Virus record (IMG/VR): IMGVR_UViG_3300046519_000214
Coordinates: 16,554-80,553 of that record
Source: a virus
Length of the DNA: 64,000 nt
Reading direction: 5' to 3' (one strand)
Program-made: the position numbers and the translations under genes
Notes under the pieces: model-generated
The model's database searches: none
The model's input: the letters and a program-made list of their open reading frames with translations, nothing else
What the model was told of the DNA's origin: nothing
Shown: piece by piece, positions 1 to 64,000 of the stretch
Position numbering within the stretch: position 1 is the stretch's first letter
Layout of the letters: every line of letters starts with the position of its first letter

Positions 1-157
1 AATTCGTGGACGGCGTTCGTCACGATGGTCATCCTTTGATTGTGATTGGAGGGAGCAGTTTTCGATCTTGCTCAGGATCTTCTCGGGGGTGCCCGACTAT
101 TAGTCCCGGCGGGCTGCGGCGCAGCACTTTCGTGGCTGCTCTACGTATCAGGGAGGG

Positions 158-385
158 CTATGGTCCCTGAATTTCGGCCAGCTCCGTGGGTACGAAGCAG
201 TATCGGTGTATTGGATCGTGGGCATTGCCCGTCAGCTGCTGCAGAAGCTTGACGCTTTCGACTGCCCACATCCCATCCTTCCCAGAGGAAGTGCGGTTGA
301 CCAGTTCGAGTCGGGTGCCCTTCGGTAGCGTGATGGCCGAGCCCCAAATGGTCAGGGTGTGGTCCTGGCTCAGGATCGCCTTCAT
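158..385 (-). CDS. Small hypothetical phage protein
   Basis: ORF trimmed to ATG at 385 (MKAILSQ...), which overlaps the stop of the upstream gene (ATGA coupling). Confidence 0.6.
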   Translation of the reverse strand: MKAILSQDHTLTIWGSAITLPKGTRLELVNRTSSGKDGMWAVESVKLLQQLTGNAHDPIHRYCFVPTELAEIQGP

Positions 386-798
386 GCGGATTTCACCCAT
401 GGTAGAAATTGGTCGGGGATTTTGACGTTGGGCATCCAGCACAGTGGTTCTGACTGGATGTCTGCCGCGTTCATCCACTTGCCTTTCATGAAGGCACCCT
501 GAATTGAGTAGACGAATGGACCGCTCTTGATCGCGAGGATGCAGTGCTTACCGTCCAGAGGGGCGGTTTCCATTGGTTGCCAGCCCACGGGGTTCACGCT
601 CTCAACCTGGACCGTGAACTCACGGCTGACGCCGTCATCCTTGCTGTGGATCCCGTCGATGTAGCCGACGATCATGATTGGGATGCGGAGCTCCTCGGGG
701 CACGGCCCCATTCGGGGTCGAGGTTCAAAGTGGTTGAACAGCTCATCACGACCCTTCTTCACGTCGAGGATGGCGAATTCGGATTGGATCTTGATCAT
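382..798 (-). CDS. Hypothetical protein with C-terminal 'WQPMETAP.DG' phage module
   Basis: ATG at 798 coupled to upstream stop; WQPMETAPLDG...CWMP motif common in small accessory phage proteins. Confidence 0.65.
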   Translation of the reverse strand: MIKIQSEFAILDVKKGRDELFNHFEPRPRMGPCPEELRIPIMIVGYIDGIHSKDDGVSREFTVQVESVNPVGWQPMETAPLDGKHCILAIKSGPFVYSIQGAFMKGKWMNAADIQSEPLCWMPNVKIPDQFLPWVKSA

Positions 799-1055
799 GC
801 TGATGCTTTCCTTGCATTCATCTGTTCGCGGGTTTCGAACATGGGATGACCGAGGCGAGGTTCGAAGTCTCGCTTCCAGTGAGCCAGGTTCATGTGGTCG
901 AACTGGATCTGGACGCGGCAATCTTCGCAGTACCAGGAGTACGAGCCGTGGTTGTACCAAAGTGCTGGTGCGCTCTGGCAGCGTGTGCGGTTGCAGCTGC
1001 CGCCTTCCTTACCCTTGTCGGGCTTGTTGGGTCCGTCGTAATCACCGTATGCCAT
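795..1055 (-). CDS. Small Cys-rich (CxxxxC...CxxC) hypothetical protein
   Basis: MAYGDYDG... start coupled to upstream stop; CNRTRC and CEDC suggest Zn binding. Confidence 0.6.
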   Translation of the reverse strand: MAYGDYDGPNKPDKGKEGGSCNRTRCQSAPALWYNHGSYSWYCEDCRVQIQFDHMNLAHWKRDFEPRLGHPMFETREQMNARKASA

Positions 1056-1246
1056 TAGTCGAATGGTCCGATCTTGGTTTGGGGTTCGAGGATCTGACAC
1101 AGGATCGACTTCAGATCCTGGATCGTGGTCGCGGTCTGGGCTCGGAAGAGCAGATCCTCGGCTATGGCGATCTCTTTGGCGCGGTGCATCCCGAGTGTGG
1201 GTTGGAGTTCGCGGATCCGGTTCAGGATCTGGTTAGAAGCGGACAC
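1055..1246 (-). CDS. Small hypothetical protein
   Basis: GTG start, in coupled chain of leftward ORFs. Confidence 0.5.
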   Translation of the reverse strand: MSASNQILNRIRELQPTLGMHRAKEIAIAEDLLFRAQTATTIQDLKSILCQILEPQTKIGPFD

Positions 1247-1544
1247 AGTGACCTACCTTTCCGGCTCGATAGATCGGGGTCCATCGATCGCGGATCTGGA
1301 TACAGGTCCACCAATAACCGTCGCTCAGGGCGAAGGCTTTCCAAGTCATGGTTTTCTCCGAGGTTCTGGTTCGCGGATCTGGATCAGGTCCAGATGCGTG
1401 CTGGTTGACTCACAGCGAGTCACCAGCGCGTTTTGTGAGGGTGTCGAAGGGAATGCACCATGGAGGTGCCAGCGCTCGCCGCAGGGCGAATTTGACCACA
1501 GGGGTGGTTTGAACGGCCCCGTTTTTGAGGGCAACCAGTTTCCC

Positions 1545-1670
1545 TAGTCTCTCTTTAGTTCTTAGAACTTATTCTTTTTTCCCTGGAGTAAAGTAGAAAG
1601 AAAAAGAAGAGATATATAATAGGGGACCAACTCTAACATCTGAGCTTACCTGAGTTCTTAGAACTCACAC
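1545..1670. other. AT-rich non-coding locus, candidate replication origin
   Basis: Pyrimidine tract then purine tract (aaagtagaaagaaaaagaagagatatataat) in a GC-rich genome, bracketed by AGTTC-tta-GAACT palindromes at 1556-1570 and 1651-1667. Confidence 0.45.
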
Positions 1671-1686
1671 CTCCACCACCGACTGG

Positions 1687-1854
1687 TCAACTGCGGACCC
1701 GAACCAGAGCCTGGTCCAACACCAACAATCCGCGATCCCGATCCAGCCCCCGGATCTCCACCGCAACCTCGCGGCTCCGGTTCAGGTCCGATAGCTCGCG
1801 GCTGGTTCTAAGACCAGCCGGAAAGCCATCCCTCACAATTGCGTATAGTTTCAC
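1687..1854 (-). CDS. Small hypothetical protein
   Basis: GTG at 1854 overlaps upstream TGA. Confidence 0.4.
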   Translation of the reverse strand: MKLYAIVRDGFPAGLRTSRELSDLNRSREVAVEIRGLDRDRGLLVLDQALVRVRS

Positions 1855-2051
1855 AGTGCCAGCTCCCCGTACCGACGAGTACGCTTTTCGATCCGACGCT
1901 CGCGGCCCTTGCGGACCCGAGGCTTGAATTTCGTTACCTTGTCGTAGGCAATGCCCTGCAGGCTGAGCCATGCATGGGCATCGCGAAACGAGAATGCCTG
2001 CAATGAGCCGAGCATCCGGCCCTCAGAGTCCAGATACCAGAACTCTGTCAT
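1851..2051 (-). CDS. Small basic hypothetical protein
   Basis: MTEFWYLD... ATGA-coupled start. Confidence 0.55.
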   Translation of the reverse strand: MTEFWYLDSEGRMLGSLQAFSFRDAHAWLSLQGIAYDKVTKFKPRVRKGRERRIEKRTRRYGELAL

Positions 2052-2269
2052 ACAGCCACCGCCACGCCCTGGGCGATCCACGTGGTGAGCACGCCACCCA
2101 TGGTGATGGCCAGCGCACCGAGAGCGATGAGCTGCATCATGCGATCGGTCGCACGGTAGCGAGTACCAGCATCATAACCCTGCTGGTACCCGTCACTCGG
2201 TTCTAAATAGAATGGGCCATTGCCGCGAATGGCATCCTGGTACCCATGCTGGTATGTATTCAAAAACAT
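2048..2269 (-). CDS. Small membrane protein
   Basis: MFLNTYQHGYQDA...GYQQGYDAG repeats and hydrophobic C-terminus. Confidence 0.55.
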   Translation of the reverse strand: MFLNTYQHGYQDAIRGNGPFYLEPSDGYQQGYDAGTRYRATDRMMQLIALGALAITMGGVLTTWIAQGVAVAV

Positions 2270-2451
2270 CAGATGTCCCTCGCCCTTTGGTAGTATAATT
2301 CTGAAACCTGACCGCCGAGCTGGTCGGCGAGCAGCTTCATCTGGTCCACGATCCACGGCAGTGAGCCGCGAACCCGAGCAAAAATCTCGTGTGTGGTTCG
2401 ATCACGAATGAGCCAGAGCGGTGCATCGGGAGCCTGATCCACGATCCACAT
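2269..2451 (-). CDS. Small hypothetical protein (start uncertain, frame open to 2685)
   Basis: MWIVDQAPD...; stop coupled to next start. Confidence 0.4.
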   Translation of the reverse strand: MWIVDQAPDAPLWLIRDRTTHEIFARVRGSLPWIVDQMKLLADQLGGQVSELYYQRARDI

Positions 2452-2818
2452 GCTCGACCCGAGCGGCCTGTCCCGCGGCTCAGGTTCGCGGCTCGGAGCC
2501 TCATGAGGCAGTCGATCGCGAAATGGTTCTTGAGGCTGGCCCTTGGACATGGACCGCGATCCGGCGCTCACGAAGTCGCCATCATAGATCTGAGCTGCTG
2601 GCCGGTCAGGCAGCATCCGGACCCGACCCGAATGTTGAGCGGGCTGGTGGTACTTTGGGTTCGTCGTTTCACGGATCATTTCCAAACGCCTTCCTGTGCG
2701 CTTTTAGGTTTTGGCTCTCGCGTCGATATGCGACGCATGGTTGTAGGTGTAGGCGCGGTTCGGGTGTGAGCCGCGCTTCCGTGGGGGTGGAGGCTCCCCC
2801 GTGGGGGAGCCGGGAGGC

Positions 2819-3568
2819 TTAGGCCGCGTTGGCGGCTGGGCCGTTGATCGTGCGGGCCGCATTGGCGATCATGTTCTCCAATGCATCCCGCATCAGGATC
2901 ATGTTCTCGACCTCGATCTTGGAGACGATGAAGGCCGCGACCTGCATCAAGTCATCCTGCCCTGCCTCAGCAAGGGCGCCGATCGCTGCCTCAGCGGCAG
3001 TGCGTTCGGGCGTTGCCGTCGCTGTGGCTTGCGCCTCAGTCTCGGCCGTCTTGTCGGTCTCGGCCTTCTCGGCCTTCTCCGCTGCCGCAGCAGCATCGGC
3101 CGCTGCCTTATCCGCTGCCTTTTGCTCAAAGAAGCGGGCCGCTTCGGAGACCGACAGGTTGCAGACCGACGCATAGTCGTTCTTGCCCGAGACCCCCAGT
3201 TGCGACATGTGGGCGTTGATGGAAAGGATCACGTTCGACACTGCGTCGTCGATGGCCATGGACCGGATGTCATCCCAGTCGCGATTGCCAAGGACCGTGT
3301 TGCGGGCGTTCGCCGCAATCGACCACATGTTCTGGAAGTTCTTCGAAGGCTTGCCGCCCCTGCCGAAGACCGCTTCGATAAGCTTCTTCTTATCGACGTT
3401 CTTGGCCATGGCGAGCAAGGCGAGCGTCAGATAACGCTTCCATGCTGCCTTCTCAGCGTTGCCCGCTGCATCGAGATCCATATCCGCGATGCGAGCGGCA
3501 ACCGTAGCTGCCTGATAACCAGCGGCCTTTGCAGTTGCGACAGTCTCGATTGCCGTATCCGTTGCCAT
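2819..3568 (-). CDS. Ala-rich helical hypothetical protein (probably early)
   Basis: MATDTAIE... preceded by ggaagggaaaacggaa purine-rich RBS; 249 aa. Confidence 0.75.
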   Translation of the reverse strand: MATDTAIETVATAKAAGYQAATVAARIADMDLDAAGNAEKAAWKRYLTLALLAMAKNVDKKKLIEAVFGRGGKPSKNFQNMWSIAANARNTVLGNRDWDDIRSMAIDDAVSNVILSINAHMSQLGVSGKNDYASVCNLSVSEAARFFEQKAADKAAADAAAAAEKAEKAETDKTAETEAQATATATPERTAAEAAIGALAEAGQDDLMQVAAFIVSKIEVENMILMRDALENMIANAARTINGPAANAA

Positions 3569-3934
3569 TTCCGTTTTCCCTTCCGTTCCCCCGCAGGGGA
3601 GAGTGTTGAACCTTCCCCCGTGGGGGAGACTTGGAGTGGAGACACAGCTCCGCCCCAAGCCCGTGGCCCGAAGGCCACTTGCCTCGTCGATCTGTCGATC
3701 AACTGTCATCAATCTAATGGGTCACTACATGAAGTACCACATAAGGGTACCACGTAATTATCTGATTTTATTACACTATTCGGCCCTAATAGGGTCAGAG
3801 AAACTCTGGGAAGTTTTTCGTTTTTCTGACTGCTATCATATGGCTCCGGGTCGGTTTCGATGACCGGACTCCTACTTCCAGCCGCGGACCAGAATCCAGA
3901 CCAGAATCGCGTGAGTTCTGAGAACTCAAACACG

Positions 3935-3962
3935 AAAAAGGGCGCCCGAAGGCGCCCATTTT
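3935..3962. terminator. Intrinsic terminator (UUCG loop on minus strand), likely ends the primase operon
   Basis: aaaaa-gggcgcc-cgaa-ggcgccc-atttt. Confidence 0.75.
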
Positions 3963-4060
3963 ACCCGATTTTGAGCCAGAACCAGGCCCAAAACCCTATG
4001 TTTTTCCGTCGCTTGAGGGTCGGAACCGCCCTGGAGGACGTCGATTTTTGACCCTGACGA

Positions 4061-4189
4061 CTACGAGATCGTCATCGAAACGTGGGTCAGAAGCCAATAA
4101 ATCAGCCAAATTCCACCTCCGAGGCTCAAGATCGCACCAATAGCGGCCCAGATCAGAAGAAAATACAGAAGGTTTCCAAGTCCAGTCAT
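4061..4189 (-). CDS. 42-aa single-pass membrane peptide
   Basis: MTGLGNLLYFLLIWAAIGAILSLGGGIWLIYWLL; start coupled to primase stop. Confidence 0.55.
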   Translation of the reverse strand: MTGLGNLLYFLLIWAAIGAILSLGGGIWLIYWLLTHVSMTIS

Positions 4190-6597
4190 CAGATTCCAAC
4201 TCCTATGTAGTAAATTTCGTTCTTGCCGCGGATGTCGATGTCGAACGGGAACGTGCCCGACAGCTCCTTCATCAGCTTCGTGAATTTCGTGATGTTCACC
4301 CGAGTTGAGTTGCCAGTCGCGATGCAGAACTGCCAATACTGGGTGTGCATCTCGGCCAGCGAGAACTCGTGCTGAGCGCCCCACTTCAGACCCGTGCCCG
4401 TCGACGAAAGGAAGTGACGAACCGAGTTGTTGTCCGCCGCCATCTGATCAACGAGAGCCAGGTGCGAGGTCGGAAGAGTGAAGTTTCCAGCATCGACCAG
4501 GCGCTTGTAGCCCTGGATCGCCCAGGCAACGATCGCTTCGCGCTCGTGCTCGAGGATCTGAGCATCCAGATCGATGACCCGCTTGTCGGGGCTGATCCGG
4601 TTGTTGAACTCGAGGATCAACCAGCGACGATTGAAGCCCTCGGAGCTGTCCCTCGTCTTCGGCAGGTGGTTCGAGTTGAACCAGTGAGCGCATTCCGGGA
4701 TGAAAACGAAGGGGTTTTGGTTCTTGAACTGAACCTGCATCTCTTCGCCCGACACCACCTTCTTGAAGATGTCGCCAGGAATCGGCCGCGTTTCCGACAA
4801 CTCGCCTGCGAAGTTGACGACCTTGCCGAACATCTCGGCCGGCAGGAACCGGTCGGACCAGTCAGACGGCACAATGGCCGACGAGGAACCAAACGGCATC
4901 AAACCCCGCATGATGGCCTGGAGCACGGACTTGCCAGCACCCGCCTGACCGAACAGGAGGAACGCCATCTGAAAACGTGGCGCCATGCCCATGAGCGAAA
5001 CACCGAGCATCTCCTGCAGAGCCAGCAGCTTGTCACCGTAATCCGCGTCCGTCGCCCAGCTATCATTGAGGAACTGGTCGAACATCGGCATGTGACCGGC
5101 CTTCTCGGGTGTGTACCGGTAGGGCAGGGTGTAGGTCATGCCGTATTCCGGAGCGTGCGGAACGAGCTCGAGGTTCTCGGTCAGGTAGCCGTTGGCGAAG
5201 TTGACACCCTTGACGTACGAATTGCGAAGCGGCTCCGAAGCGATGGCCTTCATGACCTTGAGCACACCGTTGTGGTCGCTCTGGCGCTTGCCGGCCGGAT
5301 ATGAACCATAGTTTTCCGCGATGATCTTCAGCAGCTCCTGCTCCTGGCACTTCACCCAGGCAGCACCGCGCCACTGCCAGAAGTGGCTGGCGTCGTAGCG
5401 GACGTCACCGTACTTGCGGAGGAAGCCCAGGCAGGCATCCGCGAGCTCGGCGTGCGTCTCACCGAGGATTTCACCACGGCGAAGGGTCTGCAGCTGACGC
5501 TTCAGGTCTGGTACGGACAGACCGTTGTTCGCATGGTTGACGATGAACTTGAGGAGGATTGCCTCGTCGATCGGGCTCAACGGCGGGTTGGTCCGTACAA
5601 TTCGGTCCAGGGCGACCGAGATCGCATTGCTGCGGCCTTCGGAGCGGACGTCCATATGACGCTCGAACTCCAGAGAGACATAATCCATGATCTTCTGCGG
5701 CGACCAGCTCTTGTCGTCGTCCGTGAAGGTCAGGCCGAGCTTGACAAGATCCTCTTCCGTCAGACCCTCATCCCAACCAAGCGGCAGGGCCTTGCGAGCC
5801 TCGCCGGTCACATCGCGAACGAGGAACTCGACGACCTTCCCTTGGGCCTTGTCGATCGTGAGCGGATCCCCGACCACCTTCTCGACATAGTTCTCGACCC
5901 ACGCAGCCATCTCACCCATCACCTGGAGGAGCGAACGCTCGCCGCGGAGCACGGCTCGAGCCAGCAGACCGGCATGCCACACCATGGTGGCATCGCGAGC
6001 ACCGGCCGGTACGAAGTTGACGGTCTTGTTGCCACCACCGGTGGAGACCTTGATCCCAGCTTCCTGCAGGGCGCTCTTCAGCACCTTCTCGAAATTGAGG
6101 GGCAGGGGAGGAGCGTTCTTCGCGATCTCCCAGAGATTGCCGTCAGCCGTGTAGGGCTGCTTGGTATCCGGGTGGATCGACGGCGGGAGAACGAACTGCG
6201 TGCCCTTGGACAGGATTTCGCAGATCATCGAGCCGTCTTCGGCCTTGATACGAGCGGTACGCTCGCCCGACCAGCGATAGATCTGGACCCGACCCTTACG
6301 ACCAACGCGGTGCCACGGAGACGGCGGCAGGACGCGATCAAGAACCTGGAGGACTACCGGATCCTCGGAGTCGACGTCGATCGCGACGAGGCCAGCAGCT
6401 GGACCCATTGGCAGACCGATGTTGCCAGCTGCGAAGGCATGCAACCATGCAGCCTGATCTTCCTTCGTCGGGAAGGCGTCGGAGTACATCTGCCAGCGTG
6501 GGATGGCGGGGCGCTTGTTCTCGAAGACGAGGGGAATGGCTGGCAAGCCAGCGGCCCAGTAGAGTGGGGCGTGGGTTTCGAAAATCTTATCGGCCAT
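4189..6597 (-). CDS. Bifunctional primase-polymerase fused to D5-like SF3 helicase
   Basis: N-terminal Prim-Pol motifs (NIGL..G...LVAIDVD; FVLPPSIHP), Walker A GQAGAGKS, P4/D5-like C-terminus (SNHLP...RRWLI). Confidence 0.9.
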   Translation of the reverse strand: MADKIFETHAPLYWAAGLPAIPLVFENKRPAIPRWQMYSDAFPTKEDQAAWLHAFAAGNIGLPMGPAAGLVAIDVDSEDPVVLQVLDRVLPPSPWHRVGRKGRVQIYRWSGERTARIKAEDGSMICEILSKGTQFVLPPSIHPDTKQPYTADGNLWEIAKNAPPLPLNFEKVLKSALQEAGIKVSTGGGNKTVNFVPAGARDATMVWHAGLLARAVLRGERSLLQVMGEMAAWVENYVEKVVGDPLTIDKAQGKVVEFLVRDVTGEARKALPLGWDEGLTEEDLVKLGLTFTDDDKSWSPQKIMDYVSLEFERHMDVRSEGRSNAISVALDRIVRTNPPLSPIDEAILLKFIVNHANNGLSVPDLKRQLQTLRRGEILGETHAELADACLGFLRKYGDVRYDASHFWQWRGAAWVKCQEQELLKIIAENYGSYPAGKRQSDHNGVLKVMKAIASEPLRNSYVKGVNFANGYLTENLELVPHAPEYGMTYTLPYRYTPEKAGHMPMFDQFLNDSWATDADYGDKLLALQEMLGVSLMGMAPRFQMAFLLFGQAGAGKSVLQAIMRGLMPFGSSSAIVPSDWSDRFLPAEMFGKVVNFAGELSETRPIPGDIFKKVVSGEEMQVQFKNQNPFVFIPECAHWFNSNHLPKTRDSSEGFNRRWLILEFNNRISPDKRVIDLDAQILEHEREAIVAWAIQGYKRLVDAGNFTLPTSHLALVDQMAADNNSVRHFLSSTGTGLKWGAQHEFSLAEMHTQYWQFCIATGNSTRVNITKFTKLMKELSGTFPFDIDIRGKNEIYYIGVGI

Positions 6598-7063
6598 TGG
6601 TGAGCACTCCGTCGATACGCTTCATGAAATCGGTGATCTGATCTTTGGTGAGGATTTCATCCATGAACTGGATGACTGTGGACCTGAACTCATTGATCTG
6701 CTTGAGGTTTGCGGCCCGCTCCAGGTTGTTCAGGAGCTTCTCGAGGAGGGAGTTTTTCGTCTTGAAATACTGCAGCTTCTCAGAGTTATCGTCGGCGCCG
6801 AGCTTCTGCCCGTAGTCCTCGAGATCGTTGATCAGCTTCTGGATCTGCTTCTCGATCGCCACCACTTGGTCGCCTTCGAAGAGATCCTCAGCCACTCCAC
6901 CCTGGGAGGCTCGAGCCTGCTTCAGGAAGAAGTCCTTGACGAGCGGAGGGTAGGGGCACTGAGCGTCGGAGAGATATTCAGGGTTCTCGCTGATGCTCCG
7001 CAACACTCGATTTACGAGGAGGATTTGGTCCTCGCTGATGTTCGGAAAATATTTCGGGTTCAT
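6587..7063 (-). CDS. Helical protein, possible terminase small subunit
   Basis: 158 aa coiled-coil ORF adjacent to and divergent from terL; no other terS candidate seen. Confidence 0.4.
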   Translation of the reverse strand: MNPKYFPNISEDQILLVNRVLRSISENPEYLSDAQCPYPPLVKDFFLKQARASQGGVAEDLFEGDQVVAIEKQIQKLINDLEDYGQKLGADDNSEKLQYFKTKNSLLEKLLNNLERAANLKQINEFRSTVIQFMDEILTKDQITDFMKRIDGVLTNGR

Positions 7064-7237
7064 TTGGGCTCCATGTCTGTTGGAGCTTAGGTAGAAAACC
7101 GGAGGAGGTTTGGCTACACGAGCCGTGCATCAGTTCCAAGAACTCAAGCAGATTACGCAATATCTCTCGACTTCCATTTCTGGGAATGTCTCGCACTAAT
7201 TGCAAATGAACTCTCGGCTACCCATATAGCCAAACAC

Positions 7238-9007
7238 ATGTATCGCAATGACTATTTGTCCGACTTCCGAGCCCAGCTGCGCCAGCGATTTGCGGAAGAT
7301 TCGATCAATATGTCGATGTCCGAATGGATCATCAAGAACACCCATCTGAGAAAGAAGCAGTTCAGTTTCGCTGGCTATGAGTTCCAGCAGCAGATCGTCG
7401 ACGACATGCATCCGGACCTCTGGACGATCAAATGCTCTCAGATCGGCCTGACCGAAGTTCAGCTCCGCAAGTTCGCGGGTTTCCTGGCCCGAACCACTGC
7501 CGTCAACGCGATCTTCTCTCTGCCGACCGACGTGATGTTCAAGCGCGTGTCTCAGACACGTTTCGGCCCTCTGATCAACGACGAGCCAGTCTTCAACATG
7601 GCATCTGTCGACAAGCCCGTGCGCTCAGTCGGCCTCTATCAGATCAACCAGTCATTCGGATTCTTCACCGGGGGCAAGGAATCGGATGCCACTTCGATCA
7701 ACGCCGACGCGCTTTTCCAGGACGAAATCGATCTCGCAGATCAGGAAATGCTGGCTCTCTACCAGTCACGTCTCCAGGGCTCTGACTACAAGATCACACA
7801 AAGCTTCTCGACCCCCACGTTCGAAGGATATGGGGTCCACGCGGGGTTTCAGACATCCGACCAGCACGAGTACGTCCTCAAGTGCGAAGGGTGCAACCAC
7901 TACAACATCCCGCAGTTCAACCCGAAATTCATCCACATCCCGGGGCTCTCCAGTGACATCAACGATCTCTCAGAAATCGACTCGGAACTTGCTGACAAGC
8001 TGGACCTTAGAGCCGGCTACGTTCGATGTGAGGCTTGTGGACGCCGTCTTAATACCTCTGATCCTTCGCTGCGGTCTTGGGTGCCTCGCTTTCCTGGGCG
8101 CCGCTCTCGCGGTTACAGGGTTAGCCCCTTCTGCGTTCACCGCATAGCGAACCCGGAATACATCGTCGACCAGCTCCTCAAGTACAAGAAGCGTGACGCG
8201 CTGCGCCGCTGGTACAACACGGTGCTGGGCGAAGCCTACAACGACGCCAGCGCTCGCCTGAGCGAAGTCGACATCCGCGCCGTCATGAAGGGGGAGGGCA
8301 GCGCCGACGTCAGCAGCCTCGAGCCCGTAATGATTGGCATCGACGCCGGTCTCACCTGCCACATCACGCTTGCCACCATTGGCCAGGCCCAGCCAGTCGT
8401 CTTTAGTTTCCGCCAGGTATCCGCGGACAATCTCTACGACGAGGTCAAAACGATCCTCGGCCGATACAACGTCGTGGGTGGGTGCATGGACCGCAATCCA
8501 TACACGCCGCTCGCGAACGAAATCCGTGACCTGTCGGCGGGTCGCATCCTCCCTGTCCAGTACGCCGGCCAACCAGGCGCCGCGGCGGTCACCTTCGTCA
8601 AGGACGAGCTCGATCAACTGTCACACCTGGTTGGCAACCGCACGACCATGCTCGACGCTGTGGCCGGCGCCGTCCGCAAGCGGAGGGTCTCGTTCTACGG
8701 CTACGGTCGCCTCGAACGCATCATCCTCGATCACCTGCAGGACATGGTGCGTATCGAGAACGAGCTGAACGAGAAAACCAAGGACGAGATCCCCGCCCGC
8801 TGGGCCAAGCTCACGGGCAATGATCACTTCTTCCACTCACTCGGTTACCTGCTCTACGCCATCCGCGTGAACACCGCGATCGACTACCGCGAGGAGGATC
8901 CTCGCACCCAGGTCACCGTCTCGAACGTAGTCGTTCCGGTTCAAAACGCATCACGACTGGGGCTGCAGCGTGGGGTCCGAACCCCCACATCTCTCGGAAT
9001 ACGCTAG
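7238..9007 (+). CDS. terL: Terminase large subunit (lambda GpA-like)
   Basis: KCSQIGLTE Walker A variant, FQDEID Walker B, CxxC pairs, YNTVLGEAY, nuclease GID...NDHFFH. Confidence 0.9.
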   Translation: MYRNDYLSDFRAQLRQRFAEDSINMSMSEWIIKNTHLRKKQFSFAGYEFQQQIVDDMHPDLWTIKCSQIGLTEVQLRKFAGFLARTTAVNAIFSLPTDVMFKRVSQTRFGPLINDEPVFNMASVDKPVRSVGLYQINQSFGFFTGGKESDATSINADALFQDEIDLADQEMLALYQSRLQGSDYKITQSFSTPTFEGYGVHAGFQTSDQHEYVLKCEGCNHYNIPQFNPKFIHIPGLSSDINDLSEIDSELADKLDLRAGYVRCEACGRRLNTSDPSLRSWVPRFPGRRSRGYRVSPFCVHRIANPEYIVDQLLKYKKRDALRRWYNTVLGEAYNDASARLSEVDIRAVMKGEGSADVSSLEPVMIGIDAGLTCHITLATIGQAQPVVFSFRQVSADNLYDEVKTILGRYNVVGGCMDRNPYTPLANEIRDLSAGRILPVQYAGQPGAAAVTFVKDELDQLSHLVGNRTTMLDAVAGAVRKRRVSFYGYGRLERIILDHLQDMVRIENELNEKTKDEIPARWAKLTGNDHFFHSLGYLLYAIRVNTAIDYREEDPRTQVTVSNVVVPVQNASRLGLQRGVRTPTSLGIR

Positions 9008-9016
9008 GAAACCTCT

Positions 9017-10516
9017 ATGGCCTCTTTGGGCAAAGCCGTTCTGTCGATCATTGCTCCTAAGAAGGCGGTCAAGAAGGGTGGCTTCGCAGCCACGGGCACC
9101 TTTAGCCCGTCGACGAGCCAGAACGTCCTCACAGCTCCGACCTACCAGGACCACCTCAACGACATCTTCTCCACCAGGACGGCCGACGACGCCCGCACGC
9201 TGATCGTCAGCCTTATGGAGCAGGATCCGGATGTATCGGCTGCGCTGCACGCTTATCTCACCATGGCGAACACGCAGCCGGTCATCCTCGTCAAGGATAT
9301 GAACGATCAGATCGACGCCGCAGCAACGGCCGAGCTGATGCAGAAGATCAAGTTCATGACGCGGCCGACCGACTACACCAAGGGCTTCCAGATGAAGATG
9401 ACCCTGGAGCAGTGGTGCGAAGAGATCCGCTACATGGTCCTCATGCGGGGTGGCGCGGCGATCGAGCTCATCTACGACGAGAAGATGATCCCCTCGGATC
9501 TCCGGAACGTCGACCTGGCGTCCGTCGAGTGGTTCGAAAAGAAGCCTGGGGAATACAAGCCGCGCCAGAAGGTTTCTGGCGTGCAGGACGGCATCAATCT
9601 GGACATCGCGACGTTCTTCGTCGCCTACTACCGCCAGAACCCGACCAAGATCTATTCGAACTCACCGTTCGTCTCTACGATCAACACGATCGCCGCTCGC
9701 CAGCAGGTGATCAACGATCTCTACCGCATCATGCAGTACACCGGCTATCCGCGCCTCGAGGTGACGGTCGTCGAAGAAGTGCTGCGCAAGAACATGCCGG
9801 TCAACATCCAGGCGGACGAGACCAAGAAGACAGAATGGATCAACGCCCGACTGGCTGAGATCCGCAACTCTGTTCAGGATATCAGGGCTGACACCGCCTT
9901 CGTCCACATGGACTCGGTGACGCCAGGTATCATGAACGAAAAGTCCCCAGGCGCCGGGATCGACATCAGCAAGGTGATCGAGACTCTTAACGCACAGAAT
10001 CAAGCGGGTCTGAAGACCATGGCTACTGTGATCGGTCGCGGTGCCTCGGGGGTCAACACCGGCTCCGTGGAAGCGCGTATCGCTGCCATGAACGCCGACG
10101 AGCTCAATGCGCCTGTGTCAGCCATCCTGAGCAACGTGTTCTCCTTCATGTTGCATCAGGGTGGCTACCAGGGGTTTGCCGAAGTCTCCTTCGTTAAAGG
10201 TGAGCTTCGTCCGGAGCTCGAGCTCGAGCCTCAGCTCACGATGCGTCAGGCCCGTCTGCAGACCGATCTCTCACTCGGCCTGATCAGCGACCTCGAGTAC
10301 CATTTGCAGATGTACCACCGGCTCCCGCCGGAAGGTGCTCCGGAGCTGAGTGGCACTGGCTTCATGCAAGCCGTCGCGGGTGGCGCTGAGAGCCGCGCTG
10401 ATGAGGTCACCCCGAACTCGGACCCGCTCGGCCGCTCACTCGCGCCGGAAGGCTCCAAGATGGCGAAATCCAAGCAGGTGAAGAAGCCTGCCGCTAAGAA
10501 GAAGGAGGCCGCATGA
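9017..10516 (+). CDS. Portal protein
   Basis: 499 aa directly after terL; synteny and size. Confidence 0.8.
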   Translation: MASLGKAVLSIIAPKKAVKKGGFAATGTFSPSTSQNVLTAPTYQDHLNDIFSTRTADDARTLIVSLMEQDPDVSAALHAYLTMANTQPVILVKDMNDQIDAAATAELMQKIKFMTRPTDYTKGFQMKMTLEQWCEEIRYMVLMRGGAAIELIYDEKMIPSDLRNVDLASVEWFEKKPGEYKPRQKVSGVQDGINLDIATFFVAYYRQNPTKIYSNSPFVSTINTIAARQQVINDLYRIMQYTGYPRLEVTVVEEVLRKNMPVNIQADETKKTEWINARLAEIRNSVQDIRADTAFVHMDSVTPGIMNEKSPGAGIDISKVIETLNAQNQAGLKTMATVIGRGASGVNTGSVEARIAAMNADELNAPVSAILSNVFSFMLHQGGYQGFAEVSFVKGELRPELELEPQLTMRQARLQTDLSLGLISDLEYHLQMYHRLPPEGAPELSGTGFMQAVAGGAESRADEVTPNSDPLGRSLAPEGSKMAKSKQVKKPAAKKKEAA

Positions 10517-10845
10517 AGCCCCCGTATCGCGACATCAACCTCTGGCGCGGCAACTCCGAAACGCTGACCTTCCGGCTACGTGATGCATCCGGCGTTGCCT
10601 ATGATCTGACGGGCGACGTCCTGAAGATGTTTATTGAGAGCGACGAGGTCGTCACGGAGATAGTTGCCACGGTGACCGACGCCCTCGTTGGCGAGTTCCA
10701 GGTCCACATCACCAGCGCCATCACCAAGACCATCACCGCCAAGACCCACCAGGCGAACTACGAGATCGTTCGTTTCTTCGAGGCCGAGGAGAAGACGGTC
10801 CTCCACGGCAACCTCCTGATGGCGGGAAGCATCAACCATGGCTGA
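10513..10845 (+). CDS. BppU-like beta-sandwich virion attachment protein
   Basis: RGNSETLTFRLRDASG..YDLTG pattern; precedes fibre genes. Confidence 0.55.
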   Translation: MKPPYRDINLWRGNSETLTFRLRDASGVAYDLTGDVLKMFIESDEVVTEIVATVTDALVGEFQVHITSAITKTITAKTHQANYEIVRFFEAEEKTVLHGNLLMAGSINHG

Positions 10846-11161
10846 AGTCATCCTGGTCGAGATCTCGAATGGGCCAAGCCTGATCGAGGTTGTCGAACCA
10901 GCGAAGCCTGAAGTCGTCGAGATCGTCCAGAAGGGTGACCGGGGTACCCAAGGTATCCAAGGCATTCAGGGGATCCAAGGCATCCAAGGCCTGAAGGGTG
11001 ACAAGGGTGACAAGGGTGACCAGGGCATCCAAGGCATCCAGGGTCTGAAGGGTGACAAAGGGGATCAAGGCATCCAGGGCATCCAGGGAATCCAAGGCAT
11101 CCAGGGTGAACTTGGGCAGCTCCCGGATCTCGTTGCATTGTTTGAGAATGGATTGATTTGA
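10838..11161 (+). CDS. Collagen-like (Gly-X-Y) fibre protein
   Basis: GIQGIQG/GDKGDKG repeats over ~60 aa. Confidence 0.85.
   Translation: MAEVILVEISNGPSLIEVVEPAKPEVVEIVQKGDRGTQGIQGIQGIQGIQGLKGDKGDKGDQGIQGIQGLKGDKGDQGIQGIQGIQGIQGELGQLPDLVALFENGLI
10935..11110 (+). repeat. Degenerate 9-nt tandem repeats encoding the collagen tract
   Basis: ggcatccaa/ggtgacaag units. Confidence 0.85.
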
Positions 11162-13170
11162 TGTTTGCAGCCGATACGATCGTCGCCCTCACAAGCCGCC
11201 TCTCTGCTGAGTTCAAGAGTGTCCGCACCGCGATCGAGAATGCGGCTTCCTACGTCCGGAAAGCGAACAACGGTTCTGACTTCGCAGATCCTGCCGCAGT
11301 GCGTACCAATATCGGAGCTCAGGCTGCTCTAACCCTTGTTACTCCCGCGCTAGCTCAGGCTGGAACAGACACGACACTGACTGGTTGGAGCTCTCTCCGC
11401 GTTAGGCAGAACGTCTCGGCCTATGCGGCTCCAACGGTCCACGTCCACACGACAGCGGATATCACTGGCCTGGATGCTTACCTTGCGGCCCTCGCCCCTC
11501 TTGTCGATGCACACTTGCAAGGGACACCGACCGCGCCGACTGCAGCATTGGGCACGAACACCACTCAGATCGCCACGATGGCTGCTGTCAAAGCCGCGGT
11601 CGACAACCTTAAGGTTGGTGCTCCCGCTCTCTACGACACCCTGGCAGAGATCGGCACGTGGCTCGATTCTAACGATACAGAGCTCGCCAACGCGATCTCG
11701 TTCAAGCTGGACGCATCGGCATATACCGCGGCCGACGTTCGCGCCAAGCTACTGACAGTCGATGGTGATAGCAGTGGGCTAGATGCCGATCTCCTGGATG
11801 GCCAACACGGAGCCTACTTCCTCAACCTGGTGAACGCGACAGGTAAGCTGCCCGCCGCCAACTTCGACGACACCGGTCACGGAGCGCGAGGCGGTGGCAC
11901 CCTTCACGCCACCGCCACCCCAACGGTTCAAGGCTTCATGCTGGATGCCCCGAACGATGGGCTTGGCTATATGCGTAAGAACGGCGTGTGGTCGCCTAGC
12001 ACTGGTGGGGCGCACACTGACGACGCTCCACCGGCCGCGCCGCTCCAGGATGGACAGCTGTGGTGGAAGTCGAGCACGGGCGTCCTGTATGTCTGGTATG
12101 ACGATGGCAACACCCAGCAGTGGGTTGCGACGTCTGGCAACGCGCAGATCGTCGACCAGAACTACGTCCGCAAGACGGCCGAACGGCGCAATCGCGTTGT
12201 CAACCCGGCGATGCAGATCAGCCAGGAGAACGGTAATACACAGGTCCTGACGGCGAACAGCTATCCGGTCGACCAGTTCTTTCTGGCGTGGTCAGGTGCA
12301 ATGGTACTCGGTGGCCAGCGGGTGCAGACCAAGACGCCAAACGGAAGCCGCGACCGACTGCAAATCTCGGTTGGCACCATCGACGCTTCGATGACGACAA
12401 CCGACTATACGGCGCTGTTTACCCGTATTGAAGGCATTGACGTGGCCGACTTCCTTTGGGGCACCACCAATGCCAAACAGACGATATTGCGTTTCGGCTT
12501 CAAAGGACCGGCAGGCACCTATTCCGTGAGCGTTCAAAATGGGGCCGGGGATCGCTCTTATCTGGCACAATTCACTATTTCGGCGGCACAAGCGGGCACT
12601 GACACGGAACAGATTTTGATTGTCCCTGGCGACATCACCGGCACCTGGTCGGTCGATAATACTAAAGGGGTGCAAATTGTTTGGTGTCTTGCTTGCGGCC
12701 CGACTTACACCGGCGCACTTGGCTGGCAGGCCGGAAACTTTATTGCTGGACCGGGGCAGTTCAATGGTGTGGCGGCAGGCAACACCTTTGATGTCTTTGA
12801 TGTCGGGCTCTACCTCGACCCTGATAAGACTGGTATCCCGCCGAAGTGGGAACTACCAGATGAGGCCGCACAACTGGCAAAGTGCCTACGCTACTACTTC
12901 ATGCTGGCCGCCGAGGGCGTGGTAAACTCCATACAAGTCCGTGGTTACGCAGCGGCTGGCACTGGCGTCAGCAACACCATCCCATTACCGCAGCCGATGC
13001 GCGTAGCACCAACCATGTCACAGAGTGGCAACACCCTCGTAAATGCAGCGTCCGTATCAATGAATTGCTCAACGCGTCAATTCATTATCGCGCTCCCGTC
13101 AACGGCAACCGGTGACACCTATCTAACTGCCACAACCACCGGCAAAGTCATAGCAAACGCGAGGATGTAA
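11158..13170 (+). CDS. Virion fibre protein 1
   Basis: Fibre motifs GTPTAPTA...TQIAT, DTLAEI, GLDADLLDGQHG; start may be 11161. Confidence 0.8.
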   Translation: MMFAADTIVALTSRLSAEFKSVRTAIENAASYVRKANNGSDFADPAAVRTNIGAQAALTLVTPALAQAGTDTTLTGWSSLRVRQNVSAYAAPTVHVHTTADITGLDAYLAALAPLVDAHLQGTPTAPTAALGTNTTQIATMAAVKAAVDNLKVGAPALYDTLAEIGTWLDSNDTELANAISFKLDASAYTAADVRAKLLTVDGDSSGLDADLLDGQHGAYFLNLVNATGKLPAANFDDTGHGARGGGTLHATATPTVQGFMLDAPNDGLGYMRKNGVWSPSTGGAHTDDAPPAAPLQDGQLWWKSSTGVLYVWYDDGNTQQWVATSGNAQIVDQNYVRKTAERRNRVVNPAMQISQENGNTQVLTANSYPVDQFFLAWSGAMVLGGQRVQTKTPNGSRDRLQISVGTIDASMTTTDYTALFTRIEGIDVADFLWGTTNAKQTILRFGFKGPAGTYSVSVQNGAGDRSYLAQFTISAAQAGTDTEQILIVPGDITGTWSVDNTKGVQIVWCLACGPTYTGALGWQAGNFIAGPGQFNGVAAGNTFDVFDVGLYLDPDKTGIPPKWELPDEAAQLAKCLRYYFMLAAEGVVNSIQVRGYAAAGTGVSNTIPLPQPMRVAPTMSQSGNTLVNAASVSMNCSTRQFIIALPSTATGDTYLTATTTGKVIANARM

Positions 13171-13946
13171 TGGCAATCGACTTTCCTTCCTCACCCATCG
13201 TAGGCCAGCAGTTCACCGGGGGCTCAACCAACTACCAGTGGGATGGCACCGCGTGGAACATCGTGCCGCAGATAGGGCCGATGTACATCGGAGACACACC
13301 ACCCTCCAATCCAGCCATCGGGCAGCAATGGTGGCGGTCGAGCAACGGGCAGCAGTACCTCTGGTATGATGACGGCAACACCAAACAGTGGGTACAGTCG
13401 GCCGGTGCAGCAGCGGCGGCGGCATTGGGATCGTGGGAAACGCTGTTCACCAAAACCTACACTGGCGGGTTGATCGGTGACATCGTCAGGGACTTGGCGC
13501 CTTATCGGGAAATCAAATTTACAATCGATGGCCGTGCGGTCGGCGTTGACACGGTGGTCTTGGCCAATCCAAGCACCGACAACGGCAGCACCTTCATAAC
13601 GACGGCCGGGGCATTTCCGCTCGACCAGCTTTACAGCATCAGCGGTGGCGCACCATCCTACAACACCAGCGCCCAAAGCGGGCTGGTTGTGGCCAATCCA
13701 GTCCCGGCTAACACTGGGGTAAACAGCGGCTTTGGCGGTGATATGACGCTTTATGGCTTCAACACGACACTACCTCTTAAAATGGGGCAGGGCCGGTCAG
13801 CTTACATCGACAACTCGTCCAATAGGGTGAACAACTCTTGGGCGACCTTTGTCAGCAATAGCAACGCTTGGAACGCCCTGAAATTGAGCCAAAGCGGGGG
13901 AACTGGTTTCATAGGCTTCATCGCAGTACAGGGGATGCGCGGATGA
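13170..13946 (+). CDS. Virion fibre/accessory protein 2
   Basis: N-terminal IDFP...WDG.AW module plus WYDDGN module shared with neighbours. Confidence 0.75.
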   Translation: MAIDFPSSPIVGQQFTGGSTNYQWDGTAWNIVPQIGPMYIGDTPPSNPAIGQQWWRSSNGQQYLWYDDGNTKQWVQSAGAAAAAALGSWETLFTKTYTGGLIGDIVRDLAPYREIKFTIDGRAVGVDTVVLANPSTDNGSTFITTAGAFPLDQLYSISGGAPSYNTSAQSGLVVANPVPANTGVNSGFGGDMTLYGFNTTLPLKMGQGRSAYIDNSSNRVNNSWATFVSNSNAWNALKLSQSGGTGFIGFIAVQGMRG

Positions 13947-15025
13947 TCGACTTTCCAACTAACCCCACGGTCGGGCAGGTTTTCAACTCTGGCGTCGGGC
14001 CGATCTACACATGGGATGGTATCGCGTGGAGCCTACCACCGGTCAATGTAAAGACGGCCGACCGGCGTAATCGCGTCGTCAACCCTGTTATGCAGGTGAG
14101 CCAAGAGAACGGCTCCAGCGTCGTCTCAACGGTTGGTGCCTATCCGGTCGACCAGTGGATGATTACTTCTAGCGGCTTAACGATGCAGGCGGCACAGGCA
14201 GCGATAGTATCACCCGCCCGTGCCAAGAACACACTGGTGCAATCTTACGGGGTCGCCAAGGCATCACTGGCGGCTACCGATTATGGGCAGATTTACCAAC
14301 CCCTTGAAGGCCAGCGAGTGCAGGATTTTGCGTGGGGAACGCCGGCAAAGGCCATACCCGCGGTGCTGCGCTTTTCAGCCTATGCCGATATCGCTGGCAC
14401 CTATACAGCTTCCGTGACTGATCCAGCAGGCAATGTTTCGTTCCTGTACCCTTTCACTCTTGATGCCGTGGGTGTTTGGAAGACCTTCAATATTCCGATC
14501 CCCGCGCCGATATCAGGCGGCACATGGGCAACCGATGGCTCGGCTGGCATGCTGTTGCATTTCTGCACTGCCTGCGGCACCACTTATCAAGGCGTGCAGG
14601 GGTGGCAGACCGGCAACAAGGTGGGCCTGGCCAGCCAAGCGAACCTTGCGTCGGTGATTAATAAGAACCTCGCCATTGCCGATGTCGGGCTCTATGCCGA
14701 CCCCGACAATACAGGCATCGCGCCACCCTTCGAGGTGACGGAATACGGCAACGATCTGCGCGATTGCAAACGGTATTTCTTCAACATCAATTCTTGTTTG
14801 ATCTTCACGTCCTACGCGAGTGCAGGCGGACTGGTAATCACCACACACCAATTTGAGCCGATGCGAACGACACCAACTGCTGGCTACACTAGCGTCTCAT
14901 ATGCAAACGCCACCGCCCTAGCAACCAATGCCGTCACAGACCGCTTGATCCGGCCGCAGGTCACCGCGACGGCGGCTGGCCAAGCCTATGGCGGCTGCAA
15001 TATTCTTTTGAACGCGAGGATGTAA
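13943..15025 (+). CDS. Virion fibre protein 3 (paralog of fibre 1 C-terminal half)
   Basis: ATG at 13943; RRNRVVNP.MQ.SQENG...NARM shared with fibre 1. Confidence 0.75.
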   Translation: MIDFPTNPTVGQVFNSGVGPIYTWDGIAWSLPPVNVKTADRRNRVVNPVMQVSQENGSSVVSTVGAYPVDQWMITSSGLTMQAAQAAIVSPARAKNTLVQSYGVAKASLAATDYGQIYQPLEGQRVQDFAWGTPAKAIPAVLRFSAYADIAGTYTASVTDPAGNVSFLYPFTLDAVGVWKTFNIPIPAPISGGTWATDGSAGMLLHFCTACGTTYQGVQGWQTGNKVGLASQANLASVINKNLAIADVGLYADPDNTGIAPPFEVTEYGNDLRDCKRYFFNINSCLIFTSYASAGGLVITTHQFEPMRTTPTAGYTSVSYANATALATNAVTDRLIRPQVTATAAGQAYGGCNILLNARM

Positions 15026-15027
15026 CC

Positions 15028-15438
15028 ATGTCACTCACCAAATTCGTTTCCGCTAAATGGCAGATGCCAATACCTGGCCAAGAGCCCACTATCAAAGCCG
15101 TTGGTGACGACGGGCTCGAATACTTCCTCCCCTCGGTGAATAGCGACGTGCCACCGTGGCCGCAGTTTATCGCTGAAGGTGGAGTGATCGACCCGCTGGT
15201 CGAACCAGAACCGATCACCACCTATGTGCTGTCGAAGTTGCTGGTTTGGACGCGCCTGTCTGACGAGGAGGCCGAAACAGCCAGCGCGGCCATGTCGACG
15301 CAATCAGCCAAACTACAGGGCATCTGGAACTCGGCCACTGAAGTCCAAAGTGACAGCGAGTTTTTTGGAAACCTGCAAACTTTCCTGACCGCTGTGCTTG
15401 GCGAGGAAAGAGCAACGCAAGTCCTGGCACCGGCCTAA
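15028..15438 (+). CDS. Putative fibre assembly chaperone
   Basis: 136 aa acidic protein after fibres. Confidence 0.5.
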   Translation: MSLTKFVSAKWQMPIPGQEPTIKAVGDDGLEYFLPSVNSDVPPWPQFIAEGGVIDPLVEPEPITTYVLSKLLVWTRLSDEEAETASAAMSTQSAKLQGIWNSATEVQSDSEFFGNLQTFLTAVLGEERATQVLAPA

Positions 15439-15541
15439 CGCAGCGTAATGAATCACAATTAATCATTGTGCTTCAATGCTTTAATTGAACTTCCTAAACT
15501 AAATTTCCATCTGTCAGTGAACCCCACGGGACCACTGACAG

Positions 15542-16651
15542 ATGAAGCAAATCGCAAAAACACAGGCCATCAAGGATCTACTCACCGCTTCGGCGGGTGA
15601 CGTCGATGTTGATGGTCTGCGCGTCTACGAAGCGATTGCTTTCAACACCCTGCCGATCCGTAAGGAACACCCGCTCTACAAGGGTGCTCGCGCCGATCGC
15701 GCCTTCCTCCTCGAGATGGCCGGTGAGCTAAAGCGTGAATCTCGCCCCGTGCAGATCATGCACAACACCTCGCCGCTCCCAATTGGCCGCGTCTTCCATG
15801 GTGAAGTCGTAGACACGGGCGTCGAGTCCGAACTCCGCGTGCTCTTCTTCCTCGATCCGACCGCCAATGACCAGGCGACCAAGATCGAGGCTGGCAGCGT
15901 TGACCAGGTGTCTGTCTCTGTTCTCGCAAAGCAGATGCTTAATTCCAAGTCGGGTTTTGATTACTTCGGCCCCGACTCCTCGTCCGACAACATCTGGTCC
16001 GGAACGGACAACGACGGAAACCAGGTCGGCAAAAACGGCGTCTACGCCCGCATGGTCGGTCTCGACAAGTTTTTCGAGCTGTCCCTCGTCGGCCAGGGCG
16101 GCGCCCAAAATGCACGGATCGTTTCACGCGACCGGTCGCACTTCGGCCAGTCCCTCGAGCAGCTCGCTGCCTCTGGGATGGATCCGAACTCCCTCGTCCT
16201 GCTCGCAACCGCCTCCAAGGAAGATTCTATGGACCTCGCAACTCTCGTCGCCAACCTGACGACCACGACTGCTGACCTCACGAACGCCAAGCGCGACCTT
16301 ACGGACGCAACCGGCAAGGTCACCACGCTCGAAGCCACCATCACCGAACGTGACGCAACGATCGCTGATCTGAACACCCAGCTGACCGCTGCCAATGCTG
16401 TCGACGTCAACGCTGTCACCGCTGACCGCGATGCTGCCGTTGCTGCCCTCTCGGAAGTCGCCAAGAGCGTCCTGACGAAGGTTGGCAAGCTCAACGTCGA
16501 ACTGCCGAAGACGGTCACCGAGCTGTCCGCCCTGATCAACGAGCACTCCGCTGTTCTCGTGATCCAGGCAGGTGGCAAGGCCAGCGACAAGCCGACCGAC
16601 CTGGCGAACCAGCCGTCCCGCAACGCCGCTGCTTTCCGCTCGGCCCGCTAA
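15542..16651 (+). CDS. Prohead protease/scaffold fusion
   Basis: IMH...PIGR and VSVS protease-like motifs, ELSLV.QG, coiled-coil C-terminal half; upstream of capsid genes. Confidence 0.75.
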   Translation: MKQIAKTQAIKDLLTASAGDVDVDGLRVYEAIAFNTLPIRKEHPLYKGARADRAFLLEMAGELKRESRPVQIMHNTSPLPIGRVFHGEVVDTGVESELRVLFFLDPTANDQATKIEAGSVDQVSVSVLAKQMLNSKSGFDYFGPDSSSDNIWSGTDNDGNQVGKNGVYARMVGLDKFFELSLVGQGGAQNARIVSRDRSHFGQSLEQLAASGMDPNSLVLLATASKEDSMDLATLVANLTTTTADLTNAKRDLTDATGKVTTLEATITERDATIADLNTQLTAANAVDVNAVTADRDAAVAALSEVAKSVLTKVGKLNVELPKTVTELSALINEHSAVLVIQAGGKASDKPTDLANQPSRNAAAFRSAR

Positions 16652-16676
16652 TCACCCACCACGGAGATAAACTACC

Positions 16677-17075
16677 ATGGCATCCTTCCACACCAAAGTC
16701 AGTCTTCGTGGTTTCCACTTCGAAGACTTCATCCTGACCTTCACGCTCGCAGCAGGCATCGTCGCTGCTGACGTAGGCAAGGCAGTGTCGCTCGACACGT
16801 CCGCGCCGAACAAGGTCAAGCTCGCCGCTGATGGCGACGTGATCGTTGGCCGTCTGTCGACTGTCGAAGATCGCAAGGTCGAAGGTCAGCTCGTCGGCGC
16901 CGTCGCTCTGAAGTTCGCAAACCTGCTTCCGATCAAGAACGGCGATGCAGCCGCAGTTGGCGACACGGTCATCGGCGGCGGTAGCGGCACAGTCAAGAAG
17001 GCCGCTGCGAACGACGCCACCAAGAACTTCGTCGCGGAAATCATCGGGACCGACGCCGTCGTCGTCCTGGTCTAA
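16677..17075 (+). CDS. Head decoration/cement protein
   Basis: 132 aa Gly/Ala/Val-rich, between scaffold and MCP. Confidence 0.65.
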   Translation: MASFHTKVSLRGFHFEDFILTFTLAAGIVAADVGKAVSLDTSAPNKVKLAADGDVIVGRLSTVEDRKVEGQLVGAVALKFANLLPIKNGDAAAVGDTVIGGGSGTVKKAAANDATKNFVAEIIGTDAVVVLV

Positions 17076-17114
17076 CGCGCCGCGCCGCCCCAAACTCAAC
17101 GGAGAATTTTTGAA

Positions 17115-18302
17115 ATGACCGAATCCCTTACTCGAGTTCAGCGTCGTGGCGTAGAAACCCTTCGCGTACTCCTGGTGGAAGACGAGGCGGCATCGAAGAG
17201 CGAAGCTGCGAAGCTCATTCGCGAAGCTAAGAACTTCGGCCTCAATCTGCGTGACTTCCTGACACTGGCGATCGACGCCTCGCAGTCCGAGCACTCCGAA
17301 CGTTACCAGGACGCCAACGGCTTCCTGAATGGCTACGAAGCCTCCCTGGCCTTCCTGAACCTCCCGGTTCGTGATGACTTCGCCCAGGGCGTTGTCCTCG
17401 ACGCCGCGTCCGACACCTTCCAGACCTACGCCGGTACCCGTGCGCTGTTCCCGGAAGTTGTCGACGACATGGTCCGCTGGAAGTACCGCCAGAGCCAGCT
17501 CGAGAGCGTTCAGCCGTTGATCTCCCAGTCGCGTTCCATTTCGGGCAACGAAATGATTTCGACGGTGATCGATGACAAGCAGGACGACTACCAGACGACT
17601 CGTGCGGTTGCAGAACTTGGTCGCGTACCGGTTCGCACGATCCGGTCCAGCCAGACCTCGGTCCAGATCTTCAAGCACGGTGGTGGTCTGCGTTATTCGT
17701 ACGAGTTTGGCCGTCGAGCCCGCCTCGATCTGATGACGCCATACTTCGTCCGCATGCTGCGCGAAGCTGAGATGTCCAAGGTTTCGGCCGCGGTATCTCT
17801 GCTCGTGAACGGTGACGGCGTGAATGCCGCTGCTCCAGTCGTCACGCAGTCCAGCCTCGACGCTGGTGCAACCGCTGGCAAGATCAGCCGCCGTGCCCTC
17901 GTCAAGTGGATGATCAACCGCGCCAAGGCTGGCACCCCGATCGACACGGTTGTCGGTAACTGGGACGCCTACCTGGAATGGCTCGAGCTGTTCGTCATGC
18001 CGAACGCTGCCCTCCAGGGCAAGACTGAGGTTGAGATCGCTCAGGCTCAGGGCTTCCAGCTCGGCGGCATCCCGCTTCTGCAGGGCGTTGCCAACTTCGC
18101 GATCGCCAGCGATGCCCCGGTCGGCAAGCTCATTGGTCTCTCCAAGGGTGACACCATGGAAGAGCTGATCGAAGCCGGCTCGGATATCGAGGAGTCCGAA
18201 CGCTCCATCACCAACCAGTCGGTCACGGTCACCAAGACCACAAACGCTGGTTACAAGATGAACTTCGGAGACACCCGCTCGATCTTCGACTTCTCGGCTT
18301 AA
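17115..18302 (+). CDS. Major capsid protein
   Basis: 395 aa, strong codon bias, VAELG..P / KHGG...SYE / NGDG HK97-fold-like motifs, followed by terminator. Confidence 0.85.
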   Translation: MTESLTRVQRRGVETLRVLLVEDEAASKSEAAKLIREAKNFGLNLRDFLTLAIDASQSEHSERYQDANGFLNGYEASLAFLNLPVRDDFAQGVVLDAASDTFQTYAGTRALFPEVVDDMVRWKYRQSQLESVQPLISQSRSISGNEMISTVIDDKQDDYQTTRAVAELGRVPVRTIRSSQTSVQIFKHGGGLRYSYEFGRRARLDLMTPYFVRMLREAEMSKVSAAVSLLVNGDGVNAAAPVVTQSSLDAGATAGKISRRALVKWMINRAKAGTPIDTVVGNWDAYLEWLELFVMPNAALQGKTEVEIAQAQGFQLGGIPLLQGVANFAIASDAPVGKLIGLSKGDTMEELIEAGSDIEESERSITNQSVTVTKTTNAGYKMNFGDTRSIFDFSA

Positions 18303-18323
18303 TCACCGAGAAGCACCCAACCG

Positions 18324-18360
18324 GCCCGTCGTTCAAACCCTGGACGACGGGCTTTCTATT
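18324..18360 (+). terminator. Intrinsic terminator after MCP
   Basis: gcccgtcgttca-aaccc-tggacgacgggc-tttctatt. Confidence 0.7.
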
Positions 18361-18372
18361 AGGAGAACCCCC

Positions 18373-18660
18373 GTGAAAATTCTTGCTGAGACCACTGGTG
18401 ACTTCATGCTGGCGGATATGTCCACTGGGCATGACATCCAGGCTCACCGTCCCTCTGTTGTAGCCCGCTCTGGCTTCATCGACTCCCGTATCGCTCTCGG
18501 CCAGGTGACTAAGGTTGCTGATGTTCCGGACGAAGCCACCGACGAAGAGTTCCTGGCCTTCTGGATCGACTCTGGAGACCGCGATCTCGCGATCGCATCC
18601 TTCCTCTCGAAGTTCGACGAGAACGCACCTGCGGCTCCGAAGGTACGGAAGGTTAAGTAA
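18373..18660 (+). CDS. Hypothetical virion-associated protein
   Basis: aggag RBS, GTG start. Confidence 0.65.
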   Translation: MKILAETTGDFMLADMSTGHDIQAHRPSVVARSGFIDSRIALGQVTKVADVPDEATDEEFLAFWIDSGDRDLAIASFLSKFDENAPAAPKVRKVK

Positions 18661-19379
18661 TGGACATCATCGGGGGCACACCGTCTGCATTGACCATCCC
18701 ATTCATGGTTGGCGACCGGCCGGTTGCCCCTGATCTCGGGTCCGTAACATACACCGTCCGCAACCAGGCGGGCGCCGCTATGCCAGGGCTGGAGGACATT
18801 CCTTATGTCACCACCTCCGCGACCTATCAGATGACGGTCCTCGTTCCGTCGTCGGCCCACCAGATCGACCCGACGCGCAGCTTTGAGCGCCGCACAGTCG
18901 TCGTCAAATTCACCGTCCAGGGTCAGGAAGTCCAGCTCAATCGCGCTTACCGCGTTGTGCCGGAACCCGTCCACACCACAACTGGTCAACAAGTCCGCGC
19001 CTTCATCGGTATCGAGGAGCACGAGCTCCCGGACTCTGACATCGATATCTTCTCCGCGTTCCTCACGGTCGAGCGTGAAATCGGCGCCGACGAGCTCGCA
19101 GCAGCACTCGTTTCGGGCACCACGGCCGAGCTCGCCGCTAACACCCTGATCTGCATGCGAGCTGTTCTCGATGTGCTGCCATCCGCCAAGCAGCGGATGG
19201 CTCAGTCCGAGAAGAACGGCGTCAAGGAATTCAGCCGCGTGGATCTGAAGGAGCTCGACAAGCTGAAGATCGAAGCCGAGAAGCGCTACCAGGAAGCCAT
19301 CGACCAGGTCGTGACCAAGAACGAAGTCACGCCGTCGTTCTTCCTGGTCACCTCGAACACTGACGCAATCACGGGGTGA
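18660..19379 (+). CDS. Putative head-tail adaptor
   Basis: Synteny. Confidence 0.5.
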   Translation: MDIIGGTPSALTIPFMVGDRPVAPDLGSVTYTVRNQAGAAMPGLEDIPYVTTSATYQMTVLVPSSAHQIDPTRSFERRTVVVKFTVQGQEVQLNRAYRVVPEPVHTTTGQQVRAFIGIEEHELPDSDIDIFSAFLTVEREIGADELAAALVSGTTAELAANTLICMRAVLDVLPSAKQRMAQSEKNGVKEFSRVDLKELDKLKIEAEKRYQEAIDQVVTKNEVTPSFFLVTSNTDAITG

Positions 19380-19382
19380 TGA

Positions 19383-19928
19383 ATGGTTAGCCTGAAAACC
19401 GCCGGCCTTCGTTTCGACAGCCTGATGTATCGTGACGACGGACTGCCATTCAAAGGCACCGTCGAGCAGGATCTCGAGGGCAAGCTGATCGGCTACGATT
19501 TCAGCTTCCCCCGTCGTCTCCTCCGCGTTTCTCCGGACTGCCTGGTCCAGACCCTCGACGTGATCATCGACGGCCTCGAGCGCCGTTACCTGGTGGCCGA
19601 CCACGATGGCTCCTTCGCCTACAACGTCGCTGAGTACCGATCGCACATGCTGATCCCACTCACCGAGCAGGTGGCCTGGGAGCGCGAGACGCAAGTCATC
19701 GACCCGCTGACAAAGCGGCCGAAGTCCGCCGGCCGACAGCCGCTTGGTGATATCTGGATCCTGCCTGAACGTGTGAACCGTGAGCAGGCCGATGGCACCA
19801 TGCGTGTGAAGGAGCAATCCTTCACCGTCTTCACCGCGGCAAAGCTCGAGCTCAACGACATCGTCAGGGGCATGACGGTCAAGCGTATCGATGTCGTCCG
19901 TGGTGTCTATCTCGCGGAGATCCAGTAG
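19383..19928 (+). CDS. Putative head closure/stopper protein
   Basis: Synteny; beta-rich. Confidence 0.5.
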   Translation: MVSLKTAGLRFDSLMYRDDGLPFKGTVEQDLEGKLIGYDFSFPRRLLRVSPDCLVQTLDVIIDGLERRYLVADHDGSFAYNVAEYRSHMLIPLTEQVAWERETQVIDPLTKRPKSAGRQPLGDIWILPERVNREQADGTMRVKEQSFTVFTAAKLELNDIVRGMTVKRIDVVRGVYLAEIQ

Positions 19929-20788
19929 TGCCCGTCAAGGTCACCTTCAAGGTCGGGAACCGCAAGGTCAGCAACGCTGAGATGTCTGAAGGCATCGACC
20001 AGTTCATCCAGGCGGTAGGCGTGAAGACCGTGGACCAAGCCGCAACTGTCGACCGCGTCCAGGTCCAGGCGTTGCGGGCAAAGCTGACCGGCCGTGTGGA
20101 GCGCTCGCTCGAGGCCGCAGTTAATTTCGCAGCTAACACCATGGTTGGTACGAAATCGAATGTGGCCATGAAGGGTAGGGGTGCAGAGACGGCAATCCAT
20201 TTCGATTGGTCGGAGCCATACAATCCGATTGTCAATGCCAGTAAGGCCCAGATCGAAAGCCTCAAGACTGGCGACGTCATCTATTGGGAAGCGCTGAGCC
20301 GCAAGACCATTATGAAGAAGTCGAACACCCAGGCAAACGGAGCTGTCGCCGGCCGAGGTGACTCTCCTCGCGAGCGAGCGCGGCAATACTTCGTCCACAC
20401 CGGTGCTCTGCAGGCTGAGCTGCGCCAGCTCGCCAAGACCATCACGACCAAGACCGGCACGGTCACAGTGGGTTACATGAAGGGCAACGCGAAGAACTTC
20501 CGCTCGTCGAAGGATCTTCCGAAGCGCATCAAGGTCGGCAAGATCCAGATTGCCTTCTTGCCGAAGGCCAACCTCAAGAACCTACCTGGTGCCCATACCG
20601 CTGAAGTCTCGAACTGGGATCCGAATGTTCTGTTCGAACGGAGCCTCGGGATCTCCAAGCCGTCACTTCGAAAGCTACGTGGTGTAGACGGACATCATCG
20701 TCCGCTCCTCCAGCCGATCTTCACCTTCTGGGCGCTGAACCGCATACCGCGGATTGTTGCGACCACGATCCAGAACAGCCTCAAGTAA
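19928..20788 (+). CDS. Putative neck/tail-completion protein (basic)
   Basis: Synteny; HTGALQ and RPLLQP motifs resemble HK97 gp10-like proteins. Confidence 0.45.
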   Translation: MPVKVTFKVGNRKVSNAEMSEGIDQFIQAVGVKTVDQAATVDRVQVQALRAKLTGRVERSLEAAVNFAANTMVGTKSNVAMKGRGAETAIHFDWSEPYNPIVNASKAQIESLKTGDVIYWEALSRKTIMKKSNTQANGAVAGRGDSPRERARQYFVHTGALQAELRQLAKTITTKTGTVTVGYMKGNAKNFRSSKDLPKRIKVGKIQIAFLPKANLKNLPGAHTAEVSNWDPNVLFERSLGISKPSLRKLRGVDGHHRPLLQPIFTFWALNRIPRIVATTIQNSLK

Positions 20789-20800
20789 GGGTTTGCTAAT

Positions 20801-21253
20801 ATGTATGAGAACATTTGGGGATCCATCGTCGCCTTCTCGAACGATATCATCGACGATCGTCGAGCCAAATACCCAGGCGTCGACATTGAATACGTGGACT
20901 GGGAAGCCCATGCCAACATCCAGGAGCTGCCAGAAGGCGACCTCATTGGCACAACGGCGATCACCTTCACGGAGGATCAGCCTGAGTTGTTCAACGGCTC
21001 GTTCACGATCGGTGTGTCGACCTATGCCGACGACAGCAATCTCTTCAGGCTTCGCAATTATGTGGGAGAGGTTTTCAACCGGCTGCGGCCGGGGATGAAA
21101 GTGCCCTTCTACGATCATGAGACGCTCGAGCAGAAGGGATGGTTTCACATTGTCGATGGGACGATTGTGCTACCAATGACGAGGGCGGATGCCCGCCCTC
21201 TCCAATTCGTTCAATGTCAGTTTGTCTTCGACCCAGTCACTGCGACTGGCTGA
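20801..21253 (+). CDS. Putative tail terminator protein
   Basis: 150 aa acidic, just before tail tube gene. Confidence 0.5.
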   Translation: MYENIWGSIVAFSNDIIDDRRAKYPGVDIEYVDWEAHANIQELPEGDLIGTTAITFTEDQPELFNGSFTIGVSTYADDSNLFRLRNYVGEVFNRLRPGMKVPFYDHETLEQKGWFHIVDGTIVLPMTRADARPLQFVQCQFVFDPVTATG

Positions 21254-21440
21254 GAGACGAGAGCCCGCCCTGGGCAATCATGACAGTCCGGAGGATCTCC
21301 AGATTATCGCCGTGCTCTGCAGCGAGCGCGGCTTCAAGAAGGAAGATGACTTCCTTGTTCATCGATCGACGATTGATCTCTGCTCTGCCTTCAAGCAGTG
21401 CAAATAACTCGTCTGGAAGGCTAGTTGAAAGACGACGCAT
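21237..21440 (-). CDS. Arc-family ribbon-helix-helix regulator
   Basis: LPDEL...L..RA..NRRSMN.E....LE Arc signature. Confidence 0.85.
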   Translation of the reverse strand: MRRLSTSLPDELFALLEGRAEINRRSMNKEVIFLLEAALAAEHGDNLEILRTVMIAQGGLSSLSQSQ

Positions 21441-21540
21441 TTCCCACCATTTTGAATAATCTTGTGCCTAGCAAATATAAGTATCTCTCCTCATTTATCA
21501 AGCAGCAACACCTGTTCTGAACAATGAGGAACTCTCACCC

Positions 21541-22341
21541 ATGGCTGGCAACGCTAAGACCAAAAACTTCCTTCTTTCTACGGCGACCGTCATGATTGGC
21601 GCTCCTGACAAGCTGCACCAACTCAACCCTGCCGAACACTCGATCGGTCTCGTCAAGAACTTCCAGATGACCGCTGATCCGACGTTCGTCGAGCTCACGC
21701 AGGGCGTCAAGAACTCGGTCGTCATGTCCGTCAAGAACGGCGAAGGCCTGAAGTGCTCGATGGAAGTCTACGAGTACACGCTCCGCAACATGGCTTACGC
21801 AGCTGGTCTCGACGCCTCGGGCGTTGAGTTCGATTCGATCACCGACATCTGGATCGCATCCGGCGCCTACGCAACGGCTGGCAAGACGATCGAAGTTGGC
21901 ACCGACATCAGTGCGAAGCTGAGTGCCGGCGACTACATCTTCCTGCAGAACGGCCTGGACGATAAGGTCCACATTGCCAAGGTCGCCTCGTCTGCCTTCG
22001 CTGCGGCCAAGACCACGATCACCCTCGCCGCTGGCTACGAGCCATCTGCGACGGTCACGTTCCCGATCGGTACCCGTATCGGTAAGGTCAAGCGTATCGA
22101 CGTTGGTGGCACGGATGTGCAGCCGGAATTCGCGGTCAAGATCGTCGGCCTCCTACCGGTCGACAACGCGCCGTTCACGATCTACCTGCCGAAGGTCAAG
22201 ATCACGAAGGGTCTCGGTGTCGCGTTCCAGACGGACAACTTCGGCAACCTGCCGTTTGAGTTCACTCCGTACTCTGGTGTCGAGAGCGATCCTCTTTACG
22301 CTGAATACGGACCTGCAGCGGCCATCCTCTTCAACCGCTAA
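21541..22341 (+). CDS. Major tail (tube) protein
   Basis: 266 aa, strong codon bias, precedes chaperone and tape measure. Confidence 0.8.
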   Translation: MAGNAKTKNFLLSTATVMIGAPDKLHQLNPAEHSIGLVKNFQMTADPTFVELTQGVKNSVVMSVKNGEGLKCSMEVYEYTLRNMAYAAGLDASGVEFDSITDIWIASGAYATAGKTIEVGTDISAKLSAGDYIFLQNGLDDKVHIAKVASSAFAAAKTTITLAAGYEPSATVTFPIGTRIGKVKRIDVGGTDVQPEFAVKIVGLLPVDNAPFTIYLPKVKITKGLGVAFQTDNFGNLPFEFTPYSGVESDPLYAEYGPAAAILFNR

Positions 22342-22364
22342 GCCCTCAAACTCTCTTGCAAATA

Positions 22365-22403
22365 TGCGCCCCAGTCACCACATGACTGGGGCGCAATTGT
22401 TTG
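22365..22403 (+). terminator. 13-bp perfect hairpin after tail tube gene
   Basis: tgcgccccagtca-ccaca-tgactggggcgca-attgtttg. Confidence 0.65.
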
Positions 22404-22419
22404 TAACTCTGGATCACAA

Positions 22420-22827
22420 ATGACCGAAATTCCCAATCCAAAATTGACCATTACTCAGGACGGCAAAGAGCGCGAACTCTTCATGTCCTATGGACTTCTG
22501 AACGTGCTTTCGATCGCAGTCGGCTCGCCCGAACTGGTGCCGGCAATGTCCCTCGACGATGAACTTCGAACCGAAGTTCTGAAGGCCGTCCTGGCTGAAC
22601 GCAAGGTCACCGGCAAGGTCGTCCAGGCGATCGCGGATCTCGAAGAGATCGAGATCTCCATCGACGACGTTGAAGCGGTTCTCGACTGGGCTGGAGAGCA
22701 CCTCATGGGTTTTTTCATGCGGCGCTTGGCAAAGTCAGCCAAGCACGTGGAAAACCACAAAAGCCTACTCGAGGGCCTCAAGTCTTCCATGGATGGCTTG
22801 CGGAGCTTAGCTTCCGCGACAGCATAA
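22420..22827 (+). CDS. Tail assembly chaperone (gpG-like)
   Basis: Position; contains slippery G GGT TTT at 22707-22713. Confidence 0.8.
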   Translation: MTEIPNPKLTITQDGKERELFMSYGLLNVLSIAVGSPELVPAMSLDDELRTEVLKAVLAERKVTGKVVQAIADLEEIEISIDDVEAVLDWAGEHLMGFFMRRLAKSAKHVENHKSLLEGLKSSMDGLRSLASATA

Positions 22828-23084
22828 TTTGGGCGCTGGGCGTCAGGCCCAGCCTTCTCGAGGAAGTGTACTGGTCGCACTCCCTCGAGGATCTGACCAC
22901 TCTGGTGAGTTTGAAATCACAGGAGCGTATGGCCGGATACTACCAGGAATACGAAACGTTCCGCCTGGTAGTCGATGAAGCACTCGGAGGGGGAGGAAAC
23001 TCCAAACCTGATGAGAGCGAGGCGATCCAAACCTTCGATCAACTCGCCAGGGCATTTGCCGACGTAGGAGGCACACTTGGCTGA
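22713..23084 (+). CDS. -1 frameshift extension of tail chaperone (gpGT-like)
   Basis: -1 frame is open from the slippery site into ORF 22866-23084. Confidence 0.8.
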   Translation, partial: FHAALGKVSQARGKPQKPTRGPQVFHGWLAELSFRDSIIWALGVRPSLLEEVYWSHSLEDLTTLVSLKSQERMAGYYQEYETFRLVVDEALGGGGNSKPDESEAIQTFDQLARAFADVGGTLG

Positions 23085-26000
23085 GAATACCTTTGAAGTT
23101 GATTATGAACTGAACGCTGCCCAGGCTCGAGATGAGCTGGAGAAGGTTCGTAAACAACTCGACGGTGTCACAGCCAAGTTCAACAGTAATCTCGGGACTG
23201 CTAAGAAGGGCATTCTCGAGCTGACCAAGCTCCTCAGCGACATGGTCGCCGCAACCGAGAAAGGCACTGCTGCTCGCGCCCGTGCCGAGCGCAGTGCCAC
23301 CTCGATCCTCGGAGCTCGCTACCAGCAACTTGGCCAGGGCTCGGGCGTCCAGAAGTCTCAGGAAAACCAGCTCAACCGAGTCGCCGCCCAGGCACTCGTC
23401 AACGATATTCAGAACACCGCAAAGGCTGCAGAAGCCCGCGTCACTGAGGCGATCGTCAAGCAGACCGTCAGCCTTCTGAAGACGACCGAGGCCGCGGTCG
23501 CAGCTCGCATCAAAAACGCCACGTTCGCCAACAACCAGTCGATCGCGAACTCCGACGATCGTTATCTCAGCGCCCGCAACACGCTGGCCAACCAGCGCCG
23601 TGCCGACGCCATCTATGCCGCAGAGAATGGTCGCGCCGCCCTGTCGAGCCGCAACCGTCTCGAGCAGCTGAACTATAACGGCGGCGCCGATCTCATGGGA
23701 ATCCAAGGTCGCGTCATGCTGAACTACGCCGCAGTCGGTGGCCTGTTCAACACGATCAAGGGCGCCGGAACCGGCCTCGTCGAGCTGGACAAGGAACTGC
23801 ATCAGTACCAGGCGATCTCTGCTGCCACGAACAAGGAGATGGTGCAGTTCAAGCAGAACCTGGTGCAGATCTCCCAGTCTGTTCCGTACACCACGCTCCA
23901 GATCACCCAGGCCGCAACCGCCCTTGCCCAGGCGGGTCTGTCCACTGGCCAGGTCAGCGAGTCCCTTGGCTCGATCGCGCAGTTTGCTACGGCCACGGGC
24001 TCGAGCCTGTCGCAGGCTGTTGACGTCGTGACCTCGACCCTCACGGCCTTCAACCTCGAAACGAGCCGCACGGGTGACGTCGCCAACATCTTCACCGCGG
24101 CGCTCAACCTCTCGAAGCTGTCCGTCGACAAGCTGCAGACCTCGCTGAACTACATCGGCCCGACCGCCGAAGCTCTTGGCCTGACGCTCGAGGAGACGAC
24201 CTCGATCCTCGGTGCTCTTTCCCAGTCTGGCGTGAAGGCCTCGACGATGGGCACAGGCTTCCGTGCTCTGCTCACCGACCTCCAGTCTCCATCCAAGAAA
24301 CTGGTCGACGTGTTGAGGGCTGCTGGCCTGTCCGTCGACGACATCAACGTCAAGACGAAGGGCTTTCTGCCTGTTATCGAGACGCTGAAGAAGGCGGGCT
24401 TTGGCGCAGCCGAGGCCTACGAAACTCTCGAGACCCGTTCCGCAGCAGCCTTCCTGGCACTGGCGAACAACACAGAACTGGCTCGTGATATGCAGCGTAG
24501 CTTCACGCTATCGGCTGCAGCTGTCGAGGCGAACGCCATTCAGATGAAGTCGCTGAGCAACACCGCCCAGGTCTTCAAGAACACTCTCGGCGCTTCTGTC
24601 TTCACCGCGTTCGAGCCCATCGTGGCGACACTGCAGCAGATAATCGCCGGTGCCACCACTGTCTTCTCCTGGCTCAATAAATTTCCTGGAGTGCTTCAGG
24701 CGATCGGCGCTGTCGCCGGCACCTTCGCAACCGTGCTCGGCGTCTCGCTGTTTGGCAGCTTGATCAAGAGCCTGGGTCTGATGATCCCGCTGCTCGCCAA
24801 CTTCGCCACTGGGTTCAAGGGCGTGGGACTAGCCGCTACTGAGGGTGCTGTCGCCGTTGGCTTCTTCGGCCGCGTCCTCGCCGGCCTATCCGCTCTCACT
24901 CTCACCAACTGGATCGGTCTTGTCATCGCGGGTGTCGCCCTGGCGGCGGGAGCCTTCTTTGCCTGGAAGGGTAAGACCGACGAACTCACCAAGAGCATCG
25001 ACGACCTCGAGTCCAAGGTCAATGAGCTGAAGGGCGCGGCCGACGCGACCGAAAGCAAGATCGGCTCGCTCGACACCGCGATCCAAGGTCTGATCGACCG
25101 CCGCAAAGAACTTGACGGCGACCGGATCATGCGTGGCGCCAAGATCGATGAGCTCCGTGCCCAGTTCAACGAGCTCGGTCTGTCCATCAAGGACGACACC
25201 ATGTCGGTCACGGACCTCATCCGTGAGCTGAACGACCTTCGTGCGACATCCTCCCGAGTTCGTGCCGCTGAGCTGGCTGAGGCCGCTGAAGCTCGCCGTG
25301 GCGAGATCGACAAACTGAAGGAACAGCGCGGGAAGCTCACCGACCACAATGGTCCTCAAGCCAACTACATCCGTGGTCTGGCCGATCAGGCGGTTGGTGG
25401 TGCCGGTGGTGGGATCGAGACCTCTGCGAACAACTACCTCATCGAGCAGATCAGCAAGCGTTTCGGCACCAACATCGGTGAGGCGCTTCGAATCTCGCTT
25501 GGCGATCTCAGCCAGGTCCACGATGCACGTCAGGCCCTTTCCCTCGGCAAGTACGTGAATGAACAGATCGGTGTTGCTCAGCGCCAGGGCGACCCCAACG
25601 GTAGCCTCGGCTTCCTCACGGAGCTGAAGGCCACGCTCGACCCGATCGTTGCCAACCTGACCAAGACTGCCGCAGCCGACGCCGATCTCGTCACCATCCT
25701 GCGCCGCGAAGCCGACGCTGGAATTCAGGGCTCGAAGTCCTTTGGTCGTTTGAGCGAGAAGTCGCAGTTCATCCAGAAGACGTTCGACGACAAGATGAGC
25801 GCGATCTCGACCGGGAATCTGAACGACGAGGAGAAGATCGAAGCATACAGCGCCGTCCGCCGGTGGTTGGAAACCGTTCGCGACAAGTCGATCCAGGCGT
25901 TCAAGGATGATTTCGCGAAGGAATCTTCGACCGACCCCAACCTCGCCGGTCTCGACGACAAGTCCGTTTCGTCGCAGATCGACCAGGCGCTGGCCAGTCT

Positions 26001-28452
26001 GCAGCTGAAGCTGAACGAGGCGAGCCAGAAAGCTGTCACCAACCAGACGAAGTACACCTCGAAGGAAGTCAAGAAGGCCGAGCAGAACCAGAACCGCGAG
26101 CTGGCCCGCTGGCAGCGGCAGATCTCTGGTGCCAAGAACAACGAAGCGTTCGAGGCTGCGAAGAAGGGCTACGACGAGCTCCGCAAGACGACGACGGCAC
26201 AGATCATCAACTTCTATGATGAGCTCATCCGCCTCGCGAACCTGAACAAGGATACCGACGCAGTCGAGAAGCTGCAGGAGGAGCGGAAGGAGTTTACGGA
26301 ACGCGCTGCGGCCGAGTTGGCTGAGCAGAACCGTGCCAACGACGAGAAGGAACTCGACCTCCAGAAGGAGTCGCTGCAGCGCCAGCGTGAAGCTGTCCAG
26401 GACGCAGCGAAGACCCTCCGCACCAAGATCGAGGAAGCAACGGCCGAGCTGAAGAAGACGCCGCCGAGTGCAGCCATGAACGCGCTCGTCGACAAGATCA
26501 AGGAGCTGACCGGCCAGCTCAGCGGCGAGCTCAACAAGATCGGCAACATTGACGTCCAGCTCGAGGGCATCGATCTGAACGAGCCGATCAGCCAAGCAAT
26601 GGCTGGTAGCGCCCAGTCTGCGATCAAGCACTATATGGACCGCGGTCTTTCCAAGGCTGGCGCCGCTGCGATCGCGTCGAACCTGTCCGTCGAGTCCGAG
26701 TTCAATCCGAATGCTCTAGGCGACCATGGCACCGCCCATGGTGTTGCCCAGTGGCGAGGCACACGCTGGAACGAGCTCCGGTCCTTTGCAATCCAAAAGG
26801 GCACAGCCGCGAACGATGTCAACACTCAGTATGATTTCGTACTGAAGGAGCTTATGCGTGACTACCCGGATCTCTTCGCACGGCTGAAGGCAGGTACCGA
26901 AGATCCGCAGGCTTTGTCGAAGGCGTTCATGAACATCTTCGAACGGCCAAACAAAGATCCGTCGATCAACCACGTCGGCAAGCGCATGTCTCGCGCCCAG
27001 GCGTTTCTTTCTGGCACGGACACCGCCGGTTCGGCTGAAACGTCCAAGATCCTCGAAGAGACCGAACGTCAGGCCACGGAGAACATCAACAAGGGTATCG
27101 AGGCCCAGGCAGAAGCTGCGATCACCAGCCTCAAGTCCCGTATCGGCAACCTGAAGACCCAGGTCCGCTTCACGGACGACGCAAAGTCGCTCAAGGATCT
27201 GCAGTCACAGATCCAGAGCGCCCACGACCAGCTCCTGGATCAGGAGATCAAGAAGTTCGATGCTGAGAATGCCGAGCTCAAGAACACCAACCCGACCGAC
27301 TACACGAACAAGCTCAAGGAGCTGAAGGACGGCCTGCACGAAAACCTCAACTCCGACCTTCAGAAGGTGATTGAGGAATATTTCAAAGCCGCGGAAGAAG
27401 AGCTGCAGCGGCCGGTCGATCGCGCCAAGGCTGCACTGGATGTTGCCCAGCAGCCCGACATGGCCAGCAAGTACACCACTCTGGACATTCAGAAGCTTCA
27501 GCAGAACGTGGTCGATCGCGAGCGTGAGGCAGCTGCCAACCGTGTCCTGCTCATCGAGCAGCAGATCGCTGAAGTTCGCCGCATGGCGGCTGACGCAGAA
27601 GCGAACAACACGGACGGCTCGCGTGACACCGAGGTGCTGCAGTGGCGCACCCTCGAGAACGACCTCATCGAGAAGAACAACCAGCTGAAGGAGCAGAACA
27701 ACCTCCTCGACGCTGCCAAGGCGAACCAGGGGCCAACAACGGTCAATGCGATCCAGTCCGCAACCGCAGCCTGGGCTCAGCAGAACGGCATCATCGACGC
27801 TACCGGTAAGATGATCCCGCTGGCAACCCAGGTGGGCAACGCCTGGGGTCAGGTGCTTGATGGTTTGTCTTCCGGCTTCTCGCAGTTCTTCATGAACATT
27901 TCCTCTGGCACCATGTTGGCCGGCGAGGCGTTCAAGCAGCTCGGCCAGACCATCCTCCAGATGTTCATGCAGATCATCGCCAAGGCCCTCGCCAACCAGA
28001 TCATCATGTCGCTGTTCAGCGGTGGATCCGGCGGCTCTAGCATCCTCTCTCAGCTGGGGGAGGGTCTCTTCGGCATCGTCGGCGGCAAGGCTGTTGGTGG
28101 CCTGATCCGAGCCGCCAATGGTGCGGTCGCTCCGTTCCGCGACGGTGGCGCCTACCAGCTGATGCCTGGTGAGATGGTTCTGCGTCAGTCGGCCGTCCAG
28201 GCGATCGGTGAGGATAAGTTGACCCACATCAACAACCTGGGCAACCGCCAGATCTCGGAAGGCGCTCTCCAGGGTCTCGCTGCGAACAGCAACAAGAAGC
28301 AGGATCCTGGCATGGTCAACGTATGGGTTGTCTCGCCGGATCAAGTCCCACAGTCTGGCCCGAACGACATCATCGCTACCGTCAGCGCCAACATCCAGAA
28401 CCGCGGCTCGATCAAGCAATTGATCCAGCAGGTAGCGATGGGTCAGATCTAG
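23077..28452 (+). CDS. Tape measure protein with internal phage-tail-lysozyme domain
   Basis: 1791 aa helical; TP901-like TMP core; GLSKAGAAAIASNLSVES.FNP...G.AQW at ~26630-27000. Confidence 0.92.
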   Translation: MAENTFEVDYELNAAQARDELEKVRKQLDGVTAKFNSNLGTAKKGILELTKLLSDMVAATEKGTAARARAERSATSILGARYQQLGQGSGVQKSQENQLNRVAAQALVNDIQNTAKAAEARVTEAIVKQTVSLLKTTEAAVAARIKNATFANNQSIANSDDRYLSARNTLANQRRADAIYAAENGRAALSSRNRLEQLNYNGGADLMGIQGRVMLNYAAVGGLFNTIKGAGTGLVELDKELHQYQAISAATNKEMVQFKQNLVQISQSVPYTTLQITQAATALAQAGLSTGQVSESLGSIAQFATATGSSLSQAVDVVTSTLTAFNLETSRTGDVANIFTAALNLSKLSVDKLQTSLNYIGPTAEALGLTLEETTSILGALSQSGVKASTMGTGFRALLTDLQSPSKKLVDVLRAAGLSVDDINVKTKGFLPVIETLKKAGFGAAEAYETLETRSAAAFLALANNTELARDMQRSFTLSAAAVEANAIQMKSLSNTAQVFKNTLGASVFTAFEPIVATLQQIIAGATTVFSWLNKFPGVLQAIGAVAGTFATVLGVSLFGSLIKSLGLMIPLLANFATGFKGVGLAATEGAVAVGFFGRVLAGLSALTLTNWIGLVIAGVALAAGAFFAWKGKTDELTKSIDDLESKVNELKGAADATESKIGSLDTAIQGLIDRRKELDGDRIMRGAKIDELRAQFNELGLSIKDDTMSVTDLIRELNDLRATSSRVRAAELAEAAEARRGEIDKLKEQRGKLTDHNGPQANYIRGLADQAVGGAGGGIETSANNYLIEQISKRFGTNIGEALRISLGDLSQVHDARQALSLGKYVNEQIGVAQRQGDPNGSLGFLTELKATLDPIVANLTKTAAADADLVTILRREADAGIQGSKSFGRLSEKSQFIQKTFDDKMSAISTGNLNDEEKIEAYSAVRRWLETVRDKSIQAFKDDFAKESSTDPNLAGLDDKSVSSQIDQALASLQLKLNEASQKAVTNQTKYTSKEVKKAEQNQNRELARWQRQISGAKNNEAFEAAKKGYDELRKTTTAQIINFYDELIRLANLNKDTDAVEKLQEERKEFTERAAAELAEQNRANDEKELDLQKESLQRQREAVQDAAKTLRTKIEEATAELKKTPPSAAMNALVDKIKELTGQLSGELNKIGNIDVQLEGIDLNEPISQAMAGSAQSAIKHYMDRGLSKAGAAAIASNLSVESEFNPNALGDHGTAHGVAQWRGTRWNELRSFAIQKGTAANDVNTQYDFVLKELMRDYPDLFARLKAGTEDPQALSKAFMNIFERPNKDPSINHVGKRMSRAQAFLSGTDTAGSAETSKILEETERQATENINKGIEAQAEAAITSLKSRIGNLKTQVRFTDDAKSLKDLQSQIQSAHDQLLDQEIKKFDAENAELKNTNPTDYTNKLKELKDGLHENLNSDLQKVIEEYFKAAEEELQRPVDRAKAALDVAQQPDMASKYTTLDIQKLQQNVVDREREAAANRVLLIEQQIAEVRRMAADAEANNTDGSRDTEVLQWRTLENDLIEKNNQLKEQNNLLDAAKANQGPTTVNAIQSATAAWAQQNGIIDATGKMIPLATQVGNAWGQVLDGLSSGFSQFFMNISSGTMLAGEAFKQLGQTILQMFMQIIAKALANQIIMSLFSGGSGGSSILSQLGEGLFGIVGGKAVGGLIRAANGAVAPFRDGGAYQLMPGEMVLRQSAVQAIGEDKLTHINNLGNRQISEGALQGLAANSNKKQDPGMVNVWVVSPDQVPQSGPNDIIATVSANIQNRGSIKQLIQQVAMGQI

Positions 28453-28814
28453 AATTTGACGGAATGAAGGGGACCGCACTCAGGATGAGGTGCGATCCCC
28501 GGCCCGCCGAGTGCATCGATCACCTGGTTGTTCTTGAAGAACACCAGGTAGAACCCTTGGCTGTACGCCCCGAAACTATTCTTCGCATAGAAGGTCGTGC
28601 AGACTGCCCATGCTCGAGGATAGCGGAAATTGTCGACCGCCTGGTGGGGCTTGCCAGCCTTCAGATCCCGAACCGACCATGGATCCTTTGCTGACTTGCG
28701 AATGATGTCCGCGACCTTCTTGTCAGTCCCGGTAGGTGCCGGCTCACTGGCAGCGTAAGCGGTGGTGGCGATCAACGTGATCGCTGCTGCGGACAAAATT
28801 CTGAAAAACTGCAT
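28449..28814 (-). CDS. Secreted/periplasmic protein (moron; possible superinfection exclusion)
   Basis: Signal peptide MQFFRILSAAAITLIATTAYA; KDP.S and AKNSFGAY motif, two Cys. Confidence 0.7.
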   Translation of the reverse strand: MQFFRILSAAAITLIATTAYAASEPAPTGTDKKVADIIRKSAKDPWSVRDLKAGKPHQAVDNFRYPRAWAVCTTFYAKNSFGAYSQGFYLVFFKNNQVIDALGGPGIAPHPECGPLHSVKF

Positions 28815-28819
28815 AACCC

Positions 28820-28835
28820 TTAACAGCACCTTAAC
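28820..28835. promoter_or_regulatory. CtrA-type box
   Basis: TTAA-cagcacc-TTAAC, perfect TTAA-N7-TTAA. Confidence 0.65.
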
Positions 28836-28887
28836 GATCTATCGACAATTCTAATCTGTGGACCCCTGCGCGTTTTCTGCTCAGGGG

Positions 28888-28916
28888 TTGGCACGACTCA
28901 ACCACTAGGCCACAAT
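28888..28916 (+). promoter_or_regulatory. Putative sigma70 promoter for the Rep-like gene
   Basis: TTGGCA-17 nt-CACAAT, GANTC in the spacer. Confidence 0.5.
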
Positions 28917-28969
28917 ATCACTGATTTGCAACGGGGGACGTGAGTCTTGACGTAATTTACCCACAAACG

Positions 28970-29035
28970 AAAAAGCACCGGGTTGCCGCCCAGTGCTTGT
29001 TCAAACCTTCAGAGAGCTCTTGAAGCCCCTTCACA
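28970..29035 (-). ncRNA. Predicted counter-transcribed RNA (~60-65 nt) upstream of Rep-like gene
   Basis: Minus-strand TTGACA at 29070-29065 followed by ccTGATTCG; minus-strand terminator aagcactggg-cggcaa-cccggtgctt-ttt ending ~28970. Confidence 0.55.
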
Positions 29036-29124
29036 AGGTCAAAGCTCTCATAAAACGAATCAGGTGTCAACGGGAAATTTGCCGATTTCTCGAACGATAT
29101 CTTATACCTAAGTGAGGTACAGCT

Positions 29125-29913
29125 TTGACGGGAAACCTATTGGTTGCTCTGCAACTCAAACGTGCTATTTCCAAAGCCACAAAACTTCAGGTCTGCACCA
29201 ATCTCTCGAGGATCCTTTGGGATCAGCACCACAAAGGCGAGCTCAGCGACCGGCGAGCTCACCAGCTCGACGCGGCCCTGAAACTACGCCAGACTCTGAT
29301 CCACCAACGGATCATCACGGTGTTCACCGAGATCGAGCGGAAGAAGCCACAGCCCCGGAAGAGGGAGGCGTCGATTGCCCGCCGTCGTGGACTGGTTGCA
29401 GCGGGATTTCTTCCTCCGGAGATCGCTACCCAGTTCACCATGTCTGAGCAGGCGGTCCTCACAACATTGGCGAAGCTGGCTGGTGAGTGCTCTGTCATTC
29501 GTTGCGCCGTCGACGCCATCGCTGCCCGTGCGGCTGTCTCGAGATCCATGGTTCAGAAGACGATCCGGAAAGCCCACGATATGCGGCTGATCGAGCGAAA
29601 GATTCAGAAGCGGAAGGGCGAGAAGAACGACTTCAACCTGATCAGGCTTCTGTGCCCGAAGTGGCTCGGCTGGTTGTCGCGGAGGATAGGGTGGAAAAAA
29701 GAAAGCACCACGAATACTCAAGGTTTATCTACTAAGAGCGCAGCGACCGCAAACCCTTGTATTGCAAGGGAATCAAACCCATATCAACCCGCATGGAAAC
29801 GTATGATTTCCCGTACTTCACCTGGACAACGGAATACCCAGAGTCCTCTCCAAAGGTGCAGCTCGGGCGAGGCTATGAATTTGCAGCCAGACCTCGCGGA
29901 CCTGATCAGGTAA
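29125..29913 (+). CDS. Winged-helix protein resembling alphaproteobacterial plasmid replication initiators
   Basis: gagg RBS plus TTG; LPPEIA..FT..EQAVL, HTH VDAIAARAAVSRSMVQKTIR, N..R....W..WL. Confidence 0.6.
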   Translation: MTGNLLVALQLKRAISKATKLQVCTNLSRILWDQHHKGELSDRRAHQLDAALKLRQTLIHQRIITVFTEIERKKPQPRKREASIARRRGLVAAGFLPPEIATQFTMSEQAVLTTLAKLAGECSVIRCAVDAIAARAAVSRSMVQKTIRKAHDMRLIERKIQKRKGEKNDFNLIRLLCPKWLGWLSRRIGWKKESTTNTQGLSTKSAATANPCIARESNPYQPAWKRMISRTSPGQRNTQSPLQRCSSGEAMNLQPDLADLIR

Positions 29914-30173
29914 AGTACACGCTCCACTACAAGACGATGAAGTTTTACACGGACGAGACTGGCCGTGTCCTCACGGGTATCATGCCCAAGATCAACATCG
30001 CTCGTCTGGAAGAGTTCTACCTGAAGCACAAGCTGTTCGAGAAGTTCATTCTGCCTTTGCCGGGGAAGGGGCTTTTGACCGTTCGCTTCAGCAAGCCGCT
30101 GAAATACCGTGTCGCTGAGGACGGTCAAGGTACTGTCGAATCCTTCGAGATGGAGGTCACGACCCAGCCATGA
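29793..30173 (+). CDS. Distal tail protein (lambda gpM-like)
   Basis: METYDF...V.LG.GY...F...H pattern; position. Confidence 0.7.
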   Translation: METYDFPYFTWTTEYPESSPKVQLGRGYEFAARPRGPDQVKYTLHYKTMKFYTDETGRVLTGIMPKINIARLEEFYLKHKLFEKFILPLPGKGLLTVRFSKPLKYRVAEDGQGTVESFEMEVTTQP

Positions 30174-30661
30174 CGTCGACTGCGCCTCTTGAGCACAAAC
30201 AAGAAGCACAGAAACTCACAGCCGACGCGCTGGTCGATCTCTACACGATCATCCTGAAGAACCAACCGGTCATCTTCCGCTTCAAGACCGACAACACCAC
30301 CACGTGGCAGGGACAGCTTTACGAAGGCATGGCCACACGCATGACCGGCGACACTCGATCGGCGGACGGCGAGGAAAGCCGGCCAATTCTCCAGGTCATG
30401 AACCCGTTCGGGATCTTTAACTCGGCCGCGATCAAGGGCCAGCTCGACCAGGCCACCGTGATCCGTCGTCGCGTCCTCCGCGATCATGTCGAGAAGGATG
30501 TGAACAAATTCGAGCAACGCATGTGGTACGTCGGCCGCATCCGCGAGCTCATCTCCGGACAGAGCATCTCGCTCGAGCTCCGCAACATGACCGAAGGCGC
30601 GAACTTCCAGATTCCGTGCCGCATGTTCATCCCGCCTGAGTTCCCGATGGTGTCGCTCTAA
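30170..30661 (+). CDS. Minor tail protein (gpL-like)
   Basis: LVDLY.I...WQGQLYE; synteny. Confidence 0.7.
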   Translation: MTSTAPLEHKQEAQKLTADALVDLYTIILKNQPVIFRFKTDNTTTWQGQLYEGMATRMTGDTRSADGEESRPILQVMNPFGIFNSAAIKGQLDQATVIRRRVLRDHVEKDVNKFEQRMWYVGRIRELISGQSISLELRNMTEGANFQIPCRMFIPPEFPMVSL

Positions 30662-31149
30662 TGTTGAAATATGAGCACCTGCTGCACCGACCGTTCAGCT
30701 ACAAGAACCAGAACTGCTACCACCTGATCCGCGGCTTCTACGCTGACAACTTCGGCATTCAGCTACCCAACTACGCTGGCCCGAAGGATTTCTGGAACAA
30801 CGATCTCGACCTCTACATGAACCGCTATCGCAAGTGCGGCTTCTATTTGCTCGACTGCCACCCATCCGAATACCAACCAGGTGACGTGATCCTCTGTGGC
30901 ATCGACTCTCCCGTAGCCAACCACGTGGGTGTGTTCGTCGAGAACGGCCAGGTGCTTCATCATCTCTGGGGCCGGCTGTCGACCGTGGAGTCGTATCGGG
31001 CTCTGCTTCGCAACACCACTCTCGCCGTCCTCCGTCACAAGGACGTCAAACTCGAGCAGACCGAGAGCTCTGTGAACCTCCTCGATATTGTTAGCCCGAG
31101 CGTCAAAAGGAAACTCGATGACTTCCTCCGAACTTCTCCACTTGTATGA
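30661..31149 (+). CDS. NlpC/P60 tail tip protein (gpK C-terminal domain)
   Basis: NCY..IR.FY, PGDVIL, NHVGV...LHH. Confidence 0.85.
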   Translation: MLKYEHLLHRPFSYKNQNCYHLIRGFYADNFGIQLPNYAGPKDFWNNDLDLYMNRYRKCGFYLLDCHPSEYQPGDVILCGIDSPVANHVGVFVENGQVLHHLWGRLSTVESYRALLRNTTLAVLRHKDVKLEQTESSVNLLDIVSPSVKRKLDDFLRTSPLV

Positions 31150-31438
31150 GGGCGACAAGGAACGCTGTGGTTTCATCCTGAAGACAGGCGAGATCGTCGA
31201 GTGCGAGAACATCTGCGAGCAGCCAACTGAGGGCTTCGATTTCCGGGGTGAGGATCTCGTCCTTTACACGCCGGTCGCAGCCGCCAGCTGGCACACCCAC
31301 CCTGGCGAGGACTCGAACCTATCTGCCGGCGACTTCCATTCGTTCATCAACTGGCCCGAGCTCGAGCACTACATCATCGGCAATGATGGTGTGACGAAGT
31401 ACGTGGTCGCGGACGGAGATGTTCTCGTTGCGGATTAA
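31118..31438 (+). CDS. JAB/MPN domain tail protein (gpK N-terminal domain)
   Basis: ERCGFI and WHTHP.....LS..D JAMM motif. Confidence 0.85.
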   Translation: MTSSELLHLYEGDKERCGFILKTGEIVECENICEQPTEGFDFRGEDLVLYTPVAAASWHTHPGEDSNLSAGDFHSFINWPELEHYIIGNDGVTKYVVADGDVLVAD

Positions 31439-31988
31439 GGTCATTCTCCACGGCTATTTCGCTGCCTTTCATGATGGCCCGATTGAGATGGTGGGTCACA
31501 CCGTCGCGGACATCATCGAAGGTGTCACACGCCAGGTCAAAGGCTTCCAGCCTGACCCCGTTCGTGGTCGCCATCGCATCAAGATTGTCGGCTTTGATAC
31601 GGAGGAGTCCCTCCACACGCCGATCGAGCCCGACGTCGAATTCATCCATATCGTCCCGCAGCTGAGCGGTGGCAAGAAGGGTGGTCTGCTTCAGATCCTC
31701 CTCGGCGTTGTACTTGTCGGCGTCGGCCTTATGCTGGGCGCTGGCTCGCTCGTCGGCTCGCTTCTGATCAAGGTTGGTGCCTTGGCCCTACTCGGAGGCC
31801 TGACAGCACTCCTGGCCCCGAAGCCTGAGACCGACACGCAAGGGGATAGCACGCGAAAGAGCGGCTATCTCGGCACGCCGAAGAACACGGTGGCGATCGG
31901 TACCCGCATCCCAATCCTCTACGGCAGGCGCCGCGTCTACGGACACTTCCTGTCGTTCGATATCAACGCGATCGAGTACAAACCATAG
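31419..31988 (+). CDS. Tail assembly protein (gpI-like)
   Basis: IHIVPQLSGG, hydrophobic Gly-rich stretch, IPILYG. Confidence 0.85.
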   Translation: MFSLRIKVILHGYFAAFHDGPIEMVGHTVADIIEGVTRQVKGFQPDPVRGRHRIKIVGFDTEESLHTPIEPDVEFIHIVPQLSGGKKGGLLQILLGVVLVGVGLMLGAGSLVGSLLIKVGALALLGGLTALLAPKPETDTQGDSTRKSGYLGTPKNTVAIGTRIPILYGRRRVYGHFLSFDINAIEYKP

Positions 31989-31996
31989 GATCTCTA

Positions 31997-33034
31997 ATGC
32001 GTCCATCTGAAGACCTCATCAAGCAGGCAGTTGGCATGACGGGGGGCTTCAGACCCGCCGCTCGCTATCTGCGGGAGCAGGGCTACGACATCTCCGAGTC
32101 TGGCATCCGTGGGATGAAGAAACGCTGGGACGACAGCGACTTCGAGCTTGTCGACGAGCCAAAACCCTCGATCGACATCGAAGCCCTGGTCGAGCGCCGC
32201 ATCAACCAGTTCGCTCAGAAGCGGGAGAAATTCGAGCGGGAGAAAATCATCCCGGTTCGCGTCAAGCGCGACGGCCCAATCGGCATTGGCTTCTTCGGTG
32301 ACATGCACCTGGACGACGATGGCACAGACCTGGCCCAGGTGCTCGAGCACGTCAATCTCTTCGACGGCCGGAATGAAGGTCTATATGCGGCCAACGTCGG
32401 TGACGTCTTCAACAACTGGGCTGGCCGTCTGGCTCGTCTCTACTCGGAACAGAGCACCTCGGCGGACGAAGCCCTGGCACTGGTCGAGTACGTTCTCCAG
32501 AAGATCGACTGGCTCTATTACACGGACGGCAACCACGATCTGTGGGGGCAGGGTGGCGACATCCTGAAGCACATCCTCGCGAACAACGCTCTGGTCCACA
32601 AGTCGAACAAGGTTCGTCTGCAGCTGCAGCTGCCCAACGGACGTGACGTGAAGATCTATTCGGTCCACGGGTTCCGCGGTAAGTCCATGTGGTCGGAGTC
32701 CTATGGTGCTGCGAAGGCAGCTCAGCTCGACGGCGATCACCACGACATCTACGTCGCCGGCCACATCCACACCTCGGGTTATGCCCATGGCATGCGTCCA
32801 TCATCCTCGCAGATCTGGCACGCTCTCCAGGTCGCCTCGTACAAGAAGATTGACCGCTACGCCGAGGAGCTGAACCTCGACGCCAAGGATCTCTACAATT
32901 GCCCTGTGGCACTCATCGATCCCTACGCGACGAGCGAGATGAACTTCATCCGTTTCGAGTTTGATCCTGGTGAAGCAGCCGAGCGTCTGAAGTGGATGCA
33001 GAACCGCTGGCGCTCTGGAAAAACAGCTCATTAA
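31997..33034 (+). CDS. HTH plus calcineurin-like metallophosphoesterase
   Basis: GDMH, GD, GNHD, HG, GHIH motifs; N-terminal RPAARYL...SESGIR HTH. Confidence 0.85.
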   Translation: MRPSEDLIKQAVGMTGGFRPAARYLREQGYDISESGIRGMKKRWDDSDFELVDEPKPSIDIEALVERRINQFAQKREKFEREKIIPVRVKRDGPIGIGFFGDMHLDDDGTDLAQVLEHVNLFDGRNEGLYAANVGDVFNNWAGRLARLYSEQSTSADEALALVEYVLQKIDWLYYTDGNHDLWGQGGDILKHILANNALVHKSNKVRLQLQLPNGRDVKIYSVHGFRGKSMWSESYGAAKAAQLDGDHHDIYVAGHIHTSGYAHGMRPSSSQIWHALQVASYKKIDRYAEELNLDAKDLYNCPVALIDPYATSEMNFIRFEFDPGEAAERLKWMQNRWRSGKTAH

Positions 33035-33045
33035 TCCCCACTTAA
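33031..33045. promoter_or_regulatory. CtrA-type box upstream of central tail fibre gene
   Basis: TTAA-tccccac-TTAA. Confidence 0.6.
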
Positions 33046-33075
33046 ACCGGTACATAAGAAACGCCGGATAAGTCT

Positions 33076-36000
33076 ATGACAATTCAAGATATCTCCCTTC
33101 GGAAACTTAGCGGTTCGAAGGGAGGATCTAGTTCCAGTCCTAAACAGACAGCCGACTCCCTTTTCGCGACCGATGTGGTCGAAGCACTTTTGGGCATCAG
33201 CGAAGGCCCAATCAAAGGTCTGGAGAACGGCGCCAAATCCTACCTGGTCGGTGAGACCCAACTCCAGGACGACAGCGGCTCCAACAACTTCGAAAACTTC
33301 GAGCTCGTCGACTACAAAGGAAGCGAGCAGGGGGAGGAGATCTACTCCCGTCTTGGTGGCTTCGGCGCGTCCACCACGGTCAACACCGAGATGGCACCCA
33401 ACGTCGCTATCATCCGGCAGGGCACCCATACGGACATCGACTACATTGATTTGCGCTTCGTCATCAACCAGCTGGTGACGCAGAACGACAAGGGCACCTT
33501 TAATCACACCGGCCGCTGGCGCATCGAACACAAACTCGTCAGTGGCCAGTATTGGGAACCCGTCCGGACGCCGAGCGTCAATCCACTCCCGCCGCAAATC
33601 TCTGGCGACAGCTTCGACATCTATTATGGGACTGGTGGAACACCGGCAAAGATCAACGCCTCTCCAGGTGATCGGCCGACTTACTGGGCACCATCGCAGC
33701 CGATCACGACGGCCAACGCTGGCATCTGGTTCGACACCTCGAACAACTATAAGCCAAAGATCTGGGACGGATATAACTGGTATTTCCCAGCCGGTCTCTA
33801 CTTCGCGAGCAATCGCTGGACCTGGTCCGAGGCTTCCTCATGGGGAGGCGATCGGGCCACCAGAGCATTCGTCGGCCCGCAACTCGGCTTCGCTCCTGAG
33901 CAAGGCGACTACTGGCTGCACACGGGCGCCCAGCGTCCATACTTCTTCAACGGCTCGAGCTGGATCCAGGCGGGATCCTCGCTCCGTCCTGGTACCTTCG
34001 GTGAGAACGGGACCGGCGGTGACGTCGTCCTGACGAATGGTGAAATCGCGATCACCGCGAAGACCACTCAACCGTTCCCGAAAGAGCTCCGCATCCCGGT
34101 CGCTCGGGCCAACGAGCCCTACATGTTCCGCGTCACCAAGACCTCTCCGATCGATACGACGGAGAACTTCTTCAGCATCACCTGGGAGTCGTTCCAGGAG
34201 GTGACCGCGAAGAACTACAAGTTCCCGGGTCTCGCCTGCACCCAGGTGATCGCTCGAGCGAGCGAGCAGTTCTCGTCGATCCCGGATTTCTCAGGCATTT
34301 ACCTCGGCCGCATCGTTCGTGTTCCGTCCAACTACAACTCGACGACCCGTGTCTACACCGGGGTCTGGGACGGCACCTGGAAGCTCGCCTACACGAACAA
34401 CCCAGCCTTCGTCGCCAACGATGTTGTGCTGAACGACCGGTATGGCATGAATGCCTACTACCCGATCGTGATCGACAAGTGGGATGTCTATGACGCTGGC
34501 GTCTGGTGCGACACGCGAACGGCGTCTGGGAAACCCCGCTTCACCTTCAACGGTTTGATCTCGGACCCGAAGGGTGGCCGCGACACCATCAATTACATTT
34601 GCGGCATCTTCGCCGGCCGTTTCTTTGACGACGGCAATGGTCAGGGCGTCATCAAGATTGACCGCGATCTCAATCCCGCCGTGGCCTTCACGCCTGAGAA
34701 CGTTGTCGACGGACTTTTCACGTACTCGTTCACCGAGATCTCGACCCGCCACAACGATCTGACGGTCACGTTCACGAATGAGAACCTGGGCTGGCAGGAC
34801 GACCGCCGTCGTGTCTACGACCAGGACCATATTAATAAGTACGGTCGCATCCCGTTCAACTTCGAAGCGATCGCCTGCACCGACGAAGAAGAAGCGATCC
34901 GCCGCGCTCGGTATCATCTGATCACCGGCACGACCGAGACCATGATGGTCAACTTCAAGACCAACCGCATGGGTCTCTATCTCACGCCGTATGATGTTAT
35001 CACCGTCGCGGATGAGGACATGGAAGCTGGCCTCAGCGGACGTGTGAAGAGTGTGACCGGCAAGCGGACGATCAATCTCCGCGACCCACTCTTCCTCGAA
35101 CCTGGCTACTCCTACCAGGTGGGCTTCCAGCGGATCAGCGAGGCGACTGGCGACTTCGTGATGGACAGCCGCGAGCTGACCAATGTCACGGGCGCTGTGA
35201 CCGCTCTGACGACCACTGTGGACTTGCCGGATCTTCCGGACGACGCCGTCTTCACCATCTCCCAGATGAATGGTGATGTGGCACCGCTCGCGTTCCGCGT
35301 CATGTCGATCACGGAAGTGGACGGCGATCCGGACAACGTCGAAATCCAGGCCATGCAGATGAACCGAGCCAAGTGGCTCTACGTCGACGGCTACATTGGT
35401 TCGATCGATGACCTGGATAAGTACGTCCTAGATCAGAAGAAGAAGCCCGAACCTATCACGGATCTGAAGGTGAGGGCGACCAGCCGCTCCGTTGGCGCCC
35501 GCAAGGTCACGACACTCACCCTGGCCTGGAACCCGAGCCCGACGAAGACCGTCACCAAATACAAGATCTCTGGCTCGCGAGACAACGGCCCAATCGCGCT
35601 GCTTGGCGAAGTCCCGGTCCCCCAGTTTGAGTGGGACGACATTCCGGCCGGCGAATATTATTTCGAGGTGACGGCTGTCGACGTGAACGGCTACGCTTCT
35701 GCAGCGGCCATTATCGAGCACCGCCTGATTGGCGACACCCGCGTGGTAGACGGGATCGCCGGTCTCCGGATGATCGACGAGCCGACCGAGACGGACTTCG
35801 AAAGCCGTTCGCCGCTCTTCCAATGGGGTGCATCGAAGGACGACTATTTCAAGCAGTACATCATGCAGATCCGCGATCTGAGCGATCTCGTGATCCGCGA
35901 GGAAATCCTCGACCGCACGTGGTACACCTACGAGTACACGGTCAATATGAACGACGGCGGTGGAACGCCTCGTCGTGCCTTCAAGATCGCCATCGCGACC

Positions 36001-36882
36001 GAGGACCAGTTCGGGTTCAGGTCCGACTTCGTCACACTGGCCGTCAAGAACGATGCACCGGCAGCTCCTGCCACCCAGAGCGTCGAGGTTCTCTACGAAG
36101 CTGCCGTCGTCCATTATGACGTGCCGCCGATCCGCGACTTCCGCGGCGTCGTGGTCCATGCCTCATTGACGGACAGCTTCACGCCAGATGACAGCAACCT
36201 CGTCTACAAGGGACCGAACAACAACGTCGCGATCCCGCTCGAGGCCGACAACACCTGGTACTTCAAGCTGGCGTTCTACGACTTGTTCGAGGACGATTCC
36301 GATCTCAACTTCGGCAACCAGATGATGCTCGAGATCCCGCTTCCGAGCGGTGGCGTGGGTGACGAGATTCCGCCGGAACCTCCGACAAGCCTGTCGGTCG
36401 CACCTGGCTTCAAGATCCTGGTCGCCAACTGGGTGAATCCGTCCGACTCCGATATCTCGTACATTGAGCTGTTCACCAATACGGTCAACGACGTGACGAC
36501 GTCCACGTTCGGCGGCAATGCTTCAGGCACCCGTGGCGTGATCATTGGCCTGAGCGCCAGTGTGAAATATTGGGTCTGGGCACGAGCCGTCGACAAGTCT
36601 GGGAACCGTTCGGTATTCACGTCAACCGAAGTCTTCGGAACACCGCTGGCGCTCGGCGCGACCGAGATCTCGGACGATGCCATCAAAACGAATCATCTTG
36701 ATGCAGGAAGCGTCACTGCGGAGCAGCTCGCGGCTGGATCTGTCACCGCTGCGAAACTAAGTGTGTCTTCACTATCGACCGTCACCGCAAACATGGGTGA
36801 TTTGACCGCGGGCGTGGCTCGATCGGCAAACAACAAGATGCGGATCGAGCTCGACAACACCAGGATTCTAATCGCGGACTAA
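33076..36882 (+). CDS. Tip attachment/central tail fibre protein (gpJ-like) with FN3 domains
   Basis: ISEGPIKGL, VPSNY...YTGVWDGTWK.AYTNNPA, FN3-like repeats. Confidence 0.92.
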   Translation: MTIQDISLRKLSGSKGGSSSSPKQTADSLFATDVVEALLGISEGPIKGLENGAKSYLVGETQLQDDSGSNNFENFELVDYKGSEQGEEIYSRLGGFGASTTVNTEMAPNVAIIRQGTHTDIDYIDLRFVINQLVTQNDKGTFNHTGRWRIEHKLVSGQYWEPVRTPSVNPLPPQISGDSFDIYYGTGGTPAKINASPGDRPTYWAPSQPITTANAGIWFDTSNNYKPKIWDGYNWYFPAGLYFASNRWTWSEASSWGGDRATRAFVGPQLGFAPEQGDYWLHTGAQRPYFFNGSSWIQAGSSLRPGTFGENGTGGDVVLTNGEIAITAKTTQPFPKELRIPVARANEPYMFRVTKTSPIDTTENFFSITWESFQEVTAKNYKFPGLACTQVIARASEQFSSIPDFSGIYLGRIVRVPSNYNSTTRVYTGVWDGTWKLAYTNNPAFVANDVVLNDRYGMNAYYPIVIDKWDVYDAGVWCDTRTASGKPRFTFNGLISDPKGGRDTINYICGIFAGRFFDDGNGQGVIKIDRDLNPAVAFTPENVVDGLFTYSFTEISTRHNDLTVTFTNENLGWQDDRRRVYDQDHINKYGRIPFNFEAIACTDEEEAIRRARYHLITGTTETMMVNFKTNRMGLYLTPYDVITVADEDMEAGLSGRVKSVTGKRTINLRDPLFLEPGYSYQVGFQRISEATGDFVMDSRELTNVTGAVTALTTTVDLPDLPDDAVFTISQMNGDVAPLAFRVMSITEVDGDPDNVEIQAMQMNRAKWLYVDGYIGSIDDLDKYVLDQKKKPEPITDLKVRATSRSVGARKVTTLTLAWNPSPTKTVTKYKISGSRDNGPIALLGEVPVPQFEWDDIPAGEYYFEVTAVDVNGYASAAAIIEHRLIGDTRVVDGIAGLRMIDEPTETDFESRSPLFQWGASKDDYFKQYIMQIRDLSDLVIREEILDRTWYTYEYTVNMNDGGGTPRRAFKIAIATEDQFGFRSDFVTLAVKNDAPAAPATQSVEVLYEAAVVHYDVPPIRDFRGVVVHASLTDSFTPDDSNLVYKGPNNNVAIPLEADNTWYFKLAFYDLFEDDSDLNFGNQMMLEIPLPSGGVGDEIPPEPPTSLSVAPGFKILVANWVNPSDSDISYIELFTNTVNDVTTSTFGGNASGTRGVIIGLSASVKYWVWARAVDKSGNRSVFTSTEVFGTPLALGATEISDDAIKTNHLDAGSVTAEQLAAGSVTAAKLSVSSLSTVTANMGDLTAGVARSANNKMRIELDNTRILIAD

Positions 36883-37331
36883 TGACCAACAGAATTATCC
36901 TCGGCGCCTTCGAAGGCACATATGTCCTAAGAGCCTCCAAGCCAGGTTACAATGTTCTCGATCCTGCCCTGACCAAGGAGCAGCTGGCCTTCGATAGCCG
37001 TTACTTCACCGCCATGCGTGTCCTTTCCCAGGGAACTGTCCAAGGTCTCCTGGAATGGGCCGACATGGTCGGATGGTCCTGGTTCGGGGCCTCACCAATC
37101 TATCTAGGCGGCAGCTGGGATGCGAACGAGCTCCCCACCATGGTTGTCGCGCCACGTTGCAACTTCAGCAACGATATAATCGGTCAGGCCCAGATCGGTG
37201 GCCTCTTCTCTTCTGGAGGCTATGACGCCACAGGCAAGACCTTGGGATTTGGTGCCACAGCCGCCTGGTATCCTCCTGATCGAGTCACCCGCACGTACGG
37301 ATGGTTCGACTACTGGATTGTGAAACCGTAA
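36882..37331 (+). CDS. Small tail-tip protein, paralog 1
   Basis: NRIILG...SKPGYNV...FDS. Confidence 0.65.
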   Translation: MTNRIILGAFEGTYVLRASKPGYNVLDPALTKEQLAFDSRYFTAMRVLSQGTVQGLLEWADMVGWSWFGASPIYLGGSWDANELPTMVVAPRCNFSNDIIGQAQIGGLFSSGGYDATGKTLGFGATAAWYPPDRVTRTYGWFDYWIVKP

Positions 37332-37732
37332 TGGTAGGTCGCGTCCTCCTCGGTAAGCGGGGCACTGAATATGGATTGTGGATCACCAAACCTGGCAAGG
37401 AAGTTCAGACCGCCACACTGGACAGCGACTTTCTGCTTCGGGTCGACACCAAGATGGTGCAGGTGGTCCAGAGTGGGGTCATTCCTCAAACCGCCGGTGG
37501 CTTCACACCAACCGTCGTGAACATTCCGAACCTTGGCTTCAAGCCCGTCGTCGAGTTCGAGAGCGTCGGTTGGTACGAGGTTGTTTGCCAGTATCTGAGT
37601 TGGACTCAAATCTATTTCATCCAATCACCTAACGGTGGTGATGGAAGCCTGGGCAATCGCTTCACCCCCGCAGGCAGTGCGGCCCAGAGATATATCCGCT
37701 ATCGAGTTTGGAGCTTGCCCGCCGTTGCCTAA
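37331..37732 (+). CDS. Small tail-tip protein, paralog 2
   Basis: GRVLLG...TKPGKEV. Confidence 0.65.
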   Translation: MVGRVLLGKRGTEYGLWITKPGKEVQTATLDSDFLLRVDTKMVQVVQSGVIPQTAGGFTPTVVNIPNLGFKPVVEFESVGWYEVVCQYLSWTQIYFIQSPNGGDGSLGNRFTPAGSAAQRYIRYRVWSLPAVA

Positions 37733-38102
37733 TCGTGTGCTGCTCAGCAATGAGGGTTTGAAGGTATCACGTCCAGGCATGGACGTGCTGAGTGCTGCAA
37801 ATGTAAACCTGAACTTCTCGTCTGATTGGTCAGCAATGACGCTGCTCATCTCGGGCAAGGTCTACGTCACCGGGACGACCGTCATCCCTTTTGGCAAGAC
37901 CTTCTCTCGAATCCCCCAGGTAACCGTCCCGTACAACTTCAACTCGGCCGAGTTGGGTTATCAATGGATGTATTTGCAGTTCAACGATTTGACCCTGGGA
38001 TTGAACGGGGTTGCACAAGTTTTCAACGATCGGCTGGAACTCTACGCGGGCACCTGGGGACCGATCTACATGGGCTACTTCATTTGGGATTACGCTGTAT
38101 GA
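37725..38102 (+). CDS. Small tail-tip protein, paralog 3
   Basis: TTG start; NRVLL...SRPGMDV...FSS. Confidence 0.6.
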   Translation: MPNRVLLSNEGLKVSRPGMDVLSAANVNLNFSSDWSAMTLLISGKVYVTGTTVIPFGKTFSRIPQVTVPYNFNSAELGYQWMYLQFNDLTLGLNGVAQVFNDRLELYAGTWGPIYMGYFIWDYAV

Positions 38103-38662
38103 TTATCGAACACTTACCTGACGGCCGGATCACTCACGCCATCTGGGATCCAGTCTCCCCCGACATTCATGCCGCTTTCGAGGAGCAGGGGCGACCCTAC
38201 TTGGATTTCCCTCCAGTGGCCCTGCCTGACATCGGCGCCGTCGACCCCACAACGGGCCAGCCCATCATGGAGACGGTCCAGATTCCAAGGATCGACGCTG
38301 AAGGTCAGCCCGTCGTCGATGAGCTGGGCGAGCAGGTAGTCGACACCTTCGAGCAGCAGATAGTCATCACCGGTCGTCTGGAATCCGTGAAGTGTGCCAT
38401 TGAGAGCGACTACATTCTGGATGGACAGATCACGGCACGGCCGAAGTTCGATGTACCTGCCGAAATCAATCTCAAGGTCGGTGAGACTGTCAAGCTGACT
38501 GGCTTGCCGGATCCTTGCAACGTTTGGGTGGACCGCGATCCCACTATCCTGACCGGTGGCGAGCTCGAGCTCGAGGCCGAGATGCCGGCGACCTACAACA
38601 TCGTGCTCGAGAAGTGGCCGTACATGGAACGCTACGTGAAGGTGACGATCGATGAAGCTTAA
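38099..38662 (+). CDS. Hypothetical tail-associated protein
   Basis: ATGA-coupled start, acidic 187 aa. Confidence 0.65.
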   Translation: MIIEHLPDGRITHAIWDPVSPDIHAAFEEQGRPYLDFPPVALPDIGAVDPTTGQPIMETVQIPRIDAEGQPVVDELGEQVVDTFEQQIVITGRLESVKCAIESDYILDGQITARPKFDVPAEINLKVGETVKLTGLPDPCNVWVDRDPTILTGGELELEAEMPATYNIVLEKWPYMERYVKVTIDEA

Positions 38663-39032
38663 TCTGAAGAAGGATCTGACTCCGATCCGCGCCGCGGCGA
38701 TCGCCAAGATCGATGCTGCAGCCGAGCTCGCACGTGGAAGGTACATCACGCTCGGCGCCGGTCAGGCCATGACCTACCTGGAGAAGGAACGCCAAGCAGA
38801 GACGGTTTGCGCGGACCCGAACATAAACCCGAACCTGGTCCGCCTAGTGGCGATCGACGCTGAGCGATACAACGTCACGCTCCTGGACGCCGCGGCTGTC
38901 ATTCTCACTATGGCCGAGAGCTGGCGTGTCGTCGGACCTATGATCGAAGACAAACGCATGGTGGCCAAGGATCTTGTGGCCGCAGCGACAACACCAGCCG
39001 CAATCGAAGCAGCAACGGAGATAGCCTGGTGA
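38652..39032 (+). CDS. Putative tail fibre assembly chaperone
   Basis: ID..AE..R..YIT...GQ..TY..K...A; ends in W. Confidence 0.6.
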   Translation: MKLNLKKDLTPIRAAAIAKIDAAAELARGRYITLGAGQAMTYLEKERQAETVCADPNINPNLVRLVAIDAERYNVTLLDAAAVILTMAESWRVVGPMIEDKRMVAKDLVAAATTPAAIEAATEIAW

Positions 39033-39190
39033 GCAAGACCCGAAACAAAGGCATCATCGCGTATGGCACGGACGAGGATCGCGAGAAGCTCGCGGTCCTG
39101 GCCGACACCTATGGACTGTCCGGAAGCGAGTTTCTGATTAAGATGATCAGGGAAAAATTTGAACAACTATTCGGTGCATCGGTTCCATAA
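39029..39190 (+). CDS. 53-aa ribbon-helix-helix (CopG-like) protein, absent from the ORF track
   Basis: ggag RBS, GTG overlapping upstream TGA; MSKTRNKGIIAYGTDEDREKLAVLADTYGLSGSEFLIKMIREKFEQLFGASVP. Confidence 0.7.
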   Translation: MSKTRNKGIIAYGTDEDREKLAVLADTYGLSGSEFLIKMIREKFEQLFGASVP

Positions 39191-39193
39191 CAG

Positions 39194-39269
39194 AACCTAT
39201 GCGATTATCCGTCATAAGGTTTAAGCCTTTCCGATTATCCGTTATAAGGTTTCGCCCAGCCCTTATAAC
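39194..39269. repeat. Direct and inverted repeats (operator or centromere-like)
   Basis: cgattatccgtYataaggttt at 39202-39222 and 39232-39252; inverted ccttataac at 39261-39269. Confidence 0.85.
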
Positions 39270-39356
39270 CTTCAAACTGAACCGTTCTGAGTCAACCGGA
39301 ACGGGAATCCTCCAGCCACTGTAACCATATTTACGGGAACCAATTGGAGTTCCCGT

Positions 39357-39686
39357 ATGCCCCTCACCGACGCTTTCACCCACCGGCTTGACGGCCTTGA
39401 ATCGGCAGTCCGGCAGATGTCTGATCGCCTCGTTGCAATGGCGGAGTTTATGGAGCGCCTGGTCGTGCTCGAGGAGCGTAACAGCTTCGTCTCGACCCAG
39501 GTGAAGGAAGTGAAGGATGGCTTCAAGGAGGCCATTGGGGAACTCAAAGCCCAACACACGGACCTCGAGAAAAAGTACACGGCCTTGAATGAGAAGGTCG
39601 TCCGCCTGGTGACGCTTTGCTCCGTTGCCAGTGCTGTGATCTCCGCTGTTGGCCCGCTGCTCCTCAAGAAGTTCGTGGGGCTCTGA
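39357..39686 (+). CDS. Coiled-coil protein with C-terminal TM helix (lysis module)
   Basis: Heptad pattern, hydrophobic tail, position. Confidence 0.65.
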   Translation: MPLTDAFTHRLDGLESAVRQMSDRLVAMAEFMERLVVLEERNSFVSTQVKEVKDGFKEAIGELKAQHTDLEKKYTALNEKVVRLVTLCSVASAVISAVGPLLLKKFVGL

Positions 39687-39934
39687 TGCCGAAGCTGCAC
39701 CCCGACTGGTGGACGATTCTGCGTCACTCCTGGTCGCTGATGTGCGTCTACTTCTTCCTGTTCCTCGTCGTGCTTGAGCCGATCTGCGACACGCTGCTGT
39801 CCATGATGGCTGGCTCGTCGCTTCCGCCGGCCGTCCGACTTGGCTTCTCCATCCTGGACGGCCTGGTCGGCCTCGGCGCGGTCTACGGACGCCTCATCCC
39901 CCAGAAGAAAATCTCAGGAGCCAAGAATGGCTAA
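39686..39934 (+). CDS. Holin (two TM segments)
   Basis: MPKLHPDWWTILRHSWS..., basic C-terminus, precedes endolysin. Confidence 0.65.
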   Translation: MPKLHPDWWTILRHSWSLMCVYFFLFLVVLEPICDTLLSMMAGSSLPPAVRLGFSILDGLVGLGAVYGRLIPQKKISGAKNG

Positions 39935-40418
39935 GAAGACGATCATCGGCACGATCGCCAGTGCTGCTGTTGCGATCGGCGTCTCCATTGCTGAACCGGC
40001 GGAAGGTTATGTCGGCTACGTCTACCGCGATGCGGTCGGCGTGCTGACCTACTGCATGGGAGAAACTGAAAATGCGAAGTCCATGCAGGGCCGGAAGTTT
40101 TCCAGGCAAGAGTGTCATGACCTGCTGGTTAAGCGCATGGCCCACTACGATCAAGGTAACGCGGCATGCGTCAAGAACTGGGACGCCCTCCCCGTCGAGA
40201 CTCGAGGAGCCTTCGACAGCTTCAGCTACAACATCGGAGTCGGGGGCTTCTGTGGCTCGAGCTCGGCCCGCTATCTTCGCACCGGAAACATCAAAGCCGC
40301 CTGCGAAGGAATGCTGGCCTGGAACAAGGGGACAGTGAACGGCAAGAAGGTCGTGCTCCCGGGCTTGGCGAAGCGCAGAGCGACGGAGCGGAACATGTGC
40401 ATGCGGGGAGTGGAATGA
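39927..40418 (+). CDS. SAR endolysin (GH24 lysozyme)
   Basis: Weakly hydrophobic N-terminal anchor; E-x8-D-x5-T triad; SFSYNIG, GL..RR..E. Confidence 0.9.
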   Translation: MAKKTIIGTIASAAVAIGVSIAEPAEGYVGYVYRDAVGVLTYCMGETENAKSMQGRKFSRQECHDLLVKRMAHYDQGNAACVKNWDALPVETRGAFDSFSYNIGVGGFCGSSSARYLRTGNIKAACEGMLAWNKGTVNGKKVVLPGLAKRRATERNMCMRGVE

Positions 40419-40771
40419 TTCCTCTCACGCTCCTCGAGCCGTTAGCAAAACCGGTCCTGATCTGTGCCGTGGCAGCAGGCCTGGTCTTTGGCGGATACTT
40501 CTACGGACAGCACGTCGCGAACGAGAGGCACGAAGCGGCCGAGCTCGCCAAGTGGGTGAAGGACATCAACCTCGGAATAGCGATCGACTCTGCTGACCGC
40601 GTGAAGCGGGAACAGGATCAGAGTCGGATTACAGAATTGCAGAAGGAGCTGGCGAATGCTCGCGCCAAGATTAAGAAGCCTGACGATACCTGCTTTGACA
40701 GCGATGATGTTGAGCAGCTGTGGAACATCTGGCCTCACGGACAGAGCAAACCTGCCTCTCCTGCCCGCTGA
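40415..40771 (+). CDS. i-spanin (Rz-like)
   Basis: N-terminal TM plus coiled coil. Confidence 0.75.
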   Translation: MIPLTLLEPLAKPVLICAVAAGLVFGGYFYGQHVANERHEAAELAKWVKDINLGIAIDSADRVKREQDQSRITELQKELANARAKIKKPDDTCFDSDDVEQLWNIWPHGQSKPASPAR

Positions 40772-40955
40772 CATCCGGACCTGTTTCGACGAGACAGTGC
40801 CTCCTCCCGAGCGTGGCAAGCGGATGTCGAAGGTGCAGGTGTACGACAAGTTCGGGGAGTTCATCACCCTGGACGAAAAGAAGTCGTCCTGTGGTCGACG
40901 ACTGATCGAGAGAGATGACGCTCTACGGACAGGACAAATAAAAAAGGCCCCGTGA
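40656..40955 (+). CDS. o-spanin lipoprotein (Rz1-like), overlapping
   Basis: Lipobox LSSC, Pro-rich, shifted frame. Confidence 0.75.
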   Translation: MLAPRLRSLTIPALTAMMLSSCGTSGLTDRANLPLLPADIRTCFDETVPPPERGKRMSKVQVYDKFGEFITLDEKKSSCGRRLIERDDALRTGQIKKAP

Positions 40956-40966
40956 GGGGCCTTTTT
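40940..40966. terminator. Bidirectional terminator between the convergent arms
   Basis: aaaaaa-ggcccc-gtga-ggggcc-ttttt. Confidence 0.9.
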
Positions 40967-40967
40967 C

Positions 40968-42608
40968 TTATGCTTCACATGCCACACAGGACTCGTTCGA
41001 TCGAGCCAGAGCCTGGGCCGGATTCGTCGACTCCTGATAATAGAGCGACTTCAGACCGAGCTTGTGGGCCTTGAGGGTCAGACGCATCTGCTCCTTCGGC
41101 GTCACGTTCGGCGGCATCTTCAGGTTCAGGCTCTGACCCTGATCGATGTAGCGACCACGAGCTGCGGCCTGTTCGATCACCTTGTCCATAGAGACCTCGC
41201 TGGCTGTCCGGAAGACGGCCTTCTCATGGTCCGTGAGGATGTCCAGGTGCTGAACCGAGCCCTCGCGAAGCAGGATCGAACGCCAGGTCTCAGCATTGTC
41301 CATGTTCTTCTGGCCGAGAACCTTCTCCAGGTACGGGTTGCGGAAGGTGAACTTGCCCTTCTGCAGATCCGGAACGAAGTAGTTGTTCTCGAACAGGCCG
41401 ATGCCTTCAGAAGCTTGGCCGAGGATGAAGGCCGAGGACTTCGTCGGCGCGATCGCCATGGTGGTGCTGTTGCGGCGCTTGTAGTTGATCAGCATCTCCG
41501 GAACACCGTATTCTCGGCCGAGGAGCTCCGACGCCTCATAGGACTGAGCCTGCATCTGCTGGAAGATCTTGATGTTCAAGATCGAAGCTTCAGCGCTCTC
41601 GAACGCGATCATCTTGGACTGCAACAGCGAGTGCCAGCCGAGGATGCCGAGACCGAGGGCACGGTGATGCAGAGCGAAGCGATAGGAGCTGTCCATGAAC
41701 GGCAGATCCTTCGTCTTCTCGATGTACTCGGACATGACGGCGTCGAGCAGATAGATGGCCACCTTCACCAGGTCGGTGTCCTTCCAGTCGTCATAGTGCA
41801 GCACGTTCAGGGAGAGCAGGTTGCAGACGAACGACTCTCTCGCCGTCGAGGGCAACATGATCTCGGTGCAGAGGTTGGACGACCAGATGGTCCGCTTCTG
41901 ATCACGATAAACGTCCGCAGCGAAGCGATTGGCGTTGTCGTGGAAGAAGATGAACGGACGACCGTTGGCGCGACGGCGCTCGAGGATCTTGGCGAACACA
42001 GCCTGGTTGCGTTCACTGCCGGCGAAGGCGTCTTCCAGGAACTTGTCTGTGATGGATACGGCTGGCTGGACGTTCTGCAGCGGGCTGGCCTTCGTGCGGA
42101 TCGTCAGATGTTCGTCGATGTCAGGGTGATCGGCCGGCAGGTAGACGGCGATCGAGCCACGGCGGACATTCGACTGGCTCACCACGGACGTTGTCGTTTC
42201 CGCCATCTGCATGAAATGGACAGCACCATAGCTCGAGCCGCCACCAGAGATGCCAGCGCCACGTCCACGGAGAGCACCATAGTAGGCAGAGGTGCCGGCG
42301 CCGTACTTGGTCTGGGCACCGATCTCGGCCGTCTTCAGCAGGATGCTGTCCATGGTATCGTCCATGAAGACGTTGTTGCAGCTGATCGGCAGGCCACGGG
42401 CGAGACCGAAGTTCGACCAGATTGGCGACGACAGGCTCATCCAGCCATTCATCAGGTACTCGGAGATCTTCTTTCCGATGTCAGGGCGATCGAGGATCTC
42501 CCCTGCCCGCTTGCCGACCTCAGCAATGCGGTCCTCTACGGACACTGCCTCCCGCAGATATCCGCGGGAGAGAAACTTACGGGTGTCATCGGTAATCCAG
42601 GTGGTCAT
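40968..42608 (-). CDS. nrdA: Ribonucleotide reductase class I alpha subunit (short, no evident ATP cone)
   Basis: PISC, SNLCTEI, CNL, APT.SS, DQGQSLN, SLYY, C-terminal CVAC. Confidence 0.95.
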   Translation of the reverse strand: MTTWITDDTRKFLSRGYLREAVSVEDRIAEVGKRAGEILDRPDIGKKISEYLMNGWMSLSSPIWSNFGLARGLPISCNNVFMDDTMDSILLKTAEIGAQTKYGAGTSAYYGALRGRGAGISGGGSSYGAVHFMQMAETTTSVVSQSNVRRGSIAVYLPADHPDIDEHLTIRTKASPLQNVQPAVSITDKFLEDAFAGSERNQAVFAKILERRRANGRPFIFFHDNANRFAADVYRDQKRTIWSSNLCTEIMLPSTARESFVCNLLSLNVLHYDDWKDTDLVKVAIYLLDAVMSEYIEKTKDLPFMDSSYRFALHHRALGLGILGWHSLLQSKMIAFESAEASILNIKIFQQMQAQSYEASELLGREYGVPEMLINYKRRNSTTMAIAPTKSSAFILGQASEGIGLFENNYFVPDLQKGKFTFRNPYLEKVLGQKNMDNAETWRSILLREGSVQHLDILTDHEKAVFRTASEVSMDKVIEQAAARGRYIDQGQSLNLKMPPNVTPKEQMRLTLKAHKLGLKSLYYQESTNPAQALARSNESCVACEA

Positions 42609-43573
42609 GCGAATAGTTCCTTCGGGTCGTATGCGACGTCGTTTTCGGTGTAGTCGACGGGGTTCTTGTGGAAGAAATCGGTCTTGTTGGTCCCGAAGAC
42701 TTCTTCATCCATCCAGAGCGTCTCGATCAGCGGCCAGTTGTTCAGGGGCGACGCAATACCGATGGCCTTGAGGCTGTCCTGCAGGCGGGTGGAGACGTAG
42801 TTCTTCAGGATATCGGCGCTGATGTTGTCGTCGGCGTAATCACCGATCATCCAGTCGATCAGCTTGCTCTCGGCCGAGTACGCTTCGATGCACTCATCAC
42901 GGATGCGCTCGGTCAGTTCGAAGTCGAACAGATCGGGATATTCCTGGCGCAGCGTGTTGATGATCTTGATGCCGACCTGGGCGTGGAGCGTCTCTTCGTT
43001 CTTCGTGTACTGAACCTGCTGAGCAGTGTCCTTCAGCACGTTCTTGAAGCGGTTGAACCACATGATCGTGTAGAACTGGCTGAAGAGACTGACGTTCTCG
43101 ACGAAAAGCGTGAACAGGATGATTGAGTAGACGTACTGCTTGCGATCGTCCTCGTAGACACGTTGTGCATGCTTGCGGAGATAGTTCACGCGGGCGCGAA
43201 CGACATCGATCTTCAGGTTCTCTTCGAAGACCGCCTCCAGACCCAGCACCTCGAGCAGCCGCTCGTAGGCCTGGTTGTGGATCACTTCGGTGTACGCCAT
43301 GACGTAGCCGAGATCCTTGATCGCAGGGTGACGCAGGTTCCGGCCCAGGTTCGCCCAGAAGTCCTTCACGGCGATCTCGATCTGGCCGATCGCGGAGAGC
43401 GTGCGGACGACGATCTGACGCTCCTGGTCGGTGAGAGCCGTCTTGAACTGGTCGAAGTCAGACTGGAATGAGAACTCGTTGACTGTCCATGGTGAGGAGG
43501 TGATGGCGTGGATGAAGTCGTCAGTCCACGGATACAGGTTAGGCTTACGCGCAATTTGCTCGTTGAAAAGCAT
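42605..43573 (-). CDS. nrdB: Ribonucleotide reductase beta subunit
   Basis: EVIHNQAY, ENVSLFSQF, EETLH, DFF...VDY. Confidence 0.95.
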   Translation of the reverse strand: MLFNEQIARKPNLYPWTDDFIHAITSSPWTVNEFSFQSDFDQFKTALTDQERQIVVRTLSAIGQIEIAVKDFWANLGRNLRHPAIKDLGYVMAYTEVIHNQAYERLLEVLGLEAVFEENLKIDVVRARVNYLRKHAQRVYEDDRKQYVYSIILFTLFVENVSLFSQFYTIMWFNRFKNVLKDTAQQVQYTKNEETLHAQVGIKIINTLRQEYPDLFDFELTERIRDECIEAYSAESKLIDWMIGDYADDNISADILKNYVSTRLQDSLKAIGIASPLNNWPLIETLWMDEEVFGTNKTDFFHKNPVDYTENDVAYDPKELFA

Positions 43574-43658
43574 CAGTTTTTCCTTGTTGGATGTCTTAGG
43601 TGGTGAGCCCCGCCGGCGGTCGCCATGGCGGGGCTGATGCGGTCTGGTTCAGTTAGGA

Positions 43659-43901
43659 TCAGCGGACGAAGGTGATCTTCGGACGGACGCTATTGCGCTC
43701 GCATTTGAAGAACATCTTCTCGAAATCCTGGAACCGACCCTCCTCTTTCAGCTTGGCAATCTTGGCCGGATTGGTCCGGACCTCTGCGACACTGGCCATC
43801 ATGATCTTGGCGTTGTCCTCGCACTTATCCATGTCGTAGGGCAGCGGCCCCCAGGTTCCGCCGATCGAGGTGCCGACGTACAGAACGAGCCAGAGCTTCA
43901 A
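43659..43901 (-). CDS. Small hypothetical protein
   Basis: Coupled ORF. Confidence 0.6.
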   Translation of the reverse strand: MKLWLVLYVGTSIGGTWGPLPYDMDKCEDNAKIMMASVAEVRTNPAKIAKLKEEGRFQDFEKMFFKCERNSVRPKITFVR

Positions 43902-44464
43902 TGGAACGTCACCTTTCCATTCGTGAGGTCGATCTCCACGGCGCCGGTTGGGCTCCGGAACACTTCGGCTTCCGCCTCGAGGTCACGGTTGACTGCGAGC
44001 TCCGTGGTGAACTTGTCCGGATAGCGCTTAGCCAGCTTGGCGATGTTGCGCTCGAACACTTCCTCGAACGTGATGTCGAACTTCTTGAATAGCAGCGACA
44101 GGTACCAGAGGAAATCGCCGCTCTCGTCGACGACACGGGCGCGGATGACATCGCGGGGATCGTCCGACAGGACGGCCTCGGAGATCTCACCGACCTCCCC
44201 CTCCATGCCGAGGATGGCATGGAGCTCGTCCTCGTCCATGAAGAACGGGAGGCCGAGCGGGTTCTTGGCGATCTCGGCGTAGTCAGTCTTCTTGAGGCGC
44301 TCGGTGTTGCCGTAGATCAGCGCCCGCTTCACTGCGTCGATGATGTCGGCCGACTTCTTGCGAGCGTCCATCAACTGGCCGACGAAGGCCGGATTGACGT
44401 TATTCAGGAAGAAGACGGGAGCGAGAGTGCGGCCAAACTGCTGCTGGTATTCAGATGCTTGCAT
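43898..44464 (-). CDS. MazG-like NTP pyrophosphohydrolase
   Basis: GMEGEVGE...DESGDFLWY...NIAKL..RYP. Confidence 0.9.
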   Translation of the reverse strand: MQASEYQQQFGRTLAPVFFLNNVNPAFVGQLMDARKKSADIIDAVKRALIYGNTERLKKTDYAEIAKNPLGLPFFMDEDELHAILGMEGEVGEISEAVLSDDPRDVIRARVVDESGDFLWYLSLLFKKFDITFEEVFERNIAKLAKRYPDKFTTELAVNRDLEAEAEVFRSPTGAVEIDLTNGKVTFH

Positions 44465-44476
44465 GTACTTGGATCC

Positions 44477-45100
44477 TTAGTGGAAGACTACTTGTTCGCC
44501 GTTGAAAACGGGGAAACCGAAAGGGAGAGCGGAGGTGGGGATGCGGGGAGTGTCGGGGAACTTCACGACATTGTCCGGTGTGGGCTGTGGCTCGCCCTGG
44601 AACTCGACCCAACGGGCCAGTTCCCAGGCCGCGGTGACCAGGTGAGAGAGAGGACCACCGTCGCGGAATGCGAGAAGCTCGTTCAGCACCCAGATCAGGC
44701 TCGGTTCCGGATCGAACTCGATGCCTTCCGGAGCGGCCGAGGTGACGAAGCGATCGTCATTGCCAACACCCTGGCTGGCGAACTCGAGCAGGAAGGCGAT
44801 GTTGCAGCCGAGGTGGCCGGCCTCGGACAGGTTGCTCTCAGGGTCCGTGGTGTGACCATCGAGCATGCGGATCAGGTGACGGAGAGCGCTGTTCATGACG
44901 CTGTCCCAGCTGCCGCCCTTGCGCCAGTTGTGGCTGCTGTACTTCTTGGCGCCGAAATCGAGCACCTCACCGACGAGCCAGATCAGCTTCGTCGGGAAGG
45001 CCGAGTGGCATTCATAGGCCGAGTTGAAGATGGCTTCGAAGAAGCTCGAAGGGATGAGTGCGAGCGGGTTCTTACCCGTGTTGTAGCGAAGCATGGTCAT
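44477..45100 (-). CDS. dATP/dGTP diphosphohydrolase-domain (DUF5664-like) protein
   Basis: RYNTGK..LALIP, FGAKKY..HNW.KG, RHL, DPES.L...H..CN..FL. Confidence 0.85.
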   Translation of the reverse strand: MTMLRYNTGKNPLALIPSSFFEAIFNSAYECHSAFPTKLIWLVGEVLDFGAKKYSSHNWRKGGSWDSVMNSALRHLIRMLDGHTTDPESNLSEAGHLGCNIAFLLEFASQGVGNDDRFVTSAAPEGIEFDPEPSLIWVLNELLAFRDGGPLSHLVTAAWELARWVEFQGEPQPTPDNVVKFPDTPRIPTSALPFGFPVFNGEQVVFH

Positions 45101-45609
45101 CAGAGGAGTCCCAGGAAACGGAAGGTTTTGCGGAGGTTTTGTTCGGCTTCGCGCCATTCCCAGCCTTCGACACGCACGTTGAGTGGTGCCAGACCCGGGA
45201 TGATGTACGGGGGCTCGAAAAGCTGCTCCATCTCGTCGGCGCAGATGCGGCGATCGTAGTGAGTGAGGAGCTCCATGTTCTCCCATGGTTCATTGAACTG
45301 CCGGAAGATGTGCATCTGCACGCTCTTCTCGAACTCGACGTAGTCAGGCAACGCCGCCTTGAAGGGATGAGGCAGATCGTTGGTGAGACCCTCGTTGAGA
45401 TCGTGGAGAGCAGCCGCACGCTTCAGACCCACAGGCACCTTGTTGACGAGGTGAACCGTGTGCTCCGCGACGGAGTAGAAGCGGTTGGTGTGGCCCGTGT
45501 AGCGGTTGAGCTTAGCGAGCGGCGGGATGAGTTCGTCGAGCGAAAGGACTACGCCCTCGAGCGCGAACGGGTCGACGCGGCGACCGGAAGAAAGAAGGAT
45601 CGCGGTCAT
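45100..45609 (-). CDS. HD-domain 5'-deoxynucleotidase-like hydrolase
   Basis: RY.GH...FYSVAEH, LHD..E...D. Confidence 0.88.
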   Translation of the reverse strand: MTAILLSSGRRVDPFALEGVVLSLDELIPPLAKLNRYTGHTNRFYSVAEHTVHLVNKVPVGLKRAAALHDLNEGLTNDLPHPFKAALPDYVEFEKSVQMHIFRQFNEPWENMELLTHYDRRICADEMEQLFEPPYIIPGLAPLNVRVEGWEWREAEQNLRKTFRFLGLL

Positions 45610-45610
45610 C

Positions 45611-46030
45611 TTACATGACCACCATGGTGGAGAAAAAATTCCGACGTTCAGTCGGCTTCAGACGCGGGATCAGGTACAAGATGACCCAACCATTGAGTTC
45701 CGTGGTCTGGCACATTTCGTGGGTGCCGGCGTCGTACTTCTGACGGGCGTCCGCAATGACTGCGGTGAAATGCTTCGGCCATTCTTGGCCTTGACGCTTT
45801 ACAGCGATGACATTGTGCTCGTGGCCTGGGCGGCCGAGCGTCCGGATGTCTGCCGGTTCCGGTTCAGTGACCGTCGCGATACCCACGCGGCGGGTGGCAA
45901 GTTCACGCTTACGCTGGTCGAGCAGGGCGTGATAATCGAGACCGAGAGCACGGGCGACCTTCGAGAGATTGCCGCCCGTGCGCTTCAGTTCTTCCTTAAT
46001 TAGATTGGAAGTCTGCGAGTTGGTATTCAC
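45611..46030 (-). CDS. Protein with N-terminal Fis-like HTH
   Basis: L..TGGNLSKVARALGL; aggag RBS. Confidence 0.65.
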   Translation of the reverse strand: MNTNSQTSNLIKEELKRTGGNLSKVARALGLDYHALLDQRKRELATRRVGIATVTEPEPADIRTLGRPGHEHNVIAVKRQGQEWPKHFTAVIADARQKYDAGTHEMCQTTELNGWVILYLIPRLKPTERRNFFSTMVVM

Positions 46031-48083
46031 TATTTTCTCCTACAGCGATGAAGTAATCCGCTGAAGGAGATTTATGCGACACCAGTAAGAGTTGGGAGAT
46101 CCTACCGGCGAGAGTTCTAAGAACATGGGCCGTTTTCTCGGCTCTATTTTTGTCCATAGACTCGTCAATCTCATCGCCCATGAAGAGCGAAAAGACGTTG
46201 TTTGTCAGTACTTGACCAAGGCCAATTCGTAACGAGAGATTCGCCACAGCCTTGCCAGAACCAGAGAGAGTGTCGATCGACTGATTGTCAACGAGGATGT
46301 TGAAGTCTTCGTCGACGATAATGCTCTGACGCTCACCCCCGGTCATGTGAGACAGGAGGCTGCTGGCGACCTTGTTCAGGCTCGGAACCAGATACTGCTT
46401 GATCTTCGAACGCAGGATCGTGAGAGCGTCCTTGACCCTGGACCAGTCGTCGGCTTCGAGGCGGTAGTTGGTTATCTTCCCGTGGGTTTCCGAGTAGATC
46501 TGGAACTCCCGGAACCAGACGGCGTAAGCCTGCTCGAAAGCGCGAGCCTGGTTCAGAGCCTCGATCAGATCCGGGTAGTCCTGCAGGTCGACCTCCAGCA
46601 TGGTCAGCTGGATCGTCTTCTGTGCCCTCTCGGCTTCCCAGGCTTCGAACTCGGCTACCTGGTCGGACCAAACGGCGAGCTGAGCCTCATACTGCTGTGC
46701 CTCGCGGAGCATCTTGGCGTAATCAGGCTCGTCCTTGGTCTTCGTAGCTTCGAGCTGAGCCACGAGCTCTGCACGGCGGTCCTGCTGCTGGATCCCATGC
46801 TCGAGGCTGGCGAGCTGCTCGAGCGTCCAGCGGACCACTGGCTGCGTTTCCGGGGCGTGCTGGTGGATGGTCTCCCATTCCTCCTCGACGCGCTTCCAGG
46901 CGTCCAGCATCCGCTGATAACCGTCGATCTTCTCTTCGGTTAGGGCACGGGTGTTGTACATGCGAGGCAGGGCGCTGACTTCCTTGAGCTCGGCTTTCAC
47001 CTTGTCCAAAGCCTCGCCCGCGATCGGCCAGTGGTGGGTGCAGCTCGGGCAGACATGTTCGCCCTGCTCCTGGAGATCCTTCAGTTGATCGCACAGGTGG
47101 TCGAACCGCTTCTGGTTCTTCATCGCTTCCCAATCGACACGAAGCTGATCGAGGAAGGCCTGGTTCCACTCCGGTTTGTGGTGAAGAGACTGGAACTGCC
47201 GGCGAGCTCGGTACGCTTGGGCGAGTTTGTGGTTCTCGCGGTCGGCGTTGATCTCGTCCATGGTGATGCCAGTCGCTACCGGAATACGAGCGAGCTCACC
47301 TTCCAGAACCTGGCGCTGGATCTTGCGGGCGTTCTGCTGGTCGAGCATTTCCTGCACGATCGCGGATCCGAGTCCGTGTGGATTCGTCGGCTTGACCGGC
47401 CGCTTCTTCTCGTTCGCCAGCCAGCCCCGCAGCTGGTCGGCCTGCGAGCGGAGTTCATCTTTGGCCTTCTTCTCTTCCTCGAGCTCCGAACTCTCGCGGT
47501 AGTTCTCGGGGATCTGCGGTTCGACAGGGAGGCGATTGTTCGCCTCGAGGTCGTCGGCCGCACGCTTGCAGGACAGAGCCTCGGCGCCGGCAGACTTCGA
47601 CATGTCATCCAGGATGGACACGCCGATCACGCTGTCGACTGCACGGCGGCGCTCCGCGGGTCGCATCTCGCCCAGTTCGAGCAGCGCCTGCTGGTTCGCA
47701 ACGCAAGCCATATCGAAGACAGTCAGGCCGAAACCAAACAGCTGCGGGATCTTGGTGTTGACCGGCGACGTGCCAGTGCAGATCACCTCGCCTTCCTCGG
47801 TGAGGATGGCTTTGTTGTGCGTCCGCTGGATCGTGTAGTCCTTGCCCTTGAGGCGGAAGTCCAGGCGGGCCTTGAGGTTCTTGTAGTCGTCGGCAGTGCC
47901 ACGAAGTGCGGCCGATCCGAAGAGGCAGTAACGGATCATCTCGACGATCATGGACTTGCCACTTTCGTTCGGTCCCACAATAGCGCCAAAGCCGCCCTGG
48001 AACAGGACGGCTTCGGAGAGGGTGCGGCCGGTGGACGGGAACGTCACCGAGTATTCAAGCTGCTTCAGCATACGGATATTCAC
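45996..48083 (-). CDS. SbcC/Rad50-like ATPase
   Basis: GPNESGKS, CPSC zinc hook, LSGSG signature, GDEID. Confidence 0.92.
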   Translation of the reverse strand: MNIRMLKQLEYSVTFPSTGRTLSEAVLFQGGFGAIVGPNESGKSMIVEMIRYCLFGSAALRGTADDYKNLKARLDFRLKGKDYTIQRTHNKAILTEEGEVICTGTSPVNTKIPQLFGFGLTVFDMACVANQQALLELGEMRPAERRRAVDSVIGVSILDDMSKSAGAEALSCKRAADDLEANNRLPVEPQIPENYRESSELEEEKKAKDELRSQADQLRGWLANEKKRPVKPTNPHGLGSAIVQEMLDQQNARKIQRQVLEGELARIPVATGITMDEINADRENHKLAQAYRARRQFQSLHHKPEWNQAFLDQLRVDWEAMKNQKRFDHLCDQLKDLQEQGEHVCPSCTHHWPIAGEALDKVKAELKEVSALPRMYNTRALTEEKIDGYQRMLDAWKRVEEEWETIHQHAPETQPVVRWTLEQLASLEHGIQQQDRRAELVAQLEATKTKDEPDYAKMLREAQQYEAQLAVWSDQVAEFEAWEAERAQKTIQLTMLEVDLQDYPDLIEALNQARAFEQAYAVWFREFQIYSETHGKITNYRLEADDWSRVKDALTILRSKIKQYLVPSLNKVASSLLSHMTGGERQSIIVDEDFNILVDNQSIDTLSGSGKAVANLSLRIGLGQVLTNNVFSLFMGDEIDESMDKNRAEKTAHVLRTLAGRISQLLLVSHKSPSADYFIAVGENSEYQLADFQSN

Positions 48084-48324
48084 TCCATTTGATCAGAACT
48101 CCCGCGGCGATCGCCTTGGCGGCGGCGCTCTTGAGAACGGGAAGGAAGGCGGGCTGCAGGGCGATCCGGCGGATCTGGTCGAAGTCCTCGAACCCCTTCT
48201 TGAGGCTCGATTGAAACGTCCGGATCATGGTCGATTCCTGCAGGGTGAGGTCCGGAACGGTGAGCCAGGTTTCCATGACCCACTCGTATTCCGACATTGA
48301 ACGGTCGAGATCGCTAAGCTCCAT
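48055..48324 (-). CDS. Small hypothetical protein
   Basis: Fills the gap between sbcD-like and sbcC-like genes. Confidence 0.55.
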   Translation of the reverse strand: MELSDLDRSMSEYEWVMETWLTVPDLTLQESTMIRTFQSSLKKGFEDFDQIRRIALQPAFLPVLKSAAAKAIAAGVLIKWSEYPYAEAA

Positions 48325-49252
48325 CAGTGGTCCGCTTTGTGTGATACTGTTCCAGAACCTGAGCAGTGCGTGCCGCAGTGACGCCAGCCTCTGCGAAAGC
48401 TTCCGCAAAGAGCTTGTCCATATCGAAGTCACCGAGGGTGACTGTGCCGATTGGGCCATCGTCGTCATTGGTCTTTTCCTGCTTGAAGGTAAGCTGCAGG
48501 CAGTCGATCTCGCCGTCGAACTTGCCGATGATCCGGACGCATTTGTCCTTGAAGATCGAGGTATCGGTGATGTCCTCGGCTCGGACGGTCACGTACAGAC
48601 TGTCGTCTGGCTCCTCGCCGTGAGCGTATGGCTGCATCGAGCCTACAACGACGACCTCGGTTTCATCCCGCTTGAGCGTTCGGGCCTTGTGGTCATGGCC
48701 GGTGTAGATCTTCTCGAAGTGCAGCTTGGTGGGCACCATGTTGTGCTCACCAAACTCAACGTCGAAGTGGCCGAAGAGGATGTTCCCCTCGACGTCCTTC
48801 AGCTTCTCGCTGGCATCCCAAAGGGGATGCCAGGGGTAGAGAACGAGACCGTCCACGGTGACGACGTCATTGACGATCGTGATGTTCGGAACGTCGGCCA
48901 CCAGGGCGGCGAAGACGTCAAACGCCGATCGGCGCTGGAGATCTCGAGTCCAGTCATGGTTGCCCTTCAGCACATAAAAATGGGCGTCTGGGTGCTGAGT
49001 GGCTGCAGCTCGGTACTGATCAGCCACATCCAGGATGAGATCAAAGGAAACGATCCACTTGTCGAAGAGATCTCCAAGGCAAATGTGCAGATCAAAATCG
49101 CGACCTGGAACATGCAGAGCTTCCAGAAGATCCTGCCATACGATCTGTTCTCGCACCCCACGGCGGTGGAGAGGCACCCCGTTATGAAAAGTGCGCCCCA
49201 GATGAGGGTCTCCAAGCAGGACAATACGCTTCCCATTTTCAGTTATTTCCAT
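48314..49252 (-). CDS. SbcD/Mre11-like nuclease
   Basis: GDPHLG, GDLFD, GNHD, GH.H. Confidence 0.9.
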   Translation of the reverse strand: MEITENGKRIVLLGDPHLGRTFHNGVPLHRRGVREQIVWQDLLEALHVPGRDFDLHICLGDLFDKWIVSFDLILDVADQYRAAATQHPDAHFYVLKGNHDWTRDLQRRSAFDVFAALVADVPNITIVNDVVTVDGLVLYPWHPLWDASEKLKDVEGNILFGHFDVEFGEHNMVPTKLHFEKIYTGHDHKARTLKRDETEVVVVGSMQPYAHGEEPDDSLYVTVRAEDITDTSIFKDKCVRIIGKFDGEIDCLQLTFKQEKTNDDDGPIGTVTLGDFDMDKLFAEAFAEAGVTAARTAQVLEQYHTKRTTDGA

Positions 49253-49802
49253 ACTTGTTCACCGCTTCGAAGACTTGGTTGATCTGGTTGAGCACGTCGT
49301 AGAGCGCGTTGTGAGCATCGCCGCCCACGGACGCCACGTAGTGGCTCTCGACGGTCGGATCCTTCGCGAGACCGCGAATGAAGGAGTTCATGTCGACCGC
49401 CCAGCGATAGTGGAATGGGTTCTGGATCTCGTACTGGCGCAGATACGAGGCGACGTAGCCCCAATCGAACGTCGTCGGCTTGGCCCAGAAACGAACTGGC
49501 TTCGGGTTATCGAACCCAACCCACTTCACGAAGTCGCGAATGACCGTCTGCGGATCCTCGGCACGTGCCATGATCTGCTGGTAGACCTTCGGACGCTTGC
49601 CCCACCAGTTGCGGGTGCCCTCTTCGAAGTAGCGGTTCGACGGCAGCTTCAGGCAGCGATCGAACATTTCCGGGTAGGGCTGGACCGACTGTGTGGCCAG
49701 GTCGAACTTGACCGCCGACAGCTGGATCATGCCGTTCACTTCTGGGTTGGTGCCGGTGGTTTCGACATCCACCATGATGTCTAGGAAGGCTGGTGCGTCC
49801 AT
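49239..49802 (-). CDS. DEDDh 3'-5' exonuclease
   Basis: DVETTG, FD, HNALYD. Confidence 0.88.
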   Translation of the reverse strand: MDAPAFLDIMVDVETTGTNPEVNGMIQLSAVKFDLATQSVQPYPEMFDRCLKLPSNRYFEEGTRNWWGKRPKVYQQIMARAEDPQTVIRDFVKWVGFDNPKPVRFWAKPTTFDWGYVASYLRQYEIQNPFHYRWAVDMNSFIRGLAKDPTVESHYVASVGGDAHNALYDVLNQINQVFEAVNKYGNN

Positions 49803-50209
49803 TTGAGATTCTCCAATTCGGTCCAGGGGATTGATGAGCGGCCGAGATCCTTCACCGCCTGGATGACTTGCCAGGGGATGCGGTACCAGGTGCCGGTTGT
49901 GAGGTTGTGTACGAAGACGAAGTAGCCCCCGCCGGCAGACACGATCTGCGGTGCGGCGCTCTTCTGCCCCTTCTTGAGAAGGGAGAACGGAAAGGAGGTT
50001 TTCTCCTGGGTCGATTTGACCTCGGCGTAGAATGTCTCGCCGTCCGTGCTGACGATGTAGTCAGACGGTGTGGCTCGCGTGAGCCCTATTCTGCCAGTGC
50101 GGCCTCGAACTTCGGCCGCATCAGCTACTCGGTAGCAGTAGGCTCGTTTACCGAGCCTCTGCCAGTGGCCTTCGAAGAGGCCTTCTGATGGTTTTCCAGT
50201 GTTTTTCAT
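49781..50209 (-). CDS. PD-(D/E)xK Holliday junction resolvase-like (RecU-like) nuclease
   Basis: E..FE, PSDY, AEVKST. Confidence 0.75.
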   Translation of the reverse strand: MKNTGKPSEGLFEGHWQRLGKRAYCYRVADAAEVRGRTGRIGLTRATPSDYIVSTDGETFYAEVKSTQEKTSFPFSLLKKGQKSAAPQIVSAGGGYFVFVHNLTTGTWYRIPWQVIQAVKDLGRSSIPWTELENLKWTHQPS

Positions 50210-50289
50210 AACGAGAGTACATGAACACACCGAAGGAGAGTTTGAATATGAAAAGGGCGAGAGTTCCGAGAACTCCCGCCCGAGAAATG

Positions 50290-51147
50290 TTAGTAGCCTT
50301 CAAGCCACTGTCGATATTGCTTCCATCCTTGGAAGTTACGGTCCTTTGTGCCGACCGCTGGAGTGGCCTGATGTTCAGCCGGTGAGGCGTGAAGCGGCTC
50401 AGCAACGACGAGCTTGTCGTGGAGTGCAACGTCCTCCTCAACTGTGGTCTTGCGACCATCGTGAGTCACGTAGCTGACACGGGCACAACGAGCGACGGAG
50501 ACCTTGCGGGCAACCTCGATCAGGCCCAAGTCATGTCGATCTGCGTAAAGCTGCAGCTCTTCGTTGAAGTCGACATAGGGAACATGCCATTGGCCTTCGC
50601 GGAGCCTATCCGGTGTTGAGCCGGCCATCGCATCCTTCATGGCTCGAGCCAGAACCTGGATCTCGGGCTGAGCGTCTGGATGGTCGCGGAGCTCAAAGAA
50701 GTTATCCCAGTCGGTCGCGGAGACGACGACGTTGATGTGGGTGAAGGGCTCGAGCAGCCGGTTCACGATCTGTTTGTGGTAGCCGGCTGCGTCGAACATC
50801 TCAGCCTGTCGGATCGCGTTGTCTCGAGCTACGTTCCAGGCTTCTTCGCGGGAGCCGAACACATAGTCGTCGCTTCCGAAGCCGACGACAACCTGATCAT
50901 TGTGCTCTTCGCGAGCCTGCATCCCTGGCTGGTTCTTGCCCCAGTGCAGCGGCATGGCGGTGTCTTCAATCACGTCCTGGATCAGGCGCTTGACCGGGAT
51001 TGCTCGCGAGCTCGAGGCGTTCCGGCTGAACACGCGGTGCGTCATAAATTCGGCGTGGATGAAGCGGGGGTACCGGAGCTGCAGGGTAGTGAGACGGGTT
51101 CCAGCCGTGTTGATTGAGTCTTTGATGATGACAGCGGTGATTGTCAC
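50290..51147 (-). CDS. thyX: Flavin-dependent thymidylate synthase
   Basis: THRVFSRNASSSR motif; LR....AQPEI; GTG start at 51147. Confidence 0.9.
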   Translation of the reverse strand: MTITAVIIKDSINTAGTRLTTLQLRYPRFIHAEFMTHRVFSRNASSSRAIPVKRLIQDVIEDTAMPLHWGKNQPGMQAREEHNDQVVVGFGSDDYVFGSREEAWNVARDNAIRQAEMFDAAGYHKQIVNRLLEPFTHINVVVSATDWDNFFELRDHPDAQPEIQVLARAMKDAMAGSTPDRLREGQWHVPYVDFNEELQLYADRHDLGLIEVARKVSVARCARVSYVTHDGRKTTVEEDVALHDKLVVAEPLHASPAEHQATPAVGTKDRNFQGWKQYRQWLEGY

Positions 51148-51398
51148 TTGGCGTGTTTCCTTATGCATTCGATCATGGCGGGGAAGTAGTCTGGGGGAGG
51201 ATCCCCCAGCTTGTATTTGCGGTAGCGGTCCCAGAAGATTTCGTTGAGTTCGTCGGCGCACGCCTTGGACCGGCGCTGCGAGGCGAACTCGAACGTGGTT
51301 CTGGATCCATCCGTGAAGGACCAGCCGTCCACTGTGCGGCCTTTGCGGAGGCAGAGAACCCAACGGCCATCTGCCTCCTGGCGTGCGCCGAACGCCAT
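51144..51398 (-). CDS. Small hypothetical protein
   Basis: Coupled on both sides. Confidence 0.6.
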   Translation of the reverse strand: MAFGARQEADGRWVLCLRKGRTVDGWSFTDGSRTTFEFASQRRSKACADELNEIFWDRYRKYKLGDPPPDYFPAMIECIRKHAK

Positions 51399-52519
51399 CA
51401 GGCGTCTGGACGGTCGAAGTCGATCGCGATCGGGAACCGTGGGATCCCGGCCGGGGTCAACTCGAAGGACTGAACAGTCACGGTCTTCACGTCGCGGCTA
51501 AGTAGTTCCTTGCAGAACGCTTGGTTGCCCTTGATCCCAGCCTTCGGTCGCTCTCCCTGCTCTGTGCGACGATCGTCGGGAAGAATGAACTCAACAGCTT
51601 TGGCGTAGCCGGCCCAGTTGCCAATGCCTTCGATTATCCGCGAGACTTTATATTCGGCCGTGATGAATTCCTTGTACTTCATCAGGGCGTCTGTCCGCGT
51701 ATTCTGGTAGATGGCATCGCCGCGGCGGACCATGACGCCCTCGTAGCCGAGGCCGACGTACTTCACGAACAGCGCACGAACCTCTTCATGGCTGTCGACC
51801 AAAGTTGTCGGTACGATCTGAATCGAAGGTCCGGTGTCAATCAGCCTGGTAGTGTATGCAGCGAGACGGTCAAGGGCGATGGCTCGTGGATTGCGAGGGT
51901 CAACCAGATCGTAAACATGAAACTCAATATCACGAGCAGCCCTGGCAAACTGCTTTGCGTCAGGAGTTTTCTTCCGAATGATCGAAGCGAGCTCATTGAA
52001 GTTTTCCTTGAATTCGTGGTTGTAAAGTTCCCCGTCGAGGATAGCGTCGGAGTTGATGGCGAAGAACGGCTGCAGCTGTTCCAGGATGTGTGGGCAGCTT
52101 GTGATTGGCTCGCCCTTGCGGGTCCGCAGGCCATCCTTGGTGGCGATGCATCGGATGCCATCGAGCTTCGGCTGAACCATGTAGCCCTCGGTGACCAGCT
52201 CGCGATCGTACTTCTCGGCCAACATTGGGGCGAAATACTTCGCCGTCGACGTGCCCTGGACCGTCTCGTGGTAGTCGCGCTTCAGCTTCTTGGTCTTCTC
52301 AGCCTCAGCCTCGAACTGGGCCTGGAGCTCGGCCGTAGGTTGGCTTTTCGGAGTGCATACCGTCCACTTGCTGACGGTCTTCTTGCCGTTTTGTCGGCCG
52401 GCGATCGTGCGCCAGCTGTCGCCGTTCACTTCGTACTGCCAGGTCCAGATCTCGTGCATTTGGGTCTGACGGTAGATTTCGGGGGAGAGGAAATTCGTAG
52501 GGGTGCTGATGGCGTTCAA
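51398..52519 (-). CDS. ATP-dependent DNA ligase
   Basis: PKLDGIRC, LDGELY, YEGVMVR, KYK, PRFP. Confidence 0.93.
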   Translation of the reverse strand: MNAISTPTNFLSPEIYRQTQMHEIWTWQYEVNGDSWRTIAGRQNGKKTVSKWTVCTPKSQPTAELQAQFEAEAEKTKKLKRDYHETVQGTSTAKYFAPMLAEKYDRELVTEGYMVQPKLDGIRCIATKDGLRTRKGEPITSCPHILEQLQPFFAINSDAILDGELYNHEFKENFNELASIIRKKTPDAKQFARAARDIEFHVYDLVDPRNPRAIALDRLAAYTTRLIDTGPSIQIVPTTLVDSHEEVRALFVKYVGLGYEGVMVRRGDAIYQNTRTDALMKYKEFITAEYKVSRIIEGIGNWAGYAKAVEFILPDDRRTEQGERPKAGIKGNQAFCKELLSRDVKTVTVQSFELTPAGIPRFPIAIDFDRPDA

Positions 52520-53058
52520 AGCTTTGGCTCCAGTTTGATTTTGATGTGTTTGATGTCGTCGCGGTAGTAGGGGTTGCGGTCGACGAGCCGCTCGAGCTCG
52601 TCGAGATCGGTGATGTCCTCTGACGATTCATGGACGTAACCGCCGTGGGTTTTCGTGCGGATCCGAGCACGCCAGCGAGGGGTCACCGCCTCCGGTTCAG
52701 GCTCAGGTTCGGGGACGTGAACGTGGACCGTCGTGCTCTGCTTTGGCCGGCACGCGGCCACTTCCGGTTCCGGTTTCGGCTTAACCTGGATCTGGCTCTG
52801 CAGCTGGATCAGGTACTGCCGCAGGTGGCTCTCCAGATTGTACTCGGCCAGATACATGATGACGCTCTCGAGAGCGCCGTAGTCCAAGGCGCAGGCCTTG
52901 TCGGCTAGGACGAACACGACGTGGAACTCGTCGAGTTGCTGCCACTGGTGGCAGGAGCTGGTCCCGTAGAGCAACGTCTGGATCTCGCTGCGTTCGCGAG
53001 CGCCAGTGTGGAAGGAAAGGCCAATTAGGCCTTTCCCAGTGAGGAGTGCATAGGTCAT
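52516..53058 (-). CDS. Hypothetical protein with Pro-Glu linker
   Basis: ATGA-coupled start at 53058. Confidence 0.6.
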   Translation of the reverse strand: MTYALLTGKGLIGLSFHTGARERSEIQTLLYGTSSCHQWQQLDEFHVVFVLADKACALDYGALESVIMYLAEYNLESHLRQYLIQLQSQIQVKPKPEPEVAACRPKQSTTVHVHVPEPEPEPEAVTPRWRARIRTKTHGGYVHESSEDITDLDELERLVDRNPYYRDDIKHIKIKLEPKL

Positions 53059-55799
53059 GCTGCGAGTTTCCGTTGTTCGAAGAGGTAGTCGACAACACCG
53101 CGGGTCTCTTCGTCCGTGGCGCGTCCGTTGACGTTTCCGACTCCCACAGCCGCCGGCAGTTCGAAGAGTTCGACCTGGCCGAGGAGGACGCCCTTTTTGG
53201 CGTTGTAGGGTTCGAAGGTGAGGCCGACCGATGGAGATGCGTCGAGCTTGCACAGCTTGAACATGTCCGGATGGTCGATCATGGTGTCGCGGATGAGCTT
53301 GATCGCTTCGACGACGATGCTCCGATGGACCGAGAACAGAAGTTCGTCGTGGATCGGCATCATGAAGCGGAACTCACGACTGGTCCAACCACGCTCCCGA
53401 GCGAGACGATTGATCTTGATGATCGACCGCTTCGCCAAAGTGGCGCAGGAGCCTTGGATGAAGGCGTTGACCAGCTGGTTGTTCGCACGGCCCTGGATCT
53501 TGCGGATGATGTAATCCCAGACCGCGTTGAAGCGGGTCACGAGCTCATCCGACCCATCGTGGGGCAGCTTGAACTTGGAGCCGAAATATTCGGCCCACAT
53601 CGGCGTGGCTTCGAAGCGAACACGACGGTGATGATCGGGCAGCTCGATGTAGCCAAGGCGTTTGCCCTGTTCGATGATGCCCACACGCCAGTCCTCGGCT
53701 ACCGAGAAGCGCTCGCGATACCGCTTCGTGGCATCACCAGTCTTATCGACATCCCAGCCCATGCGATCACCAATGGTGCCCAGAAAGCCTGAGTACCAAT
53801 AGTTGAAGTTCGCGCCCTTCCCGACCTCGGTACGCCAATACTTGTAGGTGTCACCGATCTTGAGTTCCTGGCCCTTCAAGTTCGTGAAGAGACGATTGTA
53901 GTTCGTCATCTCCTGACCATAGAAGTCCATGAAATCAGTGGCCTTCTCGAAATCCCTCAAAGCCTTGAACGACTTCTCGGTGAGACCAGGTACGTCGACG
54001 GACAGAATGTCGGCCGCTGCGCCACCGTGCAGATCCTCGTGAGGAATCTGACCGAAGGCCTTGATGAACTCCGGATCTCCAGAGAACTCTCCGATCTCGA
54101 CGAGCTCGACGCCCGACCAGTCGCAAGAGACGATGACGTGATCCTCGTGGTCAGCTTCGAAGAAGCCGCGGACGTAGGTGCTTTCGCCACGCTTGCCCAA
54201 CTGCATCGGGTTCGGAACCGAGGCACCCATTCGACGGGTCGCCAGCATGGACGACACGAGTGGATAGAGACATCCGGTCTCCGGATCCATCAGCTGGGTG
54301 TATGGCGTCAGGTAGAGCTTCATGCGCTGCTCGACGCCAGAGATCTGGTTCAGCCCATTGAGGATGGCCTTGGAGTCATCGTCCGTGAGGCGATCGAGAA
54401 GTTTACCGCGAGCCTCGCCGTCGCTCTGGACCTTGCCGAGCGAGCGGATGACATCCTCACCGAGCAGATCGTACATGATCACGCGGATCGGCATGTAGTG
54501 GCTCAGGTTCGGACCAGTTGGTTCAGGCTTGTCAGTCTCGATTGCCCAGGCATTCGAAACAGGACCGCGGACCTGGCCACACTGTGCGAACACAGCGGCG
54601 TCGTTCTGCGGCGGATAGTCGCCTTCGTCGTCCATCTCAACCTTCTCGACCCAGTCGGCGCTGTTGGCCCACTGCGTGATCTGGTCGCGATATTTCTGGT
54701 AGCCGGTCTGGTACCACTTCTCTCCCTTCATCAAGCCGGCGTGTGGTTCGTCCTTGAATGGTAACTTTGCCTTGACCTTGGCCTTCAACGTGCGAAGGAT
54801 CTGAGCCATGTGGACCCGCTCGTGGTCCCGACGATCATAGATCGCGTCCGTGTTGACCTTCATCCCCTCGTCCCAGATGTTCGAGAACACGTGGATCATG
54901 GGATTTTCTTGATCGAAGAACGTGCCGATGACTGCAGGGTTGGTCTTGGCCATGTACTCCATCAAGTGACGGAAAAGGCGAACCGCCCAGTAGGCGTCCT
55001 CGGCGCCGTAAGCCGCCGTCTCTGCACCAGTCAGCTGGCCCATGTGAGCCTTGCCGTTCAGCACCTGTTCGAACGTCGTCATCTGGTAGTCGAAGAAGTT
55101 CTTGATCAACCCCTTCAGGCCGTAGCCGTAGGCGACATTCTTGACGAAGCCGTTGTACGAGTGCTCGGCCTTGCTCTCCTTCGCGATGATCTTGCCGACG
55201 ACTTCCTCAAGCGCTGGTGGCATGCCCTTCTTCGAGACATCCCACTTCATGCATTCCTGCAGCAGTGAGTTCTTCAAGGCAGCGATACCGCCCTGCCCTG
55301 CCGCCATGAACTTGTTGAGATCGTACTCGTCAGGGCCGAAAGCCGAGACCGCCATCTGCATGGTGCAGATGATCTCCGACAGCTTCAGATCGTAGCAGTT
55401 CTTGTACGAGGTCAATTCGTACGGAGCGTTGTGAGCGATCCAGTGTGAGCCAGCCGGCTTCACGTCGATCAGCTTGCGAGCCTGCTCCCAAGGCAGCCGG
55501 TTCTCCACGTCGGCATGGTTGAGGTTGATGTAGTAGGCAAACTCGTGACCCTCCGGGTACAGCGAGAAGCCAGTCATGACGGTACGCTTCATGTCGAAGA
55601 CCGTTTTTGCAGTCTTGGACTTCGTGCCGTCTTCCTTGTAGCCGCAGAGGGCGTGCAGGCCGGCGTGCCGGTTGCTGTCCTGCGTTTCCACGTCGATCCC
55701 AATGAAGGACGTGTTCTTGATCGCCTGCATCACCGTGAAGGCGTGCTGCTCGAAATTCGTGCGGTCGATCAGAACTGTTTTAATCGGCAGTTCACTCAC
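53055..55799 (-). CDS. polA: Family A DNA polymerase with 3'-5' exonuclease
   Basis: DVET, HNA.YE, Y...D; motif A DWSGVEL, motif B K.ANF...Y, motif C IHDEL. Confidence 0.93.
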   Translation of the reverse strand: MSELPIKTVLIDRTNFEQHAFTVMQAIKNTSFIGIDVETQDSNRHAGLHALCGYKEDGTKSKTAKTVFDMKRTVMTGFSLYPEGHEFAYYINLNHADVENRLPWEQARKLIDVKPAGSHWIAHNAPYELTSYKNCYDLKLSEIICTMQMAVSAFGPDEYDLNKFMAAGQGGIAALKNSLLQECMKWDVSKKGMPPALEEVVGKIIAKESKAEHSYNGFVKNVAYGYGLKGLIKNFFDYQMTTFEQVLNGKAHMGQLTGAETAAYGAEDAYWAVRLFRHLMEYMAKTNPAVIGTFFDQENPMIHVFSNIWDEGMKVNTDAIYDRRDHERVHMAQILRTLKAKVKAKLPFKDEPHAGLMKGEKWYQTGYQKYRDQITQWANSADWVEKVEMDDEGDYPPQNDAAVFAQCGQVRGPVSNAWAIETDKPEPTGPNLSHYMPIRVIMYDLLGEDVIRSLGKVQSDGEARGKLLDRLTDDDSKAILNGLNQISGVEQRMKLYLTPYTQLMDPETGCLYPLVSSMLATRRMGASVPNPMQLGKRGESTYVRGFFEADHEDHVIVSCDWSGVELVEIGEFSGDPEFIKAFGQIPHEDLHGGAAADILSVDVPGLTEKSFKALRDFEKATDFMDFYGQEMTNYNRLFTNLKGQELKIGDTYKYWRTEVGKGANFNYWYSGFLGTIGDRMGWDVDKTGDATKRYRERFSVAEDWRVGIIEQGKRLGYIELPDHHRRVRFEATPMWAEYFGSKFKLPHDGSDELVTRFNAVWDYIIRKIQGRANNQLVNAFIQGSCATLAKRSIIKINRLARERGWTSREFRFMMPIHDELLFSVHRSIVVEAIKLIRDTMIDHPDMFKLCKLDASPSVGLTFEPYNAKKGVLLGQVELFELPAAVGVGNVNGRATDEETRGVVDYLFEQRKLAA

Positions 55800-56533
55800 A
55801 GGAAGAACTCCTTCAGGTACGTGTCGGCCGCTTGGTAGTTGGGCGAGCCGAGCACGATGTTCTTCATCACCTCGTCGAGTGGGACGGGGTAGAAGGACAC
55901 GATTTCGTTGAGGATGCGGATGAGCTCGACGGTCGGTTTCACGGCCTTCGGAAGGCCAATGTCGATCAGGTCGCCCCGCTCGAGCGCGACCGTCGTCAGA
56001 AATTGGAGATCGTCGAGGTTGGTATTTTCCCAGGCTTTGATCCCGAAGTTCGGAATGCCTGAGATCTTGTCCGACTGGTCACCGACCCAGATCTTGTAGA
56101 GCTTCGTGAGTTCCGCCGTGGTCTTCCCCTTTGCGGTGGTAGAGACCAGGGTGGGGTACTCAGCGACGATCTGCAGGAAGTCTGCGTCCGTGCTTTCAAT
56201 GTGGAGACGCCGGCCCTTGGCGGCGTAATCTCTGGCCAGCATGGCCACCACGTCGTCGCCTTCATATTCCTGGTGGAACACCTGTACGACGTTGCAGTGC
56301 GACAGCACCCGAACCAGGGTGTTGAAGTGCAGGCTGAGATCTTTCTCGATGGGAGCGCGATTGGTCTTGTACTGTGGGTAAACAGCTCGGCGGCGCCGGG
56401 ATCCTCGTTCACCATCCCAGACGACGATCGTCTCCTGGAGGGGCTGGAAATAATTGTTGAGGACTGAGCGGGCGTCACTGCCAGTTTCGACCAAGCGGCG
56501 GAAGAAGTTGTTGCCATCAATGATGGTGAGCAT
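55796..56533 (-). CDS. 5'-3' exonuclease/flap nuclease
   Basis: IIDGNN, WDG, YK.NR, EGDD, D.D, GD.SD.I.G. Confidence 0.9.
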   Translation of the reverse strand: MLTIIDGNNFFRRLVETGSDARSVLNNYFQPLQETIVVWDGERGSRRRRAVYPQYKTNRAPIEKDLSLHFNTLVRVLSHCNVVQVFHQEYEGDDVVAMLARDYAAKGRRLHIESTDADFLQIVAEYPTLVSTTAKGKTTAELTKLYKIWVGDQSDKISGIPNFGIKAWENTNLDDLQFLTTVALERGDLIDIGLPKAVKPTVELIRILNEIVSFYPVPLDEVMKNIVLGSPNYQAADTYLKEFFL

Positions 56534-56548
56534 TCTGTGCCTCCAAAG

Positions 56549-56578
56549 AAAAAGGGCGGCTCGCGCCGCCCTCTTCTT
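56549..56578 (-). terminator. Intrinsic terminator
   Basis: aaaa-agggcggc-tcgc-gccgccct. Confidence 0.7.
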
Positions 56579-56588
56579 GACCTGGGTC

Positions 56589-57293
56589 TTAGTGGACCGT
56601 GTCGAACAGCGGCATCGCGTCGATTTCCTCAACGTTGAGGAAGGTCGGGATACCCCAGTCGTTCACGCCAGCCTTCTGCTTGGTCTGGTAACCAAGGGTC
56701 AGCTTGAGGACGCCAGTCTTTGTGTCGATCTTGGCGCGGACCAGGTTGCGGACGAACTCCTCGAAGTTCTTCCAGCCAGTCGTGGAGAGCGTCAGGCCAA
56801 GGCGCTCGCCGGCCTTCGCCGCCAATTCACCCTTGGTCTTGCTTTCGACCCCGGCTGCGAGAACGAACGGAATTTCCGCCGAACGATACTCGTAGGACTT
56901 CGGATCGATGGTCTTCGCCTGCTGGATCGTGGCGATCCAGGGGCCACCCTGTGCGTCGGTCGCACGGTCGTAGGTCTTGTGATAGACCGACTGGCCGTTG
57001 AGAGTGTACTTGACCTGGTAGATGTAGGCGATCTCGGCCATGTTGAGGAAGACTTCGAGAGTGTCGAGAGGCTTCGTCTTGTCACCGATCTTGATGCCAT
57101 CCGCCGTCAGCTTCAGCCAATGGTCAACGGAAACACCGTTGCCAAGCATGTCGTCGAGACCGAGCGGGGCGCCCGGGGATGCGACGGCGCCTACAGCGGT
57201 CGAGCCGACTACGGCCGGCATCTGCTGCGGGACGGAGTTGGCTGCTGCTGCCTGAGCTGCTGCGATTGCGTCTGCGATAGATTGATTGCTCAT
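56589..57293 (-). CDS. Probable ssDNA-binding/annealing protein
   Basis: Highly biased codons, located in replication cluster, acidic C-terminus; family not certain. Confidence 0.45.
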   Translation of the reverse strand: MSNQSIADAIAAAQAAAANSVPQQMPAVVGSTAVGAVASPGAPLGLDDMLGNGVSVDHWLKLTADGIKIGDKTKPLDTLEVFLNMAEIAYIYQVKYTLNGQSVYHKTYDRATDAQGGPWIATIQQAKTIDPKSYEYRSAEIPFVLAAGVESKTKGELAAKAGERLGLTLSTTGWKNFEEFVRNLVRAKIDTKTGVLKLTLGYQTKQKAGVNDWGIPTFLNVEEIDAMPLFDTVH

Positions 57294-57412
57294 GTTTCAG
57301 TTCCTGTCTTCGTGTTCGTCGAGAGTTTCAGTGTTTGCCACCGGAGTGGTGAGAGATATTTGGCACGAGAGATGAAGAAATTTTAGATCGAGAATGCGAG
57401 AGTTCTAGGAAC

Positions 57413-58843
57413 TCAAGCAGCGAGTTTTTCGAATTTCTTCTCAAAGCCGGAAAGCTGCAGGATCGGTCGAGATGGGTCGACCTTGTTCGCGTCAATGCTC
57501 TTGCGATGGATGATGCTGCAGATGTGCTGATCGAGACTCTCGTAATATTCGAGAGTCGTGAGCCGCAGAGGTGACGAGCGTTTTCCACGGATCGCCCGCT
57601 GGCGAGCCTGGACGAAAGTGGCGTCACCGAAGTCCAAGGCAGTGAAGATCATGTGATCCACCTCCCTCTTCCCGCTGAATTGCCAGTTGTAGCCGAACGC
57701 CGCGGTCTGAGGTGTGGCTAGCACGACCTGGACGTGGCCCTGCTCGAACGCATCGCTGTTATCCTCTCGCTTTTTCTGAGAGATCGAACCGTTGATGACG
57801 ACAAAGCTGAGCTTGTGTTGCTCCAGGAGCTTGGCGACACGCATCTGCTGCGGGATCAGAGGCGTGAAGATGATCAGCGGTTTCTCGCTGAGATAATGTT
57901 CCTCGAAGTGAACCTTCAGCCGCTCTTCTTTACCGGTTGGTTCGCCATTAAGGATGTCGATGAACTGGCCGGGGTTGGCCAGATCCGGGAACTCGCTTGG
58001 GTGCTCCATGAGCTGACGAGCCCGAGTGAAAGCGACACCTGGCAGGGTGCCGTCCAGGAAGAAAGTCTCAAGCTCGAGAACGGCCTCGTCGTGAAACTTG
58101 TCGTAGTAGGTTCGCTGTCTGTCCTCCATATCCACCATCTCAGGGATATGAACGACTTCCTGCTCACCATGGACGCTCGCGAACGTCCGTAGGATGGCGT
58201 GCCGACCGAAGATTTTCGACAACTTCTCATGGTTCTTCCAGCCTGCGATCTTGCCATCTATGTCTTTGATGCCATGATAGAGGAGGAAGTTTTCGTGCGA
58301 GAGGTAGTAGCGTGGCTCGACCACGCGGATCGCCGGATAGGCCGACGAAAGTTTCCCGTCGATGAGCGTTCCGGTCATGGGGATAAACCATTCCATCCGG
58401 CCCGAGTCGAACATCTTGAAAAGAGCAAGGCTGTTCTGACTGTCCGCCGTCTTGTAGCCCATATGGAACTCGTCGATATGGACCGCCTTGACGAATGCGG
58501 GGAGCTGACGCCAGCAGAGAGTCAGTCTTCGGAAGCCCATCAGGAAGACCTTGGCTCCAGATTCGAGCTGCTTCTTGACCTGTGCGGGCGTGCCGTCGAC
58601 GATTACGACGTCCTCGTCAGTGAAATCCGTGAAGCGGAGCAGTTCCCGCTTGTTTTTCTTGAGGAGAGATTTAGGCTGCGCCCATACAGTGCCGACTCCC
58701 TTCTGCGACCACAGAAACCATTGCATCACACAGACGGACGGAGTCTTTCCCGTCCCGGCGTGCGACAAGTTGAGGCACTTGGGGTTTTGCATATAGAAGG
58801 CAAGATCTGCGACCTGGTCAGGTCGGAGTGTTGCGTCAGTCAT
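57413..58843 (-). CDS. SF2 (SNF2-like) helicase
   Basis: GTGKT, DEFH, MTGT, Q...R..R. Confidence 0.9.
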   Translation of the reverse strand: MTDATLRPDQVADLAFYMQNPKCLNLSHAGTGKTPSVCVMQWFLWSQKGVGTVWAQPKSLLKKNKRELLRFTDFTDEDVVIVDGTPAQVKKQLESGAKVFLMGFRRLTLCWRQLPAFVKAVHIDEFHMGYKTADSQNSLALFKMFDSGRMEWFIPMTGTLIDGKLSSAYPAIRVVEPRYYLSHENFLLYHGIKDIDGKIAGWKNHEKLSKIFGRHAILRTFASVHGEQEVVHIPEMVDMEDRQRTYYDKFHDEAVLELETFFLDGTLPGVAFTRARQLMEHPSEFPDLANPGQFIDILNGEPTGKEERLKVHFEEHYLSEKPLIIFTPLIPQQMRVAKLLEQHKLSFVVINGSISQKKREDNSDAFEQGHVQVVLATPQTAAFGYNWQFSGKREVDHMIFTALDFGDATFVQARQRAIRGKRSSPLRLTTLEYYESLDQHICSIIHRKSIDANKVDPSRPILQLSGFEKKFEKLAA

Positions 58844-58857
58844 AGGAGAGACCGTCC

Positions 58858-59301
58858 ATGGAGTTGAGAAAGATTGGCTCGATCGAGGAGATCGATGCGA
58901 AGATGCGGGAGCTGGCCGAGCGTCGTCGTGAGTTGGAGGTGGTAGAGCTCGAGAGACGGCGCACCGACGAGTTCGAAGAGGCCGTGAAGATTTTTGGCCT
59001 CCTCGTCGACCAGCTCCGTCGTTTGGAGGAGATCGGGTATCTGCCAGTCAGGCTGGCCGACGTGCTGACTGACAGCACGGGCAAGATAAATCCGGGTCTG
59101 TATCTGAAGCGGCCGAGGGCGCCGCTTCCGCTAGAGAGACTGGTCAAGCAGCAGCTGAGAAGCTCCGAACATGACGCAGATATTCCCGCGTCTCTCGAGC
59201 TTCCTCCTGAGCACGATGGTCAAAGTCAGGCTGCAGCTTCACCCAAAGCGGTGCGGCTTCGTCGTAAGACCCCCGGTACGCGTCGTAAATCTCAGCAGTG
59301 A
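58858..59301 (+). CDS. Coiled-coil hypothetical protein on the opposite strand
   Basis: aggag RBS; amphipathic N-terminal helix. Confidence 0.55.
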   Translation: MELRKIGSIEEIDAKMRELAERRRELEVVELERRRTDEFEEAVKIFGLLVDQLRRLEEIGYLPVRLADVLTDSTGKINPGLYLKRPRAPLPLERLVKQQLRSSEHDADIPASLELPPEHDGQSQAAASPKAVRLRRKTPGTRRKSQQ

Positions 59302-59461
59302 TGTCGTTTACCTGGAGGGTCGCGGGGCAGAACGTCAGGATACGAACCGTATCCTGGTGTTCGCTTGCGTCGATTACCTTGGCGACTTCTGCGCCAACGG
59401 GGATGCACGGATCATAAATCTCAAAGCGATCACGCTCGAGAACCTCAAAGAGTATCCTCAT
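59144..59461 (-). CDS. Hypothetical protein
   Basis: agga RBS; MRILFEVLERD... Confidence 0.55.
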   Translation of the reverse strand: MRILFEVLERDRFEIYDPCIPVGAEVAKVIDASEHQDTVRILTFCPATLQVNDITAEIYDAYRGSYDEAAPLWVKLQPDFDHRAQEEARETREYLRHVRSFSAAA

Positions 59462-59584
59462 GGATATGTTCCTGATTGTTGGAGAAAGAGCTCGTTTAGC
59501 GTCCGAGCTCGACGGCCAAAGCCTGGTGAAAGGTGGCACCATCTCTGGCTGCGGGTGTTATAGGCGACCGCCCGCTGCGCCCCG

Positions 59585-59632
59585 AAAAAAGAAAAGGCCC
59601 GATAGAACTTCTATCGGGCCTTCTTTGGTTTT
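59585..59632. terminator. Bidirectional terminator
   Basis: aaaaggcccgataga-act-tctatcgggccttctt. Confidence 0.8.
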
Positions 59633-59820
59633 ACCTCGGGCTCGAGGTCTAACTCAGGTTCTGTGGGATCCGGCGCATCCGCCGCTATCTCTATTCGTTT
59701 TCCGAGATCCTGGATCTCTTGATACTTGGTTGGGTTCCAGACACCGGCTGCATTAACTTCCTTGAGAAGTTGATCGCGTCGGGCCGAGAGTTTTTCCTTT
59801 TCGCTCATCATTCCTGACAT
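59611..59820 (-). CDS. Small hypothetical protein
   Basis: ORF in operon. Confidence 0.5.
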   Translation of the reverse strand: MSGMMSEKEKLSARRDQLLKEVNAAGVWNPTKYQEIQDLGKRIEIAADAPDPTEPELDLEPEVKPKKAR

Positions 59821-59828
59821 ATGGGAAC

Positions 59829-60044
59829 TCAGTTCCAGCTCTTCAACTCCCCGACATTAATGCCGAGAGTTGCCGCCTGTTTGTCCCAAAACCGTCTGAG
59901 TTTGAGCCGGATGGACACCGGCTCCATCTCATTGCACTTGGTAAGCAAGGAGCCCTTCATCAGGAGCTCCTTTTGCCACCCCGGAGCCAGGTTGAAATCG
60001 CGAACGATACGAAAGTATTCCTCGTGGCTCTTAATTACGGACAT
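59829..60044 (-). CDS. Small hypothetical protein
   Basis: ggagg RBS. Confidence 0.6.
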   Translation of the reverse strand: MSVIKSHEEYFRIVRDFNLAPGWQKELLMKGSLLTKCNEMEPVSIRLKLRRFWDKQAATLGINVGELKSWN

Positions 60045-60468
60045 TCACCCTCCCTTGATAGAGGTTCTTTTCGAAGGACTGCATCAGCTCCAACAGTGAC
60101 TTTCCGGTCACGTCGGCAATCTTCTGCAGCTGGCTAAGTTGGAAGTCGTGTTGCCCTACTTCCATGCGGGTCAGCACGTGAGTGCTGACACCCAACTTCT
60201 TGGAGTACGATCGCACACCCTCGCCCCCGCGAGCCATGTTTAGTCGCACACCGATCGAATGGTGTTCGCGAGAGATCGGCTGGCCGTTCTCCTTACGCTT
60301 CGGCCCGCGCCCTACGGGAGGAGCCTCACGGATAACGCCGTGTGCTGCTGCGATCTTGTCCAGCGTTCGCCGGTGGACGCCATATTTCTTCGCGATCGCA
60401 TCCACCGAAAGCGAAAGGTACCTGAGATCGTGCAATGCTGCGGCATGCCAGTCTGTGTTAGTCGTCAT
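60031..60468 (-). CDS. Double-HTH regulator with C-terminal XRE domain
   Basis: SVDAIAKKYGVHRRTL; LGVS...L.RME.GQ.D..LS.L.KIA...G. Confidence 0.8.
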   Translation of the reverse strand: MTTNTDWHAAALHDLRYLSLSVDAIAKKYGVHRRTLDKIAAAHGVIREAPPVGRGPKRKENGQPISREHHSIGVRLNMARGGEGVRSYSKKLGVSTHVLTRMEVGQHDFQLSQLQKIADVTGKSLLELMQSFEKNLYQGRVNVRN

Positions 60469-60584
60469 GGACGTTCCTTGTTGAACCACCTGATTTTCCT
60501 GGTCATCCAGATGGCAATTGAAATTTCTATTTTCACCCCTCGTGCTGAGGTGGGCCTCAGAACTGAAAATTCTCCGCATTTACG

Positions 60585-60998
60585 TCATCCGCTGACCCCC
60601 CCATTCGTGACTGGATTCGGTTTCACATCCGGGACCATGAAGTCCACGGGAGTAACAGCGCTGCCTGGATCGAGGATCCGCGTCAGCGAGCATGCGAGGA
60701 GTCGACCCTTCGGTGTCAGGTACGAAAGTTTGTACCGACGATCGCTGGCGTCTTCTCTAATTTCAATGAGGTCGAGGCTCGGGCGGGTGCCTTGCCAGGT
60801 CCAGGTCGAGAGCAGGAGCAAATGCCTGCTCATCGCAGGCTGGGGGATCCCCATTCTGCGTTTCAATTCAGCGGTGGGAACACCCTGATTGGTTGCAACT
60901 GTGAGAAAGACCTGGAACGACAACGCAGGCGCGTCGGCATAGTGACCTCGAAACTCTTCGAGGGCCAGGTTCATTCTCTGCAGGCATGTAAATGGCAA
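60585..60998 (-). CDS. MarR-type winged-helix regulator
   Basis: EL....G..Q..MSR, D.SDRR.K...LT.KG. Confidence 0.85.
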   Translation of the reverse strand: MPFTCLQRMNLALEEFRGHYADAPALSFQVFLTVATNQGVPTAELKRRMGIPQPAMSRHLLLLSTWTWQGTRPSLDLIEIREDASDRRYKLSYLTPKGRLLACSLTRILDPGSAVTPVDFMVPDVKPNPVTNGGVSG

Positions 60999-60999
60999 C

Positions 61000-61384
61000 G
61001 GCTTAGCTCCCCTTCTTTTTTAGCATCGAAGAACGTATCGCAACTGCATACATTCCACAACGCTATCGAGGGGGCATCCACCGCTATGGCAGCGGTTTGC
61101 CGCTTAGGTCACGGTTAAGAGCAACCGATCGCGTCGGGAAACCTTACAACGTTGATATTGTTGATTTTTACTGGACATTGCAGCCACTTGATAATCGGGA
61201 GGAACTTGCCTGTGCATCCCAAAAGTTAACAATCCGTAACTTTTGGCGGGACGGCCGGTCAATATCAGGTGCCCCCGATGCATGCAATAGTGAGTATATT
61301 ATAGGACGCACTTTTTTAGCCCTTGTATCGGAACGCTGTAATTCCATCTACAAGGCCTCGGCGCTCAATGCAAGGAATAAATTC
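61000..61384. promoter_or_regulatory. AT-rich control region upstream of the regulators, with a one-mismatch CtrA-like box at 61104-61118
   Basis: TTAG-gtcacgg-TTAA; no convincing ORF. Confidence 0.45.
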
Positions 61385-61615
61385 CTAGTTCACCGTTTTT
61401 CGATACCGCTCCAGAATGTGGCGATATGTATCCGGAGGTTGATAGCCTGCGGACTCTAACATCTTCACCATCCGTTCCATCTTCATGAAGGCCGGCGCCG
61501 CTGCTGGAAGTTGATCGTCCAGATAATAGGCATCGATCTCAGTCGACATCTCGTCCAAAAGGTCGACTATAGCTTCCGCCACTTCGGGCTGTATGAAAAC
61601 ACTCATGTGCATCAT
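61385..61615 (-). CDS. Small hypothetical protein
   Basis: gagga RBS. Confidence 0.6.
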   Translation of the reverse strand: MMHMSVFIQPEVAEAIVDLLDEMSTEIDAYYLDDQLPAAAPAFMKMERMVKMLESAGYQPPDTYRHILERYRKTVN

Positions 61616-61634
61616 TCCTCAATACCTCCTAATT

Positions 61635-62354
61635 CTACCCCGACATTTGTGCCATCGCGGATACTTGCTTCCTTTTAGTTCCGTGAGCCGGAAAGCCGAT
61701 CACGGCTGGTCGTTTCTCCGCACTGGCACACACGCCGCATTGGAGGCAGGTTGTCTCTGTGTACGTCGCAGGGCAGACCGCGATCCTCTGTCCGCCTGGA
61801 GTGTGTTTAGGTAGCTCGTTCAAACGAGCTCGATACTCGGTCTTCGTCTCGCCCGAGAGTTTCTCGTATTCGATCGGGAGGACCACAACCACGTTCATCT
61901 TATGAGCCGCTAACTCGTCGGCGTGATCGACATTGTTAGCTGACAAGTTCACTGCAAATCCGAGTTCGCGAGCTTGTCTCAAAGTCTCTAAGTTTTCCTC
62001 AGTAGCAGGTTTGTGAGTAAACGCTATGACGGGCCTACCACGGTTAGCTTTCGCTAATCTTAACATTTGCTCTCTGTCGATCGTGTCTCCCTCCCCGGGG
62101 AGATCACCAGCTTGTCCATATCTCCAAGTTTGGCGCCTGGGTAACTGTTCCACATCTTTGAGGAAACTGTCAAAGTCTCCTCCCAACTCTCCACGATCAA
62201 CTTTTCCCCAGACAAGTGCTAGAGGACCGTATTCAGCATAGCATCCCTTCCCTCTAAGAGGGCAAGATGTAGGGCAAGTTGATCGTCCGATAGTTGCAGC
62301 TGGCATAGGGCCAAGCTTTTGATTTCTACTGACTTTTGTCAAGTTGTAATACAT
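61635..62354 (-). CDS. Cys-rich Gp88-like protein (putative Fe-S, radical-SAM-like)
   Basis: CPTSCPLRGKGCYA, WRY..AGD, CP...TCLQCGVC, F.AHG; lower GC. Confidence 0.6.
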   Translation of the reverse strand: MYYNLTKVSRNQKLGPMPAATIGRSTCPTSCPLRGKGCYAEYGPLALVWGKVDRGELGGDFDSFLKDVEQLPRRQTWRYGQAGDLPGEGDTIDREQMLRLAKANRGRPVIAFTHKPATEENLETLRQARELGFAVNLSANNVDHADELAAHKMNVVVVLPIEYEKLSGETKTEYRARLNELPKHTPGGQRIAVCPATYTETTCLQCGVCASAEKRPAVIGFPAHGTKRKQVSAMAQMSG

Positions 62355-62370
62355 CGAATCCTACCGACAT

Positions 62371-62404
62371 AAAAAAACCCGCCTCCAAGGGCGGGTTGTG
62401 TTTT
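62371..62404 (-). terminator. Intrinsic terminator
   Basis: aaaaaaacccgcc-tccaag-ggcgggtt. Confidence 0.75.
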
Positions 62405-62597
62405 GAGAGATTTGTGAGGAGCTATTTGAGCTCTTTGAGAAAGGCTTTGAGTCGCCGGTAGGAGCGGAATTTTTTCGTCACTCCAGTTGAGTTATCTTTG
62501 AAAACCCAACCATCCCAACCGGTTCTAAGGGGAAGTCTCATGAGCAAGACGGTACGCTTGGAGACCAACTCTCTCGTCCCGGGTGCAATCACGTAAA

Positions 62598-62897
62598 TCA
62601 TGAGACCAGTGATGCAACTTCGGGATTATCAGAATGATCTGAAATAACGTCTTCCTCATTTCCGTGGATGAGAAGGACATCACCAACTCGGGTCTGATCT
62701 AGAGCTCGTCGAAATCGAAGTTCCGTCGAGCAAGTTTGACCAACTTCGGAAGTGATCTTTTCAAAGTCTGAGGAGTGTTTGAGAGCCCACTCCTCTCCGT
62801 CGTAAACGGAAACCGTGAGGCCTCCGTCGAGAGCCTTCTGAACCAGGTTGCCGATGATCTTTTGTTCGACCTCTGGAAGCCACTCAGGAAACGCCAT
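62598..62897 (-). CDS. Hypothetical protein
   Basis: SVYDGEEW...GN..DVISD motif typical of small phage proteins. Confidence 0.65.
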   Translation of the reverse strand: MAFPEWLPEVEQKIIGNLVQKALDGGLTVSVYDGEEWALKHSSDFEKITSEVGQTCSTELRFRRALDQTRVGDVLLIHGNEEDVISDHSDNPEVASLVS

Positions 62898-63090
62898 GGA
62901 GGAACCTCTTAGCGATGGCCGCGGTCCACTCGTTCTCGATGTCCTGGCCGGTTTCTAGGAAAATTATCGTCTGGTCGATCTCGCGCCGGCCGGCATGATC
63001 GCCGTGCATAGACCGAGCTGCGGCTGCTTGATGGAGCTCAGCAAGAAATGCTGTGCTGTTCTGTCGCATCGCTCTTTGCGTGAGGGTCAT
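62884..63090 (-). CDS. Small hypothetical protein
   Basis: ggagg RBS, coupled. Confidence 0.6.
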   Translation of the reverse strand: MTLTQRAMRQNSTAFLAELHQAAAARSMHGDHAGRREIDQTIIFLETGQDIENEWTAAIAKRFLHGVS

Positions 63091-63296
63091 CCTGCGACCT
63101 CCAGGAGCCAGTTGGCGAGCTCGCGGGCCTTGTCCTTGGTGAGGATAATGCGGACGGCGTTCGAATGGCCTTGGCTACAGATCGGTTCGAACACGATCGC
63201 GTCCTCAAGGGTGCGGGCATTCATGCCATGTGTCCGCATGGCTCCGTTCCGGCCGTGGTGGTGATAATGGTGGGTGTAGTCGAGCTTCAGCTGCAT
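63087..63296 (-). CDS. Small His-rich hypothetical protein
   Basis: MQLKLDYTHHYHHHG... Confidence 0.5.
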   Translation of the reverse strand: MQLKLDYTHHYHHHGRNGAMRTHGMNARTLEDAIVFEPICSQGHSNAVRIILTKDKARELANWLLEVAG

Positions 63297-63585
63297 CGAT
63301 CTCGTATCCTGGCGATGTGAGGTGGATGGTGGTCCAGACGTCTGATCGACCCACACGATGGCCACTCACCGATTGCGGCGAGGATGGCTCCCAGGTCTTG
63401 AAGGTGACGTCGGTGATGACGATCCCGTTCGGGATCCGAGTTGATCGGGCGATCCGCCCGACCAGGTTGCTTTCTTTGACACGCTCCTGGTGGAGGCGTG
63501 TCCTGGTCTTCTCGAGCCGTGCCTCAAGCCGCTTGATCTTGTCCTTGAGCTTGAGGGCTCGCTCCTCGAGCTCCTCGATCGACAT
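63205..63585 (-). CDS. Coiled-coil hypothetical protein
   Basis: MSIEELEERA..., TAATG coupling; 3' end overlaps next ORF. Confidence 0.5.
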   Translation of the reverse strand: MSIEELEERALKLKDKIKRLEARLEKTRTRLHQERVKESNLVGRIARSTRIPNGIVITDVTFKTWEPSSPQSVSGHRVGRSDVWTTIHLTSPGYEIDAAEARLHPPLSPPRPERSHADTWHECPHP

Positions 63586-63839
63586 TAGAGGGTGAAGCCA
63601 CCGGCCGAGGATCCAACACCGAAGTGCGGGGTGATGTCGCCGTCGCCGCGGTAGCCGACGACAGGTACGTCGCAGCGGGCGTCGAACTTGCCGATCGGCT
63701 TGGTTCGTGTGCAGTCGTCGGCCGACTTCCACGGGTGGCCAGCGAGCTGATGCTCGTTCCCCTTCAGGTGGGAGTACGGGACCGTGGTGCAGGACGCGAG
63801 CATCCCAACGACCGAGAGGGTCGCAATCGAAATTCTCAT
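63585..63839 (-). CDS. Small lipoprotein
   Basis: Signal peptide with lipobox LASC; aagga RBS. Confidence 0.7.
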   Translation of the reverse strand: MRISIATLSVVGMLASCTTVPYSHLKGNEHQLAGHPWKSADDCTRTKPIGKFDARCDVPVVGYRGDGDITPHFGVGSSAGGFTL

Positions 63840-63855
63840 GGGTGTTCCTTTCTTG

Positions 63856-63891
63856 AAAAAGAAAACCCGCCTCGTGGGCGGGTTATTGTTT
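63856..63891 (-). terminator. Intrinsic terminator, near copy of 62371-62404
   Basis: aaaacccgcc-tcgtg-ggcgggtt. Confidence 0.7.
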
Positions 63892-64000
63892 GAAGGTCAG
63901 CCACTCGGGCCAGTCTTGGGCACACCCCTTCCAATCACCCTCATTCCACCATCGGAGGAACTCGAGTCCTTCAGTAGCTTGGAGAGCGAATTGGATGGCG

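What the first reader, a model, noticed from the sequence alone, without database searches (positions are those of the whole stretch)
28836..29913. Candidate antisense-RNA-controlled plasmid replicon inside the tail operon (possible phage-plasmid)
Seen: between the tape measure and gpM-like genes is a self-contained cassette. It has a sense promoter (TTGGCA-17-CACAAT, 28888-28916), a ~200-nt leader with inverted repeats, and a 262-aa winged-helix ORF. On the opposite strand of the leader, TTGACA-cc-TGATTCG (from 29070) points at a U-tailed terminator ending ~28970, defining a ~60-65 nt antisense RNA. GANTC sites lie at 28895, 28942 and 29057, two of them in the promoter spacers. Known: repABC/repC replicons of Rhizobiales are controlled by a 55-60 nt counter-transcribed RNA upstream of repC, from a promoter I recall starting TTGACAGTGATTCG. 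Inference: the ORF is not RepC, but resembles an HTH family I associate with alphaproteobacterial plasmids. It may be a non-RepC initiator with repABC-style copy control that keeps the prophage as a plasmid, separate from the lytic PolA/primase system. No integrase is seen in the window.
Basis: partly seen in the sequence, partly recalled or inferred. Interest (0 to 1): 0.9.

Follow-up and report, generated by a model that had tools for sequence, protein, structure and literature searches.

The report
Antisense-RNA-controlled plasmid module in phage tail operon
An 80-kb soil phage that has a plasmid-partition gene but no integrase carries, inside its tail operon, a DNA-binding gene preceded by a small antisense RNA gene; the same pair sits next to the partition genes of many small alphaproteobacterial plasmids with no recognised replication gene, so it is probably a new plasmid replicon type that lets the phage live as a plasmid.

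Summary
The window is part of an 80.5-kb, 98%-complete virus record related to Caulobacter phage Seuss. The record has ParA but no tyrosine integrase, serine recombinase or rve-type transposase.

Between the tape-measure and distal-tail genes lie three things:
- a minus-strand gene for a secreted protein;
- a 310-nt leader;
- P0001, a protein with a three-helix N-domain, one winged helix and a disordered tail.

P0001 relatives are the only gene family shared by all six small plasmids compared. They usually sit beside parAB. Five small plasmids lack Rep3, RPA and RepC. Cultured phage AmM-1 has parA, a small ORF and a P0001 homolog in a row.

In 21 loci the antisense strand upstream of the gene shows one architecture: inverted repeat, TTGAC, 17 nt, a -10-like hexamer, a variable hairpin, then a GC-rich terminator. 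The terminator stem shows compensatory changes and antisense-strand G-U pairs. It matches no Rfam family.

My reading is an uncharacterised single-winged-helix initiator candidate under countertranscript control, used as a plasmid-prophage replicon. The regulatory architecture is well supported. Replication itself is inferred. pAU20rrn, which also has a Rep3 gene, and the absence of iterons count against it.

The parts
28449..28813 (-). P0002: small secreted protein with an N-terminal signal peptide. It is the first gene of the inserted cassette and is specific to the phages; the plasmid modules lack it.
   Evidence: ORF list and translation. phrog_2320, unknown function, E 1.5e-08. Present at the same place in L007. 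The start at ATG 28813 is inferred.
28820..28835 (+). Full CtrA-box consensus TTAA-N7-TTAAC, 53 nt upstream of the sense -35 and 7 nt from the P0002 start codon.
   Evidence: It is the only match in the 64-kb window, against 0.02 expected. It is invariant in L006 and L007. Binding by CtrA is inferred from established knowledge of alphaproteobacterial CtrA sites.
28861..28889 (.). HV1: hypervariable hairpin abutting the sense -35.
   Evidence: Three different sequences fold into a hairpin at the same site in the window, L006 and L007, with z -3.7, -2.5 and -2.2. Its role is unknown.
28888..28916 (+). Sense promoter TTGGCA-17-CACAAT for the leader and P0001.
   Evidence: Promoter scan. Conserved in L006 and L007.
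28963..29035 (-). Inferred countertranscribed RNA of about 70 nt: a small 5' stem-loop, a single-stranded linker, then a terminator hairpin (stem 28998-28973, loop CGGCAA) and a U tail.
   Evidence: Terminator scan. Folds, z -1.7 to -2.8. L006 and L007 add a compensating T/A pair to the stem, and a G-U pair exists only on the minus strand. The same design occurs in 21 loci. The 5' end is inferred from promoter spacing.
29012..29049 (.). HV2: hypervariable hairpin in the sense leader. Its 5' arm lies in the RNA-RNA overlap. Its 3' arm carries CUC and overlaps the antisense -10.
   Evidence: Different sequences give the same hairpin in the three phages, z -3.3, -3.5 and -4.1, with 0 of 200 shuffles folding as well. 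In the full-leader fold the 3' arm pairs with the SD/start region.
29042..29070 (-). Antisense promoter TTGACA-17-GAGCTT.
   Evidence: Sequence. TTGAC[AGC]-N17-[GC]AGnnT recurs on the antisense strand in the window, L006, L007 and five of the 17 plasmid leaders scanned. AmM-1 shows the same motif, TTGACT-N17-GAGGGT, when its leader is read directly. The Methylobacterium group has TTGAC-N17-ATGGCT.
29072..29091 (.). Inverted repeat GGGAAAT-TTGCCG-ATTTCTC (sense strand) next to the antisense -35 and 20 nt upstream of the SD. Its spacer is the same hexamer as the terminator loop.
   Evidence: An inverted repeat in this position is seen in 20 of 21 loci. The same hexamer sits in both loops in 11 of 21 loci, with three different hexamers. 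Whether it works as a protein site or as an RNA hairpin is not resolved.
29125..29913 (+). P0001: candidate initiator of 262 aa. Residues 1-72 form a three-helix domain, 106-175 a winged helix, and 190-262 a disordered tail encoded by DNA shared with the next gene.
   Evidence: The family covers residues ~8-200. The body 29100-29700 is only 40-65% identical to L007, while the flanks are 80-90% identical.
29757..30173 (+). Resumption of the tail operon: a promoter-like motif noted by the scan (29757-29784) and the distal tail gene (ATG 29796).
Evidence: phrog_34212 for the tail gene. DNA is 97% identical to L007 in bin 29760.

Best explanation
The stretch is a plasmid-type maintenance module that was inserted, together with a secreted-protein gene, between the tape-measure and distal-tail genes of a Seuss-like 80-kb siphophage.

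P0001 is a single-winged-helix DNA-binding protein from a large, unnamed alphaproteobacterial family. I take that family to be the replication initiator of many small plasmids.

P0001 is transcribed from TTGGCA-17-CACAAT through a ~200-nt leader. A ~70-nt RNA is made from the opposite strand (TTGACA-17-GAGCTT to an intrinsic terminator) and is fully complementary to the middle of that leader.

Likely mechanism (inferred):
- The countertranscript pairs with the leader, starting at hairpin loops.
- Pairing opens hairpin HV2.
- The freed CUC-containing 3' arm of HV2 then pairs with the Shine-Dalgarno/start region and lowers P0001 synthesis.
- RNA dosage therefore sets copy number and incompatibility.

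Together with the ParA system encoded elsewhere in the genome, the module would keep the prophage as a low-copy plasmid, separate from the PolA/primase system used in lytic growth. The CtrA box and the GANTC sites may tie expression to the host cell cycle.

Shown here: the sequence elements, their conservation and covariation, the family's plasmid context, and ParA without an integrase.

Inferred: transcription of the RNA, its effect, origin function, and the plasmid state.
For: 1. Genome context.
- The record is 80,553 bp and 98% complete.
- It has ParA (Pfam VirC1/AAA_31/ParA; phrog_164, E 3e-31).
- It has no Phage_integrase, Resolvase or rve hit at E<=1.
- A relative with 46% TerL identity is the 85.7-kb circular plasmid pMaq22A_3p, which carries parAB.
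- A protein 68% identical to P0001 is recorded for a Rhizobium ruizarguesonis protein; the longest contig carrying it is 83,005 bp, about the size of the phage.

2. Protein family context.
- There are 1137 representatives at E<=1e-3.
- The family occurs on 46 plasmid records, mostly 9-50 kb.
- In a six-plasmid comparison the homolog is the only family present in all six, and ParA is the next, in five.
- The homolog lies beside ParA in pSS37A-Re-6, pB146-3, pMNOD05, pSM30-2, pMPOP02, pMRAD03, M. bullatum plasmid 4, the M. iwaonis SD4 plasmid, an M. fujisawaense plasmid and pMPPM05.
- These plasmids have no MOB-suite replicon type.
- Five of them have no Rep3_N, RPA or RP-C.

3. Cultured phage AmM-1.
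- It has parA, a small ORF and the homolog in a row.
- Its ParA is 62% identical to this phage's ParA.

4. Antisense element.
- A strict terminator scan finds one on the antisense strand in 11 of 17 plasmid leaders, against 1.9 expected; the sense strand has one.
- In nine Methylobacterium/Methylorubrum plasmids the terminator stem has 13 pairs, 7 of them with compensatory double changes and with G-U pairs on the antisense strand.
- The antisense strand folds better than its complement in 20 of 20 loci.
- AmM-1 shows the same order of elements with the same CGGCAA loop.

5. Variable hairpins.
- Hairpins keep their structure but not their sequence between phages whose HTH helices are identical. 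This is expected for RNA specificity determinants.

6. Precedents in the literature.
- Single-HTH Reps on small alphaproteobacterial plasmids, some with only inverted repeats over the rep promoter (PMC3832669).
- A single-winged-helix initiator supergroup (bioRxiv 10.1101/2024.09.03.610885).
- ctRNA control of repC (PMC10194956).
Against: - No experiment shows replication by any member of this family.
- pAU20rrn (9.4 kb) has a Rep3 initiator as well as the homolog with its antisense element, so the homolog is not needed as the sole initiator there.
- pMNOD05 also has a DUF927 protein that could act in replication.
- No iterons or AT-rich origin-like stretch were found near the gene.
- The fold is a generic winged helix, with best matches CodY, CRP and MarR at Z 8-10. 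The solved single-WH initiators do not appear among the listed matches.
- pMaq22A_3p, the plasmid-borne relative of the phage, has no detectable homolog in the one ORF compared, the 276-aa gene next to its parAB.
- The P0001 body is far more diverged between sister phages than its surroundings. That pattern also fits an immunity repressor.
- The -10 hexamer is weak. GGGAG on the antisense strand may be conserved as an anti-SD on the sense strand rather than as a promoter element.
Confidence: 0.55

Rival explanations
1. P0001 is a transcription factor: a prophage immunity or lysogeny regulator in phages, and a regulator of par or backbone genes in plasmids. The antisense RNA tunes its level, as in the P22 sar, lambda OOP or P1 c4 systems. 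The plasmids would replicate by some other, unrecognised function.
For: - The fold is a generic winged helix closest to CodY, CRP and MarR.
- Relatives score weakly for GntR, MarR and HTH_36.
- pAU20rrn has its own Rep3.
- The coding body is hyper-diverged between sister phages, as immunity regions are.
- An inverted repeat abuts a promoter.
- No iterons were found.
Against: - The homolog is the only family common to all six small plasmids compared, and five of those lack Rep3, RPA and RepC.
- It is placed next to parAB in at least ten plasmids and in AmM-1, where rep genes normally sit.
- Countertranscript control with hairpin-loop RNAs is typical of replication control.
- The variable hairpins change while the HTH helix stays identical, so they are not operators that co-evolve with the protein.
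Confidence: 0.25
2. P0001 is an origin-binding initiator used for lytic phage replication, like lambda O. It does not serve plasmid maintenance, and the phage is not a plasmid prophage.
For: Weak matches to PHROG 'replication initiation O-like' families on residues 103-179 (E 4e-4 and 1.3e-3). The closest phage relatives by TerL (Seuss, JWF and others) are, to my knowledge, known as lytic phages (for the relationship).
Against: - The genome already has prim-pol/D5 helicase, PolA, ligase and nucleotide-metabolism genes.
- The gene sits in the late tail operon with its own promoter.
- ParA is present, and the phage-collection relatives of Seuss type give no ParA hit.
- The family is mainly found on plasmids.
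Confidence: 0.08
3. The minus-strand promoter and terminator form only the 5' leader (an attenuator) of the downstream secreted-protein gene P0002. They do not encode a regulatory RNA acting on P0001.
For: P0002 lies downstream of the terminator on the same strand, and the scan found no separate sigma-70-like promoter for it.
Against: In AmM-1 and in the plasmids the same element has no co-oriented gene downstream. The neighbours there are parAB or other genes on the opposite strand. P0002 is absent from the plasmid modules.
Confidence: 0.07

Closest known systems
ctRNA control of repC in repABC and repC-family replicons of Rhizobiales (PMC10194956)
   Same: A small RNA gene lies on the opposite strand just upstream of the initiator gene. 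It has a TTGACA-type promoter and an intrinsic terminator. The host group is Rhizobiales. In those systems the RNA is a negative regulator and an incompatibility determinant.
   Different: - The initiator candidate is not RepC.
- No Rfam ctRNA family matches.
- The par genes are not in one operon with it in the phage.
- The RNA is inferred to be ~70-95 nt with two hairpins, against 55-59 nt.
- An extra inverted repeat with a matching loop lies beside the RBS.
Hairpin-loop antisense RNAs of I-complex and IncFII plasmids (ColIb-P9 Inc RNA, R1 CopA). The 5'-rUUGGCG-3' loop motif is known from Asano et al. 1998, whose title is listed in PMC10724649; the details given here are from my own knowledge.
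   Same: Recognition is through hairpin loops. The Methylobacterium-group RNAs carry UUGGCG or UUGCCG in the terminator loop, and the phage leader carries UUGCCG. Control is aimed at translation of a rep gene.
   Different: The hosts are enterobacteria and the Rep family is unrelated. A leader peptide and an activator pseudoknot define those systems and were not looked for here.
REP modules of small Paracoccus plasmids with HTH_36 or MarR-like Rep proteins (Maj et al. 2013, PMC3832669)
   Same: Small alphaproteobacterial plasmids have initiators that look like single-HTH regulators. pAES4 and pMARC2 have no iterons, only inverted repeats over the rep promoter.
   Different: Sequence relatedness could not be tested because the records are not in the collection. 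No antisense RNA is described for them in the sections I read.
Phage-plasmids (P1, N15, SSU5 types; PMC7969092), and here pMaq22A_3p and phage AmM-1
   Same: A complete virion and lysis gene set is combined with ParA, and there is no integrase. pMaq22A_3p is a Seuss-like phage genome deposited as a circular plasmid.
   Different: The replicon candidate sits inside the tail operon, far from parA. The initiator family differs from those of the known groups. The plasmid state is not shown for this phage.
Single-winged-helix replication initiators (sWH RIP supergroup; bioRxiv 10.1101/2024.09.03.610885)
   Same: A single winged helix is the only DNA-binding domain.
   Different: No sequence or fold match to the solved members (pSK41 and pTZ2162 RepA) was seen among the listed hits. 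Membership is open.

Membership tests
repABC / repC-family replicon | Initiator is RepC (Pfam RP-C / RP-C_C) | tested here: not met
   The Pfam scan of P0001 at E<=0.1 lists only weak HTH_6, MarR_2 and HTH_11 matches.
repABC / repC-family replicon | Small countertranscribed RNA encoded upstream of the initiator gene, with its own promoter and intrinsic terminator | tested here: met
   Sequence elements are present and conserved. The transcript itself has not been observed.
repABC / repC-family replicon | RNA belongs to the described ctRNA families (Rfam) | tested here: not met
   No ctRNA family is matched at E<=10 in 28400-30000. Nothing is matched at E<=0.1 in ten plasmid loci.
repABC / repC-family replicon | repA-repB partition genes upstream in the same operon | tested here: not met
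   ParA lies about 37 kb away, at 7556-8263 of the record. The upstream neighbour of the leader is a divergent secreted-protein gene.
Phage-plasmid | Complete phage morphogenesis and lysis gene set | tested here: met
   TerL, tape measure, gpL-like, NlpC/P60 and a large tail protein are present. CheckV completeness is 98%.
Phage-plasmid | Plasmid partition function | tested here: met
   ParA by Pfam and PHROG, followed by a 95-aa ORF.
Phage-plasmid | No integration machinery | tested here: met
   No Phage_integrase, Resolvase or rve hit at E<=1 in the whole record, with positive controls. About 2% of the genome may be missing.
Phage-plasmid | Plasmid replication function and an observed extrachromosomal prophage | not testable with these tools
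   The evidence is only indirect: the plasmid context of the family, pMaq22A_3p, and the 83-kb contig carrying the Rhizobium ruizarguesonis homolog.
Single-winged-helix plasmid initiators (sWH RIPs) | One winged-helix domain as the DNA-binding module | tested here: met
   In the AlphaFold2 model, block-mean pLDDT is 94-97 for residues 101-160 and 89-94 for 161-180. The winged helix spans 106-175.
Single-winged-helix plasmid initiators (sWH RIPs) | Detectable homology to known members | tested here: inconclusive
   A profile search against PDB sequences gives only HTH-motif hits at E>=0.05. Fold searches list generic winged helices.
Pfam HTH_36 (PF13730) | Match above the gathering score | tested here: not met
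   P0001 has no HTH_36 hit. Seventeen of 60 relatives match at E<0.01, with the best at 2e-05.
I-complex / IncFII-type antisense control | Recognition hairpin with a UUGGCG-type loop | tested here: met
   TTGGCG or TTGCCG sits in the terminator loop of the Methylobacterium-group RNAs. Its complement is in the phage RNA, so the phage leader carries UUGCCG.
I-complex / IncFII-type antisense control | Leader peptide and activator pseudoknot coupled to rep translation | not tested
   I did not look for these features.

The most novel reading that the evidence does not exclude
A widespread, so far unnamed replicon class of Alphaproteobacteria. Its initiator has a single winged helix. Initiator synthesis is set by a two-hairpin countertranscript. 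The terminator loop of that RNA matches the loop of a second hairpin beside the ribosome-binding site, giving a second kissing site that covaries across lineages. CtrA and CcrM sites provide cell-cycle input. Unrelated phages (a Seuss-like 80-kb siphophage and AmM-1) and phage-like mini-plasmids have captured this replicon to live as plasmids.
Probability: 0.4. Interest if true: 0.8.

Novelty: new variant of a known kind. Interest (0 to 1): 0.72.

Why it matters
If the module replicates, three things follow.
- It names the replicon of dozens of small Methylobacterium, Methylorubrum, Methylocystis, Aureimonas, Shinella and Agrobacterium plasmids that current typing schemes leave blank.
- It adds an RNA family that is missing from Rfam.
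- It gives a compact origin cassette for vectors in rhizobia and methylotrophs.

It would also show that a phage lineage known from lytic isolates can become a plasmid prophage by taking up a roughly 1-kb replicon plus a par system. That bears on how phage-plasmids arise.

The matched loops offer a direct test of how incompatibility specificity evolves.

Tried and rejected
The contigs carrying P0005 (the R. ruizarguesonis homolog) and P0003 could not be fetched.
- Scans of genome contigs and metagenome contigs with the protein, the alignment and a 21-mer found no further relatives.
- Three of the hits to an 18-mer in viral contigs (L011-L013) and the one genome hit (L015) were chance matches.
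- Sequencing runs: 22 rhizosphere metagenome DNA runs hold the stretch, and no RNA holder is listed. Laying four runs showed only identical low-depth contigs and no variants or joints.
- Rfam gave no credible match.
- RNAalifold on a MAFFT alignment of all 19 leaders gave no structure because the sequences are too diverged to align by sequence. Subgroups were used instead.
- Iteron search: only two-copy short repeats were found.
- Cumulative GC skew in six plasmids places an extreme near the module in three and far from it in three, so it is uninformative.
- Constrained folding of the leader did not change the predicted accessibility of the RBS (0.33 against 0.32). The proposed switch therefore rests on co-transcriptional order, not on equilibrium folding.
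- Fold searches gave only generic winged-helix matches.
- The 276-aa gene next to parAB in pMaq22A_3p is not similar to P0001.
- pAU20rrn RepA is not similar to P0001.
- The Paracoccus plasmid records (JQ684025, KC561054) and the ColIb-P9 paper (PMC1170848) are not held.
Full report
**What is there**

The window is bases 16554-80553 of an 80,553-bp IMG/VR virus record that CheckV rates 98% complete. Its gene layout runs as follows:
- The tape-measure gene (23077-28452, + strand).
- A 121-aa minus-strand gene for a protein with a signal peptide (28449-28813; phrog_2320, function unknown).
- A 310-nt non-coding stretch.
- A 262-aa ORF on the + strand (29125-29913, TTG start, GAGG 8 nt upstream). 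I call its product P0001.
- The tail operon then resumes with phrog_34212 (ATG 29796), a gpL-like gene and an NlpC/P60 gene.

The last 118 nt of the P0001 ORF overlap the next tail gene.

It also finds a minus-strand terminator (stem 28998-28973, 10 pairs, T-rich tail).

**The genome**

TerL is 43% identical to that of Caulobacter phage Seuss and 40-42% identical to those of Achromobacter phage JWF and similar ~80-kb siphophages. The record encodes:
- prim-pol/D5 helicase, family A polymerase, ligase, RNR, ThyX and an SbcC-like ATPase;
- a ParA ATPase followed by a 95-aa ORF, in the 16.5 kb left of the window.

Searches of the whole record for Phage_integrase, Resolvase and rve find nothing at E<=1, while the control genomes respond.

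Three further results bear on lifestyle:
- The one plasmid record with a close TerL (46%) is pMaq22A_3p of Methylobacterium aquaticum. It is an 85.7-kb circular plasmid that is a whole phage genome of this type with parAB.
- The phage-collection relatives of Seuss type give no hit to this ParA. The best hit, at 62% identity, is Aurantimonas phage AmM-1.
- A protein 68% identical to P0001 is recorded for a Rhizobium ruizarguesonis protein; the longest contig carrying it is 83,005 bp, about the size of this phage.

**The protein**

Pfam and NCBIfam give only sub-threshold HTH matches. PHROGs gives phrog_15967 (function unknown, E 4e-37) and weak 'replication initiation O-like' hits on residues 103-179.

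A full HMMER search finds 1137 cluster representatives at E<=1e-3. They are typically 230-255 aa and match residues ~8-200.

AlphaFold2 run on a 60-sequence alignment gives mean pLDDT 81. The model has a three-helix N-domain, a linker helix, a winged helix at 106-175 and a disordered tail from ~190. Fold searches return generic winged helices (CodY, CRP, MarR, Orc/Cdc6 WH) at Z 8-10. The fold therefore says 'DNA-binding' and no more.

**Related phages**

Two viral contigs carry the same cassette at the same site:
- L006, protein 85% identical;
- L007, protein 50% identical.

Against L007 the flanking tail genes and the leader are 80-90% identical. The P0001 body (29100-29700) drops to 40-65%, and identity returns to >90% from 29700. 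So the C-terminal 65 residues are encoded by conserved tail-operon DNA, and the functional protein ends near residue 190.

Within the conserved leader, two patches differ completely yet fold into hairpins in all three phages:
- HV1 (28861-28889), z -2.2 to -3.7;
- HV2 (29012-49), z -3.3 to -4.1.

The window and L006 have identical HTH helices, so these patches are not operators that co-evolve with the protein. The terminator stem gains a compensating T/A pair in L006 and L007, and it has a G-U pair only on the minus strand.

**The family on plasmids**

tblastn finds the family on 46 PLSDB plasmids at about 30% identity. Most are 9-50 kb and come from Methylobacterium, Methylorubrum, Methylocystis, Aureimonas, Shinella, Agrobacterium and Pleomorphomonas.

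In an all-against-all comparison of six small plasmids from five genera, the homolog is the only family present in all six. ParA is next, in five. This comparison is selected for the homolog, so the informative part is that nothing else is shared.

The homolog lies beside parA/parB in at least ten plasmids. None of these has a MOB-suite replicon type or an annotated rep gene. Five small ones have no Rep3_N, RPA or RP-C.

The exception is pAU20rrn, which has a Rep3 initiator as well.

Cultured phage AmM-1 has parA, a small ORF and the homolog in a row.

**The antisense element is family-wide**

Reading the antisense strand upstream of the gene in 17 plasmid loci, the three phage contigs and AmM-1 gives one order of elements:
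- a 5-8-bp inverted repeat;
- TTGAC(A/G/T);
- 17 nt;
- GAGnnT (or ATGGCT in the Methylobacterium group);
- a variable stem-loop;
- a GC-rich stem-loop with a U run, lying 120-250 nt before the start codon.

The supporting tests are these:
- With a strict terminator rule, 11 of 17 plasmid leaders score on the antisense strand, against 1.9 expected from the density in 310 kb of the same loci. One scores on the sense strand.
- In nine Methylobacterium/Methylorubrum plasmids, RNAalifold predicts a 13-pair terminator stem. Seven of its pairs show double compensatory changes, and several G-U pairs exist only on the antisense strand.
- The antisense strand folds more stably than its complement in 20 of 20 loci. 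The loci are not all independent; there are roughly ten lineages.
- No Rfam family matches in the phage or in ten plasmid loci.
- In AmM-1 and the plasmids no gene follows the terminator on that strand. The element is therefore a stand-alone RNA gene, not a leader.

**Matched loops**

The inverted repeat next to the antisense -35 becomes a hairpin 20-50 nt before the RBS on the sense transcript. Its spacer is the same hexamer as the terminator loop in 11 of 21 loci:
- CGGCAA in the window, L006, L007 and AmM-1;
- TTGGCG in six Methylobacterium plasmids;
- TTGCCG in pMPOP02.

The RNA's terminator loop is thus complementary to the loop of a second hairpin in the leader, outside the region of overlap. 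UUGGCG is the loop motif known from ColIb-P9-type antisense systems. The title of that work is cited in PMC10724649; the rest is from my own knowledge. A protein site with a conserved spacer is an alternative reading.

**Mechanism proposed**

The RNA (about 29035 to 28965) pairs with the leader. Its overlap includes the 5' arm of HV2 but not the 3' arm, because the 3' arm lies under the antisense -10.

In the full-leader fold, that 3' arm (containing CUC) pairs with the SD/start region. In L007 the arm GCUCCC is complementary to the SD GGGAGC. If HV2 forms first during transcription, the RBS stays free. RNA binding would release the arm to close the RBS.

Equilibrium folding did not discriminate between the two states. 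This step is inference.

**Other inputs**

The full CtrA consensus TTAA-N7-TTAAC occurs once in the window, at 28820-28835, against 0.02 expected. It is invariant in the three phages. GTTAA motifs also lie near the presumed sense promoters of the plasmids (by eye).

**Verdict**

The claim of a plasmid-derived gene under conserved countertranscript control is well supported; I put it at about 0.85.

That the gene is a replication initiator keeping this phage as a plasmid is the best reading. It rests on context only, with pAU20rrn and the lack of iterons against it, and I put it at 0.55.

Precedents exist for HTH-only Reps on small alphaproteobacterial plasmids (PMC3832669), for single-WH initiators (bioRxiv 10.1101/2024.09.03.610885) and for ctRNA control (PMC10194956). 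I therefore class it as a new variant of a known kind.

Noticed in passing
L029 (Aurantimonas phage AmM-1) 5570-5800: The annotated start of AmM1_33 (locus 5656) lies upstream of the antisense promoter and terminator. The likely start is the ATG near 5785, so the deposited ORF is about 40 codons too long and hides the RNA gene.
   Followed up: partly
L003 (pB146-3, 16 kb) and L020 (pMPOP02, 23 kb): These small Methylorubrum 'plasmids' consist mostly of phage head and packaging genes (portal, TerL, TerS, head closure) plus ParA and the P0001 homolog. They look like phage-like mini-plasmids or satellites that use the same module.
   Followed up: no
L019 5741-6442 (M. bullatum plasmid 3): A full ctrA response-regulator gene is annotated 2 kb downstream of the homolog on a 49.7-kb plasmid. 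This is notable given the CtrA box in the phage module.
   Followed up: no
L001 (pAU20rrn, the 9.4-kb rRNA-operon plasmid of Aureimonas): The plasmid carries both a Rep3 initiator (216-1028) and the P0001 homolog with its antisense element (7617-8363 and upstream). Either it has two replicons or the homolog has another role there.
   Followed up: partly
window 28449-28813: The first gene of the insertion is a minus-strand gene for a secreted 121-aa protein (phrog_2320). It is conserved in L007. It could be a moron such as a superinfection-exclusion factor.
   Followed up: no
window 28861-28889: Hypervariable hairpin HV1 lies directly upstream of the sense -35, outside the inferred RNA-RNA overlap. 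Its structure is kept and its sequence replaced in three phages. I found no explanation for it.
   Followed up: partly
G000 1-16553 (left of the window; locus L005): The left arm carries host-like genes: a TerB domain protein, a TAXI/NMT1-like solute-binding protein, a PAPS-reductase-like protein and an M28 peptidase. These lie next to parA.
   Followed up: no
L026 2327-2968: In an M. fujisawaense plasmid, a sigma-70 family sigma factor gene follows the homolog directly.
   Followed up: no
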